Of a stretch of DNA of 64,000 nt, positions 1 to 64,000 are shown one piece after another (the first letter of the stretch is position 1; every line of letters starts with the position of its first letter). The DNA is taken from contig CAIIXF020000001.1 of NCBI GenBank assembly GCA_903813345.2, positions 13,020,001 through 13,084,000 on the forward strand, read 5' to 3'. The position numbers and the translations under genes were made by a program. The stretch is from Owenia fusiformis (lineage: Eukaryota). The notes under the pieces are model-generated. The model was not told where the DNA came from. It did no database searches and saw only the letters and a list, made by a program, of their open reading frames with translations.

Positions 1-3000
1 GGCAGCAGCATTCTCAGAACCTGACAATCAGAATCTCATTAATCTTTTGTTCACGTTAGTTATTTAAACTTTATATTCATATATAGATGGCAGTTCTTAA
101 ATATATGATAGACACCAATAATTCAACATCATAATTTAACCTTTTCCATTAAATATACCCTGTATCAAGCACAAAAACGTATTTACACCCTTTACTAAAA
201 TGGCAACCCCTGTATCACGCACTTGTTTAGTAAAAAAATAATGGTTATCATAAAATAAACTGATTACCAATTCCAACGGGATCACAAAAGCGTAAAGACC
301 CATCACATAGGTTTATACTCTGGCAATTTGCTTTCTTTGGTCCACTTAGTCCAAAACATGTGTCACATTTGTATATAGCTTTACATACACCATTTGGTCT
401 ACAACCGACTTCCACCTCACCATTCATAGGGTCCGAAGGTACATGGTCACTCGTTTCTGAAGAAATAGAGGTACTGTTGATGCTTTTTATTGTTTGTTTT
501 ACTGGTCATTAATCATTATCAGGACAAGGAAGCGACATTTACATTCTCTTTCAAAATGATGGACAGTAATGGTCAATTACGATATTTTTGATTTTCATCC
601 GATTAAATATTTTTTATTTTCATTAAATTAAAGCACATTGCCGTGTACATTTGGCTTGACAACCACACTTTGCTTGTATGACATAGAAACTCATCAACTC
701 ATTAGTCGCGTGTGGACGCCATGATTCAACTATATCATCTACCACTTGAGGCTTATTGAATACCATGCCTAAGGCCTACTGCTAAAGGGCAGGGTGGCAA
801 ATCGACAACTTGGGTGACAGTAACACCACAGTCACATTTGTCGCACGGCGGCCGTACGAAATGGCTTGAGTCTGACGTAGTGTTTTGATGGGTTATGTAT
901 CTTTGGAAACAGTTTTTCAGGTCAGGTTTGCTGTCATATCTTTGCTGTGAACACAGCGCAATAGGTATACTGTTGTGTAAGGTCACCGATGCACAACAAC
1001 TTATATTGCAAAAGATTAACACCCCAGTCAAATGTGTCGTACGGCGACCGTACGTCGACCGCAGATCAATAAAATCAGTGAATTTCTACGCCGAGCGTAA
1101 GAAAACTACGCTCGTCTTGCGGTCTCCGTACGGTATATCCAGTTTTTTACACGCCGCAGGGTAGCCGTAGAAATTATAACTCGGAGTTATAATATTTGTC
1201 CATTTCTGCGGTCCCCGTAGGAATTAACAGACCGTTACCAGACCGCACAACGGTCCCATGGTGGACGTACTCCGGGGTTACGTTGACTTGCGTCTGCCGT
1301 AGTGTTTTGATGAGTAATGCACCTTTGGAAATTGTTTAAAAAAGTTTAAGTTACTATTGGTCAATGTATCACTTAACACTTTTTATTTGATATAACATTC
1401 ATAAATTGAACTGATTTGAATTAGATAAAAATAAAAAGGTACGTTATCACCAGAAATTCTAAATTCGCCGTGCGGCTGCCGTAGGAAATGTGACTGCAAA
1501 AGTCTCCGACCGCAGAAATTCTATGGCGAGCGTAGAAATGTTACTGACCGCAGAAATGGTAGACTGTGCGGTCGTCGTAGGAAATGTGACTGGGGTGTTA
1601 CGTGAATTCTTTGTTTGCCAGGCGGAGTTTTTTTACAGTTTTTGGCTAACAAATCATGCGGAAAGAGCTCAAAATTGTGAAAAACTGCATGATTTTAAAA
1701 TAATGTCTGGACGGGGGAGGAGGGGGGGGGGACTTTCGTCCCCCCTTTGGCTATAGTTACGCGCCTGGTATGTGCATCATACACAAATGTGTCACCTGGT
1801 CTTGGTGTGGTTGTCGTAGTTGTTGTTGTGGTGGTTTTCGGTTTCAGTGGATGGACTCGTTGAGCGAATTGTCCCCTGTAGTTGCCAGGCGGCGAGTATT
1901 GGCAGCAGACCGTATAGGAGAACCACATTCCATGTTTTCCCTCAGCTATACCACAGCCAAGAAATTCAGAGTTATCCCAAACAAGCTATAAATTAAGTCA
2001 TAAACAGTCATCAATAAACAATATTCCTCCTAATCGTTCTCTCTATATTGTACAGTTTATTTTACACTCACTTGTGTGAAGTGACCAGTCTTGCTGCTAA
2101 AGGCAGGTGTTTTGTAATCGTAATACTTGATCTCATCATACCTATCAAATATACAACATGCAGGTACACCTAAAGCTATGTGTCTGTTGAGAGGCCATTG
2201 TGCAATAAACGCCTAACCATCGACAAGAGCATGCACATGAAATTAAACATGAAATACTTCCACAAATTCCTTAGATAAATCTTTTAAACCTACATCACAA
2301 TTTTTGCTTCAAACATGACAACGTACAGCTAAACTGTGCACCCGTATATTTTGTCACTGTACGTTGTCGATGGTTAGGCGTGGTTAAATAAGCATAATAA
2401 TATTTTTAACAGACTAGATGCGAGTAGAAAAAAACTTGATTTACGCCATTAAATATTCAAAATTCAGTCAAAGCGATGATATATTTGAAATCTACATGTA
2501 AATATACATCTAGAAATATGGTTTCGAAAATTGTTTATCAAGCTTGAAAATTCAATTATTTTTGAAAATGTGACTTCTAGTTCGGGTTGATTCTCCATAG
2601 AGCCCATGTTACAAAATCACAATAAGTGAAATATCTTTTCTTGTATTCGTCAGATAACAATTTTATTTACTGGACATATTTTGATTTACATAACTATTAG
2701 ATATATAAGTGTTATATGAAAATTGAACCACAAAAAACAGATGTTATTTAAGTTAAAGGGAACTTTGTACTATACCCGCCATGCTATCTGACCCGAACGA
2801 GCCACCTGGTGGCGAAACTGGTCATATATCAGTTCAATTTATTCTACTCGCATCTGCGTTATTAATGCCGTCCATGTCTTAAATTATCATTTTTTCATTT
2901 TCCATTTATTCAAAGTAGTATTTATGACATTGTTGGTTAATGAAAAAGTAATTATTGTAAAATCTTGCTCACCATTGTTGCGACGCTTTGTTTCCCATAT

Positions 3001-4249
3001 CGTTTTTAGTTCGTGCTAGCGATACGCTAGACCGAGTTCTCCAAAGATTCTCACCAGCCAAAGGATTCTGACGAGATGACGATGGTGAATGAGCGAAACT
3101 AAAAAAGATCTTTAATTACTAGATAGTAAGAACAACTCATCTTGATATTATTAAATTATAAAATCATAGAATAACTATCATTACGCATAGGTACCGGATT
3201 CGATCATAGGTTCAGGCACTTTGCTTGTTGCGTAAAGTACTTCAGGGAATTTGACTGATTGTCTACGACTCGTAAAACGCCTCTGGTGTGTACTTGTACT
3301 TATACAATGTCAGAGTGCACAAAAAACACATGACTGCTTCAAGGAGGGGTTTCTAGGTCTGTCTTCGAGGATTACTTGCTTAAATTACGATCGTACAAAT
3401 ACGAGATATACCCAAGGGGAAGCTCACCTTCATTGGTGATAAACAAAATACAATGCTATTCCAATCAGTTATAAATATCATTCGACGACTGTGAAATATC
3501 TGATTGGCCCAAATATCTGATTTAAAGAAAATATTGTGCCCTCGACAGATGTATTTCATGAGCAGGTACTTTCTCGGGCACTTTTCGAAAAAGTATCATT
3601 TAAGAGAATGAACAAAATCAGTTTGATACCGATAAACCTTCGATTTCATCTAAACCAAGTAAAATCTGGATTTACAAATATTTCACTTGGGGTGATATTA
3701 AGTCACAATTACCTTTTAGGCAGGGATGAATTCGAAACTAACTCAAACGGGGGAAGACACTAACTTTTATGGGAGGAATAAATTGTAAATTCCGGATCCA
3801 TTGGGTTTCATTGGTATCATCATCCATTTGAATTAGTGACGTCTAACGCCAATCAGATCACAAGAAATTAAATCCTAATTGAATAATTTACTGTATTATT
3901 TTCTAATGGTTCACAAAACATTAATAAGTTCAAATAAAAATGATAACTTATCAATTTATTTTATTAATTTACCCTATTATTATACAACTTGTATACGAAG
4001 GGTTTCTACGCATGCTTAAAGTAGAAAATAACGTCTTTACCTGTTGTCACGTTCCAGAGTTTTGCAGTAAGCCAGAGCACGAGCAGCCATTTGGCGATGC
4101 CACTTTAAAGGAGGTGTACTTACATGGAGAGCTCTTAGTTCATTATGTCTTCTGAGAATGTTCTTCTCAAATTCTGTTGTTTGAGAATATACAAATCCAG
4201 TCTGTTCAAGAATCGTAACAGAAAAAATATATAATACCAAAATTCCCAT
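1..4249 (-). CDS. Secreted CAP/SCP (GAPR-1-like) domain protein with Thr-rich linker and sushi-like module, paralog B; 3' end lies beyond the left edge
   Basis: Exons read by hand with GT-AG ends and consistent phases: 4249-4041 (signal peptide, HNELRALH..PPLKW), 3098-2973 (FAHS..AGENLW), 2141-2072 (YDEIKYYDY..FSSKTGHFTQ), 1985-1796 (LVW..LGCG..VCCQYSPPGNY..T-run), 456-268 (Cys-rich sushi-like), and 20-<1 (GSENAAA, tentative). The CAP His/Glu/Glu/His residues are all present. Confidence 0.85.
820..1600. mobile_element. Non-autonomous TIR element (possibly PIF/Harbinger-like) in a CAP-B intron
   Basis: Inverted ends gtaacaccacagtcacattt / aaatgtgactggggtgttac; GC-rich internal repeats (ccgtag, accgcag); an extra end copy near 1018. 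Confidence 0.6.
2209..2381. mobile_element. Small MITE-like inverted repeat
   Basis: acgcctaaccatcgacaa ... ttgtcgatggttaggcgt. Confidence 0.5.
2416..2855. mobile_element. MITE-like element
   Basis: Inverted ends agatgcgagtagaa / ttctactcgcatct. Confidence 0.45.
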
Positions 4250-5976
4250 TTCGATAACTCTATTGAAATGCGCAGTGGAAAAGGGAATATTATTGCAGTT
4301 TATTGCGTTGATATTGACTTGTGTATGTTGGTTTGATAACAACAAAGTATATACAACCATATCCTGATATTGTAATTATTTAGCTAAGTGTGTCTATATA
4401 ATTAGCGATAAATAAACTCTAGTAAAAATGTTCTCATATGTAATAAAAACAAAGATCAAGCCATTTTCTATCCAGTCTTGTTATATCACACTTATAAAGT
4501 GAAGCACCCCAGGGATAAATTGTTTACCGTGTAACAGTGAGTGATAAAATTAAACGAGAGTGTGAAACGCAAAAAAAACTGATTAGAAAACATGATTCTT
4601 GATCTTGAACTACCACGCCCCTTTTCTTGGCGGGAAACATTGTACCATTGTGTTGTATTTTGTTTACCACCAATGAAGGTGAGCAATACCTCTTGGGTAT
4701 GTCCCGTATATACAGTCGTAATTTACTCTACCGAGCTGGCAGAAGTCAGCTCTGGGAAAAGTTGGAAAAATTGGAAAAAGTTGGAAAAATCGAGCCCATT
4801 TTGAATAAACGATGTGCTGAGTAGCGTTTATAACACACTATATATTTGAATCAATACATAATTTATTTGTTGTTACCTTATTTTGATCCTTCAACAGTCT
4901 GTTGTTGTAGTAAATTAATGTTCTACCAGACAACAAAACTTTTGAATTTGGATTGCAGCCATTTTAGGTCTCGCGAGATCTCTTGACTTTCGAAAGTAAA
5001 GATTTGCTACAAAATAACTCGCGTTAGCTAAATATGAATAGTCACGTGATCCTTTAGCGGCGATTGCCCATGCGCCTGTAAAGTACAATGCGCATGTGCA
5101 CGCATGTGCGAACCAGATCTGGAATTTCTCCACTTTAACTGCAAATTACGTAACAAGTAGGACTTATTGTCACCACGCGTCATGAAAAGGGCAAGTTACA
5201 TTAAATTATCTTCTTAAATACCGTTAATTCATTCCAGCGCACCTGCTGGAAGTTGGAGTAAACCACTTCACAATTCGGTATATTTTAACGGTGTGTCAGC
5301 TGGCTCTTTAGCCAGCTGTGTTCAGTAAGTCGTAATTTACGTAATTAACATGGAAGATAGACCCAGAAACCCCTCCTTGAAGGAACCCTGTGTTCTTTTA
5401 TGTGCACTTATACCACACTACTATACCTAACACCTAGAAATGCATAAGATACTTTGTTTGTCTAATTGAATTGTTTAATATATTTTTGAAAGTGCCTTAC
5501 TAGCATCTAATTTTCAACCGATAAACCATTCATAAGGAACAGACAAATAAAAACAAATACATAATCATTACTAATAAGCCAAATGGGTTGCTCATGAACA
5601 CCAAATGCAAGGTATAGTAGTGTGTTATACATAGACATACAAGTACACACCACAGCCTTTTGTACGAGTTGCGGACCACTCAGTCAAACACTCTGAAGTA
5701 CTTCACGCAAACAAGCAAAGGACAAGGTGCAATTATTGGCAAATATCCCTATGGTCAAAATGAATCATTCGTAGGTGTATCATGAAGAATAAAATGTCAT
5801 ATAATACTTTGGAAAATATTAAAGTGCTCGGACACACATAAGCTGAGATCATTTCGTTCAGTAAGGTTGTATTGACTTACATGGGGCTGTGCACCATTGA
5901 CTTAACGAGGATATCAGCAGATCCCAATAGAGGCCATTGGTTTCCATTGATTATCACAGAAATACCAAAAATACAC

Positions 5977-6079
5977 TATGACCTGAATCGATTGCAAACT
6001 TAATAATTTCACAATGCGACACAAATGGTTTATCTCATCAAATGTGCAAATATGAAGTTTGCAATCGATTCAGGTCATA
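5977..6079. repeat. Short hairpin with 24-bp perfect arms (MITE remnant)
   Basis: tatgacctgaatcgattgcaaact ... agtttgcaatcgattcaggtcata. Confidence 0.7.
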
Positions 6080-6512
6080 CTTAAAATTATAAGATTGTAC
6101 ATTTTTTCATCATTTTTTCCCTAAAAAATGGCTATAGAAAAATGCTCCAAAAACAACTTTTACACTTATCAAATATCATACAAGTTTGTAAAACCAAAGA
6201 TTATACTATTATATTTCATTATGTAGTAACATATTTGGATAAGATGCAGGGATGCGTAGGATGTAAATGGGTTTTGACAGACACAAAAATACTTCCTGGT
6301 TTGGAATCATATGCCTACAAGATACACTTCATGATTGAATTATGACCCTAATAAGTGGCCTATACATCAATACAGTGCTGAATATAGGTCAACAAGATAC
6401 TAGTGTGCATATAAATATAATAATTGAAGCAGAATACTCATTTTGAAAAATCAGATGAATTATTTTTTCCCATGGGGAGATCCCAATGGAGGGTGTATAA
6501 GGTCCTTTAGTC

Positions 6513-6585
6513 TTGCCTGAACCGGGGATCGAATCCGGGACCTATTGCGTAAGAGGTACCTGCGCTACCGCTGAGCTACACGGGT
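6513..6585 (-). mobile_element. tRNA-derived SINE head or tRNA pseudogene
   Basis: Minus strand carries A-box-like TAGCTCAGCGG and B-box-like GATTCGATCCC with a T-arm stem, but the acceptor and anticodon stems do not pair. A degenerate plus-strand copy lies at about 3180-3220. Confidence 0.65.
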
Positions 6586-6650
6586 GGTCCATCCAGTTAG
6601 TCTCCAATGTAAAAGTATAAATGATAAAAGAGAACCCAATCAATCATTTT

Positions 6651-6826
6651 CAGGTCCGCAGCCAGGGGAGGGGGTTCGGTGGACCCGACTTGGCCAAAAT
6701 TCTTTCAAAATCATGCAGTTTTTCACCATTCTGAGCATTTTTTAAATGATTTTGGGCCAAAGTTGTCAACAGTGAACCTCCCTGGAATTTTCTAAAAATA
6801 ATTGGCAAATCCTGGCTTCGGGCCTG
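6651..6826. mobile_element. Short CAGG-ended MITE (hAT-like); related fragments at ~1640-1770 and ~36400-36498
   Basis: Ends caggtccgcagccagg / cctggcttcgggcctg; the internal motif atgcagtttttcaccattctgagc is shared with the other two loci in reverse complement. No TSD seen. Confidence 0.55.
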
Positions 6827-7226
6827 ATGTGTAAGTTACTTTTAAAACATTTCTGAAATTATCTACCACCTTTATATATTCGACCACCTTTTTAATAGTT
6901 TTGGTAAACTGATTTTATTTGTGTACTATTCTTTGTCACTCAAGTATTCAAGTATAGATTCAAGTGAGGTCTGCCATGGATGTTTGCAATTGGCAGCAAA
7001 TATGAAAGATATCTTGTTGCATTCTCTACACTGAAACTTTTTAAATAATATATTCCATATAAAATCCATGTAAGAGTTGAACTTAATAATATTTTATGTT
7101 CCATATATTTCATACATTGTTATTTAAATGTTTTGTGTTCTCTTACCCTGCATACGAAACAAATAATTACAATATTGTTGCATTACGTTTTGAAACATTT
7201 ATTTCGTTCTTTAACAATTTAAGATG

Positions 7227-10200
7227 CTATTTAACACATTTAATTTCACATGTCTGTACAGTTTTTATAGTTTGACCAGATAACCATGCCGAAAACTTTA
7301 AGGTATATGTTCCGATCCTTGAGCATATGAATTTAACTGTATACGGTGAGTCTTCGGAGGCTGTTCCAAGTCTGGTAGTTGTTGCTCTTGGTACGTTGGC
7401 CACTTTGGTTGAATCTAAACCCGTACCTGGGCCTCCAATCCTGTAATTATAAAATGTTATTACACTATTGTTAGACTTTTACAATTTAATTACTTAGAGT
7501 GTGTGTGTTATAGGTAGGCAAGGTTTCAAGGAACCTACGTCGGCATGTACATTACTCACTATTTTAAGTTCGTGGATAGAAACTTAGGTATTTCACGAAC
7601 AAAATAAAAAATCTAAAATCAAAGTTAAATCATGCAGGGAATTATGAAGGAAGATACTTACAAGATATGATATATGACATCCAAAGCTTGTGTTGTGCTT
7701 GGATTTACACATGCAAGCTTAAATGACACCCCTATGAAAGCATCTTGGCCTAATTTCACAGTTGTCTTTTTACCATTTTTATCTCCACATTTTGTCAACT
7801 TAGCATCGAATTCACAAACGAATTGATCAGCTATAACACACAATATATTTTACTACCATTTCCAAATACCCTTTTGAAAAGTTCCAATTTCGCTTCTTAA
7901 AAGTACTTGTAGTAATTACTACGAATCCCTAGATTTCAGCGTAAATATCAAGTTATTTGGTATTTTGCATCGATAGTGTCTGGATTGCGTCATTCACATT
8001 AAGTATTCACATTAAGATGTTTAAGAAGAAGTTTATTTTTTGAAACAAAGTGTGGGTCTACGAGGTGCCTAAAATTGAAAGTAAGAATATTCGATAAATA
8101 TCACCTTTTACACAACTTGGTGTGCTATCACCACTCCATATTCCTTCTTTGCTACACGTCCTTAGCTTGGTGCCAACGAGAGTATATCCTGTTTTGCACG
8201 CATACGTAGCCCTTGTTCCTGGTTTGCTTGATCCTGTTGTTGTTGTGATGGGAGTAATAGATCCATGTTCTGGGGACTTAAGTTGCGGGCACCTAAATGC
8301 TAAGATAATTATACTGAACCTAAACAATCATGAACATTAGGCTACATGACGACGCATGTGATAGAACATTTTGAAAGAGAGCGTGTACGAATATTCTTAA
8401 ATCAACAAAAAATGCATTCAGTGTTTTACAATGATATCCAAACACGCTTTCTCCCGACATACATAAAGGTTTATATTTATAAATTAAAATTGCAATTGGA
8501 AGAATATCGTACTCAGCAAGATTCATTTCATCAAACAATATTTCTAACAACATGAATATCATTTTCCAACTTAATGGTCTTATTCTTACATGAGGACTGA
8601 GCAAATTCTAAATGATCATCATGATTAGCATTGCTAGAATTAACACAAACAAAATGTTTGACGAATGTACATTGCAGTCTACTTACCACATCCAACATCT
8701 TCATCACAGGTGTTCCCAGTCTTCTTTTTAACACATATGTTCACATCTTTATGGTCTGAAACTGCAGTTCATTGGAAATGTTATTATTTTTTCACTCCAG
8801 CGAGCAGCTTGAGAAATGAGAAGATTTGACTTTCTTATTAGTGACAGAACGTTATTTGCATTTTTAACAAACTTAAATGTGGTAATCTGGGTGATTGAAC
8901 ACCTGCTCCTTTTTAATTTTTATTTACAGCACATTACAGAAAACCAAGTGATTTGTTGCGGCTATTGTCAATGTTAAAAAATATAAAATGTATACTCCTC
9001 CGACATTCATAAACTGAAGAAACATTCCACTCACACGACATTCACTTACCCCCCTATCACACCAAACTAGTTCTTACCCGTTCTTGCCAGTGCTACGAAA
9101 ACGTCGTCAAACGGGCTCAGTCTGGCTGTGGTCGGGAAATATGTCTGAAATAATTAGCTTCTTCGTTCTTAAACAGTCTTCAATACGTCCATCTCGTTCG
9201 CAGTTCGTTCAGGTCGCACCACGTCGGAGTGCAACGTCGTAGAACGCGTCCCTTAGTCTAGAAGGTCAACATGACCTGATTACAGAACGGTATGGTCGTC
9301 ATCGAATTATGAATCGATTCAAAATTCTAAAATCACATTCCCGTCTGAGAACGTTCATAAAGTTCGTAAATAGACCTTAGAAAGTTGCAGCTACGTGCAT
9401 TCCGTTCGCACACAGTTTAAAAACAGTTTTGAAGAACGCAGTGGCAACTTGTTTGGTGTGATAGCTATATTTTTGCTAACTCGTTCATAAGCAGTGTTAA
9501 ATACGTTCTTAATCAGTTTAAACCCGTTTGCAATTAGTTCTACCTCGTTCTCAACACGTCCGCAGACAGTTCAACTCGTTGTTAAAACGTCCCTAGTAGG
9601 ATTGAAGTACGACGGTTCCGTTCGTAGTACGTCCAGCTCGTCGTTAGTACGTTGTCACTCGTTCTAATTGTAGAACGTGACGACCACGAGAACATTTTGA
9701 GCATTGTCTAAGTTCTAGAGGACCTACCCGTTCGAGTACGTTCGATGAAGTTTGTACATAGATCCCAAACGGTTTTTAGTAGGTCCAGTCCGTTCGAATA
9801 CAGTTGAAGCCCGTTTTCGAGAACGCAGTGAGAACTAGTTTGGTGTGATAATAGGGTTAGTGTCAAACCACACTCTCACACAGTCATCAACTATTTTTTT
9901 TTAAATAATACCTTCTGTTAAGTATGTTTGAAATCCTGCACAGGTCAGTGGCATGTTGGAAAAGTAAGTTCTGCGTACATAGAATTTCAATATCAAAAGC
10001 ATAAGAAAAAAATGTTGTCTTTCAAAATAACCCCAATGGCGTGTTTTTCATTTACCTGTAACTCCTTCTGGCTCCATAACTCTCCGTAATATTTGATTAC
10101 CTGCTCCTACTGGATCACAAAAGAGTTTAGACCCAGCACATAATTTTTCATTTTCGCAATTTACTTTTTTAGGCCCACTCAGCTCAAAGCATGTATCACA

Positions 10201-13200
10201 TTTGTATCTTGCGAAACATGCCTTTTTCGAACATGCTACATCCACCTTGCCATTCTTTGGGTTTGATGGTACGTGGTCTTTCGTGACTGAAACAAACAAT
10301 CATGAAGTTACAATATAAATATATTTTATAGAGGCTAAGCTGTGCACGTTTTTGAGAGAGCTTGTAGATGAACGCGAAATTCTACGACGTCTAGGGTTTA
10401 CTGCCCCCACTCAATTGTTTTTCCAGGGACATACCAGTAATTACAAGTTTTTCGTATACCTTTATACTCAGCCGGGCAAGTATATGACAAAGGGGAGAAA
10501 TAACCACAAGTGGACAATAATTCTACAAGCAAGTCGATGACCTCTCTATTAATATTCCATAGTACGACTTCACAGATAACGATTTGTAAAATAACGATCG
10601 TAGATGCCAGGAGATTATAGTCGCAAAGCAAACTGTCTTTGAGAGATGAAAATGGACGAATATCATTAGACGATAGAACTAGGGCCTACCCCCGAATACC
10701 ACATAGTTACAATGTTTGTCCCCGTCATGCATATTCATGAACAACACAACATTGGGAAAACGTATTAAGGGGTAAGTCTCATCATGATACACCATGACAT
10801 CTCATTTCTTCTCAGCCCTGATGTTTCAGGTGAAACAGAAAGATGCTATGAGTATCAGAATGGGTAAGTCTAAATTAAATTGTAAGTCTATTCAGTTGCT
10901 GAAAATGTATGGGTTTATCTGTTACATGTAAAGGTGATACCTGGTCTTGGTGTGGTTGTCGTCGTAGTAGTTATGGGTATTTTCGGTAAAAGACGATTGA
11001 CTTTATCAGCGAACTGCTTCATGTAGTTACCGGGTAACGAGTATTGACAACAAACGGTATAAGAGTACCACCTTCCGTGTTTTCCTTCAGCTATACCACA
11101 ACCAAGAAATTCAGTGGTTTCCCATATTAGCTGTAAATTAAAAGAATCTCCTTGACTTTTTGTAACTTGTTACTTGGCCTTATTGCAGAACGGGACGACC
11201 AACAGAAAATGATGATCTATATATTCATTTGAACGGCATACTTTTAAGGCATTTGTGAAAAAAGAAGAGAGCGATAAAGATATACAAAAATAACTGAGTA
11301 TCGTTCACCATGTTTTTAATCCAAGATCGATGGTTGCAGGTTAAACTACTATATTTCCACGATGCCCGTGTCAAACAGCGTGCCTTCTAGGCACGCAGTT
11401 TGAAACTCTGACAAACTGCGCGCATATTTCAAAATGGAAGACGGGGAGGACATGACTCCCAAAAAGAGCCAAAATACGAAAAATACAAGGTTAGTCTCGT
11501 TCTAAAGATAGTACCATTCTGTGAAGATGGACTTAATTTACTCATAGTACTCAATGTTGTTCCCGATGTAAAACTAGTTATCTCAATATAAGGGTCTTAA
11601 GTAACTTATGTGTTCAAAATTTACAGTGTAAAGTTATATCTATGTCTTTTTATCGTCATTTGCCGTTTATTCAGCCATTGTGTCTGTGTATGCTAGAATA
11701 TATAGGATCACCCCATCTGATTAAAGCAGCATAGTTTGTGTTCAAAACGATAATACGCCATAAACGTGATTTAAACGTTTTTCTTGTCAAACTGCGCGCC
11801 TATATTCACATGTATTTCCCAAACTGCGTGCCTAATATTTCCAAACTGCTTGCCTATCCAAGCTTGTTTTGTATTATAAGAAAACGTAAGCGCCATATGT
11901 AAGGCACATATGTGTCTAATAGTAGAACCCCATAATAGATAAACCCCATAGTAGAAACACTATGAGAGTCCATCCACCAAGATGGTGATCTGAAAATAAA
12001 AGTTTTTTTCGTTCCCAACTTAATTGTCACTTCTATTATACATTTTGACTTTCAATATGAAAATCTCATAAAATCTGACGATAAACCAAAATTTCCAAAG
12101 CTACATGAAAAAAACCTACACGTGCCTCTGTTGAAATTCCAATGATAATATGTAGTTTTAATAGTGTATGCGCACAGTTTGTAATTTTCTGGCTAAAATA
12201 GGCGCGCAGTTTGTGCTTTATTTTTTTTTAATCTCCTGATTATCTGTTTTATCTCGAAATATTTTGAATTATACATGATAAATGCGTAAGGAATTAAATA
12301 TAAAACGAGTCTAAAGTATTTGTCATTTATGTTTAAAATGCTAGATCGATTTACGTATAAATTCCCGTTAAATCAGTGACGAAAATGCCATCAATCTGCT
12401 TATGTTTTAAAACTTAGATTTATTTGCACATAGTTTTTGCTAGTATTTGCAAGATTCGTATATTCGCCACAGAATGAACGCATTGAACAAGAAAACAATG
12501 CAGGATAAATGTCTTTAAATAATGTTTCAAAATACAGACTCCAACTTAAATGATGCAATGTTGTTAGGCACGCAGTTTGTGATCGAAACAAACTGCGCGC
12601 CTAAGTAGGCGCGCAGCTTGACATGGGCACCGTGATTTCTAAACAATAAACTCCTTTGATAGATGCCTCCCAAATATAATATACAAGCATACTGCTTGAT
12701 ATTCATGTATTTGTAGATGACCTTGACAGGTCGCGATGAGAAATTGGCAACCGTGTTAGATCCTCATTGTTCACACTTTAAAGATTTAAAGGGTTGATCT
12801 GCATGTGTATTGGGAGGAATGAAATTCGTATTTTTTGGATACATAACTGCACAACCATAATTTCAAAAAATCATACTCATTAGTTTGGTTGGAAATAAAA
12901 ATCTAGATTTTGAAACATTTTTGACAAGTTTGACTTTTGAAGAAGAGTTAATGTTTTTTAAATATCTTGAATATTTGAATTTCCTGTTTTTAGATGTTTA
13001 GGTTCTATGGGTTTTCTATGCGGAAAATGTCGAAACATGATCCTCACTTGATATCCTTTGCAAAAATCACCTCATATTTACCTGTGAGTCTATTCTATTC
13101 ACAGATCTTACCTCTACAGCGCAACCATTACTATCTGGCAGATTTCGCGTTCAGTGAATTTCCCGCTATTGTCACGTTGATGCTTTACACCTCTGTTAAC

Positions 13201-15216
13201 AATCTAGACAGGAGTACTGATGTAGGTATATTGGTATAAAACGTGTATACTTACTTGTGTGAAGTGGCCGGTCGCGCTGCTGAAGCCAGGTTCATTGTAA
13301 TTGTAATCCTCTATCTCATCATACCTATTCACGTAAATTTTACGCACAAAAATTATTGAGAACAAACATTAGGTTAGTATACGTATATATTACCTAGGAC
13401 AATGTTTGAATTAATGAAACAACACAACTGAAATGGAAATATGCGAGATGGTGTTCTCAAAAAACATGTGTCATGGTCGAAAAATTTCAGTTTGAACTGA
13501 GTCTCATTATTTAAATTTTACTAATCATGAAAGTGAGAATTCAGTATTTGGGTTTACAAATCAAAATCGTATTTTAATAGTTGAAGATTGAGAAAATATG
13601 GCCTCTAAAATATCTATTTTTGTATCTAACTTTATATTCAAACAATACAAATACAACACATATTAGTGTTTATATGTACCCTAGCTAGACTAAATGTAAT
13701 AAAATATTTAATCATACATGTTTTGTCATTTAATTGATAAATCACATTAAGTTGTTCATGTAGTATCTAATTTGTTTAGGGTTGGCTTATGTCCAATGAG
13801 TAAGTTGCTTGAAACAAGGCTTACCAAGATTGCGCCGCTTTGTTTCCCATTTCGTTCATTCCACTCCTTTGCGAATAGCTAGACCGAGATCTCCAAAGAT
13901 TCTCGCCAGCTAGAGGTTTCTGACGCTTTGAAGATGGTGAATGGGCGAACCTTAAAAAGGAACAATGCGGACTTGAGAAAACGGCCCTTTTTGGACTTTG
14001 AGAAGGTTCCCAAATTCTTTGAGAGTGAATGTCGCTGGTTGCACTTATCTATGCGGGGATCCAAAACTATTATGTCTAGCTTATTTCTAATATCTTTAGT
14101 GCGCCCCTTGTATATGTGTTGATGATTTGTTAGGGCGTTGAAGTTTGTTTCTAAGTAACAAATGCAAATGCTTTTCAATATTACCTTTTTGTTACTGCAA
14201 TCCAAATACACATTTTCTTAAAGGCCCCATATGAAGTTTGTGAATATATTTTTCATTCATTTATTATTTTTCATGACTATAAAAGTTATAGAGATTTATG
14301 AAATAAAATTCTTTGGGAAAAAAGTTGTCAGCTTTTAATTTTTCAAATGTTTTTTTAATTTCCCGCTATTTTTCAAATAAAAGTTGAAATTTTTAATCAT
14401 CAAATATTCCACTATCTACATCATCTTTTAAACACCATTGCAAAGATTGAACAAAGGACATATTATTTTAATAATAAAATGTCATATTGAATGTGTCACT
14501 TGAATGTTTTAGCATATTAAACAATTGTTGCACCCTAAATGACACCACCGTGATGTCATTTAGGATGCAGACATTATTTGAGAAAATTCAAATTTTTCTT
14601 CTATGTCAATTTTTTTCTAAGTATGTTAATCTTCAATTTAATGTTGATTGTCTAGGTTGAAAAGAAGAATATATCCGGTTTCAAATATTGCAAGTACCAT
14701 TGATTTCAATTATCTTAATTTTTTCGACAAAAGTTACGTGAGGATGATTGATATGCATTGGTGTGAATTAATACTTATTAAAAGATAAGAATGAGGTCTT
14801 AAGTTTTTTATAACTTCACGATTTTTCGAACAAAAAGTCCTTTGATAATTAAAAAAATCCACATGTCACATTTTGATAACATTGAGCGAGACTACAACAA
14901 GAGCCATAGTTAAAACTTTATTGGGGTCTTTGATTTGGACGTTATCACGAATTTTCTCAAAAACGTCTTTGATGACAGGCATTTTAATGGAAAATGTAAC
15001 TTACGCGCCGGTACGCTCCAGTGTTTTGCAGTAAATCAGGGCACGCGTTGCCATTGCCTTATGCCATTTCAAAGGAGGTGTATTTTCATGACAAGCTCTC
15101 AGTTCATTGTGTCTTCTGAGGATGTTCTTCTCAAATACAGTTGTTTGAGAATACCCAAATCCAATTTGTTCCAGAATCAAAATAGAGAAAAAATACAGAA
15201 GTAATATCCCCTTCAT
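7227..15216 (-). CDS. Secreted CAP/SCP domain protein with Thr-rich linker, sushi-like and CCP domains and a Cys-containing C-terminal region, paralog A
   Basis: Exons: 15216-15005, 13950-13825 (FAHS..GENL), 13324-13255 (YDEIEDYNY..GHFTQ), 11130-10941, 10286-10101, tentative small exons 9935-9912, 8755-8687 and 8607-8590, then 8299-8105 (CCP: CPQL..HG..ATYACKTGYTLVG..RTC..G.WS..PSC), 7830-7662 and 7440-7227 (TAG). The first five exons are exon-for-exon homologous to paralog B. Confidence 0.85.
9052..9857. mobile_element. Non-autonomous TIR element with GTTC-rich interior in a CAP-A intron
   Basis: Inverted ends tatcacaccaaactagttct / agaactagtttggtgtgata; an extra internal right-end copy near 9450. 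Confidence 0.65.
11358..12634. mobile_element. Transib-like non-autonomous element
   Basis: Termini CACGATGccc.tgtcaa / ttgaca.gggCACCGTG; 5-bp TSD ATTTC (11353-11357 and 12635-12639); repeated subterminal motif aaactgcgcgcct. Confidence 0.75.
14222..14929. mobile_element. Kolobok-like MITE (same family as 27997-28830, opposite orientation)
   Basis: TTAA|aggccccatatgaagttt ... aaactttattggggtct|ttga; internal blocks such as tttcccgctatttttcaaa match the reverse complement of the 28 kb copy. Confidence 0.65.
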
Positions 15217-16887
15217 AATTTTTACTTGTTATTAGTCAGCATATGATTAACGATGTTATTGAGTTTTTAGACTGATCAGTCATACTTGCTTGCGTGAGCT
15301 GATTTTATGTTCAGATTTGTTGACACATTCCTTTAACAAGTATAGTAGAAGTAATCAGTCATGTCTAATTCAAATTTTACCTTTTGCGCTTTCTGCTTAT
15401 GAAACATCGTATCTGTATACATAAACAGGTTGATCAATAAATCATGACAATAAGCTTCCATATCACAAGCCCATTAGAGAACTTGCGGTATAGAAGGGTA
15501 GATAGGCAATATAGTTTTGGTCGGGAATACATATACTATGGTGAAATTGACAAAAGTTACTTTTTTTATAACGTCCCGAATAATCTGTTTATGTGTTTCC
15601 AGGCGATCTATTTGACGGATTGATTATAAATTTTCGGGATGTTTCTTTGTACGAAATGTGTATTCTGGGTAAATGTTAAAGCAGCTTTTTTAGATATTCC
15701 GTCAGAAAATCTTATCTTGTCAATGAATTTTGTTTGCTCTTGTAAACTAACTGAATTCAAAGCATGGTTCAAATTGTTGAAGCCATATTGCATTCCATCA
15801 GATGTATAGGATATGTATGTTCTATCAAGGTCAGGATTAGAAAATGTGAAGTTAATTCCAATGAGCGAGTAAACGTTTCTAATCAGCACGCTACTTTTGT
15901 AAAAGTCACGCTATGGTGATCAATGGCATGTACTTGTCATGTCCATCTTGTGCTTGTCAATAAAAGAAGCGAGAAGATCGTAATGATGTCATGCCAAATT
16001 GTTGAATGTCATTCTTATAATAGCATGACTTGGAATCGGAAGATTTGACAGTTATGGCGGATCAAGCTATTTCTATCGCACCCTTGGGTGCTATATTGTA
16101 ATCAATTTACCGGGCGAACGGATGGGATGTCGAGCGTTCCACTAATTTTGTGTTTCCAGGCAAACCGTTAAACAGATTTATTTATTAATGGATTCATGGT
16201 CATTCTTTTGCATTTTGGGTGGATGTTAAGGCGGCCATTTTGGATTTTGGAGCTGGCAACAAAATTTTAAATCATATGAAATCATATACAAGTATAATTA
16301 GACTTTGGCGTTAAAAATGAAATGAAATCAATTTAATTATCCCAAGTAGGTGAATCATGTAACTATGTTTTATAAGGCCTAATTAATTACAAAATACTCA
16401 CAACAGGCGGTAATACATACTTCAAATAAAATAAATTAATTATCCTGGATCTTGGCCACGTATGTATTTCCTTAACCTATATGTGATGACTACTGTTGAT
16501 ATAAACCGTATCAAAAACGGAAATAATTAGTTCTTTGATACTTTTACCTCAAAGAACAGAATTCCTTTACTCCAAGTTACTCAAGTCCGACCAACAGACA
16601 CACAACCAGTTAATACTGGAGAACATATTGACGAGGAAGCATTCTTGAAGCATCACATGGAAATATATCTATATCACTGTGTTGAAACCATTGCTAATAT
16701 TGTATATTCGCTACATAAGATTGTGTATCCGAACGTCTTTTGTCGTCGTTTCAAACTAAAAACAAAAACAGTCGTACGTCCTGTGACAGTATGTAGCTTT
16801 GAACGCACACCCCGGACTAACAACTTTCTTTATTCAGATCTTTCATAAAGAAAAATTGAACGTACAAAACGGATCATTGACGTGAAA

Positions 16888-19800
16888 ATGAACAAGTTTG
16901 TTTTTATTATCTTAATCGTCTCAGTACTCTACGCTCGTGGAAAAGAGGATTTGCTAAACATAAAGGTTGGGTTGTTACTACCAAGGACAGGCTCTCTGGA
17001 CTATCTAGGATGGGAAACGAACGCTGCAGCAACAACCATGGCAATTGAGAAGGCTCGCATAGACGGCATCTATGATCCAGAACGTGTTAATGTTTCGTAA
17101 GTTTTTCACTTCGAATCTATTATGATGAATTATGATGATGAACTTGAATATTCAAATTGTGTTTAAAAAATTACAAGCCCATAAAGTATATATAAAGGTA
17201 AACTTACATTATGATATAAAAAAGATTACTGATACAAATACTTAGCAGAACCTAGGGTATAAAACGAAAAATAGCCAAGATTTTGACTTCATTGACACTG
17301 AAAGTAGACCCCAAAATTAATGATACAGAAACAAACCTTCGAGAGATTATTATTCAGAGTAGCTTGGCGAGATACAAAGTGCTGGGAAAGACATGGAATT
17401 GGGGCAGCTGTTGAACTGTTCAGATACGAAAATGTATCTGCTTTCGTTGGTCCTGCGTGTTCTGAAGGTATATTGAATGGGTTGGGGAACGGGTCTCCTC
17501 TGCTTGCCATCATGTTAAGGGAGAAACGAATGCTACAGATGAGGTGGCATCCATTCTGCTTGTCTCGTTGGATTCAATATGATCTGACTGTTAGTTTTGC
17601 CAATAAGAGGAGACCCCTGTGTCTGTATCTGTGTTTCCTGATGATATGACATTATCATCAAGATTATATTCAGTCGATGTATCTATTAAAATTGACTTTC
17701 AGTATAGACTTCAGGGATACCAAGTGTTGGGAGAGGCATGGTATAGGTGCTGCAGTCACCCTCTACAGGGAAGCCAATGTTGACGCGTTTATAGGCCCCG
17801 CGTGTTCCGAAGGTATCCATGATGTTGCAATCATTGCTTCATACAAGACAAAGTTCACTTAAAACATGATTCACATTCTAGGTCGCAAAATACAACATAG
17901 TAGTATTAGTATTCACAAATTGGCCCTGCTATATGATCGAATTGCTGAAATTCGTTCTTCTTGTATACGTGATCTTTTATGCTCTGAAAATCAGCCTTTT
18001 CGGTCGGTCTTTAAACAAATTTCAACATACCCGATACGTGAAATGAATACATACGTACAAAGAAGGTTAAGTGCTTGTATTTTGCGAACCAGTCTGAGTC
18101 ATGTTATTTTTATTCTCAAAAAATCTTACAATATACTTGTTAAATTTACAGAATTCAATACGTAGATACGCGCTGTAACGAGAGGGAGGGAATAGGAAAA
18201 GCGGTTGAACTTTACCGACACGACAACATTGATGCGTTTATCGGGCCCGCTTGCTCATCTCGTGGGTAACCTCTTGTCTCCCAACCACTGAGTGATATAT
18301 TGTATAACACGTAGTCTAATCAAACAAAATAACTAATGAATATGTATATACAACGAAATATTCTGTAACTAATATGTAACTCAATAATTTCAATGATGTT
18401 TAAAAGTAATTTTAACTGAAATTATTTCGTTTTAATCAGCAATCTATTGTATATAATATATATGTATATATAACAAGGCATGGGTAAAACAATACATTAC
18501 CAATTTAGAAGTTTTAGAAATGTGAGATTTTTTGAGTGCATCCAATAGTTGTACGGGAAAAATGAGTAACATTTTATCGAATTAGTTAGTATGACACAGA
18601 GGAACTTCACCTCTACCTATAATTCATAAAAATACATTTGCACCAGAAAAAACTTTAAACATTTAATTAAATTTGAATAAATATAAATAAATTAATATAA
18701 AGGATTTTAAATTGCGTATCTTAAGCTGCCGTTCCAGTGGGTCATTTAGCCTCATTTTGGAACATCCCAATGTTTGGACATGCCTCAACGGATCCGGTAT
18801 TATCCAACAAAAGACTCTTCACAACTCTTCTCCGCCTGCTTCCACCCTACAACAAAATGGGATCAGCGTTCGTTGAAATCTTTAAGTTTTATGGATGGAG
18901 ACGGTGTGTGATGCTAACAACACGCCTGGCGTCCTTGATGAGTGAAGCGTCAAGATCTGTTTTACAAAAGTTTCGGGAGTTTAACATCACACTGGCAGAT
19001 TTCATTGAAGTTAATAGTAATCTTGATGACAGCGATATTGATGATTATTTGAGAAGATTTCAACATCGGGGAAGAAGTAAGTCGGCTTTTTCTTCAGTTG
19101 ATCATTTTAACATGGCCATTTTCAATTGTGTGGGTAAGCTATATAGTTGAAATCAAAATGAATTTCAAGTACTTGTTTTGATAACATTCTAGCAGTATTC
19201 TCTAAAGCAAATGAAGGAATTACTCTTCTTGGTCTTGCCAACTCCACTTACGACCATTTACTCACATCCTGATACATAGCGTTCTTATTTTCGCAGTTAT
19301 CGTATTGCTGTTAACTACAAATGATATCAGACGAGTCATGGTCCGCGCAAGACATATGGGACTGACGAACGGAGATTATGTCTTCTTGACTACACTTTAT
19401 ATTCTGCCAACTGACGAGGTCTTGCGTCCATGGGTAGCTAACAATACCGGCGATTTTGGAGCCAAAGATGCATTTCAATCTCTATTACACGTGAGACACA
19501 AAATTTATTTTTCTTCTTTTTACGTGTTCTTATAACTCATTAAATTCAGGTGTGATTACATTTTGTGTCTTACTTATCAAATGATGATGATATTTCTAGG
19601 TCACTGTTGCATCTGTGAAAACACCAAAATCAGATGCGTTCCGTGAACAAATGGCGACTGAAATGCGCAAACCTCCTTGGAACTGGAACACTAACATTTT
19701 CGGCGGGGACATCAAGGTTTATAATTCAACAATCTTTTGCTAATTATAACTCAGGATCACAAATTTTTGATAAAAGTCCTTCACATGTTACGTCCGATTT

Positions 19801-22800
19801 TTAACAATGTTTGAGAAAATCCCTTCACACTTAACCTCTGATTCTTAACAATGTTTGAGAAAATTCCTCCACGTGTAACCTCCGATTCTTTACAATGTTT
19901 GAGAAAGTTCCTCAAGATTTAACCTTCAATCCTTTACAATGTTTGATTAAAGTCGTCCACATTAAACATCCGATTCTGTATTTAATGTTTGATACAAGTC
20001 CTCCACAATCCACATGTAACCTCCGACTCATTGCAATATTTGATAAAAGTCTTCCACATGTAACCTCCGATTCTTAACAATGTTTGATAAATGCCCTCCA
20101 CATGTAACCTCCGATTCTTTACGATGTTTGATAAAAGGCCAGATGTATATATTTAAAATGTTTAGCATTACTTTTAGAATATAGTCGTCTGTCAAGCATA
20201 TGTTCCCGTTGGGTGGGGAAGTAAAAATGGCCACTACGAATTTTTTTATATTTTTATTCTTGCAGAATAAAGTACATTCTTGTACATTAAATTATAATGA
20301 CTGTCACCCTGTTGAAACAAAGAACCTGCCTTGATAACACTTTTCAAACCCCATTCACAATATAATTAAAATGATACATTGACATTGCAGCTATTCAATA
20401 CACATTTGAAAATGTGTACATGTATATTTACCCACTCTGTAGTTCCCTTTATATTTAAAACGGGTGTAGGCTTTAACATAAAAACTAGTGCAAGGTAGAA
20501 TCAATATGCGTTTTAAATACTATATTTATGCTTGGAATTGCTGCAGGAGGTATATATAACTATTTTGTAAATAGAAGTAAAGAAATATTTATATTTATTA
20601 AAATATATTAAAGTTATTTCTAACCTTTTAATTTAGTTTTCTTTTCAAAAGACTTCTGTAAAGTAGAGTTACTGGAGTATTCGTCACATGTGCGCATGTG
20701 TCGTTTCCTTTGAATGTTCCGACCATTCTTTACAATGTTTGATAAAAGTCCACCACATGTAATCTCCGTTCTTTACAATGTTTGATAAAATCCCTCCATA
20801 TGTAATCTCCGTTTCTTTGCAATGTTTGATAGAAGTCCTTCGCGTGTAACCTTCGATCCCTCCATATGTAACCTCCATGTCTTTACAATGTTTGATAAAA
20901 GTCATCCACGTGTTACCTCCGACTTTCTTTGTTTGATAAAAGCTTTCCATGTGTAACTTCCGATCCGTTACAATGTTTGATAAAAGCTAAGGCCTCCACA
21001 TGTAACCTCCGATTATATTATTAATGACAACTATATTTTGTTATATCCGTGGCCAAGAGGATACTTGAGTTCAAATACAATGCAAAATATTCCACAGTAG
21101 TAAACTGGCGTGAAATATCGAGGTGCTATGGCAAGGATAGTATTTTATTACTGAATTCCACAAGTAACCTATATTTTAGGGTTCGATGTTTTCCCTGTTT
21201 CTCCACGATGCTGTCTATCTCTATCTTCTCGCCTTGAACGCTACGATTTCAAACGGTTTAGACTATAAAAATGGATCCATGATATTCGCCATGGCAAAAG
21301 AAATGGAATTTGACGGTATTTATAATTTACTCTATTTGCAATCTTCATTTACTCAACTAAACAATGGTTCCTTAACCTTTGTTCATTGTTTAGGCTGTTG
21401 GGGCTTGTTTTCTTACAACTGGCTGTGCTTTTCAATAATTCTTTACGGCCCAAATTATATTTCCTTAAGATGTAATTGTTTGTTTTTCACATTTGTATTT
21501 ACACATTTTCACAATACAATGAAGAAATCATGCATAATCCTAATTTCCCATGTCAACGGGTCCAATATAATATAAAAAATGAAATGAAACAATACCAGGA
21601 CGGAATGAGGGTCACTATAAAATGATAGCATCAAATCAAATTGAATTAAATTTCCCAGGAATGAGTGGTAGGGTAGTGCTTGATGATCAGGGAGAGAGGG
21701 AACCTGACTTCTGGATCTGGCAACTTCCCCCAGGGAAAGATGAGTTCGAATACATGGCAGAAGTGAAAAACACTGGAAAAGAAGGCCAGGTTAGAAATTT
21801 GACATTTTAATATTTAATATTTTGGGTAAATCAGGATGATCATCTGCCATGCCATGTGTCCCTTGATCTGGGAATATTGATCCATTGCGCCCATAAATGT
21901 CAGAATGTGTCAGATTTGTAAATTAATGCGCCGTGTAAAATGAAAACCCCAGGATGAACTCACATTATGATGATAATGGTGATATGCAAATGTCATTCAG
22001 ATGTATGTATATGTAAACTTCCAACATTTCCATAAGAATATAGTCTCCTGCCGAGTATGTGATCCTATATGATGGGTCAATTGTTAAATAATTATTAAAT
22101 AATTGACCCAAATAATTTTTACTTTCTTGTACATATCAAAAATGTCAATCTCGTGAAACAAATTAAGAACATGTCTTGATAACATTTACTTTTGTGTCCA
22201 AACGCTTAATATTTAAACCCCATACAATATATGATTATAATGATAAATCGACCTTAACTGAAGCTTTCTTATTTTTATTTTCAAATCTGAATTTTACTGC
22301 CGTTTCCTTTAAACGTGTGTAGCCTATTACAGAAAACTGATGGAAGATAGGATTAATCAATATACATTTTAGATACTATATCCACACGCAGCGATGCAAG
22401 GTGTGTCCAATTTCAACCAATCAGAACACGCTACTTCATATAACTGCATTGCATTATATAGCTAACAACCCACCCAAGGTCATTTATAGATTCTAGTGAA
22501 ACTAATGAAACTGATAAGCTGATCAATTTCATAGTCGAGTAAAAATATAATACAGTATCATATCATGTTTATTATAATAGGGAATAACCTGCAAAGTGCT
22601 TGTGCAGGTCAAATGGTAAGTATTAAATGGTTGTCAAGGTGACAAGTTGTCTCGTACAAAATATATATTTGAAAATATATTCCTTTTAGTCATTTCGTAT
22701 CTTTTAAGTGATGTTGTAAGGAACATTTTGCGATGTGTGAAAAGAATTTAAGCCCAAGACGCATTGCATTGTGGCTTATTCATTCCATTCATTCAGGCGT

Positions 22801-25800
22801 TATTTCCTAAACACCTTAGAGGAATGATTATAATCAGTCTACAATGCACTGAATCTAGGGTTTAAATTCTCAATTTATTTTTGGAATTGCTGCAGGAGGT
22901 ATATATAATTATTTTGTAAATAGAAGTAGATAATTCCTTAAATTCATTAAAATATAAAAATGTTAAAGTTTATTTCAAACCTTTGATTTAGTCCTCTTCA
23001 AAGGGTTCGTGTCTCTTAGAATTGCATTAGTCACATGTGCGCATGCGTGTTTTCCTTCAAATGTTCCAGCGAGTCCATGTTCTGAACAAGCCCTATTGGC
23101 AAACGAAGGATGGTAGTGTTCCGCTAGACACCCCAGCGTGTGGGTTTTTTAATGAAAAATGTCTGGAAGAGGAACAAAACAGAGGTAATTTATTTACATG
23201 TAAAATGTGTATATTGATTAATTCACATAGCGTTAGAGTTACTGCTTAAATAATCCTTTAGCTCATCAAGGAACACTTATATTATCCCTATTAGTGTTTT
23301 GTTCTAGTCATCTTGGAATAGATACTCGTTCTTTGCTTCAGGGCTTGATATTGCCATTATTATGATAGTTGGTGGAGCTGCCGTGTTGTGTATGATGTTG
23401 ACAGGGGGATATCTACTATACAGGTACTTTGCATTGGGAAATTATTGTCGATTTAAGTGGGATTTTACATGACTGTTATATATTTAAGTCTCTATACTTA
23501 AATATTTGTATTTGTTTGTATACTAAACAATAATAATTATTATTCTATTCAGACGGAGGAGAAATGAGGGTGAAGACGAGATGATGTCATGGAAGATCGA
23601 GTATGAAGATTTGAAGTTCAATGTAAAAGTAAAGAAAGGAATCGGAAGTACTGCTACCAAATCAACCGGAAGTCAGGTGTGCAATTTAAATTGTTAGAAC
23701 GCTGTAATCTAATCTTATCAGTAATGTGCAAATTCAACAGATTTAGTTGAGAAACATGTCAAGATACAAACTATGATTGTTAATCTAAAATAGTGTGTAT
23801 ATGTGTTTCAAAAACATTCATTTCACTTTTTGACAATTACACTGTAGATGTCTAAAAGCAATCTAGACAATCGTTCCAAGAGTAATAACAGCTCTTCGCA
23901 CGTCGATCAGTCCAGTCAGGAAGGCGTGACGAGCCAGGAGAGGCAAGATAGAACTGTTGGAATGTATAAAACAGTGACTGTATGGGTGAAATACATCCAC
24001 GCTGGAATACTTCTCACCAAAGAAGACCACAAGGAACTCAAAGTGGTAACTGCGGTTATGATTATTAACTAAATAGTAACGTTAGCAACTGAATGAATAA
24101 TGAAACACCACTGAGTAAAAATTACGTAAAAGTCATGATACATAAAAGCAAAAGTAGTAAAAGTATTGAACATTTACACTATTTATATAATTTTTGTGTT
24201 TTTAGATGAAAGACTTGAGTCATGAGAATGTTAACCAGTTTGTCGGAGTTTGTATCGTTCCACCAAAAGTTTGCATTTGCTTCGCATTTGCCGCTAAGAG
24301 AAGTCTGCAGGTGAAACTATGAATATAATTTATATAAGTCTATATGTACATCCCATAAATGGCTGACCATTATACACAAGCGTTATATTGTGCACATTTT
24401 TAAAAAAGCATGTGAATGTATTCTATGTAACTAATGAATGGTTGACATTGTAGGACATCATTTCTAATGAGGACATCAAACTGGATTGGATGTTTAAACA
24501 GTCACTAATCTCAGACATCGTCAATGTATGTATTTATGTTCCTCTTAAAACCAATGTGCACGATGTTAACAAAGTAACTATAGAATCCTTCCAAGTCATC
24601 CTCCGAACGCAGGGTTCCAGACATCATCCACTAAGTTCCTTCCTTCTTCTAGAAGAAGGAGGTATGACTTCTGGAGGCCTGTGTTTGGAGGATGTTCGAA
24701 GTAAGTGTTTCAATTCTTTTGGACAAAAGCAGTGCAAAGGCTAATTACATAATGATGATTTAAAAGAAACAATTCATATCGGTAGTTCTTACGTGAGCAA
24801 TTTCAGTAAAATAAAATATCATCAAAATTATTTTAATTTCAAAGGGTATGGAGTATATCCATGGCTCATTGTTGGTCTCCAATGGTAATCTGAAGAGTAG
24901 CAATGTTGTTATTGATGGTCGTTGGATGCTCAAGATATCTGACTATGGTCTACAGTCTTTTCGGATGGCCACTGCCAGAAAGAATTCAAAGGGCGAATTC
25001 GCAGCATATTATGGTTTGTAGACTATATTGAATAATGTGCGTGCAAACAAATAATATTATTATGATATTAATATTTTAATTGGTATGCCGATCTATGAAA
25101 ATATGTTTGATTACTTTGAACTAATTCTATTTTTGCTTTCAGCAAAGCTGTGGCGAGCTCCCGAGCTGCTGAGGATGGCAAACGCTCCACAAAAAGGAAC
25201 TCAAAAGGGAGACATTTATAGCTTTGCCATCATTCTGCAAGAAATAATATTTCGCACTGGACCCTATCATCAGACTGAAATCCACCCAAAAGGTATTTTA
25301 TTCACTATGCAGAGTTGCAGACCGCCATTATACCTATATACAGAGGGTGGGCCAAAAAAAACCAATACCCAACTTCAAATCAGGATAAAAATAGTTGCAT
25401 TCAATATGATACATTGACCTACATATCATTTTAAAGGTTATACAATTTCAAATAATTTGATATATAACACTATGTCATGAAATCAATAGTACAGTTTTAT
25501 TATACTTATTTGGGAGGCCGGGTTGCTATTTGGGGTCTCTAGATTTTAGGGAGAAAATAGTAAATCTGCGGGATTTTGTTAATTTTTTTTATAGAAAATT
25601 ATTCTTTTGTTAGGTGAATACATGCTTGGATATTGATATTTGCATCATTGTGTGACTAAATTTATTGTTTATGAATTTCAGTGTTGTTTAATAACATTTT
25701 ACACTTTATTTATTTAAACAATTTTAACAATTGCTCAATGTACCCCACCCCCTCCCCTCTGAATCAACAATAAGCTTCAAGTGGTAGCGCAATCTATCAA

Positions 25801-28800
25801 TAGCCTTATTGAGAGATTTCTGTTGCAATTCCTTTCAGCACTTTAGGATTTTGTTTCAGCTCATCAATGCTGTTTATTGGATACTTTTAATTGTACCATT
25901 TCTTCGAGATGGCTCCATGTATGGTAATCAAACACATTAGCATCGGGGCTGTTGGGTGGCCAAGCATCGAGATCAATCAAATTGACACCTTGTTTGCAAA
26001 GAAATGCCAATGTCTCCTTTGATCTATGGTACGAGGCAATGTCTTGTAGGAAAATAAAATCCTCGTCACATATACGTTTAATTTCTTTTAACAGACCCCC
26101 TTTGAGTACTTATTGATAATAAACAACACTAAAATTCATAAACAATAAGTTAAGTCACACAATATGCAAATATACAAGCATGTATTCACCTAACAAAATG
26201 ATATTCTATAAATAAAAAATTAACATTATTCCGCAGATTTACTATTTTCTCCCTAAAATCTGGATACCTTAAATACCGACCCGGCCTCCCAAATAAGCAT
26301 GATAAAACTTTAATATTGATTTCATGACATAGTGTTATATACCAAATTGTTCGAAAATGGATTACCTTTAAAATGATATATAAATCAATGTAACATATTG
26401 AACATAGCTATTTTTATTCTGATTTAAAGTTGGGTATTGTTTTTTTTGGCCCACCCTGTAAATTGAAAGATTCGGATGTCTTTTTGAGTAGTTTCTACTA
26501 GTGATAGTGATCAATTTTATTTTGAACTGTTTTAGCATGTTAAGCGTGCATTGTATGTGATTTGTGCAGATATCGTAGGGAGGGTTGCTCGAGGTGATAA
26601 CCCACCATATCGACCTGATGTACCTGCAACGTCCGAAGAGGGAAACACTGCGATAGCCATGATAGAACTTATGCGAAACTGCTGGCATGAAAACCCAGAC
26701 TATCGCCCTTCTTTTACTGACATTAAGAAACAGATGACAAGTGAAAATCGGGGCAGGTGAGTCTAACATATACTTGATAAACTTTATTTTGTATTTAGAA
26801 ATTGTTGGTCGAGTAGCAAGGGGGGATAATCCACCATATCGACCTTTGATGCCAATGGATGCAGATATTAACATCAATATGGTTGAGATGATGCGAACCT
26901 GTTGGCATGAAAATCCATTTTATCGACCAAGCTTCGTTGACATAAAGAAACAATTGAAATCATTTGATCAAGGAAAGTAAGTATAGAAAACAGTCTACAT
27001 TTTAGTGTTAATGGTTTTGGTCTTTTTGGATTGACAGCGTTCGTACCTGGGTTTACCCTTGTTTTCCATTCATTCGATCTTTGTTATCGTAACATTGGGT
27101 AATTGGGTACTGTTAATCTTGATGATATGTTTCTGCACGTGTAGGAAGTATAATATCATGGACAAGATGCTGATGAAAATGGAAGCTTATGCGAATAACC
27201 TTGAAGAAGTTGTGGAGCACAGAACACAGGAACTGATGGAGGAGAAGAAGAAGACTGATACACTGTTATACAGAATGTTGCCGGGGTAAGAATCCAGAAA
27301 CACCTCTCTGGCTTTCATTGTCTCGTGGTCGGACATTTCATTTCAAGTATGTGAGGCATATAATGATAAGATGGTATGGCCTCGATGTGTTTACACTCTC
27401 CCATGTATACCGTTCCGTATTAGTGAAATTGTTGACATTAATACGGAATAAATCATACCATTTCATGAAAAATGGTGACCTTGTCCTACGGAAATTGAGA
27501 TTATGTTTCACAGCAAGTTCGCACGGCGATACTGTATAGCACATGCTCTGGGGAATTGATTCTACTTTCTATAGACACCAATCACATCTCTGTCAATATA
27601 ATAATAAAAAAGCCTTAGGGTCCCAACCTCCTTTGTTTACATTTACAAAAATCTGAAAAAATGACAAAAGTTGCCATAACTTTTTAAATCTAAATCTGTT
27701 GAAACCGATTTCACTTGCTTGCGACAGATACTTTAGTCCTTCACGAACCGAACATGTCAGTTTGGTTCGTAATATCTACAAATAAACGATTTCAACATTT
27801 TGAAAAACTCGATGCTAGTCCACGTGTTAATACGGAATGGGTGTTAAATCGTATACATTCCCGGGGAAATCACAATTTCCACAAAGCTTGCAATGATGCA
27901 TCTTATTGCATGCAAATGGCACGTTAATCAACAGCGTCAACACGTCCGTCAATCGCAAGGATCGAATGTACATAAACAGTGTTCTCTTTTTCTTAAAGGC
28001 CCCATGTAAAGTTTAAACCACTTTGGCTTATATTGTAGTCTTACCCAATGTTATCAAAGTGTGATATGTGAAACTTTTTTTTTAAATTTCAAAAAGTGGT
28101 TTTTGATAGACTTTGTGTTCCAAAATTTGTGAATTTATTTAAAACCAACTTTTAGAGGTCACTCATATCTTGTTATTAGCCACAATTCATACCAATGCAT
28201 AGCATTCATCCTCCCATGTTTTTTGCAGAAAAAATTAAGAAAATCGGTTGATAAACAAGCGAGAAATGAACTTATCAGTGCATGAAAATGGTTCTGAGAA
28301 AAATGCATTTCAAAATTTTAGTTCTCATAGAAACCAATGGTACAATGATATCTAAAACATAATTTATTCTTCCTTTTAACCTGGTTAGACAATCAATATT
28401 GTTTTTTTTATGAAAGTTTAGCATATTTAGAAAAGATTGATATCGAAAAAAAAAATTCAATTTTTTTCAAAAAGTTTTTGTTACCTTAGTGACATCACTA
28501 ATGTTTCAAAATATTTTTGATAAGCTAAAACATTGAAGTGGCCCATTAAATATGACATTTTATTATTGAAATAGTGTGTCTTTTGTTCAATCTTTGCATT
28601 GGTGTTAAAAAGATAATCTTTTTTGAAATGCATTAAGAAATATTTGATGATTAAGAAATTTCAACTTTTTTTGAAAAATGGCGGGAAATTTGAATATTTG
28701 AGAAATGAAATGCTCACAACTTTTTTTTCCAAAATTGTTTTTTGTTCAAAAATCTCTAAAACCACTTTTTAAGTCCTGACAAATAGTAAATGAATGATAA

Positions 28801-31800
28801 AAAAATATTTTCAAACTTTAGACGGGGACTTTAAGTATTTAAAGATACATGTAAGTTGTCCATCGACGGCGTCAACGTGATAGCTTTACGCCCATTAATA
28901 GTATAGATAGGTTGTTGTGCCTTTTCTTATTGCATCTAATAGGTATTAGTTTTACCGACGGCTACAACGTATGTCCTGGATCCAAGCAACGTGTTTGTTT
29001 TGTATTTAAGAATTGCTATAGCCATGGGATGGTCTCGCGTGGGGTATTTTTTGGGGTGCACAAGAAAACCCCACGAAAGTCCCGGTAGGTGTATATTATT
29101 AGGTACTTTGTGAACGTGTTGAGTTGTTTTCTTACCTGCCGATTCCCCCAACACGTTCCCATTACACCAGAGGATGATTGAAGTGTTAAAAATGGACAGC
29201 CAGCCGCATTGTCTTTGTAAAAGTGGGCAAGACCACAACAAAAGTCTTTTGATTTTTCCGACATTTTCATTCAAAAACGTGGTTGACGCCACATTTTAGA
29301 AAGACAATTAGTACTAAATGAGAATAGCTGTCCATTCCAGTCTAGTGCTGGCACTTAGATGATTTTCTTGCCAAGGTTGTGGTACATTCTTCAAACCGAC
29401 ATGACACTCTTACCCTCTCCATGACAATGAAGTTATAATTGAAACTAAATGCCCATGCTACTGAAACCCGTATTCAAGGTATTATGTTTAATACCCCGGG
29501 TTAAAACATACTAATATTGTACAACACTACTAATTATCTTAATTGCTTCATTTCATTCACGAGTGTACAGTTTCGTTCATTGAGTTTACCTATCGAGTCG
29601 ACCAATTCCGTATTAACACGTGGACTAGCATCGAGTTTTTTAAAATGTTGAAATCGTTTATTTGGAGATATTACGAACCAAACTGACATGTTTGGTTCGT
29701 CAACGACTAAAGTATCTGTCGCTGGCAAGTGAAATCGGTTTCAATAGTTTAAGATTTAAAAAGTTATGACAACTTTTGTAATTTTTTCACGTTTTTGTAA
29801 ATGTAAACAAAGGAGGTTGGGACCCTAAGGCTTTTTTATTATTCTATCGACAGCGATGTGATTGATGTCTATAGAAAGTAGAATCAATTCCCCAGAGCAT
29901 GTGCTATACAGTATCGCCGTGCGAACTTGCTGTGAAACATAATCTCAATTTCCGTAGGACAAGGTCACCATTTTTCATGAAATGGTATGATTTATTCCGT
30001 ATTAATGTCAACAATTTCACTAATACGGAACGGTATACATGAGAGAGTGTTTATATTTGATGCTATAACCGTTTTGTTCACACATTTGAAGTATATGAGG
30101 CATATAATGATCAGAGGGTACAGCCTCGAAGTGCTTCTATTATACTAAAATCTCTTTGTTTACACATTTTAGACCTATTGCTGAGAGTTTGAAGACTGGG
30201 AAATCTGTCCACCCAGAACTATATGATACAGTGACTGTTTTCTTCTCAGATATAGTGGGCTTTACAAGGTTATGCTCAAAAAGTACACCATTACAGATCG
30301 TCACTCTTCTTAATGACCTTTATACACTTTTCGATGATGTCATTGCCAAATATGATGTATATAAGGTACACTAATCTGAACATTTTATTTCAATGTTATG
30401 TCTGTTTTGGCATGTCTTATAAACTGCCAATCATGCAAGCATGCTTGAAATGCAAAACTACTCAATGCGGTCCATCAACTACATCAAGGATCATCGAAAC
30501 CGGTGGAAGCAAAATACATTGATTAAGGGGGTGGGTATTTGAATTGTCAGTTATATGTATTGTTGTCTATGGGGTCATTTATCTAGGTGGAAACTATAGG
30601 AGATGCCTATATGTGTGTGAGTGGACTACCTCTACGAAATGGTAACAAACACGTTGCTGAAATAGCAGACATGGCCCTCGACTTGCTCAGTTCTATAGCT
30701 TCTTTCAAGATCAGGCACAGACCAAATAAACAGCTACAGGTATGAAAACTCCCGCAATTCCGGGACTACTCTGTCGGGATCAAGATAAGATTTGATCCTA
30801 TGTTTCAAATTATAGTGTCTATAAGGATTTGTCATTTATTCCGTGTACTGGTAGAAGTGCATTGGACATTATAAGCCCCAAAGATACAAAATGATGCCTT
30901 TTTATTTGAGTTGGGCTGATGTTCAGAAGTTATCATTTATTATTTTAGATTTGTTTCTTTTAACGTTTTACATGATACATGGATATGGACCATATTTTCA
31001 TTTTCATCCCTTTTACCATGTTTTTACAATATTCATTAAGGCTAGGATAGGGATCCACACCGGCCCATGTGCAGCAGGTGTTGTTGGGACACAGATGCCT
31101 CGGTACTGTCTATTTGGTGACACTGTCAATATGGCATCCACTATGGAATCAACAGGGGAAGGTAAAATAGGTTTAACAATAACATCTTATGAAATAGAAC
31201 GCTATTTAACACATTATCTCCAGTATGGCATTATTTTTGCTTCTTTATTCATTAAATTCAAATATATTCGATATATGAAACATTCATATTCGCTAAATCA
31301 TTTTTCCATTCGGTAAAAACGTTTATATGTTTGTTACAGCAAATTAAGTTTTCAAAATAGCCAATCACTTAATACTATGTGCATTAAATTACATATTTCA
31401 TTCGTTAAATGATTTTTTTGCGTAAATTGTTATGGTATTCCTTAAGAGTAACACATTATATGCACAATATTGAATTTTTATTTGAACCCTACCGAAATAA
31501 GTTTGCCTATATTTACCAAATGGTTTATTTTTCTATGACATAGTTAATGCATTTTACCGAAAACTGTTTTGCTATTTACCGAAAGCTAATTTGCTATTTA
31601 CCGAATGCAATAAAGTAATATTCGATAACTTGCGTTGTGGTTCGATATTTTGTCACGTGACTTCGAGATTTGCAAAATGGCCGCGCAGCTATTCTACATC
31701 GTACAAATATATCACGTGACTGAAAGTCTCGTAAATTATCGAAAAATAACGAAATTTATCGAATGTGGCATTCGGTATTTACCGAATATAAATAATTTAA

Positions 31801-33215
31801 ATACCGAATGTACAAATAATTAATTGAATTATACGTGCGTTAAGGAAAACAAATTGATTCGCTGCATCACACAAATACATGTATACATATCAAATGTGAA
31901 TGTCAATACAAAGAACAAGTGAAACTATTTAGCGAATATAAATTGTATAGATTATTACATTTGATAAAATAAAAAAACATTCGATAGATTGGGTAAAGGT
32001 TTGGTAAATTGTTTGTTTTATTTGGTATTTATGGAATATTGATGTACCGAATAAAGAAGCAGTTTAAACATCATATTCCAGTTGTGATTGTCTAGAATGT
32101 GATCAGACCCTGGGGATCAGATCCCACATGTTCCCATCGTATGCCTGGACCAATCGGTGCACATGGATATTGCCTTTCTGCACTATAAATATTCCTTTGT
32201 ACTAATTTAGTGTCAAGGCTATTCCAAAGAATTCATCCTCATGCAATTTATGAGAAGAATAAATAATGTTTTAATGGTTGTAGCATTACGTATACAGATG
32301 AGCCAGGAGGCAGTAGATGTTCTCTTGGAACACACAGGCTACATGGTGAAGGAAAGAGGCGATGTGGAAGTAAGAGTAGGTGTCCTATTATGTATTTTCG
32401 AATCGTTTCCTTTTCGTTGTCTGTATCATAAATACAAAGCTTTTGATGTATCATTCATAGAGAACAATTGAAAAATATGAATTTTTATAGGATATTAATT
32501 AGTCTATTTATCATCTGCTTCATCTATGTAGGGAAAGGGAAATCTGACGACCTATTGGTTGACTGGTAAACGGGGTTTCCACAAGCCGCTCCCCAAACTC
32601 AGTGTTGACTTGTAAGTTATACACAGATCGTGATCACTTATTTGATGTACTGGCCCTTTTAGCATGTTTTTTGATATAGTCAATCACTTTATACAACAGT
32701 TATATTAAGGATGTTCAGGGGACAAACTTTGTTTTAAATAGTATTTCAACATAATATTTGGTAAGCACATGGGCTACAAATATGTAAGGGCTAGTATCAG
32801 AAAATTTCCAGAGAACATCCTTAATTTGCAATATTTGATCATATGAATATTTTGGTTATTGGAAAAAAATGAATATTTTGGTTATGTAGGCGGTTGAAAT
32901 AGAACAAAAGGCCTACTTCCATTTTCAGGCCTCATATGATTGTTGAGGAAATTGATGACTTGACAGGTCAGTATCAACGAGTTGAAATCCTTCCACGTTT
33001 TTTTCTAAAAGTTTTATAAAGTGATTGTTCAACTAATGACTAAATCATATTCTGTCTTGCAATGTGGATATTTAATTTTATAAAGTCAATAAGTATTTAA
33101 GAGATATATCATTTGAAACTTGATTAAATGGAACTTACACGCTTTACAAAAGAATTTAATCTTAATTGATTTTGAATTATAAATCTTAACCCTTTCAGAT
33201 CAAGTGGTGACATGA
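16888..33215 (+). CDS. Receptor (membrane) guanylyl cyclase, natriuretic peptide receptor type: signal peptide, extracellular ligand-binding domain, TM helix, kinase-homology domain, coiled coil, cyclase domain
   Basis: Exons: 16888-17096; [17358-17467 | 17703-17812 | 18152-18261]; 18726-19076; 19297-19490; 19600-19716; 21180-21315; 21659-21789; 23070-23184; 23342-23423 (TM); 23553-23676; 23848-24045; 24206-24310; 24454-24525; 24845-25013; 25143-25292; [26570-26756 | 26799-26976]; 27145-27285; 30173-30365 (FSDIVGFT); 30587-30739 (VETIGDAY); 31041-31161 ([12 protein letters not shown]); 32284-32375; 32532-32611 (GKG..TYWL); tentative last exons 32929-32966 and 33199-33215. All splice phases are consistent. 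Confidence 0.93.
17358..17467 (+). CDS. Guanylyl cyclase exon 2a (mutually exclusive candidate)
   Basis: 110 nt, AG..GT, phase 2-1; [36 protein letters not shown]. Confidence 0.85.
17703..17812 (+). CDS. Guanylyl cyclase exon 2b (mutually exclusive candidate)
   Basis: 110 nt, AG..GT, phase 2-1; [36 protein letters not shown]. Confidence 0.85.
18152..18261 (+). CDS. Guanylyl cyclase exon 2c (mutually exclusive candidate; absent from the ORF track)
   Basis: 110 nt, tttacAG..GTgggt, phase 2-1; [36 protein letters not shown]. Confidence 0.82.
19765..20135. repeat. ~39-bp minisatellite in a guanylyl cyclase intron; second array at ~20723-21012
   Basis: Repeated unit of the form ttgataaaagtcctccacatgtaacctccgattctttacaatgt with substitutions. 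Confidence 0.85.
25341..26458 (-). mobile_element. Tc1/mariner deletion derivative with long TIRs and a DD37D (maT-type) transposase relic
   Basis: TA|cag(a)gggtgggccaaaa ... ttttggcccaccctg|TA with ~350-bp inverted arms. Minus strand ~26110-25890 reads [38 protein letters not shown], with 37 residues between the two Asp. Confidence 0.85.
26570..26756 (+). CDS. Guanylyl cyclase kinase-homology exon 16a (mutually exclusive candidate)
   Basis: 187 nt, phase 1-2; [31 protein letters not shown]. Confidence 0.85.
26799..26976 (+). CDS. Guanylyl cyclase kinase-homology exon 16b (mutually exclusive candidate)
   Basis: 178 nt, phase 1-2; [31 protein letters not shown]. Confidence 0.85.
27394..30049. 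mobile_element. Large fold-back element, Chapaev-like (CAC..GTG, 4-bp TSD)
   Basis: About 440-bp near-identical inverted arms (27394-~27838 and ~29606-30049); TSD TTTA at 27390-27393 and 30050-30053. No transposase recognised. Confidence 0.75.
27997..28830. mobile_element. Kolobok-like MITE nested in the fold-back element
   Basis: TTAA|aggccccatgtaaagttt ... aaactttagacggggact|TTAA. Confidence 0.7.
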
Positions 33216-34133
33216 ATGGACGTATGACTCAAGATAGTGACTGATGTCATAAAACATGACAGTTCCTTCCAAGGGATTAAATTTAATGAGGTTGGAAATA
33301 ATCACGGCTTGATGAAGCAAGATTTGTAATCTTAGAAACGAAATCACCGAAACATCGTCGCCTGACAATGTAATACCAGAATCAGTCATCCTGGAAGAGA
33401 CAAAGACTGTCATTGTTTTTTACATTTACAGTTTCCGGGGAGTGAATTTTATCTTATATGTATTATATGACAGACTATTGTGCAAGATATTAGTAGTAGG
33501 TAGAAAGTATTCTGTTCGTTAATCTTAAAATATTTTATTGGCATTCCTAAACAGCACAAGTTTAAAAAATGAACTATACTACTCCGTAAAATTATGGTGT
33601 AATTTAGTACAAAAATAATCTACATACATTAAAGGAATGTACCACTTTTTGAACACCCTGTTTTTAAACGTTATTGTTATATTATGTTTTCTAAGTTCTA
33701 CGAGATGAGCGTGTTTATTTAGGTTTAACGCCAAAGATTCTGTTGAATCTTTGAAAGATTTTTAAACTCTTATTAAATAGGTACGAATTATTGTGAATGG
33801 TACATTTTGTTTAGTGTTTGTTAATCAATGTAGTCGACGTATTTTATCGTAATTAAACGATTTTTTAATTGTAAAATGATGTTATTACTAGAACATTGCT
33901 CAATCATTAAATGTGCTAATTACTATATGGAAATGTGCAATTTAAAACAAATTAAACATCACTTAGTGAGCGTTTATTGCATGTTCTTATGTATGTTATA
34001 AATTCATTATCATGTCGATATATTGATACAAAACTATTTTAGATGGAAGTTATTTCCTGTTTAAATATTCGCTAAACTAACTTCGCTGTCGACTTTCAGC
34101 TCTGATATGTGCTATGTACACTTCCCTCAATAA

Positions 34134-34452
34134 CACGGGGTGCGATCGAAAGATTAATCCACTATGACGGAGCATGCTATTTTTCATAAAAAAAATTAAG
34201 AAAATTTCACAATTTATTTTTCAACTTACGTACATGTTTCGTAATATCAATAGCTTATACTCCTAGAGTTATTGGACTCCAAACAGAAGTGAAGGTTGTC
34301 CGGAAATGATATATCCATTACATGGAGTAGGTAATTGTTTTTTGGTATAACGAAACATTAAAGTTCAAAAATAAATGGTGACGTTTTCATAGTGTCTTAT
34401 GAAAAATAGCATGCTCCTTCATAGCGGACAAATCTTTCGATCGTACCCCGTG
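34134..34452. mobile_element. Transib-like MITE
   Basis: CACGGGGtgcgatcgaaagatt ... aatctttcgatcgtaCCCCGTG with 5-bp TSD AATAA; inner arms ggagcatgctatttttcata are also inverted. Confidence 0.75.
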
Positions 34453-37400
34453 AATAATTGTCTACGTAATATGTACTGTCACATTGTACAGGGTTGGCCA
34501 AAAAGGGTTGGGCAGGATATGCAGAAATCAATTTTACAATTGATGTGGGATAAATCGATCTCCAGTTTTTTAATAGTCATAGTGTCTCACATATTCGATC
34601 AAAATTTGCCATGCAAACATGTTAGTCTACTTTACTGCCCCCCCCCCTTGCTGTAACAAGGAACCCAAAACACATTAAAACGTAAACATAAACCAATTAG
34701 TCACTTCACTATGAAAGTGGGGGTGTTAGCAAATGTATATTAGCAGAATACGCTGTGTGCATGGACTAACACAATATCAGTGGTCATTTACTGTGTCAAC
34801 TTAATAACCCTTGCATATCGTGCTCACTCAAGTATTGAATAATTTTTTTATGATCTAAATGTTTGTGGTTTATAAAAAAAAGTGATATATTTTAGTTAGA
34901 AATACATTAATTAATATATTCATTCAAACAGCACTAGAATGCGGGAAGAAAGAGCAATGGTGACAAAATGCAGACAGAATTTTCCGTAAGGGTTTCAAAC
35001 ATTTCTGGACACAATCATACATGTACTTCATGTGTACTGTTATTTTTAGTGCTGTATTTATAATTTCACGTATTAAAATCATATTTTCCAGCAATGACTT
35101 CAAATCCGGAACCACACCCATATCACATTTTCTTCAATAACTCCAAACATGTGTAAACATTGACCATGTGCATATAAATTCAGATTTCACGAGCTCTTTC
35201 CTATTCGAGTACCTCATACACCCCTGCATGGATTTGAGTTGGATTCGCCTTTTATACGTGAGCCGACACACTCGCAAACGGTGATTGGATAAAGATTGCG
35301 AGAAATTTGAGAAATTACAGATTTCAGAATGTTATTCGAGGCAACACGTTTACACTGATATTAGTCATGCCTCTTGGGGTCATGCCTTAAATTAAAGTAC
35401 CAGTTAGAAATACATTAGGTAGGGTGATCATTATATTCTGAAATAATTTCCATTTATAAGGATCAAGTAAGACAAATGAATAAGATGAAGAAAAACTGAT
35501 TCAGCATCAGGAGAAACGATGATTTTAGAAAATCATTCTGAGATCTTATTTGTGGCAAAAAGATCAGCATGGAGCTTGATTAAGCCAACACATTGAAGAA
35601 CCTGTTTCTGATTGTCGTTTAAGACCCAGTTTATATAAAAAACAAGCCAATAAAATAACATCATTTTTCATCAAGACTTTCGCCTACCAGTTCTGTTTTT
35701 CTTGATGTTAAACCAGTACATCTAAATTTCCTTATCAGTCTCAATACACTTCAAAATGCTTCTATCAGAAATATAAATTGCATTAGTGTATACAAAATAC
35801 TATAACGTTTCTCAAGCTATTTGAGGCATGATCATTATCATTGTAAGATTGTCATATTTAATTCTATCCTGATGTCTGTAAGTTTTCAAATATACCCCTA
35901 GGATCTGTTTACCTTCATAATTTTAAAACCCCTAGAGATTTATTAATTCCACTTCCGGAATATTTTTGAAATTAATTTCTGCATATCCTGCCATGCATTT
36001 TCATAAAGGTTCTATCGAAATAAGAATTGTGGACGTTTTTGGTTTACCCTTTACAGGCGTTCCAGCACGGAGCACGGCATAGCGATAGCCAACGTACACG
36101 CTTACCAAAAATGACAGCGATGCCATCAATGTCATTGTCGATTGTAAATCAAAAAAAAAGAAATATTTGTCTCTATATCTACCAACACATCTATTCATTA
36201 CATTTAATTGATTGGAATTTGGGCAGTGTACATTCTTATTGATAAATATGATATTGTAAATCATAGTCATCTAGATCATATAACACATGGAAGGAAAATA
36301 TTGAGTAAAAATGGATTTGTGATCGGGGTCGGTGGGCCTCGGTTTCATTCGGGCGGTATCGGATAACCTGTATAGCCTTTCCCATAGTCTGCTCTTACCA
36401 AGGGGGGGGGGGGGGGGGTTGACAGTTTTGGCTAAAATAATGCGAAAGAGCTCAGAGTGGTGAAAAACTGCAGCCAGCTCCCCTTGGCTTCGGGCCTGAT
36501 AGCCCAATCAAATACGCCAAACTCGAATGAGTTGGATTGAATGATTTTTCTGTATGTATAAAGCCGTTCTATTGTACACATATATTATTAAATCTGTTTG
36601 TATTGCAAATAAATCTTAATAAAATACGATACATGTACATTCTATTGTTTTAGTAATTACATAATAAAACAATACCTCGTTGAATGTTGTATTGGGTGCC
36701 CTAAAAAAACACCGAGATTAACACAGAATAACTCATAGAGTGACGAAGGAATTCTTGAAATTTGGTCATCTGACATTTGACATTAATAAACATCCATTAA
36801 GTATCATTAGGTAACTCTTTTTAGTTTTAGAAAAAGGGTTGTATTTTACCGACCATATTTCAATGCTCAAACTATGAATTTACTCTATGAGGAATATTTT
36901 CGAAATTTAGTGAGTTGACAGTTTGACCTACCAGTATGCATTTTTAAAACAATTTTGTATAAGAACATTAAAGAAATAATTATTCAAAATTATTGTCATA
37001 CGAATTCATTATTCGGGTTTCCTACAGTAATAAAATAGAGTTATATCAGGTATCACCTGCAAGTGATAGATCACATATTTGGGTAGGGATGATATCTGAT
37101 ATGACATTGTGATTAGAGAGGTGATATCAGGGATGATATGGATATCAACCCGAGTATTTATTCAAATCTTTTTTACAAAATTTTCATTTTTTTCAAGTTT
37201 CATTTTTTAAAAAAAATCATTTTTTACAAAATTTTCACTTTTCAAGGTTTTCATTTTTTGAAAATTTTTCTCATTCAACAGATAATCTTAGGTAGATATT
37301 GCTGTTGAACATGGTATAAGATCATTATCATGTCACCTGTCGGGATGATATGAGGAATATATCCCTAGGATGATATCAATATTTCTCTCCGTAACTGCGC

Positions 37401-37900
37401 TCCCTCGGGAAATATTGATACCATCCATGTGATATTCCCCATATCAGATCCCTCCTGGTGAATAACTTCTTTCAAGTTCTTTACATACTGTGATGTAATA
37501 TAGGGTCAATTGGCCTTCATATTTGTCCTTTAATTTGTTTACCACTTGTATAATAGGTCTCAAGGTTAAGACACTCGGCGTCTCAATTGGTAATATTCCT
37601 TGTAGTGTAACACTTGGCAATGTTTAAACAATTAAAGACCAGATGCTACAAGATATTAATGCCACTCAACTTTTGGGTACGGTTAATATAAGTCTTTGGA
37701 TATGAAAAGTTATTGTTGGTTAGGGCTACTAACGTACGATTGTGACACATATAGCAGTGTAATGGTGACATCTGTTGCTCACTTAGTATCTTAGATATTT
37801 GACCCACCCAACTTTGACGAGGATAGTATACATTTATAGTGTATGACTGCCAAGTCTTTCAGTAGGAACTATTATTATGGCCTGAAGATAACTTTTCAAG

Positions 37901-40900
37901 ATGGATATATGGATTTTGTTATCGTCTGCATTTTCTATTGCATTATGGGGCATTGTCTCTTCGTCAGGTATGTCTGTTTCAATAATCTCAAATTGTATTT
38001 ATGGATATGACTTAGGCCTGTAATCTGCAGCAATACTGTATACTTGTATCAAGACATGTTCTACATGCCCATTGAATGATTTAAAGCATCTTTTTGCATC
38101 CACGCTAGAAATCACCAAAATTCTTATTGAATTGGCATTACAGAGAACAAGATGTTCTGTTACTACAGTAGCTTCGCCATCAACAGATCAGGCAAGGCTA
38201 AGTTCCTCCCCGAACACATCAACCCTTATCTCTGCACTCATATCATTTACGCATTTGCTGACGTGGTCGATGGTAGAGATCTGAGGCCATCGGCTAAGGA
38301 TGACGTTAGCAATAAAGGTATACAGTGTAAATATTGTAATTTTTTTAACACAAATAATGTGTTGTTCTTAAATGTAATAACACGATTAATTTTTAGAAAA
38401 TGTTGATTTTCAGTGTTTGCATATTATAGATAACAAAGCTATATAGGAATCTGATATGATTAAACTTACCAGCCCAATGCTTCCGAGTCGGAGTTTACTT
38501 ACAAATGAATTGTATCCATGTTCCAGATATTCATTCAGATATTTCCCAAGTTAATTTAGTGTTAGAGAATAATATGTTGGTTTTGCATATAAATACGATA
38601 TTTTTCGGTAGAACAAATGTTCTTCTTCAGCCATGCTATAACTATATACGAACATGAATCACATTATTAAAACAAGGTACATCTTTTAGGATTATACTAC
38701 AGGACAATGGGTCTGAAGAAGTTAAATCCAGAACTAAAGGTCCTGTTGGCAGTAGGGGGTTGGTTTGTCGGTTCAAAACCATTCATTCCTATCTTGCAGT
38801 CCGACTCCAATCGTTTGGCATTTGTTGCCAACGTAATTGCCTACCTAAGAAAGGTACGTAGGTTGGCATTTTTGTCATATTTTTGAAAATGTTGTTATTC
38901 AGTAAAAGCCAAGTCGCAAGATAGCAGATAAGCGGCATTTAAAAAACATTTGAATTAAAGTTCTCTATGTTAATTCCCGATGACACAAAATATTGCAGAT
39001 TCATTCCAAATTGATTTTAAAATTACAATTTGATTTCTAATTCTTTCGCTCTCTTCAGTATAACTTTGATGGCCTGGATATGGACTGGGAGTTTCCAGGG
39101 GCACGAGGAAGTCCTGAATCTGACAAGCATCGTTTCACTCTCCTGATGAAGGTACATGGATTTAAAATACCTGTCACATTTACAGTGTGGGCTCACCGTT
39201 TGCCACCATGTGGCTGATTCTCCAGAATTTTTATTAATGCCCAGGCATTAATCTTTTAATTAATCAATTGCCATAATTTTTGTATTTGGTGTGATGGGGG
39301 ATATCTTGCTTTAAAAATATTTATTTTACCCATCATGTACCCATGCCGAATCCCATCGTCTGCCCAAAAATATTCACACGGTTGAAAAAATTGTGTCAAA
39401 GCCCAATGTGACAGCTCCATAAACACAAATCCATTAATACAAGTTAGAATATGTTCTCTCGTTTGAAAATATTATGATAGCGTTTATAGTCATCTTAAAC
39501 GAAACATGCTTGATAATTTATAATCAATACTGTTGTGATAGTGTTTTCCAATAGATTAATTGTTGGCGCATTAAATTCAAAACTTTGTCCATTTGATTTA
39601 CAGGATCTCCAAGATTCATTCCGAGAAGAGTCAAAGTCTAGTGGTAGAGAAAAACTTCTGTTAACCATGGCAACCGCCGGAGGGATGTACTTTATCAGTA
39701 AATCGTACGATCCACCACGGTTGATACCGTAAGTAAAATCAACGTTCAAACAGATACTTATAACATTACTTCTGCACTAATATCTGATAACTATTGATTT
39801 TTATAAAAAGTAATTGATCAAAAAATATCAAAGTCATATTTCATTTCGATCATATTATCTCGGCCAGCCCTCAATTAATCGAATAAGAAACAATAGGCCA
39901 ATGGGTCAATGGAAGTTTATTTTTTGCGTAAATATCATTTCCGACATTGAGTTTGAAACAAACCACTGGCAATTGCAGGTTTCACAGTTGATTACCATGA
40001 ACAATTCCAAAGTTGCATACGCTGAATTTGATCTTTAGATGTTTTAAATGTTAAGCAAGAGGGAAAATTTTCCGGATTTTTCGGATTTTGATTATTTTAG
40101 ATAGGTTTGTAGCTGCTTTTTCTCTCTTCAAGGGTAACAATATAAAAATGCAACCTTTTTAAAGTGCTTTGTTACATGAAAAATCCTCATCGAAGAAAGT
40201 CATTGGCATCTGAAAATATTGCCAGATTTACAATACTGAGTTTGCTACATTTTGCTGGAATGCATCGGTAGTAGCCAGCGTGGTACATTATGAGGTGTAA
40301 GCTAATTTATAAATAGACATAAGACACATCTAACTCATCTTTCTTATAATTTTTAGTTTTTATTGCCTTATGGCAGATAATATCTTCTGCGCCGGCTATT
40401 CTATTTGACCTACTTTCTGAACTTTCTCGCCTTTTTGGAACTTTCTTGATTTCTGTCGGCAGTTTTGAAAGATTGAAACTGGCAAAGAAGAAAAACTTCC
40501 CCCACAATATGTTTGTAATAGAAATTCATTATTTCTAAATAATGGTAATTTCCTACTTTTTTGATTTAGTCATTTTTTTATCGAAAATTAATTACTTTCA
40601 GTCACATCGACTACCTGTTACTAATGGCCTACAACTATCATGGGAGCTGGGAGGATAGGACTGGGCATCACAGCGGTAGCCACCCCCGGGCACAGGAAGT
40701 GGGGCCTGAGAGGCAGTTAAACCAGGTTAGTCACTATATCTGGAACAGGCGTAAAATATTGGATGTGCTTACCTCATTATAAAATACTTCTTTGACTCCA
40801 CCAAAATGAATTACAGAAAATGGTAGCGGTACTAGCTGCGGAATATCTCTCGAGAGCCCTGTCTTTGGAGGATGCTTTTATATTATTAATGGTTGAAATT

Positions 40901-43774
40901 TATCAGCTTTTCAGGTTTATGGCTAATTGTGTACTGGATATGATTTGTCAATTAATGAGTCGACTGTCTTAATAAATGCAAAACGATCAATTGAATTTAT
41001 CGATATATTTTATAAGGATGAGTTATTATAAGATTGACAAGCATTGAACATTTAAATCTTCTCGAAAATAAATAAAAAATCTCTAACGATACTATTGTTT
41101 AAGGATTTAAGCCATGGACTCAGTGCATTGTTTGCTGAATCATTGTTTCTAAACCTTTGCATGACCGCGCAGCGGGAATGCAACGTTTAGGAAACAACGC
41201 CTGAGTGGAATGAAGTCTTGGGCTTAAATTCTTTTCACACATTGCAATTTTTCTACAAAATCATCCAAAAGGAACGAAATCACCAAAATAACACATTTTC
41301 AATGAATTTTTTTGCAAGGGTCAAGTTGGCAAGTCATCAAATCCAAGGTGAAAAGTCCATTCATCAACATGACATCTGTTTAACAAGTGACCTTGCATGT
41401 GCTATTGATATTTCACACACTGTTCTATCTGTGAAATACTATTTGGCTGGAATCGGACACACCTTGCCTAGCTATGTGTGAATAGTGTCTTAAAGTTATA
41501 AACTCAGGACTCCGTACATATTGTTCAGTGTGACAATGGAATAGAATGACAAGATACAAGGTGGCGTCTAGAAAATAAAATTTTAAGTGCTCTAACTGTA
41601 TTCAATGGATTTCATGTTTTGTTGTAAACCACCAAATATCTACCAAAATATAGCTGCCTTTCTGTCAGGAATATACAATTAATGGAATTAATTAATTAAT
41701 GAAAATATCAAAGCTTCTGCTTGAAAGAATTGCTTATATCACACAAAAACCTCAAGCCGTGGGTGTAGACCACAGAAAGCATTAACGAGCATTTGATAGT
41801 TTTTTGTAATTTTGGGATCAAAGTTTGAGAGATCTTTCGCTCATATTATTTTGTGTAATAATTTTTTTTGTAAATCAAAAAGTTCATACCTCAAGAGCTA
41901 TAAACAGTATATCTTTTCATTTCAGCAATGGACAATTGACTACTGGTTAGAGCAAGGTGCCAGTCAGGACAAATTGATCGTTGGCATAGCAACGTATGGA
42001 ATGACTTTCACGTTGGCGGATGCAAATCAAAATGGTGTAAATGCAAGTGCAACCGGGGGTGGAAAGAAGGGAAAATATACAAAAGAAGAGGGCATACTTT
42101 CGTACTTCGAGGTAAAATTCAACAAAGCAATATTTTGTATAGCTGCATTTTAAAGAGTTCAGTTAAGAACGTCCCTCTCCGAAAAGGCATTTACAAATCG
42201 AGTAATGCCAAATATTATTTATGTTCCAGATATGTGATTATATGAAATATGGGATGAAAACTGTTTGGATGGATGAGCAAATGGCGCCTTATGGTTACCA
42301 TAACAACCTGTGGGTTGGCTATGACAACCAGGAGAGTATCACCTACAAGGTTCGTTACAATGGTTTTGAACATATTTGTACTACATTTACTAATAATATT
42401 ATGTAATTATCATCGTCTTTTTTAGCCTAATTGAGTTTGTAACATAGAATCATAGATTGGTTTTGAATTTTTCCTTTAGATATGGTATGAACTAAGACTG
42501 AAACAAGTTTTTCCAGATATCAAACTCATTCTCTTTTGTTCGGTTCTTTGATTTTAAATCGGTTTATTGTAGGCCAATAACATCAGGAACAGAGGCTTAG
42601 GCGGGGCATTTATTTGGTCGGTGGAAATGGATGACTTCAATGGAAAATCATGTAACCAAGGCAGATATCCACTCCTTTCGACAATAGCAGAGATCCTTAG
42701 ACCACAATCGGTGAAGACGTACATACCAAGATTCCCTCGTCCGAATAGGCGAACCACTTTACAACCTGGCCAGAGGACGCTAAGGCCAACACCAAGGAAG
42801 GTTAGACCAACTAAGAATAAAGTAAGACCTCGTTCTCGAACAAATGCTATCCCTGAAAGACCCAAAACTGACAGCCAGAATGCTAACGGTGTAAAAACAG
42901 CCAAATCCGACTCAGCTGACAACATGAGGGAACTGACTTCCAAAAAGGAAGGAGATCCCGATATGGTAACAGACGAAGAGAATGGCGACAGTCGGATTTC
43001 TCATCGAGGGGGAAATAACAAATATCAACGAACGAGAACTATTCCTACTGAAAACGAAGATGATACAGAATCAAAACAGATTAAAACAGGTACGAGATCA
43101 AAAATCGAAAGATTAGACAATAAACTTTTAGAGGATGAGCAAAGCGTCCATGTTATAAAAAAGAAAAAGACTCCAATTGAAAACACAAAACCTTCAACTC
43201 ATGATCAAAATACTGAAAGTGAGTCTAAAGTTAAACGAAAGGATGGAAAACGGATACGAGTTCGACTCAGAAAGAATAAAACTGGGGAGAAAAATAGTAT
43301 TCCTGACAATTTGTCAAGTTCAGCTCCATATATGCCCGATGCGTCCTCCACCTCATTTACCGTATTAACGATATTGATGGCACAATATTGCATTTATATT
43401 TAACCTATAAAAAGTTGAAAAACAACCATTTCATTATTTGTATTTTCTACGTGTTTTCCAACAAGTTTGTAATACTACTGTACATATATTATATTGATAC
43501 CAGACGAAATAAATAACTGTTTACTATTAATCATAAAGTTTGTTATAAAACTATACAAACAACACAATCATTTATAAATTGTGAAAAACATATTTTATTT
43601 TCAGGCAAATTCGTTTGCCCAACTGCTGGTTTTTATAAAGACACCCTAGACTGTGGTAAATATTACATCTGCTTGAACATGGGGAATAAATATCGCCAGT
43701 TTCACCTTTCTTGTCCCCGGGATCTTAGGTGGGATAATACCCTACAGATTTGCACTTATAAGCATGGTTGCTGA
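37901..43774 (+). CDS. GH18 chitinase with a long charged/Pro-Arg linker and a C-terminal CBM14 (ChtBD2) exon; alternative read-through C-terminus ends at 43403
   Basis: Exons: 37901-37967 (signal peptide), 38144-38317 ([10 protein letters not shown]), 38690-38853 (KVLLAVGGW), 39059-39151 ([11 protein letters not shown], catalytic DxxDxDxE intact), 39604-39728, 40602-40725, 41926-42111, 42230-42349, 42573-43089 or -43218 (or read-through to stop 43403), 43605-43774 (six-Cys [29 protein letters not shown]). Confidence 0.93.
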
Positions 43775-46333
43775 AGAGGCTCGATATAAAGACTTATAAT
43801 ATGAATAGTAGTGTAGAATTGTTATTGCTTTGTATTTCATCATATCATTATCATTACTAGTACTGTGTCAATAGTACCCTGGATAGAGTCAAGACAGATG
43901 CATGTTTTAATGTTATTATATTATAAGGTGGCCAGGGTTAAAGATGCACTCTAAACCAAGAAGTGGGCAAGGTTAACTGCCATTATAGCGCAGTGTTCTT
44001 TGTTCGGACAATTTGGGATCAGGGGTGTTCTTTTTTCAATTCATTTCAATTTATTCATTTCATAATTCTTATATAATATACACTATAAAAACAAGCCGCT
44101 AGACACCCTAGTGGATTCTTCAAGGACCATTCTGTTTTATTTCAAAAATAATTCATGTATATTGCCTAGAAGGTCGATGAAACAAAGAAAACACGATATA
44201 TTGCATTGCATTGGCATTTAAGGGACATTATTTCAAGTCTTTAGTATACACAGTATACATTCACATTATTAACTTGTCAATTAAAGTGAAAAATAGTGAT
44301 GATTATGTACTGAAATCAAATATAAGGTTGAGATTGAACCCATTATATTAGAGATTAATTTTTTACACTTTTTCACTTCAACATACATAAACATTTATAA
44401 TGTCTCTATTACAATAATAATTACTCCAGTGAATAATATACTGTGTCAATTTAAAGTTGTACTAAAACCAATTTAAGAATCTCTTATTATCTTGCTTTTA
44501 GCACAAATAGCATCCCTTTTGTTATTTTGACTAGAAAGCTTTTGATATTTCCCCACAAAACACGATTTATTAAGTGACTGTCAACCTCTGAAATGTTGTT
44601 ATTTTTGCGCACGTTTTGAGGTCACATGACCATGACGCACCGTGTGCCAAGTTATTCTGGCGCTAAAACGAAAAGGTTTTGTTGCAAACTACTACGAAGG
44701 CTGAACCAAAGTAGAAATATACATTAGTTCCACATTCGCACGCATTCCAATAGCCACATAAATACGTTTAACTGATTGAACTTCACAAAAAGAAATTCTT
44801 GAGGAAAGAGCATTGCAATATTAATCATTACATATTCAAGGAATTGATTGAAATGCATTTGTGAAACCGTATATCGATAACTGAAAATGTTAAACCGAGT
44901 TTTATAGTTTGGCCTTACAGCATTACATTTGGTTTAATCCCCAAACACTGACACTGTTTGCTGTCATAATGCTGCTCGATTGATTCCGCACTCAATTGCA
45001 AGTGATATTATATATTATTTCGCAGAAAATCGTTTCAATCACACTCGTCATGTCACGTGACCTAAAATTCTGCTCTGAAATGAAATCAGTTTTGGCGCGA
45101 AAACAGACACGTGCTGACTTTATATCCCCGATATCATGATAAAATGAACTTTTGGAATTGTTGATGGTTCACCATCATCGTAAAGTGTGGCCTTCATACG
45201 GTAAGATATCATAAAAATATCTAAATCGAGTAAAATGGTTTGAGTACAACTTTAAAGATTAATCTTTTGAATTTCTCAATTATTTGATATGCTACCTGGC
45301 ACATTGAAATATATGAGCCCCTTAACAAATATTTATACTCTGGTTAGAGTCTGGGTGTGTCTTAGCGACTATAGTCACATGTATATTATGGTGCTTCATA
45401 TGTATGTAGAACTAGGACTACATTGTCATGGTACATTTTTTCTCATATGGTGGCTGAATGGTGATCGATCCCAAATTTTCATCAACCCTATTCCTCAGAA
45501 ATGTGCACAGATTAGCTGATATATCATCATGAGAAAGCCACATCGTAAATATGGACACACAGGATTTGCAACCAAATATACCAGGAATATATGTATTAAC
45601 AAAACTGAATTTAGGACACTGCTAAAACAATGTTAAATAAAGAATATCTGTTTAATACTGTTTTGTAATGTCTACAATAATACATCAACTGCCAAACTAA
45701 TACATCTTTTGCCAAAAGAAGAGTCAAAAGCATTTTACAAACATTTGGAAGAAAAATTTGAGGACAATGTTGTACTAAATCTAGTAGTACAGGTTGAAGA
45801 AAGTAATGAATTAAACTGTCACACTACAAAGAAATAAAGCATGTGATTTCTGATAATGATTCAATTTATTAAACATCATGTTCAATGTTAGTTTTATATT
45901 CAATTGTTACAATAAATTATAGACATTTAATTACTGCACTTATATTTACATTGCTACGTTCAAAAATCAACTCTCATATGCATGAAATTAATAAAATATT
46001 CTATATTCCACTGTTTCCACTTATAGTGAACATGACTGGATATCAAGTCTCAGTAAAATATCTTAATTCTCTCATGATAATATTTTTCATAACCAACTGA
46101 CATCCATTCAACTTATTTTACATTTTTTACTTACAGCTACTGCATTGACTTACTAATTATGGCCTTTTCTAGGTGAAAAGACCAATCAAATAATTTACGC
46201 TACCTGTTGGGTTTCAGGGCAGATATTTGGTTAACTTATGGCATCATTGATATTAAAAAAAAAAAATTGGTCAGGATTCTTTGGAAATGTCTATTTGCTG
46301 GTCCCTTGGTCAAATAATCAAATAAACCCTTTT

Positions 46334-46620
46334 AATGTATGATACATATGCAATATATTGCTCTTGAAAATGTATGATACATATGCAATATATTGCTCTT
46401 TCAAATGTATGATACATATGCAATATATTGCTCTTGAAAATGTATGATACATATGCAATAATATATTGCTCTTTCAAATGTATGATACATATGCAATATA
46501 TTGCTCTTGAAAATGTATGATACATATGCAATAATATATTGCTCTTTCAAATGTATGATACATATGCAATATATTGCTCTTTCAAATGTATGATACATAT
46601 GCAATATATTGCTCTTGAAA
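46334..46620. repeat. 35/38-bp minisatellite, about 8 copies
   Basis: Unit tgtatgatacatatgcaata(ata)tattgctctt(t/g)(c/a)aaa. Confidence 0.9.
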
Positions 46621-47497
46621 GTAAAGGAGTACAACATCATATGATAATTTCAAATACAAGAATATGAGTCGAATCAATTAAAAATTGGTCACATTTAGAT
46701 TGAGGCATTCAGTTCACATAATGAGGTTCAAATAACATGTCAGTAGATAGGGAATCATGAATAAGGGTAAAACATTCTTTAGTTACATTACACTTCAGAC
46801 AGGTTTCCTTGAACGTGCACGGAGGTCATACAAATAACATTGATCTATTACTGCTTTATGTTTAACCAATAAAACATGTAACTTCATGCCTCACTATGTA
46901 ATAATGAGACAACAATACCATACCAGTCTACCATGTTATTTAATGATGTGAAAAATTGACTTCTATACTGTGTCCATGTACAAGAACATGACAGATGGCA
47001 TAACATGAAGCAGAACAGGTAGTAGGATAAACATTAATAGTGACATTGCTCAGGGAAACAAACTTCCTGAAGGCCCTACTCACCCTAGAAATCTCACTTT
47101 GATCCCTGGATGCTGTTTTTCTTGTATCATATATTTTGATTCTTAAATAATATTTTATTCTAATATTTCGATTCTGTTTTTCTTGGATCATATTCTTACG
47201 CATAATTTGCATAATCTACCCAACAAGTTTCATCCCTGCATATAAGTCATAAACTAGGACCATTCATTTTGTCCTTGAACCATATACCTGCCTGCTCAGT
47301 TTCTCCATCATAGGGTACCATGACCTTATATGACTTGACATGACAGCAAAACATGACAGCAGCCACACATAACATGATTTATAGACTCGGCATCACACTC
47401 AATTACTTTGATAAGTTCCCTATACTGGATAATATTGCATTGTTATTGCTGTGTATATCTATATCCTAGTTAATTAATGCTAGTCGCTAATCATATA

Positions 47498-47669
47498 CAG
47501 TAAAACCTGTTTAGGTGGAACACATTTCATAACTCTAAAAAGTGTTCTTGGGAGGTGTTCCACTTACAAAGGTAGGCTCATTTAATGTCAATTGATCATA
47601 GGACTCTGAAGTGTTCCACTTATGGAGGTATTCTGCCTACAGAAGTGTTCACATTAACAGGTTTCACTG
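47498..47669. mobile_element. pogo/Tigger-like MITE just downstream of the SCP2 stop codon
   Basis: TA|cagtaaaacctgtt ... aacaggtttcactg|TA. Confidence 0.65.
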
Positions 47670-47781
47670 TACTATAAAACACATGAACATTCATCTGTTC
47701 ATATAAAAATATTAAAGGCCTCTATTTCAAGTCCTGTTTACTTGGCACATTTTGGTTGGTGTATTGGATTGGAGTGAATGT

Positions 47782-50700
47782 CTACAGTTTGGATGTCCCA
47801 GCCTTTGGTTGAAATTCCTTCAGTTTAAGAGCCAGAGACATATTGCCTGTGACCTTTAGCTTCCCTTGGAAGAATGCCTGCAAAAATACAAAATAGTAAA
47901 AAACTGTGTTAATTGCTCTAACCACATATACTATAAAGGCACAATCTTAACAGAATCTGGTATCCAATGATACTCGATGTATCTCTGTCCAATTTTGGTT
48001 GATATGCAAGTATAACCTTAGCCAAGGACTATTTTAAATATAGTGAAGCTTGAGTTCAGACCTGTATACATATACTATAATATAAACAAATTGTAGCACT
48101 TGTGGAATATTATATCCATGCCAGAATGCATTAATACTAGCTCCATGAAAATTGTCAATACATCTACTTGCATTTCTACATTTAGCTATAGTACTTTTAT
48201 CAGAATATGTTTTATGACACGTTCTTACCTTCTGTGGGTTGAGCTGTCCTGTCATGAGATTGAGCAAATCTTCATCAGCCATATTAATAGTACAATCTCC
48301 CTTAGCTGGAAACAGAAGTGTTATTAAGTAACAACTACTCAGATTAAAGTTTAATTGTTGAATTAAATGAAAACAATAAATCAAAACAAGGCATTACAAA
48401 TCAGATGTTGACCATTGAATGCTGAACACCATCCATAAAAAGTTGGAGACAATAACAATGCCACTAGTGGTGACATAATAATTTATTGAATATATGAATT
48501 GAATACTACACTATAAATGACATACAATTTGTATTTTAAAATTAAAATTTACGGAGGATAATTCTTTTTTGAAAATAGGTTTGTTTCCATGAGAACTGAC
48601 TATATATGTACTTGACTTATGTAATGCATTATAGTACCATCTCCATGAAAACTGACTTTACATGGACTTGACTTATGCAAAAAATGAATGGGACATATCA
48701 GTTAATGTCAGCTGTCAATTGGCTCTGCATTGATCTCACCTTCTGTTCCAAATGAGACTGATCCATTGCCTGATTTGGCATCTACTACCCACACCCCTTC
48801 TTTGCCTCCGGGACCTCCTCGCACCTTAAACACGTACACAGCCTTCACCTTTTTCACTATGTCAGCACCATTCTGGAACAGGGAAATATAGCAGGTTTAT
48901 TTTTTAAGATTTATTTATTTAGAAAAATTAATATATACAATGATAAAACATGACAAATACTGACACCAAATGGCATATATAAGTATAAAGTCAAGTCTCA
49001 AAGAGTACCATTAATAAAACAAAAATGTAATAATCACTATACAAGTATTTATACAACAAAACAGTACAATGTATACAGCAAATGTGAAATATCCCAAGTT
49101 TGGAATATCAGAGGTAAATATCTACACAAGTGGACAAGGTTCAGAGGCCAAAAACACTTAAATTCACTTAAACTACAAATGAGAGATCCAAGAAGAAGAA
49201 GACCACTGCACAACTGCCAGTAAATCTGTAAATGATATTGAAAAGATGAACATGATAAAATTCATAATCATATCTTTATTCTCTGAACTGGCAGACAAAG
49301 TTACCTTTTTCAATTCCTTCTCCAGCTCAACAAATACTGGTGATGACTTGAACCCTTCTGATCCAAGGGCACTGGAGCTAACAGCCATTGTTTGAAGACC
49401 ACTAAGAAAATAAGAAATAAAAACAAAAACACCTCAAACAAAATTTATAACTAAACAAAATATTTTTTTGTAAGCAGTTGAAAAAAATGCAACAGAGAAA
49501 AATATTTTACAGAGACATCTATTACAGAAAATTATTTAGAAAACAGTGACACATTATTTAAGTATCAATTGAGTATAAAATTTGTATCAAAATAAAAAAC
49601 AACAACTTTGAATGTGATAGCCATTGTATTTGTTTCAATCATGTGTCCTAAGATTATATTCCATCATATATTTTCATCAACAATAATAATATTCAATGGA
49701 TAAAACGTACGACTGTACAGCCTCTGGAAATCCAAGTCTATAAATGGTGACCACAGCAGCACCTCCAAGTCCTAGATTATGTTGTAGAGCTATCTTAGCA
49801 CCAGGAACCTGTCTTTTACCAGCCAGACCTCTCAACTGCCAGGAAAGTTCTGCACACTGAGCAAGGCCTACAATGTAAGGTATTAGAATTAATACATAGT
49901 GACAATAGTCTTCTATGGTAGTTCATTGAGCAAGGCCTACAATGAAAGGTATTAGAGTTTATACATAGTGACAATAGTCTTTTATGGTAGTACATTGAGC
50001 AAGGCCTACAATGAAAGGTATTAGAGTTTATACATAGTGACAATAGTCTTCTATGGTAGTTCATTGAGCAAGGCCTACAATGAAAGGTATTAGAGTTTAT
50101 ACATAGCGACAATAGTATTTTATCGTAGTTCATTGAGCAATACCTACAATGTAAGGTATTAGAGTTTATACATAGTGACAACACAACAGTCTTCTACATT
50201 TAAATTCCGGATTGTGACCCATCTGGCTGAACATGCATTATGATGTCTATTGTAATTTTAATGTGTCTATTACAACAATATGGTATAGATGGTAGTGTTA
50301 TCATTGGACTGTGCTTTATGGAATGTACAAGCCAGGTAAATTGTATTAACACACAAAAGAATATAACAAATAATACATGATCATTTGCAATAACAAACAG
50401 TGGGTCAGTGGCAGCCAGCATTTTTTTGTTATTAGTCAAGTACTATGACTCTTAGTTAACGCCTTGGTCACATATGCTCTGATCCGGTCCCCGGCCGATT
50501 GAGTGTTTTGTTCAATATTGTATTCAATTTTGAACAAAATACTCAATCGGCCGGGCGCTGTAGTGAAAATCGGAGGAAATGTGACCAAGGCATTACTTAT
50601 GCAATGCATGCTATTTGCAGATTACCTGTAGCTCCAAGTGGGTGACCTTTGGATATTAGACCTCCACTGGGATTCACCACATACTTGCCACCATATGTGT

Positions 50701-53700
50701 TGTCACCCTTGTCAATGAACTCTCCAGCTTTACCTGTAACAAGACATGTTTAATGGAGATTCACATACTCTCAAATCTATCTATAACTTCTAATTTTGTT
50801 CTTGTATAAAAAGACAAAATTTTAAAGGGACAGAGTGTCATATATGTAGATAAATACACATTAATGATTCCGTCAGATTCAATTAAACTTTGATGAAGTT
50901 ATTTAGCATTCAATGCCATTGCTAAACTCTCCCGGTGGTAAAAATATCATAGAAAACCACCAGTATTTTCCAGAAAGCATACTACATGCACTCATTTAGT
51001 ATTGGTGACTGATTATAATTCACTTACCTTCTTCACAAAGACCAATGGCCTCATATGTGACAAGCTCATTTGCAGCAAAACAATCATGGAGTTCCACAAC
51101 ATGTACATCATTAGGTGTAAGACCCGCTTGTTTGTAGCACTTCTCAGCTGCCTTTTTAGAGAGGTCATACCCAATCTGAAAAAATAATTTGTTCATAATA
51201 AATTAAAAATTGCCATTTGTTACAGACACCGAATGCCAACTGCTGAACACCGTCCACAAAAAAGTTATAACAATATGTCACTTGTGGTTCTGACATAAAC
51301 AACAATCGATTATTATTGTTATATATTTTTAATGTGTGTTCTCTATTGTGGTAGTATTTATTCTCATAATCTGGCCCAGCATTCATGAATACTCACCAGT
51401 TTCATAGCACTGTTGTCCTGGAATGTGCTGGGAAGGTCAGTGACCATGGCTTGGGCAATAATCTCCACTGCCTGCGACTGAAGATTGTGCTTCTTAACAA
51501 ACTCCTCACTGGCCAGTATGGCTGCACCAGACCCGTCAGATGTTGGGCTATTGTAATATATAATACATGTAAGAAAAACATATTTAAGACAATTCTATGC
51601 TATAGTAACAAAATGACTTTTTATTCAATGGTCTTTAATTACATCGATTTAGTTAATCAATATAGTCAATGACATAACATGAATATTATTAAAAATTTCA
51701 AAATGAAAATACTATAAGTTATTGAATGATTTGACACGCAAAACAGGATATATTCTGCTCGAGAAATTCCGTATTGGAACGAGATGAAGAAAGAAAAACA
51801 GATATATTGACTACTCATCAAATAATGTAGAGAATAAAATAGTTTATGAAAATGTATCAACTGAAAGACTTACCAACATTGTAGTTTTGTCAATGGGGCA
51901 TGGATCATTGGGGCCTTCAGGATCTGTTCAAGAGTGTATTCATCCTGGAACTGGGAATACCTACAATCACATGCTATACGTGAATCACAAGCAAAATTGC
52001 AATCATATGACTTGTAGCTGAACTTTCTTACAGGTCACTCACCTTTATATTCAAACTTCCACTGATGAAGAGGTACAAGAGATGGGACAAACATAGAAGA
52101 CTCATACAACATATTTTCATTTTTCCTAGACTCCATTAAGGAATTCCTTTTTAAGAGTTACTTAATATATCAAATTAATGCAAATTATATTATGTTAAAT
52201 TGTACAATATCCTTAATGGCATATTTTCTGTTACAAATAAGAGAGTAGAGGACAAATATTAAAACTTACGGGTTATTGACAGAATGTTTGTGGTTCTTGT
52301 ATGCTATCTTTGCAAAATGTTCAGGTTTGGTGCCTGAAAATATAATTGTATTTAATCCATTAGGTCACCAATATTTGAAGATCTGTTCACATTTGATAGA
52401 TTTCAGATATGATAGAGGGAAACATTTCAATGACTGATACAAATGGTATACTTTTTACAATAAGTAAACGTAGTTTTCAGGTATCAAATTAATTTTTGAA
52501 AAACACAATGAATTAAACTAGAAACACATCAACTCCATCCATGGAGTAGCAAGTCCTAACGAACAAAACATATTTTATCAGATCATTCCTCATTTTGAAC
52601 TTTTTATGATACAATATGGTTGTAAACATCCTCCGCAAGCAGGGTTCCAAAATCCAGAATACCTTCTTTCTCTTTACTGAGGTACAAATTCTGGACACCT
52701 GCTTAGGAGGATGGGCAGAAAAAGAAGGCAGGATTTTGTAGTAGAATTGTTTGAAAGTGAGTACAAGATTTTCTGAATGGAATAGACATGGAATTATCAG
52801 CAAAGCATTGTAGCTGCTCAACAAACTCTCCGTGGCTGATTCACAGAATATGATGTCTGTCAATTTCCATTCAAAGAATACAAGTGCAGAAGAAATACAA
52901 AGAAACGACAAAAATAGCCTAATCGCTAACTGGATCACCTGTAGGAATACAAATATTAGTTGTTGCCTCCAAATAACAGAAGATAGAAATTACATGAAGG
53001 GATGCCTTAAGAAGAGGCAGAATAATAGAAAATGTGATGAGATTGAGGATAAATTATATTAATGAACACATACTAGATGAAAAAGTACAGACTATTCAAA
53101 TAAAAGTGGAAGAGAAGTGTGGAGATTTATGCAACCCTCATATGCAGTACATACCATACTTTTCCATATGTTCTCTACCAGCATTGCCAAACATCTGAGG
53201 AGTAATTGGGGTTGACTCAAGACCTCGATTATCCACCATGTTTTGTAAATGTTTGTCCATAGGGTTTGTTCTATCCATGTACTGAGTGAATAAAACATTC
53301 AAATATGCAGTTAAGTAAATGAGTGCTGGGGTATATATGAGGGAGGGGGTATTAGAAAGGTGGAGTGTGACTGAAACACCATCAAGAGAGACCAAACCTA
53401 CAAGTGAAGAAAAAAGTTTCAATTCATTGTGAATTAAACATATATTTCACTGTTCAATGATGGTCTGAGTAAATGTGTTGAAGAAATTAATTGGATTAAG
53501 ATCAGGGTTCTAATTTTCATCGTCATTAAAGGAATATTCCTTGCCAAATCATCTCTCTCCTCATATGGTAGCTATAACCATATATATGCTTGCCATGTTT
53601 AGCAAAACACGCAAAAATGTTTTGATATGGTCAAATTTGATCACTTGGAAATGTGATGCTCAATTCCAGTAAGCTGCCATCTTTTAAAATTTCACACAGG

Positions 53701-56700
53701 AAGCGATGTCATCGACTCTCAACTTTGCATATAGCATTAGGTGAGGAGCTATTAAGAATTACAAAACCAGCTAAATATTCTTTTTCAACTTTGTATCTTA
53801 TTTAATCCTTCTGAAAATCTCTTCTTTTATTCTAAGTTGACAAGCCCTGAAAATATTTTGCACAGAAAGTAATGATCACTTGTCTAGAAGTGATTTTGTG
53901 CTACTTTCCTATACTGTTATGGGCAAGGTTATAGAATTTGAGAGTTGATGACATCACTTCCTGCAAGAAATCTTAAAAGATGGCAGCTCACTGGAAATAA
54001 GCACTAGATTTTTAAATGATCAATATTGACCATATTAAAACATTTTCCCATGTTTTGCTAAATATGGAAACTATATATATGATTATAGCTACCATATCAA
54101 GAGAGAAAGGGTCTGGCAAGGAATATTCCTTTAAGGATTGACAATTGTGTATTGGGCATTTACAGCAGTCAGGTCAGGATGCATTGCAATTTCATTCTGT
54201 ATTCATAAGGAACATTAACAAGATAGTGATGTGGTTAGAAGATTGACAAGTTAACAACTAGTGTGAATGACCTGTTTTGACAAATTGAGAAGGAAGTTTT
54301 AGTTGATCTGAACTTGACACCAACAAACTCTGGACGAGAAAAAGACAAGATGGACATAATGAAGACTTTTACAAATGAACTGGCATCGCATTATAGGCAT
54401 TTACCATGGCCACCGGCTGTTGAACAATTTTTTGAACATGATAAGACATTTTGAGAACTGCTTTGGTGTGAAAGTTAACAGAATTTCAAAAGTTTTTCAT
54501 GAAAATTCTCTGACAAATCTTGACTTTGGGTTTTCCTAATGTCATGTTAATTAATGGATCCCATTTTTGAATACAGTTCTAATTCTTTCCAGATTTCAAC
54601 TCAGACCTTCAATGAAACCAGAAACACTGTCAACCACATATCTTACCATATTTTTTCATATGCTCTCTCCCAGCATTACCAAATAGCTGTGGATTTCTTG
54701 GTCCACTGGTCATTCCGTGAAGCTCTTTCATTTGAGTCACATGCCTGGCCAGTGGCTGAGTTCTATCTGTGTACTGTACAATATCATGGAAACAATCAAA
54801 ATTCTGTTGCAATTCTATGCTAGAGATAATCACTTATTTACATCATTAAGGATAGAAGGATTAACTAAATCCATAATTTTACATTCACAATTTAACAATG
54901 TGACTTGTTTATGTTTTTAACTTAATAAATTCCTTTGGCAGATATTTACCTTGGCAGACAGGGAACCACGCTCCATTTTCTCAAAGCCAAGGGCCAGGAC
55001 ACATTCTGAAAGACCCCCCTCGATGAACTGCCTTGCCATCATAAGAGCTGTGGAGCCAGTAGAGCAAGCATTGTTAACATTATATACAGGGATCCCTGTC
55101 ATTCCGACCTCGTATATGGCCCTTTGTCCACATGTTGTATCCCCATAGCAGTAGCCTACACAAGCTTGTTCTACTTCCTTGTAATGGACCCCTGAATCCT
55201 TCAAGGCTTTAGTAACTGGAAAATAGAGAGTGGACAATGTACTACAACAATAACTTACTATCTAAGTCAATGGAAATGGCTGAGAGAGATTTAAGCAATC
55301 AATTTTGAATCGCTATTGTCCTTGTATCATATTATGTTTCATAGCAAATACAAATATGTGTATCACGGTTTTATTTTACAAATTGATTTCGATCTCATTC
55401 TCTTTACTTTTGATTTACATCAGTGATTTGGTTAATCTCCAGACTAAATGTACCCAGTTAAGTCAATCAGTAGCTATACAACATGTTTTAATTTTCAAAA
55501 GTTATACTAACTTCAATTTTAAGAGAACAATATTTAGATAAGAACATGCTATTGAGTTGTTGAGTATTTAGCCATGGTTGAATATAAAGATTTTAATGTT
55601 AATTTTTAAATACAGGGTGTCCAAAAAAAACAGGACCATAAGAAAGTTGAATAACTCGGTCAGTTTTGCATATTTTGCCTTGAAATTTAGGAATCATTTA
55701 GTTCATTCAATGAGAATTTTGTTCTGAAAGTTTGATGATAATCTGTTTATTTTGTCAAAAACTACAGTCCTTTACAAAACATGCCCAAGGTGGGCACTTT
55801 TCCTCTCTATGCACAAACGAATCCTGCGAACAAAGTTGTTAATGACCCTAACCTATACACATTAATGTGGATGGTAAATATTGGGGTAGTTATTGGCCTC
55901 TTAAGATTGTTAGGGGCCTGTCAGTATACACATTGGCTTTGAGAAATCCTCAAAGATAAAAATTTGGGGGATTTAGATCAGGCAAATGAGCTGCCCATAT
56001 GGTTTGGGTTCTGCAACTGATGAGCTGTCCACCAACGCATTGTCTAAACCATTTCAGCATATCATTTGCAGTGTTGAGGTGTTATTGGTTTGTTGAAACC
56101 ACTGTTTAATTATCTCCTTAGATGTCCCTTCTGGTGCTTAGTGACCTCCAAATCTTGGTGAGAACTTACTGGTCCTTGTTCATGCTGATAGCAAGTCCCA
56201 AGTCACCTTCGACCCAAAAGGGACTGATGATTCCATGTTTCCTCATTGCCACCCAGCGAGTGCATTGTTCAGAATGCAATGGATGCTGTAACACTTCATC
56301 AGGAGGATGTAAGCCCTAGTAGCAATTGTTCTTGGAACAAACTTGTCCATTCAGAAAGACATGTGTGTAGGAGGATCATCAACAGCTTTGTTCGCCGGAT
56401 TGAATTGTGCATAGAGATGAGATTTGCACATTTGGGGCATGTTTTGTAAGGAGCTGTAGTTTTTGACTCAATTGGTAGATTATTATCAAACTTTCACAAC
56501 AAAATTCACATTGAATGAACTAAATAATTCTGAAATGTCAAGGCAAAATATGCAAAATTGACTGAGTTATGCAACTTTCTTACGGTCCTGTTTTTTTTTT
56601 GGACACCCTGTATTTAGATAGGCCTTATAACATATGTTCTGCAAATCTAACAAGGCACTAATGTGACAAAATGTCACCTGGTTGCAATTTTAAATTGTAT

Positions 56701-59700
56701 AAAAAGCATTTCTTAAAGACACTGATGATCCAACTCGAAATTATTAAAGTCACATTGTCCTCAGCTTAATAATAGAAACTGCTAATCTTTTTTTTAGCAA
56801 CATAATTGTGACAAATTGACTTACATCATACAATCATTGACAATCTGTGTTTTAAAGAGATTAAACATCAAATAAAATTATGGAGGTGTGTTAGACTTGA
56901 GTCAAGTAGATCGAAACCTTGAACAGAAAATATAGATAAGTGGTGTTAGAATATAGGACAATCTGAGATCATGAAATGAAGAGAATTTTTGTGCAAAGTC
57001 TGTTGCGTTTCGTTTATCTAAAACTAAAAGATCAATGTTTATTTTGTAGTCCAGTGTTAACCAATAAAACTCCTCTTGGTGACATGTGAAACAATGTAGA
57101 ACTTTTTAAAAAGTGACAAAAGAACTGTGTGAAAAACTGATTTTATTTACAATGGAGTACTTTTTAAGAGGCAGGGATGGGGGTGAGGGACATGATAAAA
57201 AATAAAAATGTAAGTAGGCTACTGACCTGCTTCTAAAGCCATATCTGGATAATCAAAGTTGTCTCGGCGACCAGGTTTTTCAAACTGGAATATATAGCAA
57301 CAAATGGTTAAAATATTATTCAGTACTGACCAGTGACCATATAGACTTTCTTCATCCTAAAAAATATCAACTTGTTTGGGAAGGGGGCAGACTTCAACAA
57401 AGATATTGAGATGCTACATTTCTAGTTCTAAAAAATATTAAAAATAACATGGGTCAATTTTGTTTTCACGTTCAATTTCAAGCCAAACACAAACGTGAAA
57501 GAAAGTGTGCAAAATGTAGTGCCCTCTGTGGGAATCAATGTCCAAAGTCATCAAGTCAATGTCCAAAGTTGGGTGCAAACATGGACCATGTGGGACCTGT
57601 AGGGTCTTCATAAATAAACCATATATTATAAGGTTGGAGACACTCTGACAGTTTAACTCATCAGAATTCTCCTTTTCGCGGTTCGCTCTTTGAATCAGAA
57701 CGTTCGCAAATATGCACTGAAAAAGCACTCAAAAAGGACAAAATTTGATTGGTCAATATTTTCCCACTTTGCATTTCGCGTAGCTATTTGCGTGACACGA
57801 AAGTTCTAAATCAAACTAATTACTCAATTTTGTTTTTACACCCGCACGCTAAATAAAACAATGACACCATCGTAAGTATTCTTCTTTGTCATTGCTTTAA
57901 TAGTCAGTATACCGAGTTTAATCAATAAAAGAATGTACAATGAACAACAAAATTCGGAAACGAGTACTATAGATTTGCTTTCGGACCACTGAACAGATTG
58001 ACCTAGATAATAGCGACACGTCTTCTTTGGTCTACTGCTCAGTTGTTTGTGGGTTTTCAACGTAACTCTATAATGTAATTTGAAGATGAATACTTTTATT
58101 CAGTTGTTGCATCGATGTCGCAGTTTGTAGTGTGGTAAGATTGGCATGAAAGTATTGAAAGTCGAATGGAATTGTTTTTTCCAATATGGCGACTAGTCTA
58201 CTGATCACATGACCTTCTCTTCCGGAATATTTTCTCACTTTTCAATCATCGTTTTCACCACGCTATGAATTAATACAATGAAAAAAATAGCTGTTATATT
58301 AAGATTAATGAGAGATCAATCGTTCGTTTCTAATAATTTTTTCTGTACTCTCGTACGGGAATATGAACGAATATATCGTTTGAAAAATAGGTGTGAAAAT
58401 CCCCATGTTAAACCTATGAGGGAAAATATAAAGTATAAATTTGTTCCTCCGCGAACTGCATCATGGGAAATATTTTACCCTTATAAGGAAAGATTTTCGC
58501 GTCTTCTCTTTTGAAGAGGGAACAACGATTTCGAAAATTGGGGCATCCCCATTTAGTCCAAAGTATGATGCTCTACCAACAGAGATAGCTAAAAACCCAT
58601 TGTAGCTGCGCTGTAGTAGCTAATTCCTATCCAATGTCACTACACAATTCCCCTTTGGATGAATGATGTTCCCTTGGTCATCTCTGCGTGTTTACTTGCA
58701 CAAGAAATCTAGAATAGTGCTAGGCCTAGCAGACATGGCCCACATTTACTATGTGGGTATAACCATAGATATCATGGGCGTAGCACCTATTACGCAAAGT
58801 ACGCTCGGGCGCACCAATATAATGACCCGAGTCTTCTGAAGAATGACCAATACCATGCATATTAGCCTTACAATGAATATCTATCTATAGATTATAAAAA
58901 ATGAAAGTCAAGTGATCAATGCCCTCCTACAGTCGGTTACACTGCTTCAAAGGCAAGCAGTTAAACCTGAAATATAAGAAATCTAAATAATGTTGTGCAA
59001 TAATATATAGAAAAATATATTCATATTGCACACGAATGACATTTGTACAGTATATGTCAGTATATGATAACCAAACCTGTCTGGCCCAGTTATCTACTCC
59101 TGACGTCGTAGATCTACGACTTCTGGAGTAGATAACTATGGTTTGCCAACCTACCCTATGTATGCACGTGTTGTTTACGGGTGTATAGGCATTAATTACG
59201 CCCATGTAAACGTGAAATTACGCCCATGCAGACGTAATTTACGCCCGTGTAGGCGTTAATTACACCCGTTAAGAAGTGAATTCTATACGCGTTAAAACAA
59301 ATACAGGCGTAAACTAACGACGTTAAAATGTTCAATAGCGGGCGTCAAGACATTATCTAACACCAGTTGAAAAATATCTATACGCCCGTCGAGTTCATTT
59401 TAGCGACTTGAATAATGAACCAATCAGCATCTTGCTTACATAATGATACAATGCATTCTAGCTAAAAGATCAACTCCAAGATCCTTGTGCAAGTTAATAA
59501 CATACTCATGATTGTGCCAGGAACAACTGTTGCAATTGAAGGCATATGAAATATTATTTATTTTCTGGGTATCTCGGTGCACTAATTGTGCAAATATGAA
59601 AGATGTACATCATATATTAAATGAGTTATATTCCTGGAAATAACATGTGACGGCTGCATAAAGATTCCAAAAAGTACACATCTCCCTAACACCAAATTTG

Positions 59701-61931
59701 AACATATGTTGGCTAGGTATACTAGGTATATACAGTAGGCTCATCTGACATTTTCAGTACATTTTCAAAAAATGCCAGATCTGCAGGATATAGCTTTACT
59801 CAAGAGTCAATTTGCAGTTGATCAGATACTATAATTCTAGTATCTGAACACATCCTTTAGAGGGATACATTAGCGATCTGACTGTATAGTGAGACTGTAA
59901 CCTGCAATGCATGTGAGCTTAATAAGTCCCTATCTCTGAAGCCGCCGCCTAGATTGGAGAATTATCCAAAAAATCATCGTATTTAGAAACCAAACATGTA
60001 TACCTTCCAAAAATATAAGTTGCAATTTTGTCGTTTCTACAATGGGTGTTGATAACTGCCAACACAGTACATGTCTCTTCAATTTGCCTTTTAATTTGCT
60101 CTAACAATTGAATACTTCTTTGGTTATATCTAACAATCTTGAATGAATATTTAAGGACCTCAATGCAACACACTAAAATGTAAGCAGGCTTCTGATTGTT
60201 ATTTACTTGGGCAAGGATCTTGGAGTTGCTCTTTTAGCAAGGATGCATTAAATCATTATGTAAGTAAGGTTCTGATTGGTTCATAATTTACGGCGCTAAA
60301 AATAAACTCGACGAACTGAAGATGTTTCTCAGCGCGTGTAAAATAACCGTCTTAACGCCCGTAATTAATCATTTTAACGCCGTAAGTCCACGCATGTTAA
60401 GGTGCTATGGAAGTTAACAGGAAATGACAAAACAGGAAGTGACAATTTTTTTTGCATTTTTAGATATTTTTTGAATAAAGATAACAGAGTTCTGGTTTGA
60501 CCTCCAGTCAATTTAACTATTGCCACATATCATTTACATGACCAGGATCACAATGTGCATGGTCAGAATGACCCTAAACATGATGAAATAACCTTTTTAG
60601 CCCTTTGAAAGTGTGACTGAAAAAAGGCTAAAAGTAGGAGCGTAGGGAAGGTCACTGAACAGAATCTTTTGAATTTTTCAGAAAATGTGCCCAATATATT
60701 GCTCTAAATGATACAATCTTTGAAAATTTGATATCATTCATAGAAAAAGAAAAAAAAATGAAAAAACTGATTTGAAAAGCGATCTATTTTCCTTTTTATG
60801 ACCGCCATTTTTGTTTAAGACAATTTTCTAAAATTTCAAAGATTGTACTAGTTAGAGCATTATATTGGGCACATTTTCTGAAAAATTCAAAAGATTCTGT
60901 TCAGTGACTATTCCTACGCTCCTACTTTTAGCTTTTTTTCAGTCTTCAAAGGGCTAAAAAGGTTATTTCATCATGTTTAAGGGTCATTCTGACCATGCAC
61001 ATTGTGATCCTGGTCATGTAAATGATATGTGGAAATAGTTAAATTGACTGGAGGTCAAACCAGAACTCTGTTATCTTTATTCAAAAAATATCTAAAAATG
61101 CAAAAAAAATTGTCACTTCCTGTTTTGTCATTTCCTGTTAACTTCCATAGCACCTTAATGTTATCTGAACGCCCGTAGAATTTACTTCTTCACGGGCGTA
61201 TTATTTAGGCTGTATGACATTTGGAATCAAACCTAACCTAGATCCAAAGCCTGATGCTCTAAGCTACTGACAGAGCTACATAACTTAGCTAGAAAAGATA
61301 TGGACAATAGATCTAAAAGGACAAACTGATTGCAATAAAACATAACAAAATAAAAATGCACAGAATCAAAACAAAAATGACAGGTCCCTGAACCTTGACC
61401 AAGGAGGATTGGCTCCCAGAGTGCACCACCGATATTCTGTCCCATATATGGGTATGTCGTAATACAAAATTCGAATTCAAACAGCCGCCATTTTGTTCAC
61501 TTCAACATTTAAATCGTGAATTTTGGTCTTATTTCCAAACGAAAAATTCCAAAACTCACAAGAAATGATCGAGATATTGGTTCGAATCTTTTGAACTGTT
61601 TATTTTGAATTTATAGTCGGTTTTAATTTCAGAAAATAACGACATTTCGACGTTTTCATTGTTGGAAAATATCGAGTTTCGATCCTGGGAGCCAATCCTC
61701 CTTGAACCTTGACCTAGAATTTTAATTTTCAGATTTTTTCGAAATCCAAACCTAGTTTTCATATTGCTGCAGACTCCTACAAGCATAGTTCATATAAATG
61801 TTACAAGACATTCGTACTAAGTTGATGAGTACTTTCAGTTGTATTCGAGTCCATACAATACACATTTATTGAGAAATTACCTTGGTCATTCCGACACCGA
61901 CAACGAAAACTCTTCTCTTGGGCGCAGACAT
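47782..61931 (-). CDS. SCP2: Sterol carrier protein X / non-specific lipid-transfer protein (peroxisomal thiolase plus SCP2 domain, PTS1 SKL)
   Basis: Exons: 61931-61881 ([17 protein letters not shown]), 57284-57227, 55215-54950 (NNACSTG catalytic Cys), [54773-54647 | 53281-53155], 52333-52270, 51960-51874, 51547-51397, 51175-51028 (ELHDCF), 50733-50626 (GHPLGATG), 49867-49711, 49401-49305, 48872-48740, 48305-48229, 47877-47782 ([15 protein letters not shown]). Confidence 0.95.
49857..50181. repeat. 69-bp tandem repeat (about 4.7 copies) spanning the SCP2 exon 10 acceptor
   Basis: Unit ttgagcaaggcctacaatgaaaggtattagagtttatacatagtgacaatagtcttctatggtagttca; acceptor copies at 49868, 49937, 50006, 50075 and 50144. 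Confidence 0.9.
50457..50595. mobile_element. Small palindromic MITE
   Basis: Outer arms gccttggtcacat / atgtgaccaaggc; inner arms cccggccgattgagt.ttttgttcaa / ttgaacaaaatactcaatcggccggg. Confidence 0.65.
53155..53281 (-). CDS. SCP2: SCP2 exon 4b (canonical-looking copy)
   Basis: 127 nt, AG..GTATG, phase 0-1; [42 protein letters not shown]. Confidence 0.87.
53530..54130. mobile_element. Kolobok-like palindromic MITE between SCP2 exons 4a and 4b
   Basis: TTAA|aggaatattccttgcca ... tggcaaggaatattcct|TTAA with ~190-bp imperfect arms. Confidence 0.8.
54647..54773 (-). CDS. SCP2: SCP2 exon 4a (divergent copy, mutually exclusive candidate)
   Basis: 127 nt, AG..GTAAG, phase 0-1; [42 protein letters not shown]. 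Confidence 0.82.
55613..56610 (-). mobile_element. Tc1/mariner deletion derivative with a decayed (rosa-like) transposase fragment
   Basis: TA|cagggtgtccaaaaaaaa ... tttttggacaccctg|TA with ~180-bp arms. Minus strand ~56105-55915 gives frameshifted QWFQQ..HTAN..LIS..W...[13 protein letters not shown]. Confidence 0.8.
60401..61154. mobile_element. Near-perfect palindromic Kolobok-like MITE nested in an older fold-back element (~59170-61205)
   Basis: TTAA|ggtgctatggaagttaacagg ... cctgttaacttccatagcacc|TTAA with ~325-bp arms and few mismatches. The host element has inverted arms at ~59390-59500 and ~60197-60312 and acgcccgt repeats. Confidence 0.85.
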
Positions 61932-63470
61932 CTTGGAATTTGACCTCAAAGCCCGGATGTGAACTATTTCCAAAGAATATTTTATTAATACGCCAAATTT
62001 AAAGTGTCTTTCAACTTAATCATAAGAGTAAATATGGATTTTAACTTATTAAAATAGTTTCTCTGTATTAATTACATAATGCTGGTTGTATGTATATGGA
62101 CTATTGATTTAGGATAATGATCGAAGGATTTAATTCTAAATCGCAACCATAGAAATAATGGGTAAACTGGCTCAATAACTTTTGGCGCGTTTATTGTTGT
62201 TTTTCTGTACTTAAATTCCCCATTTACTCTTAATTTGTCATTCGGATCACTAATTAATGGTGGCACTCCATATCTACGTATGCTGATCTTACAGTATGAA
62301 AAAAATAAAACAAATCGGCTTGATGAAACATCTGTAACGAGGACTTCATAAGTGAGTATATTTTTTAGAATTTTTTTCAAAAATATTCAATTCCAATGTC
62401 ATATTGTGGTCTAAACTTAGCCTACATTCATATATCATTCATCCTCCGTATTCTTAATTTAACATTAATTGACACAATGTCAAATCCTTGACAGTGCTGT
62501 TTTTAAACTTGTGCTTCCTTCAATCCAATTTAGTCGAAGGCATTGTTAAAAAAAACTCAAAAATGTCCAACTGTTTTGCATTTTTTGAAGATTTGCATGA
62601 AATAAAGGCCCTTGCACATCAGTTCAAACTTTTGTTGGAAATTACTAGAATGAGCAAACCAATTCAAACTCCATTCATATCAAATAGTCGGGTACATTTC
62701 CTAATTAGGATATATATATTGCGAATACCAGTGCTGTCAACCCCCAAAGATTTTCTCACAGGACAGATTTTTTAGACCCAGTGCCCAAAATTTGTGGGAC
62801 ATCTAACTAAATTCGTGGGATTTGCGTGATTGCCCTAGGCCAAATTTTGATCAAATTTGCGGGACCATTCGAGGGACGAACACGCTAATTTCGGGACAGT
62901 TAACAGGGTAACCACCAAAGATTTCATATATAGAGGCATACCGGAATAGCCTGACAACGGTAAAGTCAGATAATGTTGTCACAAATGACCGACATAACTT
63001 TTGCTTCAACTGTTTAATCATTTGGTCCTCATTTCATGGGATTACAGATTTGTTTAAATCTATCTGCGGATCTTTGTAATTTCCATAAAAGTTAGAACTG
63101 ATGAGCAAGCGCCTTATCTAATCAGCAGAATCAAAGAATGGTTGACAAATAGGCTATGTAGAGTGACAACATTACCTCTGTATTCCAGAGCTGTCAAGTG
63201 TCCCGCAATATCTAGCGAAGTCCCGCAAATGTCGGCTTTGACCTCCGCAAATTTCCAAAATTGTTGCAATCCCCTAGGCTTAAGGTTCAGCTGGAAAGTA
63301 ACATTTTGGTAAAAAAATGCTATACCTGCACATGTTATTTTCTGGTTAAAAATTAAGTATGAAAGCATGTGTATATTTCCTTGCTTTTTTTTCAGGAAAG
63401 TATCATTTCATTATCTACTTTGAGTAAACCTGGAAACAGGTCAATGGTAGCTCCTGTGTTGTCTGGAAAC

Positions 63471-63968
63471 TAGGGGTGGGACGGATAACCGAAATACCGA
63501 AAAACCGCGGTTCATAGCCTTCGGATCGGTTTATGGATCACGGCCCTACTTTCGGATCAGCTTTTCGGATCGTTTTCGGATTAATATTTCATTGGTCAAG
63601 TATCAATAAAACAGTTAAAAACACTGTTTTACAGCAAGATTTTTGATATTCCTAGTCCCTACCTTGTCTGTCTTGTCACTTGCTAGCTCACTCGTTTACT
63701 AGATTGGTTTAGTATCCGCGTATTCGTATCCCTCGGTAATCAATCATGTGGTCCCTGGTACTATATTCTTTAGTCGTGTATTCTAAATAATATGTATTGT
63801 TCATGAAATACTATAACATAAAATTCCATCTATAAAATATTGTTATAACAAAGACAAAGCGGCTAATCATGTCAATCAATACAAATCCTTAAAATGAATG
63901 AACCGAACAGAAAAAACCGAACCGACGGCTGATGATCCGAAAAACCGAACCGAACCGTCCCATCCCTA
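63471..63968. mobile_element. hAT-like MITE
   Basis: Termini taggggtgggacgg / ccgtcccatcccta; 8-bp TSD CTGGAAAC on both sides; subterminal accga/tcgga repeats. Confidence 0.85.
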
Positions 63969-64000
63969 CTGGAAACTGAAAGAAAATTTGGAAAAATAGA

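Follow-up and report, generated by a model that had tools for sequence, protein, structure and literature searches.

Clusters of mutually exclusive exons (MXE) formed by tandem duplication are found in Drosophila Dscam1, Mhc and 14-3-3zeta and in C. elegans let-2 and unc-32. In FGFR1-3, the mutually exclusive exons IIIb and IIIc swap the extracellular half-domain that contacts the ligand and thereby set ligand specificity. The signalling form of receptor guanylyl cyclases is a dimer; in NPR-A, hormone binding and activation are affected by the membrane-distal contact and by the chloride site close to it, and the main hormone pocket lies away from this chloride-site and dimer-helix module. Owenia fusiformis, the source of the DNA analysed here, is an early-branching annelid.

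Among annelids, two studies describe MXE in coq-2 (exons 6a/6e) and mrp-1 (PMC7434440) and in muscle myosin heavy chain (PMC3912159). According to PMC10665444, mammalian NPR-A/GC-A splice isoforms make no cGMP of their own and, when coexpressed, impair the wild-type receptor. Such splice forms of a receptor guanylyl cyclase can associate with the standard one and alter cGMP output, as could be the case for the variants described below, but they are not built from homologous tandem exons. A single rMATS "mutually exclusive" event listed for mouse NPR2 is a computational category and does not correspond to a duplicated-exon cluster (PMC9031102). The initial annotation of the locus knew of no such cluster in a receptor guanylyl cyclase, and our literature searches, which extended to sources other than subscription papers and supplements, likewise found no tandem or mutually exclusive exon cluster for a guanylyl cyclase or natriuretic peptide receptor, and nothing pertinent on guanylate cyclase in Owenia fusiformis.

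In common with the known clusters, the Owenia locus has neighbouring homologous exons that agree in length and phase; each has its own splice sites and is under apparent purifying selection, and the exon length is not divisible by 3, so that coinclusion breaks the frame. It differs from them in its gene family, which is new for this device so far as searched; it has three variants and is known here from DNA. As in FGFR1-3, an extracellular part of a single-pass receptor is predicted to be swapped by exclusive exons; in contrast to FGFR1-3, the Owenia module corresponds to the chloride site and to the helix of the dimer contact.

Results

Exon 2 of an Owenia receptor guanylyl cyclase gene is present in three tandem copies

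The annotated Owenia protein P0001 ("unnamed protein product") could be mapped with splicing exactly onto the window, i.e., the whole 64,000-nucleotide stretch analysed (3276 nt matched). The 5' part of the gene is organized as follows.

16888..33244, + strand: receptor guanylyl cyclase coding region, 23 annotated exons, 1091 aa (P0001)
16888..17096, + strand: exon 1, with the start codon, the signal peptide and the beginning of the extracellular domain; its last 2 nt begin a split codon; donor GTAAGT
17358..17467, + strand: exon 2a, 110 nt, the copy in the annotated protein and the sole one with an internal N-V-S sequon (Asn95)
17703..17812, + strand: exon 2b, 110 nt, unannotated; 27/36 aa and 71/110 nt identical to 2a
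18152..18261, + strand: exon 2c, 110 nt, unannotated, the most divergent copy; 21/36 aa identical to 2a and 24/36 to 2b
18726..19076, + strand: exon 3, constitutive, in frame after any single 2a, 2b or 2c; its translation is 100% identical to P0001

By its predicted domain set and order, P0001 is a membrane receptor guanylyl cyclase of the NPR-A/GC-A type, with an extracellular ANF_receptor domain, a single transmembrane helix, a kinase-homology domain, a coiled-coil linker and a class III cyclase domain. Pfam matches were obtained for ANF_receptor (PF01094; residues 47-395, E 8.1e-54), PK_Tyr_Ser-Thr (564-809, E 1.8e-31), HNOBA (829-870, E 1.7e-05) and Guanylate_cyc (878-1061, E 4e-70), and in the AlphaFold model a long helix (457-492) connects the extracellular part to the kinase-like one. 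Moreover, P0001 matched human NPR1 structures over its full length (E 3.7e-214). The Owenia genome holds three paralogous cyclases, and orthologues were found in Ridgeia, Nucella and Mytilus; the nearest non-Owenia extracellular domains share no more than 42% identity.

The initial annotation had proposed three homologous 110-nt exons of the same phase with AG/GT ends and open frames, and their coordinates and splice sites proved correct. AG stands before and GT after each copy (donors GTATAT, GTATCC and GTGGGT for 2a, 2b and 2c, respectively), the in-frame donor of 2c lying at the homologous position. We considered weak donors as a sign of regulated exons and rejected this idea, since donor sequences are diverse across the whole gene. 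The 2-nt overhang of exon 1 reads open through any one copy into exon 3 in the same phase, and each copy has only this one frame open, with one to three stops in the other two. D-T-x-C and G-P-A-C-S are kept in all three copies (20 of 36 columns are invariant), and the internal sequon is confined to 2a as had been claimed, the corresponding residues being N-V-D in 2b and N-I-D in 2c. A second N-V-S sequon, at the exon 1/2 junction, is common to all three variants, because the split codon encodes Ser each time. In its adjacent homologous exons, equal lengths and phases and intact splice sites, the triplet fits a tandem-duplication MXE cluster.

Reading frame disfavours every combination except single inclusion

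As 110 is not divisible by 3, omitting the exon or including any pair or all three copies brings in a premature stop, which lies 200-566 nt short of the exon 3 end, with 20 more exons downstream. This agrees with the frame shift predicted in the initial annotation, and it provides a frame-and-decay route against coinclusion in which the decay step would be nonsense-mediated. At 235 and 339 nt, the intercopy introns have sufficient length for splicing, so that exclusivity would be enforced by frame and decay alone; steric hindrance does not apply to the triplet.

We then looked for docking/selector pairing around the copies. For the six region pairs compared, 5 to 53 of 100 shuffles reached the observed duplex energy, and no pairing stood out above the shuffles. 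Short AT-rich inverted repeats are present (for example 18115-18130 with 18521-18536, 16 nt, 94%), with partner sites that differ. Thus, unlike Dscam exon 6, the Owenia triplet has no detected docking/selector pairing, and the term "Dscam-style" used initially overstates what is a small three-exon cluster. These results would also fit a gene in which all three copies are functional and the choice among them is stochastic or leaky, the frame-shifting combinations mainly lowering receptor output via nonsense-mediated decay: every combination save single inclusion meets an early stop, no selector structure was detected, and the intercopy introns are of normal size. However, mere downregulation needs no three coding copies under strong purifying selection, and it leaves variation patterned on one helix face unexplained (see below). 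We therefore consider this reading unlikely.

A second tandem pair lies further downstream.

26570..26756, + strand: exon 16a, 187 nt, kinase-homology domain C-lobe, in the annotated protein
26757..26798, + strand: spacer, 42 nt from the 16a donor (GTGAGT) to the 16b acceptor, shorter than any of the 22 gene introns
26799..26976, + strand: exon 16b, 178 nt, an unannotated homologue of 16a in the same phase that joins exon 17 in frame

Exons 16a and 16b are identical at 39 of 58 aligned aa, with synonymous sites saturated. Here steric hindrance does apply, the 42-nt spacer comparing with a minimum of 109 nt among the gene's 22 introns. Since this pair bears the same signature, it offers a precedent for the triplet within the gene.

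No 2b or 2c form was found among the sampled reads and proteins, but both copies are kept as coding sequence

Public data were searched for the alternative forms. Three Owenia raw RNA-seq runs, each sampled at 6-12%, gave 0, 0 and 4 reads on 16850-19500 and no junctions, the four reads being unspliced across introns and exons; one contig set gave 0 records for the same interval. This coverage is too thin to bear on expression or splicing. A search profile built from the three peptides plus a few flanking residues in frame was run against a 5.8-billion-sequence protein collection (proteins of 77-2000 aa). One of 61 candidates matched, the annotated 2a form, and no 2b or 2c isoform was among them. 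The database cluster of the annotated protein also consists of a single sequence, the 2a form. Taken by themselves, these searches would suit a gene that uses 2a alone, 2b and 2c being dead relics (pseudo-exons) inside one 1258-nt intron.

The divergence between the copies argues against such relics. Base identity is 71 (2a/2b), 61 and 65 of 110 for the three pairs, compared with 31.1 ± 5.0 (maximum 51) for 16,534 random 110-mer pairs from the surrounding introns. The flanks have fallen to random identity (20-27 of 80 nt) and the similarity ends exactly at the splice sites, yet the exons still share 55-65% of nucleotides and 58-75% of amino acids, and AG, GT, equal length and a sole open frame are kept in all three. 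Differences by codon position were [6,6,27] for 2a/2b and [14,9,26] and [12,8,25] for the other pairs (chi-square p = 1.6e-5, 0.011 and 0.006); the third-position excess noted initially for 2a and 2b is thus borne out, with 27 of 39 differences at third positions. Synonymous sites are saturated between copies and NG86 fails; maximum-likelihood dN/dS was 0.026, 0.019 and 0.012. These values (0.012-0.026) are not near 1, a value that the initial annotation had named as part of an outcome telling against its proposal. Moreover, neutral drift of one copy would predict differences at 37-46 of 73 first and second positions, whereas 12, 23 and 20 were observed (binomial P = 6e-16, 1.8e-5 and 2.7e-5), so that drift is rejected for every pair (P ≤ 2.7e-5). 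Together with the saturated third positions and the dN/dS of 0.01-0.03, this makes exclusive use of 2a very unlikely and argues strongly that all three copies have been retained as coding exons under purifying selection.

The copies are best explained as an ancient triplication, in tandem, of a single coding exon. A maximum-likelihood tree meant to date the duplications, built from 25 exon-2-equivalent segments (36 columns; the Liolophura row was left out, its protein being without the region), was unresolved, with 15 of 21 inner branches open and 2 of 21 well supported. In best-match scores against 154 homologues, 2c was nearer to other cyclase subfamilies and 2a nearer to P0010, a resemblance that, given 36 residues, is only a lead.

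An assembly artefact, in which haplotypes or paralogues were collapsed or misjoined, is extremely improbable. Nothing specific speaks for it beyond the presence of three paralogous cyclases in the genome, and the peptides of these paralogues differ from each of 2a, 2b and 2c. The 55-65% DNA identity is far below what haplotype divergence would give, and the copies are separated by 235 and 339 nt of unique intron sequence. In addition, two read pairs of run X12 match the assembly collinearly (95-99% identity) from about 17117 to 17739, a stretch that covers exon 2a and extends into the start of 2b.

The exon 2 segment aligns with the chloride site and dimer-contact helix of NPR-A

We used rat and human NPR-A as the alignment reference; extracellular identity is low (phmmer E 1e-29), but the cassette aligns without gaps, residue for residue. 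Cys78 and Cys104 correspond to Cys60 and Cys86, GPAC to GPGC, Arg92 to Trp74, residues 93/94 to Glu75/His76 and Asn95 to human Asn77. This supports the initial assignment of the cassette to the NPR-A segment with the first disulfide, the chloride site and a dimer-interface helix. To the NPR-A segment 60-87 belong a disulfide (Cys60-Cys86), the chloride site at Ser53/Gly85/Cys86 and the helix with Trp74. Each of 2a, 2b and 2c retains the two cysteines, the helix and the G-P-x-C loop; in contrast, Trp74 is replaced by Arg in all three. The first disulfide and a G-P-x-C chloride loop are thus present in each variant as sequence, and bond formation and chloride binding are predicted.

According to PMC4049422, Cys60-Cys86 of NPR-A lies in the chloride site, close to the dimer interface. 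PMC13230927 describes Trp74 residues that stack across the dimer and chloride bonds that involve Gly85/Cys86, and states that mutation of Trp74, Glu75 or His76 weakens signalling by an interface-binding antibody.

The AlphaFold model of P0001 (pLDDT block means 92-96 for residues 61-110) has strands at 67-75 and 98-100 and a helix at 80-94, which coincides with the NPR-A helix bearing Trp74, Glu75 and His76. The variable helix positions 79, 82, 86, 89 and 93 form an i, i+3, i+7, i+10, i+14 stripe, about 100 degrees round from the residue aligned with Trp74. The variable stripe may therefore lie beside the dimer contact rather than form it.

Discussion

Our analysis indicates that 2a, 2b and 2c are an old triplication of working exons that are most likely used through mutually exclusive splicing, a reading to which we assign a probability of about 0.7. 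Exon 1 would be joined to one of 2a, 2b or 2c, and that copy to exon 3; we infer that splicing uses all three copies and does so exclusively. Transcripts with none, two or three copies would meet an early stop and be removed by nonsense-mediated decay. The outcome would be three receptor isoforms identical save for residues 70-107, a stretch predicted to run from the last part of a beta strand through the first disulfide, alpha helix 80-94 and the following strand to the GPAC loop. Going by homology to NPR-A, the swapped module would supply the chloride site along with part of the contact that the two extracellular domains make on their membrane-distal side.

Residues that keep the fold are invariant across the variants, which differ mainly on one helix face, including the positions aligned with Glu75/His76, and in the N-glycan site of 2a. 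From these differences we infer that exon choice could adjust how dimers pair, or the receptor's allosteric set-point, rather than direct contact with the ligand. The initial proposal was that the isoforms differ in dimerisation or ligand specificity, as they may.

A more far-reaching scheme would have two independent MXE clusters, three extracellular exons by two in the kinase-homology C-lobe (up to six isoforms), together with an extracellular pairing code that settles which monomers form active dimers, either among themselves or with the three paralogues, and in which the glycan of 2a blocks some pairings. We regard this scheme as speculative and improbable. If true, a dimerisation code in a single-pass receptor enzyme would be written by splicing, and nature would have supplied an experiment on the way in which the membrane-distal interface determines cyclase activity.

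The general MXE device is well known, so that the finding is useful rather than surprising. If the exons are used as proposed, a signalling-enzyme family and a little-studied annelid would be added to the genes diversified by MXE, and the public Owenia annotation would be missing isoforms. Should splicing indeed swap exactly this module without loss of the fold, nature's three variants could serve as ready probes of how the interface controls pairing, basal activity and chloride sensitivity.

Host gene of the exon triplet

The window has a GC content of 32-41% and is animal DNA. In a protein search, a translated exon matched P0001 at 100% identity (5 matches among 227 candidates), a 1091-aa protein of the annelid Owenia fusiformis labelled "unnamed protein product / Guanylate cyclase". 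In an exact spliced alignment to the window, P0001 occupies 23 coding exons with canonical GT-AG boundaries throughout and introns of 109-2887 nt. The Pfam domains of P0001 follow the order ANF_receptor, kinase-like domain, HNOBA and cyclase domain, and its closest solved structures are those of full-length human NPR1/GC-A (E 3.7e-214). Judged from this domain order and structural match, the gene is a natriuretic-peptide-receptor-like membrane guanylyl cyclase.

Features of the cyclase gene
16888-33244, + strand: coding region, 23 coding exons
17358-17467, + strand: exon 2a, 110 nt, AG before, GT after
17703-17812, + strand: exon 2b, 110 nt, AG before, GT after
18152-18261, + strand: exon 2c, 110 nt, AG before, GT after
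26570-26756, + strand: exon 16 (16a), 187 nt, kinase-homology domain, annotated
26799-26976, + strand: exon 16b, 178 nt, unannotated homologue of 16a

Two introns carry repeats. Intron 5 holds arrays of an approximately 44-nt tandem repeat (19762-20137 and 20726-20989, 72-87% matches). Within intron 17 (2887 nt) lies a 450-nt inverted repeat (27393-27842 and 29601-30050, 96% complementary, arms 1758 nt apart). It has the appearance of a foldback element or a transposon derivative, and the pre-mRNA could fold there into a long hairpin. Elsewhere in the window, exon-like open frames of a downstream gene at about 38100-43800 (+) resemble, by eye, a family-18 chitinase; a low-complexity stretch rich in Lys, Arg, Thr and Pro and a chitin-binding Peritrophin-A domain (CBM_14, E 1.8e-08) make up the end of the gene. 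A multi-exon gene on the minus strand, at about 49000-62000, encodes a thiolase N-terminal domain (PF00108, E 1.1e-10, 54917-55261) and resembles a thiolase of the sterol-carrier-protein-x type.

Three tandem exons retained as coding sequence

The initial annotation described three homologous 110-nt exons with AG/GT ends and open frames, and all three were recovered as described, each with a single open frame that continues exon 1 into exon 3. Residues 65-117 of P0001, which uses 2a, had exactly three tblastn matches in the window, namely 2a, 2b and 2c; tblastn with P0001 detected no fourth copy there. The D-T-x-C and G-P-A-C-S motifs are indeed kept in every copy, among 20 of 36 invariant peptide columns, and the internal N-V-S glycosylation sequon is confined to 2a, as had been proposed.

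Base identity between copies was 71/110, 61/110 and 65/110 (2a versus 2b first, here and below), compared to 31.1 ± 5.0 identical bases, with a maximum of 51, for random intronic 110-mer pairs from the same region (n=16,534). The likeness stops at the splice sites, since the 80 nt flanking each side are 25-34% identical, the random level. Differences by codon position were [6,6,27], [14,9,26] and [12,8,25], an excess at third positions (chi-square p = 1.6e-5, 0.011 and 0.006) that agrees with the heavy third-position divergence first noted for 2a and 2b. With 68-73% of third positions differing, these sites are saturated and the Nei-Gojobori correction fails; by maximum likelihood, dN/dS between copies was 0.026, 0.019 and 0.012, far from the value near 1 that would have spoken against the initial annotation, with dN of 0.18-0.40. 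If one copy of a pair had drifted neutrally for its half of the divergence, 37-46 of 73 first and second positions would be expected to differ. We observed 12, 23 and 20 (binomial P = 6e-16, 1.8e-5 and 2.7e-5). The chance that the four splice-site bases survive such drift is 0.02-0.06. Taken together, the rejection of neutral drift, the decay of the flanks, the third-position excess and the low dN/dS make it well supported that the triplication is old and that 2a, 2b and 2c have all been retained as protein-coding exons.

Probable use of one copy per transcript

Exon 1 leaves two codon bases and exon 3 requires one, a junction that a single 110-nt exon fits. The predicted frame break with no copy or two copies was found, and three copies likewise gave a stop; in these cases the stop codon precedes the 3' end of exon 3 by 200-566 nt, and 20 more exons follow. 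Transcripts with such early stops are classic substrates of nonsense-mediated decay, which would be expected to act on cyclase transcripts with the wrong number of copies.

Steric exclusion, in which neighbouring exons lie too close to be joined, does not apply to the triplet, since the introns between copies (235 and 339 nt) are longer than the gene's shortest intron (109 nt). A search for docking and selector sequences returned short AT-rich inverted repeats that pair with differing partners, and the best duplex energies among the four introns were equalled by 5 to 53 of 100 dinucleotide shuffles. Sampling of three recent raw RNA-seq runs of Owenia fusiformis yielded 0, 0 and 4 reads on 16850-19500, and a contig set yielded 0. 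The four reads, which contain no junctions, align collinearly between about 17117 and 17739. When a profile built from the peptides of 2a, 2b and 2c was searched against proteins 77-2000 aa long, it retrieved the annotated P0001 alone and no 2b or 2c isoform. Based on sequence evolution and frame logic rather than on transcripts, we consider it likely, at a probability of roughly 70%, that 2a, 2b and 2c form a mutually exclusive exon cluster.

A second, independent tandem pair in the same gene bears the same signature and makes this reading more credible. Exon 16b is flanked by an AG and a GTAAGT of its own, shares the phase of 16a and joins exon 17 in frame. The two share 39/58 aligned residues, with codon-position differences of [17,14,34], saturated synonymous sites and an ML dN/dS of 0.037. 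With only 42 nt between them, a gap smaller than any of the gene's 22 introns, 16a and 16b cannot splice to each other; inclusion of both, of neither, or read-through leads to stops in every case. The two are probably a mutually exclusive pair, sterically enforced. Up to six isoforms are possible from both clusters together.

Relatives and precedents

Outside Owenia, the closest relatives are those of Ridgeia, Nucella and Mytilus, with 42% identity in the extracellular domain, and at least three Owenia paralogues (P0002-P0004) share 54-59%; one paralogue probably lies on the same chromosome. A tree of the 36-residue segments gave no resolved branching order. By hand count of the peptides, 2c is identical to 2a or 2b at 21-24/36 positions, about as distant as the paralogues are, so the cluster may predate the gene family.

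Tandem duplication is a well-known source of mutually exclusive exons, and annelid examples include coq-2 and mrp-1 (PMC7434440) and myosin heavy chain (PMC3912159). No description of such a cluster in a receptor guanylyl cyclase was found in full-text searches, which covered the main text of openly accessible papers. The nearest precedents located are non-homologous splice isoforms of mammalian NPR-A, which reportedly produce no cGMP themselves and compromise the wild-type receptor (PMC10665444), together with an event in mouse NPR2 that rMATS classed as "mutually exclusive" (PMC9031102).

The cassette on the NPR-A structure

The cassette aligned without gaps to rat (1dp4) and human (8tg9) NPR-A.

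Equivalent residues in the phmmer alignment
Cys78: NPR-A Cys60
Cys104: NPR-A Cys86
G-P-A-C: NPR-A G-P-G-C
Arg92: NPR-A Trp74
Residues 93/94: NPR-A Glu75/His76
Asn95: human NPR-A Asn77

According to passages of PMC13230927, the Trp74 side chains of the two NPR-A extracellular domains stack on each other across the dimer, and Trp18, Ser53, Gly85 and Cys86 take part in chloride-mediated bonds. Mutation of Trp74, Glu75 or His76 impaired antibody-driven signalling, and mutation of Asn77 did so for an antibody placed atop the domains near the interface (PMC13230927). An AlphaFold2 model from 39 homologues (mean pLDDT 81.9; block means of 92-96 for residues 61-110) showed a strand at 67-75, a helix at 80-94 and a strand at 98-100. 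The alignment, these literature passages and the modelled helix all uphold the original assignment of the cassette to this NPR-A segment.

The fold-keeping residues are identical in 2a, 2b and 2c. Variable helix positions 79, 82, 86, 89 and 93 are spaced i, i+3, i+7, i+10 and i+14 and form one helix face; positions 91, 94, 96, 97, 100, 106 and 107 and strand residues 71-74 also vary. The variable positions of the cassette fall among the more variable columns of 39 homologues too. The stripe on the helix is rotated by about 100 degrees relative to the residue equivalent to Trp74 and may be in the dimer contact or beside it. The main hormone pocket of NPR-A is situated away from the equivalent region. 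It is a reasonable inference from NPR-A that the role of the cassette would narrow to dimer contact and allosteric tuning, not direct ligand specificity, with the predicted glycan of 2a, at the top of the domain, as a possible further contribution.

Follow-up and report, generated by a model that had tools for sequence, protein, structure and literature searches.

The receptor guanylyl cyclase gene of the annelid Owenia fusiformis analysed here carries two homologous copies of its exon 16 separated by only 42 nt, which raises the question whether these copies can ever be joined to each other and, if not, what keeps them apart. The gene (NPR1/GC-A-like, 16888..33244, forward strand) lies in a window of 64,000 nt, the whole stretch of DNA that was analysed (contig CAIIXF020000001.1, positions 13,020,001 to 13,084,000), and all positions are counted within this window. 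According to the deposited Owenia protein P0001 it consists of 23 coding exons, and all of this protein (1091/1091 amino acids) could be placed exactly on 23 GT..AG-bounded exons.

The protein follows the order signal peptide exon, ANF-receptor domain, transmembrane segment, kinase-homology domain, coiled coil and class III cyclase. The signal peptide and the transmembrane segment were assigned by eye, the other domains via Pfam (ANF_receptor, residues 47–395; PK_Tyr_Ser-Thr, 564–809; HNOBA, 829–870; Guanylate_cyc, 878–1061). Residues 78–1066 align with the solved structure of the ANP receptor 1 (PDB 9bcl; E 3.7e-214), and the domain architecture is that of human NPR1/GC-A and GC-C (PDB 9bcl and 8fx4), with an alignment from end to end. 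At the catalytic-loop position P0001 reads NGNLKSSN, opposite the HGNLKSSN of NPR1 in the 9bcl alignment. A loop of this type, lacking the catalytic Asp, we take to be a sign of the pseudokinase state of the kinase-like domain.

Exon 16, the 16th of the 23, encodes residues 756–817, while the Pfam kinase match ends at residue 809 and the coiled-coil/HNOBA region starts at 829. This bears out the first-pass annotation, which had assigned the exon pair to the kinase-homology domain, namely to its C-lobe next to the coiled coil. What the exon specifies is the final stretch of this C-lobe, the counterpart of which in GC-C is the part held by the Cdc37/Hsp90 regulatory complex (PMC10400071). In the open-access literature that we searched, no receptor guanylyl cyclase was reported to have mutually exclusive exons in its kinase-homology domain.

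Five features on the forward strand make up the region of interest. The common upstream exon 15 (25143..25292) ends in a donor at 25292/25293, which has to be spliced to the acceptor of one or the other exon 16 copy. Exon 16A (26570..26756, 187 nt) is the copy used in the deposited protein, to which it is 100% identical; it is flanked by TGTGCAG upstream and GTGAGT downstream. The spacer intron (26757..26798, 42 nt) is bounded by GT..AG, ends in TTTAG, and holds the donor of A together with the branch-point region, pyrimidine tract and acceptor of B. Exon 16B (26799..26976, 178 nt) is the alternative copy, with an open frame of 58 codons and intact, strong splice sites, and is followed by GTAAGT. 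In the common downstream exon 17 (27145..27285) the coiled-coil/dimerisation segment begins. The two copies share their phase, with the upstream junction after the first base of a codon and the downstream junction after the second; both have a length of 3n+1, and they differ in length by three codons, in frame. The period from A to B, that is the duplication unit, measures 229 nt. The lengths, spacer, shared phase, coordinates and flanking junctions given in the first-pass annotation all agree with this arrangement.

The exon A donor, CAG/GTGAGT, matches the consensus MAG/GTRAGT at 9/9 positions and is the best of the gene's 25 donors; that of exon B, AAA/GTAAGT, matches at 8/9 and ranks second. 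The acceptor of exon A is weak, with 11 pyrimidines in 20 positions and no yTnAy motif within 50 nt upstream. The AG-free zone in front of exon B is 35 nt long and reaches back into the GTGAGT of exon A, from which it follows that no AG lies between any branch site in the spacer and the B acceptor, and that the branch point of B must lie within the 42-nt spacer. Directly abutting the GTGAGT is the sequence CTAAC (26763..26767, forward strand), as had been noted before; the second A of this motif (26766) occupies position 10 of the intron, 32 nt ahead of 26798, the final base of the spacer. Judged by its sequence, CTAAC is the best candidate branch point for exon B. Motifs of the form CTRAY occur at −45 to −13 in three of the gene's 22 other introns, none of them as CTAAC. 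TTGAT, the branch A of which is 22 nt upstream of exon B, is an alternative candidate. Depending on which candidate is used, the distance from donor to branch point within the spacer ranges from 10 to ~30 nt, and since the whole intron has only 42 nt, any branch point inside it would be too close to the donor. A search for an RNA fold that would hide the A donor or the B branch site found none (z 0.31; 126 of 200 shuffled sequences folded at least as well). An incompatibility between U12- and U2-type splice sites of A and B was ruled out by eye, both donors being GTRAGT.

A second constraint lies in the reading frame. Only the combinations 15+A+17 and 15+B+17 leave the frame open. With A and B both included, the frame ends 10 codons into B; with both skipped, it ends after nine codons; and with the spacer retained, an in-frame stop appears at once. 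At the upstream junction the last base of exon 15, G, is completed to Asp by the AT of exon A and to Glu by the AA of exon B. Because both exons are of length 3n+1, the frame alone enforces exclusivity at the protein level. A steric lock, should it exist, would thus add a second layer to a mechanism already in place. This frame-based exclusivity was absent from the first-pass annotation.

Our main reading is that exons 16A and 16B arose by an old tandem duplication and are used in a mutually exclusive manner, with exclusivity probably secured twice, by steric hindrance and by the frame; we give it a probability of roughly two in three (0.68). We infer that the NPR1-like gene contains a real pair of this kind and that its exclusivity holds in vivo. 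The steric lock at the 42-nt spacer is plausible as a hypothesis, and redundant with the control by the frame.

The strongest competing explanation also takes the exons as a true alternative pair, but ascribes exclusivity to regulated competition between splice sites plus the frame and nonsense-mediated decay alone; the 42-nt spacer would then be spliceable at a low level and a leftover of the duplication. Several points speak for it. With exons of 3n+1, double inclusion and double skipping are both self-destructive, and of the human clusters of mutually exclusive exons (MXE) 60% have exons not divisible by three (PMC5740500). The period is a mere 229 nt, and the short spacer may simply have come about because the duplicated unit was small. 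Some animals splice very short introns (PMC4463651 and PMC4165533); since humans splice some "ultra-short" introns of <66 nt (PMC4463651), and since Dimorphilus, another annelid, has a median intron of 106 nt (PMC12257675), 42 nt is no absolute bar. In C. elegans, where 5 of 29 clusters have intervening introns under the species limit of ~40 nt (PMC4165533), the exons of these short-intron clusters are 3n, so that the steric block is the only safeguard there; the 3n+1 exons of Owenia do not need one. The branch consensus in this gene is loose, as the rarity of CTRAY indicates, and the sequence TTTAT, 13 nt before exon B, could serve in principle.

[quoted passage not shown] A precedent for the steric reading are 57 human MXE clusters, 9% of 629, in which donor and branch point are less than 50 bp apart (PMC5740500). 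The 42-nt spacer and its branch distance of 10 to ~30 nt can be set against these values, which may not be the limits of Owenia. All 22 other introns of the gene have at least 109 nt (109–2887 nt). The median intron length in Owenia is 1,091 nt (PMC12257675); for this species the literature search found medians only. Taken together, we consider exclusivity by competition and frame alone rather unlikely.

A different possibility is that exon B is a relic, spliced in very rarely or not at all any more, and that only the A form is made. The comparison of the two copies bears on this directly. Exons A and B share 39 of 58 aligned residues, and tblastn with A against the window returned B at 63.9% identity over 61 positions (E 4e-24); a third copy was not found in the 64 kb, the next best match having an E-value of 0.65. 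The aligned DNA of the two copies agrees in 118 of 189 columns (62%). Over the 58 codons pS is 0.85, that is saturated, and pN 0.245, and the first 15 codons alone contain 11 synonymous and no non-synonymous differences; for the imbalance between synonymous and non-synonymous change a Fisher test gives p = 7.9e-11. A comparison of 118 homologous segments yields 20 columns that are conserved in ≥60% of them; A agrees at 19 of these columns and B at 18. At saturated silent sites a copy under neutral drift would have lost its frame and motifs. The pattern of substitutions thus indicates that purifying selection maintains both exon copies and that both are functional. Besides these residues, B has kept an intact frame, a length difference of exactly three codons and the second-best donor of the gene, all of which argues against a relic.

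The duplication looks old and appears to be lineage-specific. A profile built from A and B yielded 688 matches among 1.84 billion representative proteins, clustered at 50% such that close relatives may be hidden, and no A-type or B-type orthologue among them. The best match outside the Owenia gene shares 29 identical residues, compared with 39 between A and B.

The records of expression are what favours a relic. Only the A form is on record, and an annotation pipeline that used RNA-seq (bioRxiv 10.1101/2022.02.05.479245) still gave one isoform. A protein with exon B was not found in a collection of 5.8 billion: the "longer" search gave P0001 alone (64% identity, 2 candidates), which matches exon B via its A exon, and the "near" search gave no candidate. 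No RNA record was found for 22501–32500. Three Owenia RNA runs, with samples of ~11–13 million reads per run, placed 781, 667 and 1113 reads over 25101–27300, virtually all of them on a repeated transposon in intron 15. Exons 16A and 16B were covered by one read pair in one run (X14), unspliced at both ends, and one read in another (X15). This 151-nt read fits 26913–26976 plus 27145–27231 exactly (bins of 38+26+28+59 letters) and would join exon B to exon 17, a junction deduced from bin depths, the junction table having a threshold of 3 reads; it speaks against the relic explanation. At about one read per exon, no read crosses 25292→26570, 25292→26799, 26756→27145 or 26756→26799, and with coverage near nil the zero count for the A-to-B junction carries no weight. 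With the strong conservation of B on the other side, we regard a disused exon B as improbable.

That the duplication is an assembly artefact, or that the second copy derives from a neighbouring paralogue, found no support and is refuted, because a mis-joined repeat would not leave two copies with as little as 62% DNA identity, because A and B are flanked by the same unique exons, and because a contig from an independent DNA run (X1), representing another haplotype, spans 26459–27109 and thereby A, spacer and B with one differing letter and no gap. The X1 haplotype is without the 1120-nt transposon carried by the window; this polymorphic transposon is located 111 nt upstream of exon A.

Under the reading that we prefer, exclusive use secured by both layers, each messenger would contain one copy, and two receptors would result, their differences lying in one block of ~16 residues and in the final eight residues of the pseudokinase, just before the coiled coil. 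In the steric layer, the branch point of B would lie in the spacer at most ~30 nt from the perfect donor of A, and 10 nt from it if CTAAC is used. In this latter case the U1 and U2 binding sites would abut or overlap, and both signals could not be productively engaged on one spacer. Use of the A donor would then disable the B acceptor and A would join exon 17; use of the B branch site would let it pair with the distant donor of exon 15, with A skipped. In the frame layer, double inclusion, double skipping or spacer retention would introduce an early stop and probably lead to mRNA decay. Which sequence serves as the branch point, and whether the A and B isoforms differ in function, are matters of inference.

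This arrangement can be compared with several known systems. In exons 2 and 3 of alpha-tropomyosin, studied by Smith and Nadal-Ginard in 1989, the downstream branch point is said to be too near the upstream donor for joining, and reportedly it sits within a longer intron, at a great distance upstream of its own acceptor. Common to both cases would be a crowding of donor and branch point that bars direct joining, putative in Owenia, while each exon can still reach the distant flanking exons. Unlike alpha-tropomyosin, the whole Owenia intron has 42 nt, with 10 nt from donor to branch point if CTAAC is used, as read from the DNA.

Closer in scale are the C. elegans pairs egl-15 5B/5A, with an intron of 14 nt, and let-2 9/10, with one of 30 nt (PMC4165533). 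They share with Owenia the tandem homologous exons of an invertebrate; the introns of C. elegans fall below its ~40-nt splicing limit, which is documented there and not for Owenia. The five C. elegans clusters consist of 3n exons, whereas in Owenia the frame provides a second safeguard. In the vertebrate OGDH exons 4a/4b, branch points 25–41 nt from the upstream donor enforce exclusivity, and transposon insertions near OGDH-like pairs can disturb them (PMC7969005). Shared are the branch point near the upstream donor, a candidate in Owenia, and a transposon close by; OGDH differs in its mapped branch points, its long pyrimidine tract, and in gene family and lineage.

A further-reaching proposal combines the spacer with a second cluster in the same gene. 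The first-pass annotation had pointed to alternative copies of exon 2, and three copies of 110 nt are indeed present; together with the two exon 16 copies this gives six isoforms, as a figure of arithmetic only. GTGAGT plus CTAAC might form a composite U1/U2-SF1 element of 11 nt at which competition between snRNPs picks the pseudokinase variant, yielding with exon 2, which belongs to the ligand-binding domain, up to six receptors. We put this forward tentatively and consider it rather unlikely. If true, the composite switch (10 nt) would be tighter than any mapped steric case, compared with 25–46 nt in OGDH, and a single annelid gene of the natriuretic-peptide type would provide up to six receptors that differ in both the ligand-binding surface and intracellular regulation.

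The exon 16 pair is a new example of a well-known splicing device. As the mechanism is already textbook knowledge, its value lies in the example and in an easy experimental system rather than in a new principle. If confirmed, the pair would add, from an invertebrate that is neither nematode nor insect, a clean case of either/or use locked by a very short spacer alone, and would illustrate how mutual exclusivity can arise together with the small tandem duplication of an exon. The pair also draws attention to the last pseudokinase helices and their junction with the coiled coil as a site at which regulation is tuned in receptor guanylyl cyclases; mutagenesis in the medically important NPR1/GC-C family could be directed there.

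The exon pair lies in an NPR1/GC-A-like receptor guanylyl cyclase gene. With exon 16A (hereafter A, 26570-26756) as query, the one significant protein among 8 candidates was a "Guanylate cyclase" of 1091 aa from Owenia fusiformis, which matches A at 100% identity. Strict spliced mapping placed all 1091 residues of this deposited protein (P0001) on 23 GT..AG exons from 16888 to 33244, with A as exon 16 and exon 16B (hereafter B, 26799-26976) skipped. Pfam assigns an ANF_receptor domain to residues 47-395, a kinase-like domain to 564-809, HNOBA to 829-870 and the cyclase domain to 878-1061, and residues 78-1066 align to the solved structure of human ANP receptor 1 (9bcl; E 3.7e-214). Exon 16 provides residues 756-817, the last part of the kinase-homology domain, including its RP...CW..P..RP.F motifs, plus 8 residues leading into the coiled coil, a segment that we take to be kinase subdomains X-XI of the classical scheme, roughly helices G to I. 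With the kinase match ending at 809 and HNOBA starting at 829, the first-pass annotation had correctly placed the pair in the pseudokinase C-lobe adjoining the coiled coil.

The window has a G+C content of 32-41% and is animal DNA. Both exons lie on the + strand in open frame and in the same phase, encode homologous peptides and measure 187 nt (A) and 178 nt (B). The 42-nt spacer between them (26757-26798, + strand) starts with GTGAGT and ends with TTTAG, and a CTAAC motif (26763-26767, + strand) directly abuts the donor hexamer; on re-reading the sequence, all coordinates, lengths, phases and motif positions previously reported for the pair held. Searching the whole window with A by tblastn recovered B at 63.9% identity (E 4e-24) and no third exon 16 copy; the next match was no better than E 0.65, hence we count two copies, not three. 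The MAFFT alignment of A and B has 39 invariant columns and a single 3-codon gap, and the period from A-start to B-start is 229 nt. One contig of set X1 covers 26459-27109 without a gap and with a single difference, confirming the A-spacer-B arrangement in a second haplotype. This set represents DNA, since introns are covered too (word depth ~11-18).

Over 58 aligned codons, A and B differ at a synonymous proportion of 0.85, which is beyond saturation, versus 0.245 for non-synonymous differences (Fisher test, p = 7.9e-11); codons 1-15 contain 11 synonymous and 0 non-synonymous differences. Because silent sites are saturated, the duplication is old, and neutral drift over such a time would have destroyed the frame and the motifs of a copy. 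For a conservation alignment we used 118 homologous segments, obtained from 150 listed library matches after dropping 32 without a near-full-length match. Twenty columns reach a conservation of 60% or more among the 118 segments, and A keeps 19 and B 18 of these 20. The differences between A and B sit at positions variable in the family (exon residues 16-32, 43, 49 and 54-60). As far as the sequence tells, both copies appear functional.

A profile of A and B matched 688 of 1.84 billion representatives at E <= 0.001, 23 of them at E <= 1e-10. Among 149 matches listed, 97 are closer to A by score and 45 to B. The nearest outside segment among the matches listed has 29 residues identical to A and equally 29 identical to B, compared to 39 between A and B, which makes the two copies each other's nearest relatives within that set. 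The duplication looks lineage-specific.

The frame remains open when exon 15 (25143-25292) is joined through either A or B to exon 17 (27145-27285), the common flanking exons on the + strand. With both copies included, translation ends 10 codons into B; with neither, it ends after 9 codons; and with the spacer retained, a stop follows immediately (AGG TGA). As any other combination ends early, the cyclase needs exactly one copy, and the frame by itself makes A and B mutually exclusive at the protein level.

The first-pass annotation had also suggested a steric lock, in which the donor of A is too near the branch point of B for the two exons to be joined. The spacer has 42 nt, compared to a range of 109 to 2887 nt for the 22 other introns. 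As a rule, the acceptor chosen in splicing is the first AG downstream of the branch point. Upstream of the acceptor of B, 35 nt are free of AG, and the closest AG is that within the GTGAGT of A; since the AG-free zone reaches back to the donor of A, the branch point of B almost certainly lies within the spacer. Candidate sites are CTAAC, whose branch A at 26766 is intron position 10 and precedes the last spacer base (26798) by 32 nt, and also TTGAT and TTTAT, 22 and 13 nt before B, respectively; all are ~10-30 nt from the donor of A. CTAAC is the sole perfect consensus in the gene; of the 22 other introns, just 3 have even CTRAY at -45..-13. The odds that CTAAC is the branch point used are about even. 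The donor of A matches MAG|GTRAGT at 9/9 positions, unique among the 25 donors of the gene; B has an acceptor with 13/20 pyrimidines and the second-best donor. No special RNA fold of the spacer region was detected (z 0.31).

The median intron of Owenia fusiformis is given as 1,091 nt (PMC12257675, Table 3). For mammals, a donor-to-branch-point threshold of ~50 nt is described, with exclusivity-enforcing branch points in OGDH at 25-41 nt from the donor (PMC7969005), and 57/629 human clusters (9%) are reported with less than 50 bp between donor and branch point (PMC5740500). For C. elegans, the threshold is put at ~40 nt for the entire intron, and 5/29 verified clusters have shorter, never excised spacers (PMC4165533). 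The predicted A/B geometry fits this known steric class well, and we consider it fairly likely that the spacer does prevent A from being spliced to B.

The splice signals are asymmetric. The acceptor of A (at 26570) is poor, with 11/20 pyrimidines and no yTnAy in the 50 nt upstream, next to a perfect donor, and B (acceptor at 26799) is good at both ends. This suggests that A may need an activator or that B may be the default choice; the deposited model nevertheless uses A.

Raw reads of three RNA runs under the same species label (X13-X15) were mapped, together with X1, to 25101-27300. The RNA runs yielded 781, 667 and 1113 reads, nearly all on the repeated transposon (25323-26506). One read pair of X14 lies on exons, by bin arithmetic at ~26534-26670, covering 36 nt of intron 15 and running into exon A, and from 27155 to past 27300 (across the donor of exon 17); it is unspliced at both ends and uninformative. 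One read of X15 gave depths of 0.51, 0.35, 0, 0.38 and 0.80 in 74-nt bins, which amounts to 38, 26, 28 and 59 letters, 151 in total. These depths exactly fit 26913-26976 joined to 27145-27231, from which we infer that the donor of B was spliced to exon 17.

The transposon in intron 15 (25339-26460) is a non-autonomous DNA element of 1120 nt with a TA target duplication. Its terminal inverted repeats are perfect over 19 nt and extend, with 86% complementarity, to ~250 nt; an 81-aa remnant matches DDE_3 weakly, short of the Pfam cut-off (E 0.0031). The element occurs in many copies in the genome, and both of its strands are transcribed. Reads at 25604-26428 in X13-X15 show many joints between opposite strands or going back (e.g., 25604/26197 and 26195/26428), a pattern that other copies elsewhere in the genome, rearranged or forming hairpins, would be expected to produce; they are no feature of the cyclase gene. 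The element is missing from the X1 haplotype (joint 25338->26459) and therefore represents an insertion polymorphism, 111 nt upstream of A; without it, intron 15 has only 157 nt. By analogy with the OGDH pair, where nearby transposons are described to have such an effect (PMC7969005), the element could bias the choice between A and B.

Exon 2 exists in three homologous copies (17358-17467, 17703-17812 and 18152-18261). All are 110 nt long (3n+2), share their phase and have a GT donor and an AG acceptor. They encode part of the ligand-binding domain, and the deposited protein has the first copy. The introns between them are 235 and 339 nt long, which makes a steric block impossible; here, the frame would enforce single use. 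Elsewhere in the window, open-frame translations by eye point to a putative chitinase-like gene (38131-43771, + strand; Pro/Thr/Arg-rich linker, chitin-binding-type Cys motif), a putative thiolase/sterol-carrier-protein-2-like gene (48711-56446, - strand) and, upstream, two similar putative CAP/CRISP-like genes with a poly-Thr linker (251-1985 and 10051-11169, - strand).

We regard A and B as an old, lineage-specific, functional and mutually exclusive pair with both safeguards, frame and spacer (probability roughly 0.68). The frame guarantees exclusivity, and the 42-nt spacer very probably also imposes it at the splicing step. The small duplication unit of 229 nt would have created a short spacer at birth, so that exclusivity could date back to the duplication itself. 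That alternative exons arise by tandem duplication is a known idea, with which the pair agrees. In a less likely, more speculative reading, a composite U1/U2 element would switch directly between the two copies in a binary manner and, together with the exon 2 cluster, give six receptor forms. Steric mutually exclusive exons are a well-known class, and we found no report of a mutually exclusive exon pair in a guanylyl or guanylate cyclase in the open-access full-text literature; the A/B pair is thus a new example of an established type. The predicted isoforms diverge in two places: a segment following the conserved Y-R-P, which is 16 residues long in A and 13 in B, and the final 8 residues ahead of the coiled coil. 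The C-lobe of the GC-C pseudokinase is described as the handle for Cdc37/Hsp90 (PMC10400071), and one may speculate by analogy that the variable block touches partners of this kind.
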